Shown: positions 1 to 20,000 of the stretch, piece by piece
Position numbering within the stretch: the stretch's first letter is position 1
Layout: each line of letters opens with the position of its first letter
IMG/VR virus record: IMGVR_UViG_3300009068_000031
Coordinates: 57,630-77,629 of that record
From: an uncultured virus (IMG/VR IMGVR_UViG_3300009068_000031)
Lineage: Duplodnaviria; Heunggongvirae; Uroviricota; Caudoviricetes
Length of the DNA: 20,000 nt
Reading direction: 5' to 3' (one strand)
The notes under the pieces: model-generated
What the model was told of the DNA's origin: nothing
Seen by the model: only the letters and a program-made list of their open reading frames with translations
Databases searched by the model: none
Program-made: the position numbers and the translations under genes

Positions 1-180
1 ACCAATGAAAATAGTGAAGGCACTCAACGTCTAGTGCATAATATTTGGGCACCCATGTTGGCAGAATCTAAATGTTTGAAAAAAATCAATCAAATAAAAT
101 ACAGAGGCACAAATCAAACTGTGTGGCAATTAAATGTTCAAGAATTTTACAAACAATTGGAAAGATATCCTAGATGGTAA
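1..180 (+). CDS. 3' end of a hypothetical protein (partial, not in ORF track)
   Basis: Frame 1 is open from base 1 to TAA at 178-180 (TNENSEGTQRLVHNIWAPML...YRGTNQTVWQLNVQEFYKQLERYPRW*). The stop overlaps the next start (ATGGTAA). Confidence 0.75.
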   Translation, partial: TNENSEGTQRLVHNIWAPMLAESKCLKKINQIKYRGTNQTVWQLNVQEFYKQLERYPRW

Positions 181-863
181 CTGACTACGTATACTATTAC
201 AATAATGTGCCAGGCAAAGGATTGTGCAGGAACAATCTTGTGTACACCAGTCTTATCAATCAAAATAAAACAGAATTTGTGCAATGGTTTCACAACGACA
301 CAGAGTATCACAGAGATCAAAACGAAGTGATGGATCCCATCCTAATGGAACAAAAATGGCAGAGAGAAGTGGATATGCTGCTGATGATGCATCACAATTT
401 TCCAGAACACATTCCTGACATATTGGAACTGGACTATGACAATAAAAAAATTATCTTTGGCGTTGATGGCGTGGATTTTTGGGAACAGAGTCACACAGTG
501 GGCATGGATGCAGTGCTGCCCAATTGGCGTGAACAGATGTTGGAGATTCTGCAAGCACACAAAACATTAGGATTATACAAATACAGTTTACACCCCAGCA
601 GTTATTTTGTGGTGGAAGGCAAATTAAAAAGTGTTAACTATTTCTTTTGTTATCACAAAAGCGAACCACTTATCACTGTGCAGGATCATTTCAGTCACAT
701 ATCCCAAGACAGGAGAACAGTTTTACTGCCCAAAATGCATGAACTAAATATTGACATGCACACTCCCACAGACTTTGCCAGCTTGCAGATATTGTGTTTG
801 GAAAGTTTTAGAAACAATTACCCTAAAGATTTTATAGATGCTGCCATAGCACTGTACAAATAA
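174..863 (+). CDS. Protein kinase-like/APH-fold protein with degenerate catalytic motifs
   Basis: 229 aa. WQREVDML (alphaC Glu-like), HIPDILELD, HKTLGLYKYSLHPSSYFV (catalytic-loop-like) and LKSVNYFF (DFG-like) occur in kinase order. Confidence 0.55.
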   Translation: MVTDYVYYYNNVPGKGLCRNNLVYTSLINQNKTEFVQWFHNDTEYHRDQNEVMDPILMEQKWQREVDMLLMMHHNFPEHIPDILELDYDNKKIIFGVDGVDFWEQSHTVGMDAVLPNWREQMLEILQAHKTLGLYKYSLHPSSYFVVEGKLKSVNYFFCYHKSEPLITVQDHFSHISQDRRTVLLPKMHELNIDMHTPTDFASLQILCLESFRNNYPKDFIDAAIALYK

Positions 864-865
864 TC

Positions 866-2014
866 ATGGAAGATATAAAAACTACTAGCTTGTGTGATAT
901 CTGTTATAGACACTGTGAAGCAGTGAGAGAAACAAGAGATTCTGGAGTGTATCTAACCAAGACTTGTGCTGAGCATGGCACACAAAACATTAGAATAGAA
1001 AGAGACGTAGAATTTTATAAGCAATTACACTATGATGTTTCAGGATACACCATTCCTCATGGGATCATGGTAGAAGTCACTGACCGATGTAATTTAAATT
1101 GTCCGCACTGTTATCATAAACCTGACAATAAACAAGCTGATAGACCCATTGAACAAATATTGGATCAGATTGAACATAGATTTCATGCAGAATCTGGTGC
1201 TGTGATATTGGCTGGTGCTGAACCCACTGTGCGCAAAGACTTGCCAGAATTAATTAGACAAATCAAAGCATTATTGAAAAGATTAAACAGACCTGAAGAC
1301 GTGTGCATATTGACCAATGGAGTAAAGTTGTCTGACAGAGCATGGGTGAAAGAAATCGCTGCTGCTGGAGCCACCATGGTGATGATTGGTTTGAATCATC
1401 ATTCCTATCAAGGAGCAACTGTGCATCAAAAACAACTGCAAGGCATAGACAATTGTATTGCTGAAGGAATTTTTGTGTACTATGTGGGATATACATTGGA
1501 AAGTTTGGATCATATGGAACATGTTCTGGAAGAAATACAATCTTTAGGACATAAGAGTTGGCAATACAGAATAAGAGCCGGATCAGACATAGGTAGATCT
1601 CCTGATGAACCTAGATTTTATCTCAGTGATCATGTCAAATTGATCAAACAAATTTGTGATCGCAAAGGGTGGACTTGGGAAAAACAACCTGCTGATGATA
1701 ATCTTTATCATTACATGGTGAATATCAATGGCATAACTCATAGAATTATACAATGGAGTGATGTTAAAACCATTGACTTGGAACAATTGAAGTGTGGACC
1801 TTGGTGTGATTTCGTGCCAGGCAAACCAGTCACTAATTTTTTACATCAAATTATGTTGCGTGATGCTGCTGTGAATAAAAAAATGATACTGTATGATACT
1901 GTGCCAGCATGTTATGGTATTCAATCAAAAAATATAGATTACAAACCTTCTCAATGGACCAATCGCAGTTGGGCTGACTGTAAAATTAAACAATCCAAAA
2001 CAATTCAAAAATAA
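866..2014 (+). CDS. Radical SAM protein, MJ0619/tetraether-synthase-like N-terminal architecture
   Basis: CNLNCPHC = CxxxCxxC; AGAEPT (GGEP-like); TNG. N-terminal TxSLCxxC...KTCxEHG metal-binding ribbon. Confidence 0.85.
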   Translation: MEDIKTTSLCDICYRHCEAVRETRDSGVYLTKTCAEHGTQNIRIERDVEFYKQLHYDVSGYTIPHGIMVEVTDRCNLNCPHCYHKPDNKQADRPIEQILDQIEHRFHAESGAVILAGAEPTVRKDLPELIRQIKALLKRLNRPEDVCILTNGVKLSDRAWVKEIAAAGATMVMIGLNHHSYQGATVHQKQLQGIDNCIAEGIFVYYVGYTLESLDHMEHVLEEIQSLGHKSWQYRIRAGSDIGRSPDEPRFYLSDHVKLIKQICDRKGWTWEKQPADDNLYHYMVNINGITHRIIQWSDVKTIDLEQLKCGPWCDFVPGKPVTNFLHQIMLRDAAVNKKMILYDTVPACYGIQSKNIDYKPSQWTNRSWADCKIKQSKTIQK

Positions 2015-2020
2015 AATTAA

Positions 2021-3169
2021 TTAGTGTAGGTTGACCCAGGCTGCACCATCGTACACCTGTACTTTGTTGGTAGCTGCTGGTGAGGTACCACTCACCATGA
2101 ATATTAATTGTCCTTTCAATGCTGTGCCATAAGCAGTTCTTGCTGTGTCATTGGCAGCGACGGCCAATCTCACAGGACCTGCAAATTTTGCAGCACCATT
2201 CACATCCAGTGTGGCAGTGGGAGAGGTCATATTCACACCCAATTGTCCATCTGCATCAAAAACTAATCCTCGTAAGGTTGCTCCACCATCTGCAGATGTT
2301 CCAAAACTAATTTTTCCTGGTACTGCGTTTGGTCCTACAGGATTGCTGGTGTCAGGATCAATGTCAAAAGATATAGCGCTGGAAAATCTGTAATCAGTGC
2401 CATCATAGCCATTGGCCACTATAGTGAACAATGGATCACCTTGTTGTACTGAAGTAGGAATACTTAAAGAGCCTCTGGATACTTGAATTTCAAAACTGTC
2501 ACCAACAATACCATTTGTTAATGAATTAATTTCAATAGATTTGTTAGTAAGCACAGGCGATTTAATTCTTAACCCTACTCCTAATGCTGAAGTGTTGGTG
2601 CCTAATTGTATGTTGTCTAATCCGTTCAACAGAGTCACCACGTTGTCTGTGATTACCACATCACCGTTGCTGACCACATTGGTAGCAGGGTTGGTGCTCA
2701 ATAATAATGTGCCTGCTGTGCTGTACACATCTGCTTTGATTCTTTTTTGTATGGCATCCAACATTGCTGTGGAGTCATCTGCAAACACTGAACCGTTGAG
2801 ATCTCCTGTGACATCACCTGACACATTGCCTATTAAATTTCCTGTGACATTGCCTGTGACATTACCACTTAAATTTCCTGTGACATTGCCTGTAAGAGCA
2901 CCTGTGAATGCACCATACACATTGTCAAACCAACCTTCGGCCCATCTGTTGCCTGTGGCACCAATGTCTCTTGTGCTGTCCACATCTGGAGTAACATCTG
3001 ATGCAATGCCTGAAAACGCCACAGTGCCTGTGTCCACAGCCACACCACCCAAAGTTGTACCATCACCTGTGAACAGTTTTTTGGTGTCTGTAGTGTAGAT
3101 TAATTCTCCTTCTGCTGGAGTTATCAGTAATCTTTGTGCGTTTGTGCCACGTCTTATTTTGAATGCCAT
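2021..3169 (-). CDS. Tail fibre / virion structural protein with Mtd-N-like N-terminal domain
   Basis: N-terminus IRRGT...PAEGELIYTTDTKKLFTGDG.TLGG; GNVTGNL repeats; LGVNMTSPTATLDVNG motif; C-terminal QVYDGAAWVNL. AGGAG SD at 3181-3185 and a TATAAATA box upstream. Confidence 0.8.
   Translation of the reverse strand: MAFKIRRGTNAQRLLITPAEGELIYTTDTKKLFTGDGTTLGGVAVDTGTVAFSGIASDVTPDVDSTRDIGATGNRWAEGWFDNVYGAFTGALTGNVTGNLSGNVTGNVTGNLIGNVSGDVTGDLNGSVFADDSTAMLDAIQKRIKADVYSTAGTLLLSTNPATNVVSNGDVVITDNVVTLLNGLDNIQLGTNTSALGVGLRIKSPVLTNKSIEINSLTNGIVGDSFEIQVSRGSLSIPTSVQQGDPLFTIVANGYDGTDYRFSSAISFDIDPDTSNPVGPNAVPGKISFGTSADGGATLRGLVFDADGQLGVNMTSPTATLDVNGAAKFAGPVRLAVAANDTARTAYGTALKGQLIFMVSGTSPAATNKVQVYDGAAWVNLH
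2792..2914 (-). repeat. Coding tandem repeat, 12-bp / 4-aa period (G-N/D/A-V/L-T/S)
   Basis: Recurrent cctgtgacat units on the + strand, encoding GAFTGALTGNVTGNLSGNVTGNVTGNLIGNVSGDVTGDLNG. Confidence 0.85.
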
Positions 3170-3202
3170 ATTGTGCGTTGCTCCTAATGTCTTATTACTG
3201 TG

Positions 3203-3210
3203 TATTTATA
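3203..3210 (-). promoter_or_regulatory. T4-type late promoter box TATAAATA
   Basis: + strand tatttata is an exact TATAAATA on the - strand. It is intergenic, about 34 nt upstream of the tail-fibre ATG. Confidence 0.75.
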
Positions 3211-3241
3211 CTGAATTAACAGTATTCATCACTTAAAAGTT

Positions 3242-3556
3242 TTATTTTTTAAAGAACTTTTTGGTGTGTTTTTCAATGTCCTTTTTGACCTTTTCAGTAT
3301 CCAGCCTAAAATCCACATTCTTGATGCTGTTGGTGTAGTTTTTGAACAGTTCATTCAGTGTTTGTTCCAGCCTACTGTTGGTCATTTTTTTATGACTGTT
3401 TTTGACTTTGATTTCCCATTTTTTGCCATCATTAAATGTTACTTTTATGGCCAATAGGTACTCAATAGGTATGGCATTCACTGTGACATCATTGAACACT
3501 TCTGGCCAATGATCCACAACATTTTTGGGCAGTGATTTTTTGCCAAAAATGACCAT
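3242..3556 (-). CDS. Hypothetical phage protein
   Basis: 104-aa Lys-rich ORF with ATG start, in the gene array 6 nt from the upstream gene. Confidence 0.75.
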   Translation of the reverse strand: MVIFGKKSLPKNVVDHWPEVFNDVTVNAIPIEYLLAIKVTFNDGKKWEIKVKNSHKKMTNSRLEQTLNELFKNYTNSIKNVDFRLDTEKVKKDIEKHTKKFFKK

Positions 3557-3562
3557 AATTGA

Positions 3563-4141
3563 TTATTCTGCTGACTTAGTTTTTAACTCGTCTGCTTGTT
3601 TTCTCAATCGTGCTGCTTCTTTGTACAATCTGTCTGCATCACTTCTTAATTTTGCAGCCAATTGTTCATCGGTCAACACAGACTCGTTTTTCACAGATTC
3701 CACAATGGGATTCACTATGTTTCTGGCCTGTGTGTTTGCTGGTGTATCGTTGCTGGCAGTGATGGCCAGTTCAGCAATTTTTAAACCTTTTTGTTGTGCT
3801 ATGGCAGCATTCAATGCATCCAAACTGATAGTGGTGAATTGATTGGGAGTCATTTCTATTTGATTGCTCTTGACTTTTTTCATCAATTTTTTCACATGGA
3901 ATCTAGCCAGCATGATGGAACCATCACCCAACGGGGCACGGGCCATAGCTTCTGCTAGTTCATATGAAGTTTGACTGGCAGCACTGTGAATTAAATCCAT
4001 CAGTCTTGCATGTTCATCTGCATCCAAACCGCTGGTGGGTACCACCAATGCATGTTCTGGATCACTGGGCAATACTCTGTAGACCACTCCCACCACTTCT
4101 TTGGTGTCTTTGAATCTACCCAAATGTTTCACTTCAGACAT
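3563..4141 (-). CDS. Hypothetical phage protein with C-terminal coiled coil
   Basis: 192 aa; TAATG overlap with the upstream gene; C-terminal AAKLRSDADRLYKEAARLRKQADEL helix. Confidence 0.8.
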   Translation of the reverse strand: MSEVKHLGRFKDTKEVVGVVYRVLPSDPEHALVVPTSGLDADEHARLMDLIHSAASQTSYELAEAMARAPLGDGSIMLARFHVKKLMKKVKSNQIEMTPNQFTTISLDALNAAIAQQKGLKIAELAITASNDTPANTQARNIVNPIVESVKNESVLTDEQLAAKLRSDADRLYKEAARLRKQADELKTKSAE

Positions 4142-4431
4142 TATTTTTTATCTCCCACAGGTGCTGCTGTTGCTGCTGGAGCAGATTTAGCTGCTGCCGC
4201 TTGTTGAGCTTGAATGGCATTCAAAAAAGATTCAAGTTTGTTGTAGGTTGTTCCTACGGCTTGCATCTCATTGGCTTTGAAAGCACCTCTCTGTGATGCC
4301 ACGTCAATGATAGCTTTGATAGTGTTTAAATCCTGCACAGTTAAATCTCCTGATTTTAAATCAGCTTCTGGTGCTGCAGCTTTTGGTGCAGCAGTGCTGG
4401 CTGTGGCAGTTTTTTTAGTTTCTTCGTTCAT
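4141..4431 (-). CDS. Hypothetical phage protein (Ala-rich ends)
   Basis: Start re-called to MNEETKK at 4431 because of AAGGAG at 4439-4444. Core LTVQDL...IIDVASQRGAFKANEM. Confidence 0.8.
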   Translation of the reverse strand: MNEETKKTATASTAAPKAAAPEADLKSGDLTVQDLNTIKAIIDVASQRGAFKANEMQAVGTTYNKLESFLNAIQAQQAAAAKSAPAATAAPVGDKK

Positions 4432-4460
4432 GTATGTTCTCCTTGTTGTATATACGAAAT

Positions 4461-4468
4461 TATTTAAC
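4461..4468 (-). promoter_or_regulatory. Possible late-promoter box (GTTAAATA)
   Basis: TAAATA core about 30 nt upstream of the 4431 ATG, overlapping the upstream stop codon. Confidence 0.4.
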
Positions 4469-4748
4469 TTCGATTCACATAAGGACAACTCAAAGTGAAT
4501 ATGGTGAGTTCTTTGGCTTCTTCAAAACCAATTTTTATCACATACTCCACTTTGTGTTCATGAGAGCTTTTGATTGTTTTTTCCAAAAAATATCTACTTT
4601 TTAAATTGATTCTAATCCAATTATTGATCTTGTCTTCCATGCCATAATCGAATTTGATTTCCAAATATGTGAAATGCGGCAGTGGTTTTTGAACTTTTCT
4701 AATACCAAAAAAGTTTAAAGGATTGGGTTCTCCAGTTTTCTGCAACAT
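4464..4748 (-). CDS. Hypothetical phage protein
   Basis: 94 aa; TAATG overlap with the VWA gene. Confidence 0.7.
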   Translation of the reverse strand: MLQKTGEPNPLNFFGIRKVQKPLPHFTYLEIKFDYGMEDKINNWIRINLKSRYFLEKTIKSSHEHKVEYVIKIGFEEAKELTIFTLSCPYVNRS

Positions 4749-5986
4749 TAGTCTTCGTATTTGGTAGTGATACCAAACGGTGATTCAATTCTTTCGTTGT
4801 GATTGTTGTGTATCACAAACACGGTGTCACAGTAGTGAGGATCTCCCCAGCTGTCAAATGTGTATCCGTCTGTGAACATGATGAATTTTTTTGGTTGAAT
4901 GTCATTCTTTTTCATGTACTCCCAGTTGCACATGAAATCTGTGCCACCACCACCGGTGATTTCATACTGGCTAATGTCACCATCTGTGGGACCATAGTCT
5001 TGTTCATTGTACACTTCTGTGTCAAAAGTCCACACTTTAATTCTATAATCTTTGTATTGATCCATGATGGATTTGATTTCGCCTAAGAATATACTCAATT
5101 TTTTTTCATCAATGGATCCACTGGCATCAATGGCCACAGCCAAATCAATGGTCTGTTCAAACTGTGAACCTGGCAATACCACGCCTGTGTGCCAACCTTT
5201 GCGACTGGGTCTCATAAAACTGTAATCACTTTTGATGGTACTCTGTATCTGAGTCTGTAATATTTCTCTCCAATTCATTTTAGGATTGGTCATATTTTTT
5301 ATGATTCTTTCCACTTCTTTGGGAAGATTACCAGCGCCTGTGGCTTGTGCTGATTGCAGTATGGAATCTTTGATCTCATCTCTAATTTTTCTCAATTCTT
5401 CTTTGCTGTATGCTGGTCTTTTTTGTTGGTCACCTTCTTTGCCGTCTTTTTTATCTTTACCGCCGCCGTTTTCGTCCTTGTCCCAATCCAAATGTTCATC
5501 CAACAATTGACCTAATTTTTGCAATTGTTTTTCATCATATTTTTTATAAATTTCATCATACACTCTTTCAGAACTCCAACCTTCATATTTGAAGTCTTGA
5601 AATATGGGAATGTCTTTGGGTTTTTCACCAATGTTGTCTCGCACCAATGTGTTGTTCACAATGTAATCACAAGCCACATTGTATATCTGTCTATCTCTCT
5701 GTTCATTTCTGCCAATGTGATCAAACACACAATGAAGTATTTCATGTGCTATCACAAATTCGATTTCTCTAGCAGAAAGTTTGCTAAAGAATTTTGTATT
5801 ATAATAAAGATTTCTTCCATCAGTGGCTGCTGTGGGACACCATTCATCACATTCTTGAATGCCCAATCTAGTGGCCATGTTGCCAAAGAAAGGATGTCTC
5901 AACAACAATCCTACTCTTGCCACAATAATTTTATCCAATACTTCTTCTTGTAATTTGTTTAATTTTTCTTGTTTTTTAGTAGTCAT
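4748..5986 (-). CDS. Metallopeptidase-like + VWA domain protein (DUF2201-type)
   Basis: TAATDG, AHEILH (HExxH), MIDAS DASGS, GGGGTDF and FTDG motifs. Start re-called to ATG (MTTKKQ) at 5986; the track's 6013 GTG lies inside a hairpin. Confidence 0.9.
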   Translation of the reverse strand: MTTKKQEKLNKLQEEVLDKIIVARVGLLLRHPFFGNMATRLGIQECDEWCPTAATDGRNLYYNTKFFSKLSAREIEFVIAHEILHCVFDHIGRNEQRDRQIYNVACDYIVNNTLVRDNIGEKPKDIPIFQDFKYEGWSSERVYDEIYKKYDEKQLQKLGQLLDEHLDWDKDENGGGKDKKDGKEGDQQKRPAYSKEELRKIRDEIKDSILQSAQATGAGNLPKEVERIIKNMTNPKMNWREILQTQIQSTIKSDYSFMRPSRKGWHTGVVLPGSQFEQTIDLAVAIDASGSIDEKKLSIFLGEIKSIMDQYKDYRIKVWTFDTEVYNEQDYGPTDGDISQYEITGGGGTDFMCNWEYMKKNDIQPKKFIMFTDGYTFDSWGDPHYCDTVFVIHNNHNERIESPFGITTKYED

Positions 5987-6003
5987 AAGAATCTTTATTT
6001 GTA

Positions 6004-6029
6004 CACAGGGCACTCGAAAATGCCCTGTG
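6004..6029 (-). other. Intergenic stem-loop with UUCG tetraloop
   Basis: CACAGGGCA / TGCCCTGTG form a perfect 9-bp inverted repeat. The - strand RNA is CACAGGGCAUU-UUCG-AGUGCCCUGUG, with no U-tract following. Confidence 0.75.
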
Positions 6030-6040
6030 AATGGTCACAG

Positions 6041-7144
6041 TTAAGCAACCTTTTGTGCGGCAATAACATACTTGCCGTACTTTTCATGAAACTCATCGAA
6101 ACATTTGATACTGTCTGGATCAATCGGTAATTGATATTGCGTAAGAGCAAGTTTAATGCCCATCACAACAATTTCAGTATCGAAATTATCCATAGAAAAT
6201 CTAAGAAATTTATTGACTTTATCATTAAACTTCTTGTCTTTCTTATCACATGCGTCTTTCAGTTCGTAGCAAAGGGAGACTGTTAAGGAATACATGGCAC
6301 TGATTTCTTTAGTCTTCATTTTTTCTACCTTCCCTGACAAAATGTCAGACGGATTTGGTAGGTCCTTAGCCACTTTTCTGTGAGCCATGAATTTTACTGC
6401 TAATCCTTCGCCTACTGCTCCACTAACTAGATCGGCTGTGGTATTCTCATCCACTTCGTCAGACAATAATTCACTGACAAATGCCCAAGATCTTGGAGTT
6501 GCGAACGATCTGCCTGAACTCTTGGGTTCAAAATCGTATAAATCTTTCTTGCTGAATGTTAAGAACCCCACCACATCTTTGTGCATGTTGTTCTGTACAG
6601 CCCACTGAAACCAATCATCAAAATCCACTTTCATTTCTATATGGATAAATCTATTGGCCAATGGCGCAGGCATTCTGTATGTGATACCTCTGTCCGCTTC
6701 TCTATTACCAGCGGCAATAATAACCACATTGTCAGGCAGCCTGTATGTGCCCACTCTTCTGTTTAGGATCAATTGATATGCTGCCGCTTGAACTGATGGT
6801 GCGGCTGAATTCATTTCATCCAAAAACAATATAATTTTTTTGTGTTTTTTAGCAAATTCTTCATTGGGCAGTTCACTTGGGGCGGCCCAAATCATGTTGT
6901 TTTCTTTCATGTTGTAGTATGGAATACCTTTGATATCTGTGGGTTCCCATAGACTTAATCTTATGTCGATCACATGAGCATCAATGCTGGCAGCAATTTG
7001 ATGTACCACATCTGATTTACCAATACCAGGTGCTCCCCATAAAAATAATGGACGTTTTTTGTTGATTGCGTGTGTTATGCTACTTTTAGCATTGTTAGGA
7101 CTGACCTGTCTAACTGCTAAACTGTCTTTGTCTGCTTTGGCCAT
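6041..7144 (-). CDS. MoxR-like AAA+ ATPase
   Basis: Walker A GAPGIGKS, Walker B LFLDE, sensor AAGN, Arg finger PLANRF. AAGGAG SD at 7151-7156; adjacent to the VWA partner. Confidence 0.92.
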   Translation of the reverse strand: MAKADKDSLAVRQVSPNNAKSSITHAINKKRPLFLWGAPGIGKSDVVHQIAASIDAHVIDIRLSLWEPTDIKGIPYYNMKENNMIWAAPSELPNEEFAKKHKKIILFLDEMNSAAPSVQAAAYQLILNRRVGTYRLPDNVVIIAAGNREADRGITYRMPAPLANRFIHIEMKVDFDDWFQWAVQNNMHKDVVGFLTFSKKDLYDFEPKSSGRSFATPRSWAFVSELLSDEVDENTTADLVSGAVGEGLAVKFMAHRKVAKDLPNPSDILSGKVEKMKTKEISAMYSLTVSLCYELKDACDKKDKKFNDKVNKFLRFSMDNFDTEIVVMGIKLALTQYQLPIDPDSIKCFDEFHEKYGKYVIAAQKVA

Positions 7145-7189
7145 GTTGTACTCCTTTTAAGTTTGTTTCAGTGCCTTAGTGTTATATAC

Positions 7190-7218
7190 ATAATAGCATC
7201 TGTGAAAAAAGAAGTCAA
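7190..7218 (-). promoter_or_regulatory. Sigma70-type promoter for the AAA/VWA unit
   Basis: TTGACT-17 nt-TATTAT with TG extended -10 (gaTGcTATTAT), intergenic. Confidence 0.75.
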
Positions 7219-7283
7219 TTGGTTTTGAATCAAAAAAGTCGTTGATTTCAATGGCTTAAAATGCTTGATAATTGTGGATATCT

Positions 7284-7670
7284 TTACTGTTCGAAGGGTC
7301 TACTCATGGCTTTGGTCAAACCATATTTGCGTATATCACCTGAAAATAAGTGAAGTTCCATGGCCTTCTTTTCATTGGTCACGATAATACCATCAGCAGC
7401 CAAGTAATATGGACAATCTATAAACTTGTCTAAAAATATCAATATCTGTGTGGTTATGGTGAATTCCAATGGAAATGGCACATCATAAGTCTGTAATTCT
7501 AATTTTTCTTGAACAAATTTAAGACCTTCTTCAGTGAGTCTCAATCCACCTTCTGTTTTGATACGACTATTTTTCCACCATATGGGTAGATATTCTTTCA
7601 TGGTATTATCGTTCACGGAAATGTTTGCCTGTTGAAGGAATATTTTAGTATAGGTAGTTTTCCAGTCCAT
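7284..7670 (-). CDS. Hypothetical phage protein
   Basis: 128 aa; TAATG overlap with the upstream gene; WW...GGLRLTEEG...CPYY motifs. Confidence 0.8.
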   Translation of the reverse strand: MDWKTTYTKIFLQQANISVNDNTMKEYLPIWWKNSRIKTEGGLRLTEEGLKFVQEKLELQTYDVPFPLEFTITTQILIFLDKFIDCPYYLAADGIIVTNEKKAMELHLFSGDIRKYGLTKAMSRPFEQ

Positions 7671-7960
7671 TATTTTTCAGTGACGGTTTCGCCCTGAGTT
7701 AATTTCACCACTGCAAAGTCTTGAACGTTGAACAGTGTGTTGAGTTTTTTAGCAAGGTTAAAAGCATGGCCTGGATTGCTGAAAGAAACTTTCTTGTATT
7801 TGGGTCCTGGATAGTTGGTGGTCATGTTGGATGACTTTAAATTGAAAGGTTTATTTTTGTAAAATACGGCCCATATGGCTTCTGCATCCAAAACCTGTTC
7901 AGATTTGTAGTCCTTTTTATTAACATTCTCCAAAAGGATAATGGGTTTGGGTCTGCTCAT
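7670..7960 (-). CDS. Hypothetical phage protein
   Basis: Start re-called to MSRPKP at 7960 (AAGGAA upstream). PGPKYKKVSFSNPGHAFNLAKKLN motif. Confidence 0.8.
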   Translation of the reverse strand: MSRPKPIILLENVNKKDYKSEQVLDAEAIWAVFYKNKPFNLKSSNMTTNYPGPKYKKVSFSNPGHAFNLAKKLNTLFNVQDFAVVKLTQGETVTEK

Positions 7961-7990
7961 GTGTTCCTTGTAAAAATGATTAAGCATGTA

Positions 7991-7998
7991 TATTTATG
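7991..7998 (-). promoter_or_regulatory. Possible late-promoter box (CATAAATA)
   Basis: 7/8 match to TATAAATA, intergenic, about 30 nt upstream of the 7960 ATG. Confidence 0.5.
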
Positions 7999-8052
7999 CC
8001 TTTTGGTAAGTTTATTTTTTGGTTGAATGAAAGGAACCCTAATGGATCAGTG

Positions 8053-8265
8053 CTAAAATAGGGTATATATCAGCACACACAGCAGGGCAAGTGTAGACAG
8101 CAGGCTCACACAAAGCAGTGGGTAAAACGCCTTTAATTTGAATCTAATCCACATGTTTTCACCCTCTTGTTGGAAGTATTCAGGAGCAGTCATGTAGGGA
8201 TTGAAATGGTTGTTGGGCAGATTGGTACTGGCTATTTGTTCTATTTCTTTGTCAGTGATGCTCAC
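8053..8265 (-). CDS. Small protein with C-terminal transmembrane helix
   Basis: 70 aa; hydrophobic tail FYPLLCVSLLSTLALLCVLIYTLF; 4-nt overlap with the upstream gene (GTGA). Confidence 0.55.
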   Translation of the reverse strand: MSITDKEIEQIASTNLPNNHFNPYMTAPEYFQQEGENMWIRFKLKAFYPLLCVSLLSTLALLCVLIYTLF

Positions 8266-8492
8266 AGTTTGCCCCCATCCATTTGTACCTGAATCACTTC
8301 TTCCTTGTCTTTCTTGCTGAGTAAATCTTCGTAATTTCCAGCCAATCTGCTCATCACAATGCCCAATGTGTAGGCCACATTTTTGGCAGTGGCAATATCA
8401 ATTTTTACTTCTTTTTGATTGCTCAGATCAGCCACTTTGATCTGTTGTATCAATTGCTGTATGGGTGCTGTGTTAATAGGTGCATTACTCAT
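8262..8492 (-). CDS. Hypothetical phage protein
   Basis: 76 aa; overlaps the upstream stop; ends VQMDGGKL. Confidence 0.75.
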   Translation of the reverse strand: MSNAPINTAPIQQLIQQIKVADLSNQKEVKIDIATAKNVAYTLGIVMSRLAGNYEDLLSKKDKEEVIQVQMDGGKL

Positions 8493-8991
8493 TTGTTATG
8501 TGTCCTTCTTGTTTGTTGGCACTGCTGAGTTCCTGTTTCATCTCCAGCAATGTTCTGAATGGTCCTTTGTTGGGATACCTGTCTATGGTGAGCAGTTTGG
8601 GACAGAAACTTTTGACCCATCCTTTTTCAAATTTAATAACATAATATCCAGCACAATACAATGATTTGGATTTTTTACTTTTGGTAAACAATGGTAATTT
8701 TTTTTGCACATCAAACACAGGATTACAAGGTTCAAATTTAGTGGGATATCCATACACAGAGTTTGCATCCACAGCAGGATCTTGTGACACAGTCACAGTG
8801 GTATTTCCCCACAGCCAATCTCCTTTGAATTCCTGTCTCAATTGTTGCTCATTGTCAAACATGCGACTGCCTGAGGCACAACTGAACATGTATCTGTGAT
8901 CTTCCTGACGGCACAGTGTGCCCAGTTTGATACCTTCAGATTCCAATATCCAAAACTTACCATCCAATATGGGTTTGGCAATCACTGTCAT
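8485..8991 (-). CDS. Hypothetical phage protein
   Basis: 168 aa; ATGA overlap with the RNase H gene; LPLFTKSKKSKSLYCAGYY...FCPKL motif. Confidence 0.8.
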   Translation of the reverse strand: MTVIAKPILDGKFWILESEGIKLGTLCRQEDHRYMFSCASGSRMFDNEQQLRQEFKGDWLWGNTTVTVSQDPAVDANSVYGYPTKFEPCNPVFDVQKKLPLFTKSKKSKSLYCAGYYVIKFEKGWVKSFCPKLLTIDRYPNKGPFRTLLEMKQELSSANKQEGHITNE

Positions 8992-9989
8992 GCTGTGACC
9001 TCTTCTGTTATTTTATATTTGGCATTCAATGGCTCAGCATAACTCTGTGCTTGATCCACAATTCTTTGCATGTCCCATTTGGCACAAAATCTAATCAATT
9101 TGATTCCCACTTGTTCCACTGCTTTGGGGTTGGCTGCTTCTGCCACAGTTTGAGCCATAATTTGTTTTATTTCATCTGGTTGTGCTCGTAAATCGCACAA
9201 TATAACATTTCTATTGTAATCATCCAATACTCTGTGCTCTACTCCTTCATGATCCATCCAACGTTGCAACATCATGTTGTTCCAGTTGAATCCTTTATTT
9301 TTTCTATCTTCATATGCTTCACGCAATCCTACTTTGGTCTTGGTTCCTTTGGTTCTTACTCCTGGAAAAGCAGAAAATATATTGTCTGTGCTGTCTCCAC
9401 GCACACATTTTTCAAACAATTGCCATTCTGGTTCAGGTGCTGTTTTGTTTTCACCTGTTTTTTTATCTTTTACAGGATTACCTTTTTGATCAAAATAACC
9501 TTTATCAGTGATGGTCACTTCTGAAATACCATTGTATTGTTTCACATTGGGAGCAATCAATTGTGCAAAATCACTGTCTGTGCTGATGATCACGTGCTGG
9601 TCTTTGGGATGAGCTTGTATCCAAGCAGAGATTAAATCATCTGCTTCTAATCTTGGATTTTGCAACACTGTGCAATTGGTCTTAGTTTGTATAAATTCTT
9701 TAAAATTATCAAAAGTTTCCCAAAATATTGTTTCTTCTTCTTTTTCTTTGGCTGTGAGTGCTGCACGAGCATCAGATCTATTGCGTTTGTATGGAAGATA
9801 ATAATCTTTGCGCCAACTGCGTCCTTCCAAACAGAATACCACATGGTCTCCTTTGAAATCTTTCCATACTTTTCTTACACCGTTAAGAGTAATATGTAGA
9901 GCCATACCAATCTTATCATTAAGACTTCCGTCAGTTACGTGACGTGATCTAAAAAATACATTGGCTAAATCCACAAGCAAGTAGGTCAT
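8988..9989 (-). CDS. rnh: T4-like RNase H / 5'-3' exonuclease (FEN family)
   Basis: LLVDLAN, SWRK..Y..YKRNR, EADD, STDSDFAQL and GDSTDNI..PG acidic motifs. Confidence 0.9.
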   Translation of the reverse strand: MTYLLVDLANVFFRSRHVTDGSLNDKIGMALHITLNGVRKVWKDFKGDHVVFCLEGRSWRKDYYLPYKRNRSDARAALTAKEKEEETIFWETFDNFKEFIQTKTNCTVLQNPRLEADDLISAWIQAHPKDQHVIISTDSDFAQLIAPNVKQYNGISEVTITDKGYFDQKGNPVKDKKTGENKTAPEPEWQLFEKCVRGDSTDNIFSAFPGVRTKGTKTKVGLREAYEDRKNKGFNWNNMMLQRWMDHEGVEHRVLDDYNRNVILCDLRAQPDEIKQIMAQTVAEAANPKAVEQVGIKLIRFCAKWDMQRIVDQAQSYAEPLNAKYKITEEVTA

Positions 9990-10378
9990 TAACTGATTTC
10001 CGATCTATCTTTTCCTAATTTGTTCACATTGATGTATCCAGCATCACGTGTGGCGTCCTGTCCTTGATCCTTCAGCACGTTTCTAGTGACTTCTTTAAAC
10101 CAACCTTCCACTATTTCTTCATTGGTTTCACCTTTGTAACCTGCATCTAATAAATCCTCTATGAAAGCATTGTTCCAATCCAGTTCAAAAAATCCATTTC
10201 TGATGTTTTCTTTGTTCACGTGAGTCTCCAACACTGCCACCCAAGGCTTGCCTTCTTTGGTTGCTGCTTCTTTTTCACGCAACAATGCTTGATGTGATTC
10301 GCTTTTGTTTTCTGTTGTGTCTTCTTTTTTAAATATTTTTTTAACTTTATCAAATATTCCCATATCTTTTTTCTCCAT
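9989..10378 (-). CDS. Hypothetical phage protein
   Basis: Start at 10378 (TAATG overlap with the queE stop) or at 10363 (GGAG SD). KPWVAVL...NGFFELDWN motif. Confidence 0.75.
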   Translation of the reverse strand: MEKKDMGIFDKVKKIFKKEDTTENKSESHQALLREKEAATKEGKPWVAVLETHVNKENIRNGFFELDWNNAFIEDLLDAGYKGETNEEIVEGWFKEVTRNVLKDQGQDATRDAGYINVNKLGKDRSEIS

Positions 10379-11238
10379 TATGTACCCCATGCGTTTTTAA
10401 ACAATGGCACCTGTAATCTATCACTGTATCTATATCCCATCTTCATTGCCAGTTCTGCCACTGTTTTATTGTTCATATGATAGACACTTTCTACTCCACC
10501 CACAGGCATCAGATAAACTGATCCTGAGAATCCTGCTTTACGATAATCAGCCACTGCTTGGAATGCCTCATCAGCATCTTCCTTGGTGGCCACCACAAAT
10601 TTCAAATACACATGCCCTACATCTCCATATTCTGCCACCACTTCAGGCAGTATAGCTTCTTCACGTTTTTCTCCGCTCACACTTAATTTTGCACTCACAG
10701 AGAATGATATGGATTCTTTAGTTCTACCATTCTTCTGATTCCATTGAGTCAAATAATCTTTAAAATCTTTGTGTAGTTTTTGTGTGCCATTGGTTTCAAA
10801 AGTGATCTCTTTTAAAGCCTGCATCTTTGCATGTTCCAATACATCTGGATAAGCACGTTGCCAACCCAGCAATGGTTCACCGCCTGTGAATATAAAATGT
10901 TCATCCACCCATTGTTTGTGTGGCAATATTTCCATTGTTCTTTCCACAATAGCATCTGATGTCAGCATGGGAGATAAATCTTTGAATCGAGGATCCCAAG
11001 ATGCATACGAATCACAGCCTGTGTTCACCAATGGCAATTCTTCATAGCTTTTAAAAGGAAATTGTTTGTGCTGTTCAAATACTTTGTCATTCTCATCACT
11101 ACGCATGCCTCGAGGCAAACCAAAGCCAGCACAAGTAAAGTTGCAGCCAAATGTTCTCAAGAACACTGAAGGCACACCCATGTACCTGCCTTCTCCTTGT
11201 ATGCTGTAAAATAATTCTGCTATTTTAATTTTGCTCAT
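10378..11238 (-). CDS. queE: 7-carboxy-7-deazaguanine synthase QueE-like radical SAM enzyme
   Basis: IAELFYSIQGEG..GVPSVFLRTFGCNFTC...CDS, TGGEPLL, ETNGT, SVSAKL, LKFVV, YLMP and RLQV motifs; near folE. Confidence 0.88.
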   Translation of the reverse strand: MSKIKIAELFYSIQGEGRYMGVPSVFLRTFGCNFTCAGFGLPRGMRSDENDKVFEQHKQFPFKSYEELPLVNTGCDSYASWDPRFKDLSPMLTSDAIVERTMEILPHKQWVDEHFIFTGGEPLLGWQRAYPDVLEHAKMQALKEITFETNGTQKLHKDFKDYLTQWNQKNGRTKESISFSVSAKLSVSGEKREEAILPEVVAEYGDVGHVYLKFVVATKEDADEAFQAVADYRKAGFSGSVYLMPVGGVESVYHMNNKTVAELAMKMGYRYSDRLQVPLFKNAWGT

Positions 11239-11405
11239 TATACTAATTCCTCTACCACTCCTAATAATTCTGCCAGTATGAATAAAAATCCAGCAGTAAT
11301 AAAGTTACCAAATATTAAACTAATGCCTGCAATGATTCTAAATGCACTCTTGATTAGTGACACATAGAAATGACCTTTACTGGTGTCTTTAGGCTGTATG
11401 TTCAT
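11238..11405 (-). CDS. Small membrane protein (55 aa, below ORF-track cutoff)
   Basis: MNIQPKDTSKGHFYVSLIKSAFRIIAGISLIFGNFITAGFLFILAELLGVVEELV*. Its stop overlaps the queE start (TAATG), and its end supplies GAGG as the queE SD. Confidence 0.8.
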   Translation of the reverse strand: MNIQPKDTSKGHFYVSLIKSAFRIIAGISLIFGNFITAGFLFILAELLGVVEELV

Positions 11406-11592
11406 GTTTGTTTTCTTTCAAAGGAATTGACTCACATGAATCAATGTAATCTCCTTGGCTGTGATAATCTCTCTTCACTGTTTCTTTGTACAGCACACCA
11501 TCTTTAACTTTGTAAGTGATTAATTCTTGTTTGATAATACCTGTGGTATCACCTCCGAATGCTGCGTAAAATGGTCCTTCTTTATTGGTCAT
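11389..11592 (-). CDS. Hypothetical protein
   Basis: 67 aa; AGGAG SD overlapping the folE stop. Confidence 0.7.
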   Translation of the reverse strand: MTNKEGPFYAAFGGDTTGIIKQELITYKVKDGVLYKETVKRDYHSQGDYIDSCESIPLKENKHEHTA

Positions 11593-11601
11593 CTGTGTCT
11601 C

Positions 11602-12288
11602 CTATCTTGGTGCAAATTGTTGTTGCAGGTTAATATTATCCATAAATTCTTTTTTAGTGCCAGCATCATCTTTGAAAGCACCTTTTAACACAGTGGTCTG
11701 AGTCAATGAACTGTGTGCCATTATGCCTCGGTTTTCACAACAGCCATGTGTGGCTTGTATGTAAACACCTATGTTTCTGCTGCCAGTGGCCATTTCAATT
11801 TCATGTGCTATGTCATTGCACAAAGACTCTTGCAGTGTGCCTCTTCTAGCACACCATTGTGCTATTCTTGTGTATTTGCTCAATCCTATCACTTTGCCAT
11901 TGGGTATGATTCCAATATACGCCACACCGCTCACTGGTTGATGATGATGACTGCAGATAGATTTTAATTCACTACGCACCACCAACATGCCTGTGTAAGC
12001 ATTTCCTCCCACATTGGGAAATGCTGTGGCATCGGGTCTAGATTCATATCTTCCGCTCATGATTTCTGTCAAATACATTTTGGCCAATCTATGTGCTGTG
12101 TTTTTACTATTAGGATCATTGTCAGTATCAATCACAAGACTGTTTAGCACAGATCGGAATGATTCTGTTAATTCTTGTTCCAGCAGAGACAATTCATCTT
12201 TTTCGATGTAGGCTGAAATATTGTCATCAGCATGATAGTTCACGCCAGCCGCAATCAGTCTTTGTTTAATCTTTTCTGATACTTTCAT
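11602..12288 (-). CDS. folE: GTP cyclohydrolase I (FolE)
   Basis: DPN...TAHRLAKMY, SICSHH, GLSK..RI, LQE, HGCCENRG motifs; AAGGAG SD at 12293-12298. Confidence 0.95.
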   Translation of the reverse strand: MKVSEKIKQRLIAAGVNYHADDNISAYIEKDELSLLEQELTESFRSVLNSLVIDTDNDPNSKNTAHRLAKMYLTEIMSGRYESRPDATAFPNVGGNAYTGMLVVRSELKSICSHHHQPVSGVAYIGIIPNGKVIGLSKYTRIAQWCARRGTLQESLCNDIAHEIEMATGSRNIGVYIQATHGCCENRGIMAHSSLTQTTVLKGAFKDDAGTKKEFMDNINLQQQFAPR

Positions 12289-12308
12289 TATACTCCTTAT
12301 ATTGTATT

Positions 12309-12337
12309 ATTTTAACAGATTTGTTCCAGTTTGTCAA
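12309..12337 (-). promoter_or_regulatory. Sigma70-type promoter for folE-queE-rnh
   Basis: TTGACA-17 nt-TAAAAT with TG extended -10, embedded in the last codons of the upstream gene. Confidence 0.8.
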
Positions 12338-12929
12338 TGATTTGTGCCAAAACAATTTGGTTTCCTTCATCATTGTAATGATTAATTTCTCCTCTGTAGT
12401 TAGGCCAGATCATACTGAAGTCCAACAGATTCTGTTCCTCAACAAAATGGTTACTGATACCAAAATTATCTATGTGTAAACTGGTGATTTGCTCCAGTTT
12501 TCTGTTGATATCTCTGCGTATCAATCTGTAGATGTCTTTTTGGTATTGATCATCATAGTGATACTTGAACCAATTTTTAGCAGTGTCTAAACTTTTATTG
12601 AACCAACTGTTGCGAGATTCAATGTCATTCCATATGAGATCACAATCTTTGTGCAGTCCTTGTTTGTGTATGGGATGAACGGGAGTGTGTACTCTGCTGG
12701 GACTGGTATGACACACAATCACACAATCATAGTCATGCTGCCACCAAGGATTTTCTTTGGTAAAGTTTAGCAGTTGTCTTAATATTTTATATTCGCCCAC
12801 ACCTGCCTGAGCCAAATTGGTCACATCATGTTGTTGAGCCAACTGAGCGGGCCATCCAGCAAGGCCATTGGGCCACTCACAAGCAAAACTATCACCAATG
12901 ATTAGGATTTTTTTTGATTTTTTATCCAT
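12312..12929 (-). CDS. SGNH/GDSL hydrolase-like protein
   Basis: IIGDSFA (block I), NLAQAGVG (block II), INHYNDEGN (block V His). Confidence 0.75.
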   Translation of the reverse strand: MDKKSKKILIIGDSFACEWPNGLAGWPAQLAQQHDVTNLAQAGVGEYKILRQLLNFTKENPWWQHDYDCVIVCHTSPSRVHTPVHPIHKQGLHKDCDLIWNDIESRNSWFNKSLDTAKNWFKYHYDDQYQKDIYRLIRRDINRKLEQITSLHIDNFGISNHFVEEQNLLDFSMIWPNYRGEINHYNDEGNQIVLAQIIDKLEQIC

Positions 12930-13729
12930 GGTATGTATTTTTCCACAATCGTTTTGTGATATTCTGTATTGTAATGTTCTTTGTCATGCAGCAAATATTT
13001 TTGAGGATCAATACCATTGTCCAACATATATTGCTCAACAGTTTTTTCTGCTACTGTGGTATTTTTTAATGCACCGTAATATTCCAAACTCTTGGGCCAT
13101 TTCAATCTATTCATAAAATTAAACACATAAAGTTTGGCATTGTTTTCAGCACAGATTCTATCCCAAGCAAACACATTCAATAAAAAATCACGTCTTTCCA
13201 AATGTGTGTTCAATTCAAAAAATAATTTTATCTCCATAAATGTGTTTTTTCTTACGTCTGGTTGTTGCAATCCATCTGTTTCAGAAATTTTTAAACCTGG
13301 AAACTTTTCATAATCTTCTGCTGTGGGTTTGTTGTACAATTGCACTCTGCCTTCTTTGACCAATAGATCCATATACTTTTTTACTGTGGGTGTGCTTTCC
13401 ACACATTCATGCACAAAATAATCCAAAGGCAGTGCTTCATCTGTGAGTTTCTCATCAAAAGCCAACACAAATCTATTCAATGGAGCCAAACAAAGAAAAA
13501 CTTCATCGGTGTCTGGAAATGTGTTAAACATGTGTTTCATCCAATCAGTGTACATTCTATTAGTTGTTCCAGCATGTGCATAGATACTCACGGGTTTATC
13601 GTTCACTGTGTTGTAAATTTCAGCATAGTTGTTATCATTCCAATAGGTATAACTGCCTGGACCTGTTTTGTTAGGCACAGTGACATATCCACAAGTGTGA
13701 CTGTCTCCTATGAAAAGTGCTCTGCTCAT
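12902..13729 (-). CDS. SGNH/GDSL hydrolase-like protein
   Basis: FIGDSHTCG (block I), AHAGTTN (block II), DKEHYN (DxxH, block V). Confidence 0.75.
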   Translation of the reverse strand: MSRALFIGDSHTCGYVTVPNKTGPGSYTYWNDNNYAEIYNTVNDKPVSIYAHAGTTNRMYTDWMKHMFNTFPDTDEVFLCLAPLNRFVLAFDEKLTDEALPLDYFVHECVESTPTVKKYMDLLVKEGRVQLYNKPTAEDYEKFPGLKISETDGLQQPDVRKNTFMEIKLFFELNTHLERRDFLLNVFAWDRICAENNAKLYVFNFMNRLKWPKSLEYYGALKNTTVAEKTVEQYMLDNGIDPQKYLLHDKEHYNTEYHKTIVEKYIPWIKNQKKS

Positions 13730-14103
13730 TTTTTATAATTTCCTTTGTGAGGGATCACATGACGCACACCACCCCTAGGATCTTCCATGTCACCCTTGCG
13801 TCTTGGAATCAAATGAACATGCGGATAAGGAACAGTTTGACCTGCTGCCTCGCCCATGTTGATACCTATGTTGTAGCCGTCAATCAACCCTTTGGCAATA
13901 TTTTCATTGCCAATTTTCAATGCTAATTCAAAACATTTCACAATCATATTTTGACTGGCTTGTTTGGGTACCAACAATGCATGTCCTTCTGTCACAGGAT
14001 ATCCATCCTCATACCACACACAATCTTTCAAATCATATATCACTTTGGTCCAAGGAGTTCTGCCTTCTTTTTGAGCTTGATTCAAAGTGTCAATTTTTTC
14101 CAT
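13726..14103 (-). CDS. HIT family nucleotide hydrolase
   Basis: DGYPVTEGHALLVPK and GYNIGINMGEAAGQTVPYPHVHLIPRRKGD motifs. Confidence 0.9.
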   Translation of the reverse strand: MEKIDTLNQAQKEGRTPWTKVIYDLKDCVWYEDGYPVTEGHALLVPKQASQNMIVKCFELALKIGNENIAKGLIDGYNIGINMGEAAGQTVPYPHVHLIPRRKGDMEDPRGGVRHVIPHKGNYKK

Positions 14104-14104
14104 A

Positions 14105-14560
14105 CTACCATTGCTCCCAAGGAAACACTATCCAACGTGGATCTTCCAGTTTGTTGATTTCATAACCTTTGTAATCTATATCTTTGTAGGTGCTCACTGT
14201 GTTGTGCAATATCACAGCAAACTTTAATCTTTCTGGTTTGCCAAAGTTATTCATAATATAATTAAATGTGGCACCTGTATCATTGATATCATCCACTATC
14301 AATACTCTTTTTTGCCAAGCATATACTTTTTCCAATGTGTGTAAATCAGGAGTATCAGCATGATCTCGTAAACTTACATTTAACACATGATGAGGAACAT
14401 CCAATTTGTGTGACAAATAGATAGCAGGAATACATCCTCCTCTGTTTAATCCTAATATTACCTGAGGTTGCCATTGTTGTTCAGTCAATTGCTGATGTAT
14501 ATTCAGCAGAGCTGCACGCATCTGGATCATGGTAAAATAATTTTTATTGGCTGTTTCCAT
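14105..14560 (-). CDS. Type I phosphoribosyltransferase (Gpt/xanthine-guanine PRT-like)
   Basis: GLNRGGCIPA, PRPP loop VLIVDDINDTGAT, C-terminal WIVFPWE. Confidence 0.9.
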   Translation of the reverse strand: METANKNYFTMIQMRAALLNIHQQLTEQQWQPQVILGLNRGGCIPAIYLSHKLDVPHHVLNVSLRDHADTPDLHTLEKVYAWQKRVLIVDDINDTGATFNYIMNNFGKPERLKFAVILHNTVSTYKDIDYKGYEINKLEDPRWIVFPWEQW

Positions 14561-14561
14561 A

Positions 14562-14933
14562 TTAAAAAGGCATTTTCAGTTGCATTTTATTGTCATAATC
14601 ATCTATCACAATATTGTAAACATTTTTAAATTTTTGAAAAGCAATATCCAATGACGGATACAACTCACACATTTCTTTTATTTTGTGCATTTCAGGCATG
14701 ATATCCTCAAACATAATAGGCAGTTTGTAATCCTCAAAGTTTATACCTTTCATTGCATCTGCTTCAAAATCTATGCCTGTGGTAGTAACACCATTGCCTG
14801 ATCCACCAAATCCATATGGCACGCTCACTGTGCTGGCCACAATGTTATTTGTGCCCACATTTGCTTGATAGTTTATATCTACTTTATACGTTGTGCTGTC
14901 TGGTTGATTTTGTTCTAAAGTTTTATTTTCCAT
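14562..14933 (-). CDS. Hypothetical protein
   Basis: Start re-called to MENKTLE at 14933, overlapping the glycosyltransferase end. Low-complexity N-half; C-terminal MCELYPSL.IAFQKFK.VY motif. Confidence 0.7.
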   Translation of the reverse strand: MENKTLEQNQPDSTTYKVDINYQANVGTNNIVASTVSVPYGFGGSGNGVTTTGIDFEADAMKGINFEDYKLPIMFEDIMPEMHKIKEMCELYPSLDIAFQKFKNVYNIVIDDYDNKMQLKMPF

Positions 14934-16014
14934 TTGTAATCCTTTGGTAAAGTTGTTTGCCACTAAAAAAGTTTTCTGCCAATGATATTTTTTGTTTGTG
15001 TACCAATGGAGCATACTTTTTGTAGTTGATCATGTAGTCATCTATTCTTGCTTTTAACAAATCTTTGTGTTTCTTATACAGTTCAAAAGATTCTGTCCAT
15101 TCCGAAGGATATTTGAATTCTTCTTGAGCCATTTCTTTGTAACTTAAACGATCAGGAATCATTGGAATAACTCCTAATACTGCACCTTCATACCAACTGA
15201 TTCCTAATGTTTCTTGTAAATTAGCACTGAAAATCAATTTGGCTTCTGCTAAAAGATTGTGATAGTCATTTTTTGACTGGCAACGATCCAAACAAGTGAC
15301 AAATTCATACTGTGGCATTTCTTTTGCCAAATCTTGAAATATGTTGTGTTGTTTTTCCGGAGCCAATCTATGCGGGAAAAGAATAATATTCTTTTTTTCA
15401 ATATTTTTATAACCAGTCAAGTCAGCATCCAAATATTCCATAGGCCATCCCGATCTCACTATTTTGCCTGTGTGAAACATTTCTGCTACTGTTTCTTTGT
15501 CAGCCAGTCTGCCTAGATCCATCAAATTGTGTAAGAACATATCAATATGAAAATCAGTGGCAAAGTAATTGTGATCAAATGATTCAAACATGCTGCGTTC
15601 AGCCAGACGCACCCAAGGTTTATCACCTATCAGTCTGCCCAAAAAGTCTTGTGGATCATATGATCCTGCGTGCCACATGCCACCTATTTTAATTTTTACA
15701 TTTAATAATTCTGCCATGTACTTGAGTTGCAGTACTGTGGGATTCCAAGCATCAGTGTATAAGAAATAATCACCATCTTTGATATCTCCCGCACAGAACA
15801 TTTCAGCAATCTGTTCTAATTGTCTGCTTTTGTACATGTTGGTGAATCCAAAGTTTAAAAAAGCACCCGGGGTGGTACTTTTCACAGCATCTCCTCCGCT
15901 GATCACTTGGATTTCATTATTGGTGTGTCTTTTTAATTGAATGGGTAGATATTTTTTCCATTGTTTGGTATATCTAGTTTCTACTTCTTCTAGATCCACA
16001 ATGTAAATCTTCAT
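14923..16014 (-). CDS. GT-B fold glycosyltransferase (GT4-like, retaining)
   Basis: ILFPHRLAPEKQ (GRL..EK-like), ETLGISWYE (E-x7-E), G..P.IPDRLSYKE. Start re-called to MKIYIVDLE at 16014. Confidence 0.85.
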   Translation of the reverse strand: MKIYIVDLEEVETRYTKQWKKYLPIQLKRHTNNEIQVISGGDAVKSTTPGAFLNFGFTNMYKSRQLEQIAEMFCAGDIKDGDYFLYTDAWNPTVLQLKYMAELLNVKIKIGGMWHAGSYDPQDFLGRLIGDKPWVRLAERSMFESFDHNYFATDFHIDMFLHNLMDLGRLADKETVAEMFHTGKIVRSGWPMEYLDADLTGYKNIEKKNIILFPHRLAPEKQHNIFQDLAKEMPQYEFVTCLDRCQSKNDYHNLLAEAKLIFSANLQETLGISWYEGAVLGVIPMIPDRLSYKEMAQEEFKYPSEWTESFELYKKHKDLLKARIDDYMINYKKYAPLVHKQKISLAENFFSGKQLYQRITNGK

Positions 16015-16022
16015 GGCCCGCC

Positions 16023-16424
16023 CTAGTTGATTGTTATGGATGAATTGGCTGCCCACGTCATTGTGGCACCGTTCTCACCATCTTCGCTCACGTCTATTGT
16101 GACTTCTCTATTGGGATATCTTGAATTGATCTGTTGATAAAGATCAGCGCCAATCATTTCACAACTTTTATAATCCAACTCTAATGTGCCTTTGCCATAT
16201 AAGTTTTCCAACCATCTTTTAAACTGTATAAACTCAATGTCTCGGTCATCATGAAATACTTCAATAGCCACTCGAAAATGAAATATGTGTCTGTGAGGAT
16301 AACCCAAAAAACTCACATCATATTCGTCACCAGTTTTTAATTTTGGATCTGTTAATGCTGCAGGATATTTGTGCGTGCCTTCTCTGCGAAATGTTACCCA
16401 AATTTTAGATTTCATAATGCTCAT
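16023..16424 (-). CDS. QueD-paralog T-fold protein, DpdL-like
   Basis: EGTH, LGYPHRHIF (LxxxHRHxF in place of QueD CxxxHGH), IEF, SCE and VSEDGENGA motifs. Confidence 0.75.
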   Translation of the reverse strand: MSIMKSKIWVTFRREGTHKYPAALTDPKLKTGDEYDVSFLGYPHRHIFHFRVAIEVFHDDRDIEFIQFKRWLENLYGKGTLELDYKSCEMIGADLYQQINSRYPNREVTIDVSEDGENGATMTWAANSSITIN

Positions 16425-16446
16425 GTGTTTCAGTATTTAGGTTTAT

Positions 16447-16475
16447 AGTATAACAACCTTTTCAATGCTTGTCAA
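16447..16475 (-). promoter_or_regulatory. Sigma70-type promoter for the T-fold/GT/PRT/HIT/SGNH unit
   Basis: TTGACA-17 nt-TATACT with TG extended -10. The -35 lies in the last codons of the upstream gene. Confidence 0.82.
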
Positions 16476-16983
16476 TGTCCACAGGATAATCGCCCTTGTA
16501 TTCACTCCAATCTGTATAGGTTTTTTTGGTCATCAATTTGTCCAAATCATGTGTCCAAACTCCTGTATTGGTAGCACCCCACGTGACGTCATCCAGTTTG
16601 ATCACTGTGTTTGAGTTGAATGTTTTGATGTTGGGTATTTTCACAGATATCATATTGATAAAATGATGGTTCTTATGCCAATTCATTCTTGATACCATTT
16701 CTGCATATTGCACATCATAATCCAATGTGACCCAAAGACCCAAATCTAATAATTTGTTAATAATATTGTTCCAATCTCTCCAATCTTCTTCTGTCTCTGG
16801 AGTAAAACTTTGACTGGTGCCTAAATACACGTGTGCCACAGCAGTTTTTTGAGTATACCTCACAATGTCCACCACGTTTTGTACACCCACCACAAATAAA
16901 GTTATTTGATGTTTCATAGCAGTGTTCTCCACTTCTTTGCCTATGAAAAATTTTACTTTTTTTCTCGATTGTGTGTCCAACAT
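16462..16983 (-). CDS. Hypothetical alpha/beta protein in the deazaguanine cluster
   Basis: Start re-called to MLDTQS at 16983 (TAATG overlap). FFIGKEVENT...TLFVVG...HVYLGTSQSF...KLDD...TNTGVW...YTDWSEY motifs. Confidence 0.8.
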   Translation of the reverse strand: MLDTQSRKKVKFFIGKEVENTAMKHQITLFVVGVQNVVDIVRYTQKTAVAHVYLGTSQSFTPETEEDWRDWNNIINKLLDLGLWVTLDYDVQYAEMVSRMNWHKNHHFINMISVKIPNIKTFNSNTVIKLDDVTWGATNTGVWTHDLDKLMTKKTYTDWSEYKGDYPVDIDKH

Positions 16984-17891
16984 TATTTTCTCCAATCTAT
17001 ATACCCTCTGGCATAGCCATTTTTTCTATTTGTAGCATCTGCAAATGCATTGTTCCACTCTGTGCTTCTGCTGTAACCTTTGGTCCAAAAATTGGACACA
17101 TCTAGTTTGCCTGCAGAGATTAATTCCACTGCTTCACGCATGCACTCTATAAATTTTTTATTTCTAGGACTTGGAAAGCCTACTGTTACAGCATTCCATA
17201 ATAAATCAGCAAAATTAGTGCGAATAGATTCTGTTTTTTCAGCAGCCAGTATCAACAATGCTTCAGTGTTGAACATGTTCTTGTCAAACACCTCTGATCT
17301 GTTGTTCAAATCTATAATAACATCAAACACGCCTTCAGCATTGTGAGTGAGTTTATCTCCCCAAAACTGTTTGTTGTGATTGCCCAACACAGTGATATCA
17401 AAATGATAATTTTTTATTTTTAGATAGGTGTAAACCACATAGGATAAAAATCCACTGCCTATCAGCAGCAGTCTGCTGTTGTAGTTGGCTTTGTGAGCAA
17501 TGGCAGTTTCAAATTGTTTGATCACATTAATGCCACATGCCACAGGTTCCACAATGTATTTGGGATCTGCTGTGGGAACTTTAACATAAGTTTCAAAATC
17601 ACAATTGTAAATATCAGCATAAGCAGGTTCACCTCTGGTAGCCACATGATCTCCCACCTGAACATCTCGCACATGAGCACCCACTTGTGTGACCTGAGCC
17701 AATCCTTCATGACCTTGCATGTTTAATGGTAATGTTTTGAATTTGCCCAACATCATGTCCACATCACTGCGACATACTCCTGTCATGATATTTTTTACTT
17801 GAATCTGATTATCTTTCACTGCAGGAATGTCAATGGTTCCTTCATGAAACATGCCATCTCCTTTGGTGTATAACAGTTTAGTTTCAGTCAT
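16983..17891 (-). CDS. Zn-dependent medium-chain dehydrogenase (threonine/sorbitol DH-like)
   Basis: GVCRSD, GHEG, VGDHV, EPVAC and Rossmann IGSGFLS motifs; no four-Cys structural Zn lobe. Confidence 0.88.
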   Translation of the reverse strand: MTETKLLYTKGDGMFHEGTIDIPAVKDNQIQVKNIMTGVCRSDVDMMLGKFKTLPLNMQGHEGLAQVTQVGAHVRDVQVGDHVATRGEPAYADIYNCDFETYVKVPTADPKYIVEPVACGINVIKQFETAIAHKANYNSRLLLIGSGFLSYVVYTYLKIKNYHFDITVLGNHNKQFWGDKLTHNAEGVFDVIIDLNNRSEVFDKNMFNTEALLILAAEKTESIRTNFADLLWNAVTVGFPSPRNKKFIECMREAVELISAGKLDVSNFWTKGYSRSTEWNNAFADATNRKNGYARGYIDWRK

Positions 17892-18771
17892 TGATTAAAT
17901 TATGAATCCACACATCATACTGCTTGTGTTGATTCCAAAACTCTTCATGGTTAATATTATTGAAAACATCTTGAATCATTGCAGCATAAGCTGATTCAGG
18001 ACATAATCCTAGTTCAAAACTTTTAATTAATTTTTCTCTTTTATAACAGTGCAGTGCTCTGTCATCTTTGTCCATACTGCGCCAATCAGCAGTAAGTTTG
18101 AATGTTTTTTTACCGTTATTGAACACCATTTCAGCCCAATCATCCACATCATATGTGCCATCTAAATTTACTGCACCATATTCTGTATCAGTAAGATCAC
18201 TTAATTTCCAATTTTGTTTACGATTGGAAGAAACTATTTGATATTGAGAATATGTATCAGGATTCAACCAGATGAACATACTCAATAAATGTGGCATAAG
18301 ATCTCTGCTGACTCCACCAAATGATAATTTCTTATCAGTAAACCAGCTGCCTGGTGCTGGCACTCTGTTGCGATTGATCCAGTTAATGTGTACTTCTTCA
18401 GCATCATCTATTCTAATACGCATTTCTTCTTCCACTGTGCGCCACATATTGTTTTTCATCATGATAAATTTAGCGTTTGGATATGTGAGTTGAAGACTCT
18501 GCCATCTTTTAGAATTAAGCACTCCTGGTTTTTCTACAAATACCACTCTACTGTGTGGTGCAACTGTTTGAGCTATTGAATCATGTGTATAATTAGGAGT
18601 GCATATGAACACTGCATCCAATTTGGGATGAGCCAATAGAGCTGTTTTTAAATTTGTGAATGTGGCTTGTTTGTTTTGATCAGGATCCACTGTGAATACT
18701 GTATGACCCAACTGTGTTAAGACTCTAACATACAATTGTCCAATACCCAATCCTATAACCAATGTTTTCAT
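17884..18771 (-). CDS. Gfo/Idh/MocA family oxidoreductase
   Basis: VIGLGIG, ICTPNYTH, VEKP, GGVSRDLMPH and VDD motifs. Confidence 0.88.
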   Translation of the reverse strand: MKTLVIGLGIGQLYVRVLTQLGHTVFTVDPDQNKQATFTNLKTALLAHPKLDAVFICTPNYTHDSIAQTVAPHSRVVFVEKPGVLNSKRWQSLQLTYPNAKFIMMKNNMWRTVEEEMRIRIDDAEEVHINWINRNRVPAPGSWFTDKKLSFGGVSRDLMPHLLSMFIWLNPDTYSQYQIVSSNRKQNWKLSDLTDTEYGAVNLDGTYDVDDWAEMVFNNGKKTFKLTADWRSMDKDDRALHCYKREKLIKSFELGLCPESAYAAMIQDVFNNINHEEFWNQHKQYDVWIHNLIND

Positions 18772-18962
18772 GCTTTTAATTGTTTTCTGTATTCTTCTAT
18801 CTGTGTTTTGATTGCCAGTTTAATTTTCTTATAATTCTTTAATAATGCTTTACTCTCCCAACTTCTATCATGTTCTCGCTCTTGTTCCATTTCTTCAGTT
18901 TTTCTATGATAGTAATCAAACTCATGTTCTAATTTCTTTAAACTTTTATTTTTCTTACTCAT
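18768..18962 (-). CDS. Small coiled-coil protein (DUF465-like spacing)
   Basis: Start re-called to MSKKNK at 18962 (GAGGAGGT SD at 18968-18975). 64 aa, with LKNYKKIKLAIKTQI. Confidence 0.7.
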   Translation of the reverse strand: MSKKNKSLKKLEHEFDYYHRKTEEMEQEREHDRSWESKALLKNYKKIKLAIKTQIEEYRKQLKA

Positions 18963-18963
18963 A

Positions 18964-20000
18964 TTATACCTCCTCAAATAAGTTAGAAAACTGTGTTGAA
19001 GCATTCACTGTTTTTTTGCCTGTGGCGCCTCTGGTACCTATGATACTCATCCAAAATCTGCTGTATTCCTCAATCACTGCTTCTGCTGTGTCTCTGTTGT
19101 CTGTGGCAAATATTGCTTCCACTATGTCTTTGAATGCCACTTTATCAAACTTTTCTTCCACCAACATGCGTGGAGTTAATCCTGCATCATACTGTCTGTT
19201 GGCTTCTTGCACAGCATTGATGTGTGTCCAAACATTGTGTGCCATTTGTAAGGTATAACTGAATGAATCCCAAGATGTTTTGGGATCACCGCCCACTTTG
19301 TTTTTATCTCCTGGAGCATAACAAGTGACATCTTTCAACTGTAATCTTTTACTGATAGGACTGTCTTGAAAATTGTCAAATATCTTTTCTTGTAACACAG
19401 CATCTCTAAATGCTCTGGTGTCACCGGCATATTTTTTATCATCTATGCTGGCAGCCATTCTATATGACCATTTTTGTTTGTCTCTGACATCCACTTCTGT
19501 GTAAATTTGTCCATTGGCTGATGCTAAGAAAGGTGAAGCACAATCAAATGACACAGTAAAGTTTGGATTGTGATATTTTCTTACTGCTCTTTGGATGTCT
19601 GTCAATAGTACTGCCCATTCCAGTTTGGATGTGCCTAAAAAGTGCATCCAATCATGAATGCCTTTTTCTAATAAACCATCAAATCTTAATGCCACTAATC
19701 TTTTCAATATAAGATGCACATCACACATGTTCTGACCACCCATTGCCCAACCATTAAAGTGAGTTGTGGGATATTTTTTAGGATCGCAGTAATCTTTCAT
19801 CTGCTGATACCAATCATCTGCTTGTTGAAAGTTTTCACCTTGCAGCACATTTAAAAACTTACAAGCACCTGTTCTAGTCTTCATGAAGTAATCATTATTG
19901 ATTCTTGTGCCATCCACTGCTTCCTGATAGGAGTTGATATTGCTGGCTTTGGCACCTTCTGGAGAACGTGAAACCCATGCTGGAATATCCAATATCATAC
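18964..20000 (-). CDS. dpdA: tRNA-guanine-transglycosylase-fold protein, DpdA-like (5' end outside window)
   Basis: TGT-order motifs LDIP, LNVLQG, GWAMGG, HFLG, SFDCASP. The frame is open to the window edge and the first catalytic DSGG motif is not in view. Co-located with folE, queE and the T-fold gene. Confidence 0.75.
   Translation of the reverse strand, partial: MILDIPAWVSRSPEGAKASNINSYQEAVDGTRINNDYFMKTRTGACKFLNVLQGENFQQADDWYQQMKDYCDPKKYPTTHFNGWAMGGQNMCDVHLILKRLVALRFDGLLEKGIHDWMHFLGTSKLEWAVLLTDIQRAVRKYHNPNFTVSFDCASPFLASANGQIYTEVDVRDKQKWSYRMAASIDDKKYAGDTRAFRDAVLQEKIFDNFQDSPISKRLQLKDVTCYAPGDKNKVGGDPKTSWDSFSYTLQMAHNVWTHINAVQEANRQYDAGLTPRMLVEEKFDKVAFKDIVEAIFATDNRDTAEAVIEEYSRFWMSIIGTRGATGKKTVNASTQFSNLFEEV

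What the first reader, a model, noticed from the sequence alone, without database searches (positions are those of the whole stretch)
10378..20000. Phage 7-deazaguanine cluster interleaved with a glycosyltransferase, sugar oxidoreductases, PRTase, HIT and SGNH enzymes: candidate new DNA hypermodification
Seen: one co-oriented run with overlapping or abutting genes: DpdA/TGT-like, small coiled coil, Gfo/Idh/MocA, Zn-MDR, unknown, T-fold, GT4-like, unknown, PRT, HIT, SGNH, SGNH, FolE, two small ORFs, QueE. No QueC, QueF or Gat-QueC is in the window. Established: FolE-QueD-QueE make CDG from GTP, and phage DpdA exchanges guanine in DNA for 7-deazaguanine derivatives (dPreQ0, dG+, dPreQ1, dADG, dCDG, dDG and others) as an anti-restriction measure. 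I know of no described phage deazaguanine carrying a sugar. Inference: the pathway stops at CDG or 7-deazaguanine and the base is further decorated, with the oxidoreductases making an unusual donor and the GT attaching it.
Basis: partly seen in the sequence, partly recalled or inferred. Interest (0 to 1): 0.9.

Follow-up and report, generated by a model that had tools for sequence, protein, structure and literature searches.

The report
Sugar-transferase-linked 7-deazaguanine DNA modification cluster
An uncultured freshwater giant phage carries the known gene set for swapping the guanine of its DNA for 7-deazaguanine, and a sugar-adding enzyme is locked inside that set here and in several cultured phages, so the final DNA base may carry a sugar that has not been described.

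Summary
The gene run is real: 16 co-oriented, abutting minus-strand genes at 10378-19998. The core is a known kind, the QueC-less "DpdL-type" 7-deazaguanine system of Cui et al. 2023 (PMC10516641):
- a DpdA3-type transglycosylase, cut by the contig end (TGT fold, Z 18-19);
- a DpdL T-fold protein with the published LxxxHRHxF signature;
- FolE and QueE.

The nearest cultured relative is Pseudomonas jumbo phage PA5oct, whose homologues that paper already lists as DpdA3 and DpdL.

Not in that paper is a GT4-type glycosyltransferase (fold Z 20-24, invariant EX7E). It sits beside DpdL in 73 of 73 related metagenomic loci. It also sits beside DpdL in PA5oct, ACP17, Phosso, BUDD/X1, BCSR5 and BUCT-ZZ01, whatever the DpdA subfamily. 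A purine phosphoribosyltransferase and an unknown 177-aa protein are also near-constant.

The Gfo/Idh/MocA and Zn-MDR oxidoreductases, HIT and the two SGNH-like genes are variable accessories. Relatives carry other sugar-tailoring genes in their place.

A sugar on the deazaguanine is therefore a well-supported inference, but it is unproven. phiST makes plain dDG without this transferase.

This scan has flagged the same pairing on other genomes. I found no paper describing it.

The parts
18964..19998 (-). DpdA3-type DNA guanine transglycosylase, C-terminal 344 of about 487 residues (the contig end cuts the N-terminus with the DSGG motif)
   Evidence: Full-length homologues are 487 aa and up to 99% identical. 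AF2 model of P0001 has pLDDT 92.2. The Foldseek top 50 are all TGT, E about 4e-7. VIA Z 18.9 to T. maritima TGT, 303 residues aligned. 36% identical to PA5oct QCG76197.1, which Cui et al. list as DpdA3.
18768..19004 (-). 78-aa basic protein (pI 9.7), function unknown; variable
   Evidence: No family hit. Homologues in 13 of 31 related loci with 8 kb of flank. pI.
17884..18771 (-). Gfo/Idh/MocA NAD(P)-dependent sugar-type oxidoreductase; accessory
   Evidence: PF01408 5.4e-10 and PF22725 1.1e-6, both over the cut-off. Present in 7 of 31 related loci.
16983..17891 (-). Zn-dependent medium-chain dehydrogenase/reductase; accessory, always paired with the Gfo gene
   Evidence: ADH_N 3.2e-10; phrog_2640 1.4e-11. 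Present in 7 of 31 related loci, the same loci as Gfo.
16462..16995 (-). 177-aa conserved protein of unknown fold; constant companion of DpdA3 and DpdL in this clade
   Evidence: Present in 31 of 31 related loci. Homologue in ACP17 just upstream of its DpdA (E 7.6e-12). No hit in Pfam, PHROGs, PDB profile or Atlas.
16023..16424 (-). DpdL: QueD-like T-fold protein, the predicted 7-carboxy-7-deazaguanine decarboxylase
   Evidence: L40-x3-H44-R45-H46-x-F48 is invariant in 13 sequences and equals the LxxxHRHxF signature in PMC10516641 section 16. tblastn: phiST DpdL locus 33%, 1e-8; ACP17 55%; PA5oct 56%; Phosso 68%.
14923..16014 (-). GT4-type (GT-B fold) glycosyltransferase; the start is most likely the ATG at 16014, not the GTG at 16056
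   Evidence: AF2 pLDDT 90.5. Foldseek: BshA E 6.9e-10. VIA Z 24.2 to sucrose-phosphate synthase and 23.6 to BshA. E268-x7-E276 is invariant in 38 sequences and in ACP17, PA5oct, Phosso and BUDD homologues. Homologues start at the residue matching 16014.
14562..15014 (-). Unknown small protein (homologues are 106-130 aa, so the real start is probably internal); variable
   Evidence: No family hit. Present in 13 of 31 related loci. Homologue lengths.
14105..14560 (-). Small purine (6-oxopurine type) phosphoribosyltransferase
   Evidence: PF00156 1.8e-14. NCBIfam xanthine PRT 1.9e-11, below the cut-off. Best solved relative is 1vdm purine PRT, 8.5e-15, followed by archaeal GpT and E. coli XGPRT. 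Present in 30 of 31 related loci. PA5oct homologue is 27% identical.
13726..14103 (-). HIT-family nucleotide hydrolase/transferase; frequent but not constant
   Evidence: PF01230 7.6e-12. PDB HIT proteins from 2.2e-8; in that alignment the first His of the triad is Tyr and the other two are kept. Present in 22 of 31 related loci.
12902..13729 (-). 275-aa virus-only protein with SGNH-like motifs (GDSH at the start, DxEH near the end); accessory
   Evidence: S10, N85, D249 and H252 invariant and G54 nearly so, in 16 sequences. Only weak Pfam SGNH/GDSL hits, in 2 and 1 of 16 members. Atlas: virus-only unnamed clusters. Present in 16 of 31 loci.
12312..12929 (-). 205-aa protein with an N-terminal GDS motif, distantly related to the previous gene; rare accessory
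   Evidence: G12-D13-S14 invariant. hhalign to the 275-aa family: 67%, E 5.4e-5 over 71 columns. Present in 4 of 31 loci.
11602..12288 (-). GTP cyclohydrolase I (FolE)
   Evidence: PF01227 1.9e-40; phrog_2197 8.8e-45.
11389..11592 (-). 67-aa ORF, unknown
   Evidence: Conserved in several related loci by tblastn.
11238..11405 (-). 55-aa hydrophobic ORF (GRAVY +0.94), probably a membrane protein
   Evidence: Homologues in related loci.
10378..11238 (-). QueE-like radical SAM enzyme (7-carboxy-7-deazaguanine synthase)
   Evidence: phrog_2076 5.3e-50 over residues 2-285. NCBIfam QueE models 3e-13 to 2e-9, all below their cut-offs. Syntenic with PA5oct QueE QCG76203.1.

Best explanation
The run encodes a QueC-less, DpdL-type system that replaces guanine in the phage's DNA with a 7-deazaguanine.

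Proposed steps:
1. FolE, a QueD encoded elsewhere in the genome, and QueE turn GTP into 7-carboxy-7-deazaguanine (CDG).
2. DpdL is predicted to decarboxylate CDG to 7-deazaguanine.
3. The DpdA3-type transglycosylase exchanges guanine in DNA for that base.
4. The GT4 glycosyltransferase, welded to DpdL in this clade and in six cultured lineages, most likely adds a hexose-type sugar from a nucleotide sugar to the deazaguanine. It could act on the free base before insertion or on the base in DNA.
5. The Gfo/Idh/MocA and Zn-MDR oxidoreductases and the SGNH-like proteins tailor the sugar or its donor. This tailoring layer differs from phage to phage.
6. The small purine phosphoribosyltransferase most plausibly recycles the guanine released by base exchange into GMP. 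That removes the competing base and refills the GTP pool.

Shown here: gene identities, folds, motifs and linkage. Established elsewhere: FolE-QueD-QueE chemistry, dDG in phiST DNA, and DpdA as the inserting enzyme family. Inferred: DpdL activity (also unproven in the source paper), every statement about the sugar, and the role of the PRT.

My odds: core deazaguanine DNA system about 0.85; a sugar on the final DNA base about 0.35-0.4.
For: Core system:
- TGT fold of the DpdA-like protein.
- D102-S103-G105 and D295 invariant, G104 nearly so, in 57 homologues.
- PA5oct homologues are named DpdA3 and DpdL in Cui et al., Data S1.
- DpdL signature present.
- FolE and QueE present.
- No QueC in the record or over cut-off in 5 related records.
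- Canonical QueD found about 40 kb away in 2 of 5 related records, and inside the cluster in L029.
- PA5oct DNA resists five G-containing restriction enzymes (passages of PMC12191111).

Glycosyltransferase:
- GT-B/GT4 fold.
- EX7E invariant.
- 31 of 31 DpdA-centred loci with 8 kb of flank carry it.
- 73 of 73 GT-centred loci have DpdL within 2 kb upstream, and 60 of 60 have the DpdA-like gene upstream.
- It abuts DpdL or DpdA in PA5oct, ACP17, Phosso, BUDD and BUCT-ZZ01, and lies within about 3-4 kb of DpdL in BCSR5. Gene orders differ, and both DpdA2 and DpdA3 occur.
- 18 of 18 phage records that match the BUDD transferase also have DpdL.

Sugar tailoring: relatives carry a DegT-type aminotransferase (10 loci), an SDR epimerase/dehydratase (2), a B12 radical SAM (3) and 2OG oxygenases, in the cluster region between the DpdA-like gene and the exonuclease.

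Precedent: HuiG glycosylates the 2-amino group of a 7-deazaguanine base (PMC7439116, passages). A pterin glucosyltransferase is among the fold matches (5zer, Z 20.0).

PRT: nearest solved relatives are purine and xanthine-guanine PRTs.
Against: - No chemistry: nothing here shows what is in the DNA.
- phiST has DpdL and DpdA3 but no such transferase, and its DNA holds plain dDG with all G replaced. The transferase is therefore not needed to make or insert the base.
- 10 of 28 DpdL-bearing phage records gave no match to either transferase query. RHph_I1_18 was inspected and has none within 9 kb.
- 7-Deazaguanine has no hydroxyl group. The sugar would need an N- or C-glycosidic bond, which is unusual for a GT4 enzyme (own knowledge).
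- The two metagenomic sets overlap and belong to one clade, so the 31/31 and 73/73 counts are not independent events.
- DpdL's activity was not shown in E. coli by its describers.
- The GT's fold matches do not single out base- or DNA-modifying enzymes. T4 alpha-glucosyltransferase scores Z 18.1, below many sugar and lipid transferases.
- Five Xanthomonas/Erwinia phage records have a 24%-identical transferase in a GlmS/deacetylase setting, with no DpdL match.
Confidence: 0.4

Rival explanations
1. Plain dDG system. The DNA carries unadorned 7-deazaguanine as in phiST. The glycosyltransferase, oxidoreductases and SGNH-like proteins act on something else, such as a virion or host protein, a cell-envelope glycan or another nucleotide, and stay nearby only because this is an early-gene block for host takeover.
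For: phiST makes dDG without a transferase. The oxidoreductases, HIT and SGNH-like genes come and go among relatives. The cluster region also collects unrelated cargo in relatives: ClpP, peptide deformylase, a sulfate permease, a subtilase and ThyX. A 24%-identical transferase occurs with no DpdL match in PhiXhv-12 and four similar records.
Against: The transferase keeps its place beside DpdL or DpdA through rearrangements and across DpdA2 and DpdA3 lineages. Every record that matches the BUDD transferase has DpdL (18 of 18). No such constancy holds for the true cargo genes.
Confidence: 0.3
2. Nucleotide-level route. The phosphoribosyltransferase turns CDG or 7-deazaguanine into a ribonucleotide, as in tubercidin and toyocamycin biosynthesis. 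After reduction and phosphorylation, 7-deaza-dGTP is built into DNA by the polymerase. DpdA3 only tops up or repairs, and the transferase acts on a nucleotide or on DNA.
For: The PRT is present in 30 of 31 related loci and in PA5oct and is of the purine type. The QueC-less tubercidin clusters combine CDG genes with a PRT and a decarboxylase (passage of bioRxiv 10.64898/2026.04.15.718813). A HIT nucleotide enzyme follows the PRT in 22 of 31 loci. An earlier scan note on another genome raised the same route.
Against: A TGT-fold enzyme is kept in all these loci. Cui et al. found a DpdA in every deazaguanine phage and argue for post-replicative insertion. ACP17, BUDD and Phosso showed no PRT match within the stretches examined. 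No kinase or dGTP-destroying enzyme was seen in the window.
Confidence: 0.15
3. Small-molecule product. The transferase glycosylates the free deazaguanine base, or a pterin intermediate, to give a soluble huimycin-like or pterin-glycoside metabolite. This would be a stored or detoxified form, or an inhibitor of the host, and not a DNA base.
For: HuiG-type glycosylation of a free 7-deazaguanine is known. The best fold matches act on small acceptors: BshA, LmbT, GlgM and the pterin glucosyltransferase 5zer. In Phosso the DpdL-transferase pair sits about 170 kb from the DpdA3 gene.
Against: QueE and a DNA transglycosylase are always present in the same genomes. A phage has little known use for a free deazapurine glycoside (own judgement). 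No export or resistance gene is evident in the window.
Confidence: 0.1

Closest known systems
DpdL/DpdA3 system for 2'-deoxy-7-deazaguanosine (dDG) of Cellulophaga phage phiST (FolE, QueD, QueE, DpdL, DpdA3; Cui, Hutinet et al., NAR 2023, PMC10516641)
   Same: QueC-less pathway; FolE and QueE; a DpdL with the LxxxHRHxF signature (33% identical to the phiST locus); a distant TGT-fold transglycosylase that Pfam's TGT model does not catch at E<=1.
   Different: phiST has a 159-aa unknown protein (CGPG_00066), not a glycosyltransferase, between dpdA3 and dpdL. It has no PRT in the described block. Its DpdA3 is not found by tblastn with the 487-aa family at E<=1e-5. Here QueD is not in the cluster.
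Pseudomonas jumbo phage PA5oct (Wroclawvirus) locus EST35_0316-0322
   Same: Same order of DpdA3, GT, DpdL, PRT and QueE, followed by RNase H/5'-3' exonuclease and a MoxR-type ATPase. Identities: DpdA3 36%, GT 45%, DpdL 56%, PRT 27%, QueE 28%. Its DNA resists G-site restriction enzymes.
   Different: PA5oct lacks the Gfo/MDR pair, the 177-aa protein, HIT, the SGNH-like genes and FolE within the block; FolE and QueD lie elsewhere. Its DNA base has not been identified in the papers I read.
Acidovorax phage ACP17 dpdA2-dpdL pair, tested in E. coli by Cui et al.
   Same: FolE, a homologue of the 177-aa protein, DpdA, GT (36% identical), DpdL (55%) and QueE, in one run.
   Different: Its DpdA is of the DpdA2 subfamily. 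Cui et al. expressed dpdA and dpdL without the gene between them and saw no dDG. The genome is a 156-kb T4-like type.
Huimycin glycosyltransferase HuiG of Kutzneria albida (PMC7439116)
   Same: A glycosyltransferase in a FolE/QueD/QueE cluster that puts a sugar on a 7-deazaguanine base. The huimycin family transferases carry the GT4 N-terminal domain PF13439.
   Different: A bacterial secondary-metabolite pathway with QueC (preQ0 core) and a free small-molecule product, with no transglycosylase.
T4 alpha- and beta-glucosyltransferases (DNA 5-hydroxymethylcytosine glucosylation)
   Same: GT-B fold phage enzymes that sugar-coat a modified DNA base. T4 AGT matches the model at Z 18.1.
   Different: Their acceptor is a hydroxymethyl pyrimidine. 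The match is weaker than to GT4 enzymes of small-molecule and glycan pathways. No hmC or hmU synthesis gene was seen in the window.

Membership tests
TGT/DpdA superfamily (DpdA3 subfamily) | TIM-barrel fold of tRNA-guanine transglycosylases | tested here: met
   Model of the full-length homologue P0001 (pLDDT 92.2). Foldseek top 50 are all TGT. VIA Z 18.9, rmsd 4.4, 303 residues aligned to 2ash; 18.3 to archaeosine TGT 1j2b.
TGT/DpdA superfamily (DpdA3 subfamily) | Catalytic aspartates (the Asp of the DSGG(F/Y)Q motif and a second, nucleophilic Asp; motif recalled from the TGT literature) | tested here: inconclusive
   D102, S103, G105 and D295 are invariant and G104 and Q107 at least 90% conserved in 57 homologues. 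I did not check on the superposition that D295 matches the TGT nucleophile. The DSGG part lies outside the window.
TGT/DpdA superfamily (DpdA3 subfamily) | Match to Pfam TGT (PF01702) at its cut-off | tested here: not met
   No hit at E<=1 for 5 full-length homologues, nor in the record. A profile of 57 sequences finds no TGT in the PDB. The published DpdA3 was likewise detected only by HHpred.
TGT/DpdA superfamily (DpdA3 subfamily) | Homology to a protein already assigned to DpdA3 | tested here: met
   36% identity over 84% of the query, E 9e-79, to PA5oct EST35_0316 = QCG76197.1. That protein stands in the DpdA3 column of Data S1 of PMC10516641.
tRNA-guanine transglycosylase proper | Conserved Cys/His zinc site in the C-terminal part (recalled) | tested here: not met
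   No cysteine column is invariant or at least 90% conserved among the 57 aligned homologues.
DpdL (QueD-like predicted CDG decarboxylase) | LxxxHRHxF in place of QueD's CxxxHGH | tested here: met
   L40 GYP H44 R45 H46 I F48 in the window protein. L40, H44, R45, H46 and F48 are invariant in 13 sequences. The signature is as written in PMC10516641 section 16.
DpdL (QueD-like predicted CDG decarboxylase) | Homology to named DpdL proteins | tested here: met
   56% identical to PA5oct EST35_0318 = QCG76199.1 and 55% to the ACP17 gene listed as DpdL. 33% identical, 1e-8, to the phiST locus beside the MazG-like gene.
DpdL (QueD-like predicted CDG decarboxylase) | T-fold (PTPS/QueD-like) structure | not tested
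Pfam PTPS does not match it, and phmmer against the PDB gave nothing significant.
DpdL (QueD-like predicted CDG decarboxylase) | Decarboxylation of CDG to 7-deazaguanine | not testable with these tools
   A prediction of Cui et al.; their E. coli test gave no dDG.
GT4 (retaining GT-B glycosyltransferases) | Two-Rossmann-domain GT-B fold | tested here: met
   Model pLDDT 90.5. Z 24.2 (6kih), 23.6 (6n1x BshA), 22.1 (PimB'), 21.2 (PimA), each over about 300-320 residues. Foldseek E 6.9e-10 to BshA.
GT4 (retaining GT-B glycosyltransferases) | EX7E motif in the C-terminal domain (motif recalled) | tested here: met
   E268 and E276 are invariant in 38 sequences. The matching pair is invariant in 10 sequences including ACP17, PA5oct, Phosso and BUDD.
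GT4 (retaining GT-B glycosyltransferases) | Match to Pfam Glycos_transf_1 at its cut-off | tested here: not met
   18.9 bits against a cut-off of 26.4, E 0.0011. No PHROG or NCBIfam match.
QueE (7-carboxy-7-deazaguanine synthase) | Match to QueE models | tested here: inconclusive
   phrog_2076 'QueE-like' 5.3e-50 over the full length. All five NCBIfam QueE models score far below their cut-offs, best 49.8 against 206 bits. Syntenic with the PA5oct protein listed as QueE.
SGNH/GDSL hydrolases (the two genes at 12312-13729) | Conserved Ser, Gly, Asn and His blocks, and a family-model match | tested here: inconclusive
   275-aa family: S10, N85, D249 and H252 invariant and G54 nearly so. Pfam SGNH/GDSL hits only at 0.036-0.35 in 1-2 of 16 members, and no PDB profile hit. 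205-aa family: GDS invariant, later blocks unclear.

The most novel reading that the evidence does not exclude
The virion DNA of this aquatic phage clade, and of the cultured phages PA5oct, ACP17, Phosso, BUDD/X1, BCSR5 and BUCT-ZZ01, carries a glycosylated 7-deazaguanine. The sugar is attached by the DpdL-linked GT4 enzyme. Its identity is diversified from phage to phage by swappable tailoring genes: Gfo/Idh/MocA plus Zn-MDR and SGNH-like genes here; DegT aminotransferase, SDR epimerase, B12 radical SAM and 2OG oxygenases in relatives. This would parallel the glycan diversity on 5-hydroxymethylcytosine in T-even phages.
Probability: 0.35. Interest if true: 0.85.

Novelty: new variant of a known kind. 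Interest (0 to 1): 0.65.

Why it matters
All sugar-bearing DNA bases named in the papers I saw are pyrimidines (5-hydroxymethylcytosine, 5-hydroxycytosine). A sugar on a deazapurine would be a new class of DNA hypermodification, with new enzymology: glycosylation of a base that has no hydroxyl group.

It would also bear on three open points:
- why dpdA plus dpdL of ACP17 gave no product in E. coli, since the gene between them was left out;
- what the "modified G" of PA5oct is, the base sensed by END nucleases;
- how a very abundant group of aquatic large phages (more than 7000 homologues each of the DpdA3 and GT genes in metagenome proteins) evades restriction.

The question can be tested directly, because six cultured phages carry the pair.

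Tried and rejected
- Sequence-family searches for the TGT-like protein found nothing: Pfam, PHROGs, NCBIfam, phmmer and a 57-sequence profile against the PDB. Only the fold search identified it.
- megablast of the cluster against phage genomes: no match.
- The 177-aa protein has no hit in Pfam (16 members), PHROGs, a PDB profile or the Atlas (best score 0.77, below any useful level). It is unrelated by hhalign to the Phosso 'glycosylase' or to PA5oct EST35_0320.
- Atlas search of the 275-aa protein gave only unnamed virus clusters.
- Complex prediction of GT with DpdL returned 'no answer' (score 0.00, controls not run). It says nothing either way.
- The search for related loci with the single ACP17 transferase returned only ACP17 itself.
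- Net charge and pI of the GT (6.4) and of DpdA3 (7.2) do not tell DNA-binding from non-binding.
- Metatranscriptome contigs of four lake-water RNA runs hold near-identical pieces of the DpdA3, FolE, QueE/small-ORF and HIT genes. RNA libraries can contain DNA, and uncovered parts prove nothing, so I draw no conclusion on expression.
- I considered a pterin-glycoside pathway (FolE + T-fold + GT, like cyanobacterial biopterin glucoside; fold match 5zer). I set it aside because QueE and a DNA transglycosylase are always present.
- Four DpdL phages without a transferase match (Bakedbeans, Ahp1_CNU-2021, D479, MA9V-3) were not inspected gene by gene.

Full report
WHERE THE WINDOW LIES. The window is the last 20 kb of a 77,629-base IMG/VR virus record that CheckV rates about 20% complete. 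The rest of the record holds baseplate and tail genes, a 4895-codon ORF and an island of radical SAM genes. By run labels, near-identical DNA occurs in freshwater and lake metagenomes: 14 runs hold at least half of the sampled words, and two of those may be the source. megablast finds no phage genome. By protein similarity and synteny, the nearest cultured relative is Pseudomonas jumbo phage PA5oct.

THE OBSERVATION. Sixteen ORFs on the minus strand run from 19998 down to 10378, with gaps of -92 to +37 nt. They continue into a 133-aa protein, a 5'-3' exonuclease and, further on, a MoxR-type ATPase, as in PA5oct.
- Family scans confirm the Gfo/Idh/MocA oxidoreductase, the Zn-MDR (N-terminal domain), the PRT, HIT and FolE and a QueE-like radical SAM enzyme (phrog_2076, 5.3e-50).
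- The two 'SGNH' genes have only motif-level support.
- No QueC is present in the record.

THE TRANSGLYCOSYLASE. The first ORF gave no family hit at all.
- Homologues are 487 aa long, so the contig end removes the first 143 residues. The family is large: 7098 of 8000 scored candidates pass E<=0.001, and 984 cluster representatives do.
- An alignment of 57 diverse members has invariant D102, S103, G105 and D295, with G104 nearly so, inside a consensus GDSGGFQ. From memory, this is the TGT active-site motif.
- The AlphaFold model of the 99%-identical P0001 (pLDDT 92.2) matches only tRNA-guanine transglycosylases in Foldseek's top 50 (E about 4e-7). VIA-align gives Z 18-19 over about 300 residues to bacterial, archaeal and mouse TGTs.
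- The PA5oct homologue (36% identity, E 9e-79) is QCG76197.1, which Cui et al. 2023 list as DpdA3 in their Data S1 (supplement read).

THE T-FOLD GENE IS DpdL. The 133-aa protein carries L40-GYP-H44-R45-H46-I-F48, invariant in 13 relatives. Section 16 of PMC10516641 gives LxxxHRHxF as the mark that separates DpdL, the predicted CDG decarboxylase, from QueD's CxxxHGH. tblastn finds the DpdL loci of phiST (33%, 1e-8), ACP17 (55%), PA5oct (56%) and Phosso (68%), 28 phage records in all.

The core of the cluster is therefore the published QueC-less route. FolE, QueD and QueE make CDG, DpdL is predicted to make 7-deazaguanine, and DpdA inserts it. In phiST this gives DNA in which dDG replaces all dG (section 15). 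A canonical QueD is missing from the window and from the 77-kb record. It lies about 40 kb from the cluster in 2 of 5 related records and inside the cluster in locus L029.

THE GLYCOSYLTRANSFERASE. Pfam gives only a sub-threshold Glycos_transf_1 hit.
- The model (pLDDT 90.5) is a GT-B enzyme of GT4 type. Foldseek gives E 6.9e-10 to BshA. The search over all PDB representatives gives Z 24.2 (sucrose-phosphate synthase), 23.6 (BshA), 22.3 (LmbT), 21.2 (PimA), 20.0 (a pterin glucosyltransferase, 5zer) and 18.1 (T4 alpha-glucosyltransferase).
- E268-x7-E276, the EX7E motif of this family as I recall it, is invariant in 38 homologues and in the ACP17, PA5oct, Phosso and BUDD proteins. It looks like a working enzyme.
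- Homologues show that the start is the ATG at 16014.

LINKAGE IN CULTURED PHAGES.

| Phage | Gene order |
|---|---|
| PA5oct | DpdA3 - GT - DpdL - two small genes - PRT - QueE |
| ACP17 | QueD - FolE - homologue of the 177-aa protein - DpdA2 - GT - DpdL - QueE |
| Phosso | DpdL abuts GT; DpdA3 lies about 170 kb away |
| BUDD | GT - DpdA2 - DpdL - QueE |
| BUCT-ZZ01 | GT 22 nt from DpdL |
| BCSR5 | GT within about 3-4 kb of DpdL |

- With the BUDD transferase as query, 18 of 18 matching records have DpdL.
- With the window's transferase as query, 17 of 22 do. The other five (PhiXhv-12, -15, -16, Ep026, Ep032; 24% identity) sit beside GlmS and a BshB-like deacetylase and look like a different branch.
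- Conversely, 10 of 28 DpdL records show no such transferase. These are the five phiST-group records, RHph_I1_18 (inspected), and Bakedbeans, Ahp1_CNU-2021, D479 and MA9V-3 (not inspected).

LINKAGE IN METAGENOMIC LOCI.
- Among 80 IMG/VR loci found with the DpdA3 alignment, 31 have at least 8 kb downstream. All 31 carry the 177-aa gene, DpdL and the transferase. Counts for the rest: PRT 30, FolE 26, HIT 22, QueE 18 (within 8 kb), the 275-aa gene 16, the Gfo/MDR pair 7, the 205-aa gene 4.
- Among 80 loci found with the transferase alignment, 73 have at least 1.5 kb upstream and all 73 have DpdL within 2 kb. All 60 with at least 6 kb upstream have the DpdA-like gene, even where it is only 34-45% identical.
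- The two sets overlap and are one clade, so these are not independent events.
- One short locus, L068, has the DpdA3 gene followed directly by HIT and the exonuclease, with no transferase, DpdL or QueE in the 3.8 kb available.

THE VARIABLE LAYER. In the cluster region between the DpdA-like gene and the exonuclease, relatives carry genes that the window lacks:
- a DegT/DnrJ-type sugar aminotransferase (10 loci);
- 2OG-Fe(II) oxygenases (one family in 14 loci, plus others);
- a B12-binding radical SAM (3 loci) and an SDR epimerase/dehydratase (2);
- a class III aminotransferase (4), a YhhQ/Vut_1 transporter (4) and an HhH-GPD domain protein (6);
- plain cargo such as ClpP and peptide deformylase.

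The window's own Gfo/Idh/MocA + Zn-MDR pair and its SGNH-like genes belong to this swappable layer. That fits enzymes which vary a sugar.

WHAT THE EXTRA GENES DO IS INFERENCE. The tight, rearrangement-proof pairing with DpdL argues that the transferase works on the deazaguanine. I cannot tell whether it acts on the free base or on DNA.

Precedents:
- HuiG glycosylates the 2-amino group of a 7-deazaguanine base in huimycin (passages of PMC7439116).
- Huimycin-family transferases carry the GT4 domain PF13439 (passage of bioRxiv 10.64898/2026.04.15.718813).
- From memory, queuosine in animal tRNA is mannosylated and galactosylated.

Against:
- phiST needs no transferase for dDG.
- 7-Deazaguanine offers no hydroxyl group.
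- The near-invariant Asp of the LD-x-P motif (D147) may correspond to the TGT aspartate that reads the N1/N2 edge. This is recalled and not checked on the model. If it holds, it argues against a sugar on N2 at the time of insertion.

The PRT's closest solved relatives are small purine and xanthine-guanine PRTs. I favour salvage of the guanine that base exchange releases. The tubercidin pathway (CDG + PRT + decarboxylase) keeps a nucleotide-level route open.

LITERATURE.
- Cui et al. 2023: I read the abstract, sections 15-17, passages and Data S1. The paper has no occurrence of 'glycosyltransferase' or 'phosphoribosyl'. Its authors expressed ACP17 dpdA and dpdL without the gene between them and saw no dDG, noting that other enzymes may be needed.
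[quoted passage not shown] In the passages I saw, mass spectra are named only for phages F8 and 14-1, not for PA5oct.
- Three searches and a search for 'DpdL' listed no paper whose title or abstract describes a sugar-bearing deazaguanine in phage DNA or this transferase. Subscription journals are outside the library.

EARLIER NOTES OF THIS SCAN. After I had reached this reading, a look-up showed eight earlier notes on other genomes. Seven name a glycosyltransferase within DpdL-type clusters. One stresses a kinase fusion and a nucleotide-level route. They are unchecked AI notes. My counts above are my own.

VERDICT. The core is a new member of a known kind. The transferase-linked form is a new variant whose product is unknown. 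The sugar-bearing base is plausible (about 0.35-0.4) and can be tested in cultured phages.

Noticed in passing
L003:481-10163 (record C1:38481-48163) and window 866-2014 (+): An island of eight radical SAM genes, plus a ninth at window 866-2014 that carries an HMPTM-type N-terminal zinc ribbon (PF23545, 5e-12). Two are full-length 'twitch domain' radical SAM proteins (NF033640, 2.4e-96 and 1.8e-116). A class III aminotransferase, a 2OG oxygenase and an SDR-like gene follow at C1:51359-54636. This could be a second modification or peptide-maturation pathway.
   Followed up: partly
L001:12242 to L002:7929 (record C1:12242-26929): A single 4895-codon ORF among the tail and baseplate genes, with CBM_5_12 and FG-GAP hits. 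Probably a giant fibre or host-recognition protein.
   Followed up: no
window 4748-7144 (-): A MoxR-type AAA ATPase (367 aa) next to a DUF2201 metallopeptidase/VWA protein (421 aa). The ATPase is 48% identical to the PA5oct virion-associated ATPase and is syntenic with it.
   Followed up: no
window 2021-3169 (-): A 382-aa protein with the N-terminal domain of the Bordetella phage major tropism determinant (Mtd_N, 1.3e-9). I did not look for a diversity-generating retroelement.
   Followed up: no
L068:2098-4570: One related contig has the DpdA3-like gene followed directly by HIT, a DUF6071 protein and the exonuclease. The transferase, DpdL, PRT, FolE and QueE are all missing. Either the cluster was lost or it was moved.
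   Followed up: no
L021:6835-7437 and three other loci: A YhhQ/Vut_1 transporter homologue (2.5e-24) inside the cluster of some relatives. From memory, YhhQ is the importer of queuosine precursors. Cui's table has a YhhQ column for phages.
   Followed up: no
L010:16135-16530 and five other loci: A 131-aa HhH-GPD (base-excision glycosylase superfamily) domain protein between the transferase and the PRT in six relatives (9.4e-6, just over the cut-off).
   Followed up: no
L004:15416-15934 (PA5oct EST35_0320): The 172-aa PA5oct gene between DpdL and the PRT matches part of PHROG 540, 'nucleotide-sugar epimerase' (1.7e-8, residues 1-75). It is unrelated to the window's 177-aa protein.
   Followed up: partly
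L089:6864-10098 (Xanthomonas phage PhiXhv-12): A 24%-identical GT4-like transferase sits with GlmS and a BshB-like deacetylase and without deazaguanine genes in the 19 kb shown. This is a separate phage sugar pathway.
   Followed up: partly
L090:9405-10229 (Rhizobium phage RHph_I1_18): In this transferase-less DpdL cluster, a macro-domain (Appr-1-p processing) protein follows DpdL, and a dUTPase follows DpdA3.
   Followed up: no
window 10378-20000: Contigs of four lake-water metatranscriptome runs hold near-identical pieces of the DpdA3, FolE, QueE/small-ORF and HIT genes, with 0-2 differences over 151-591 bases. This is consistent with expression in nature but does not prove it.
   Followed up: partly
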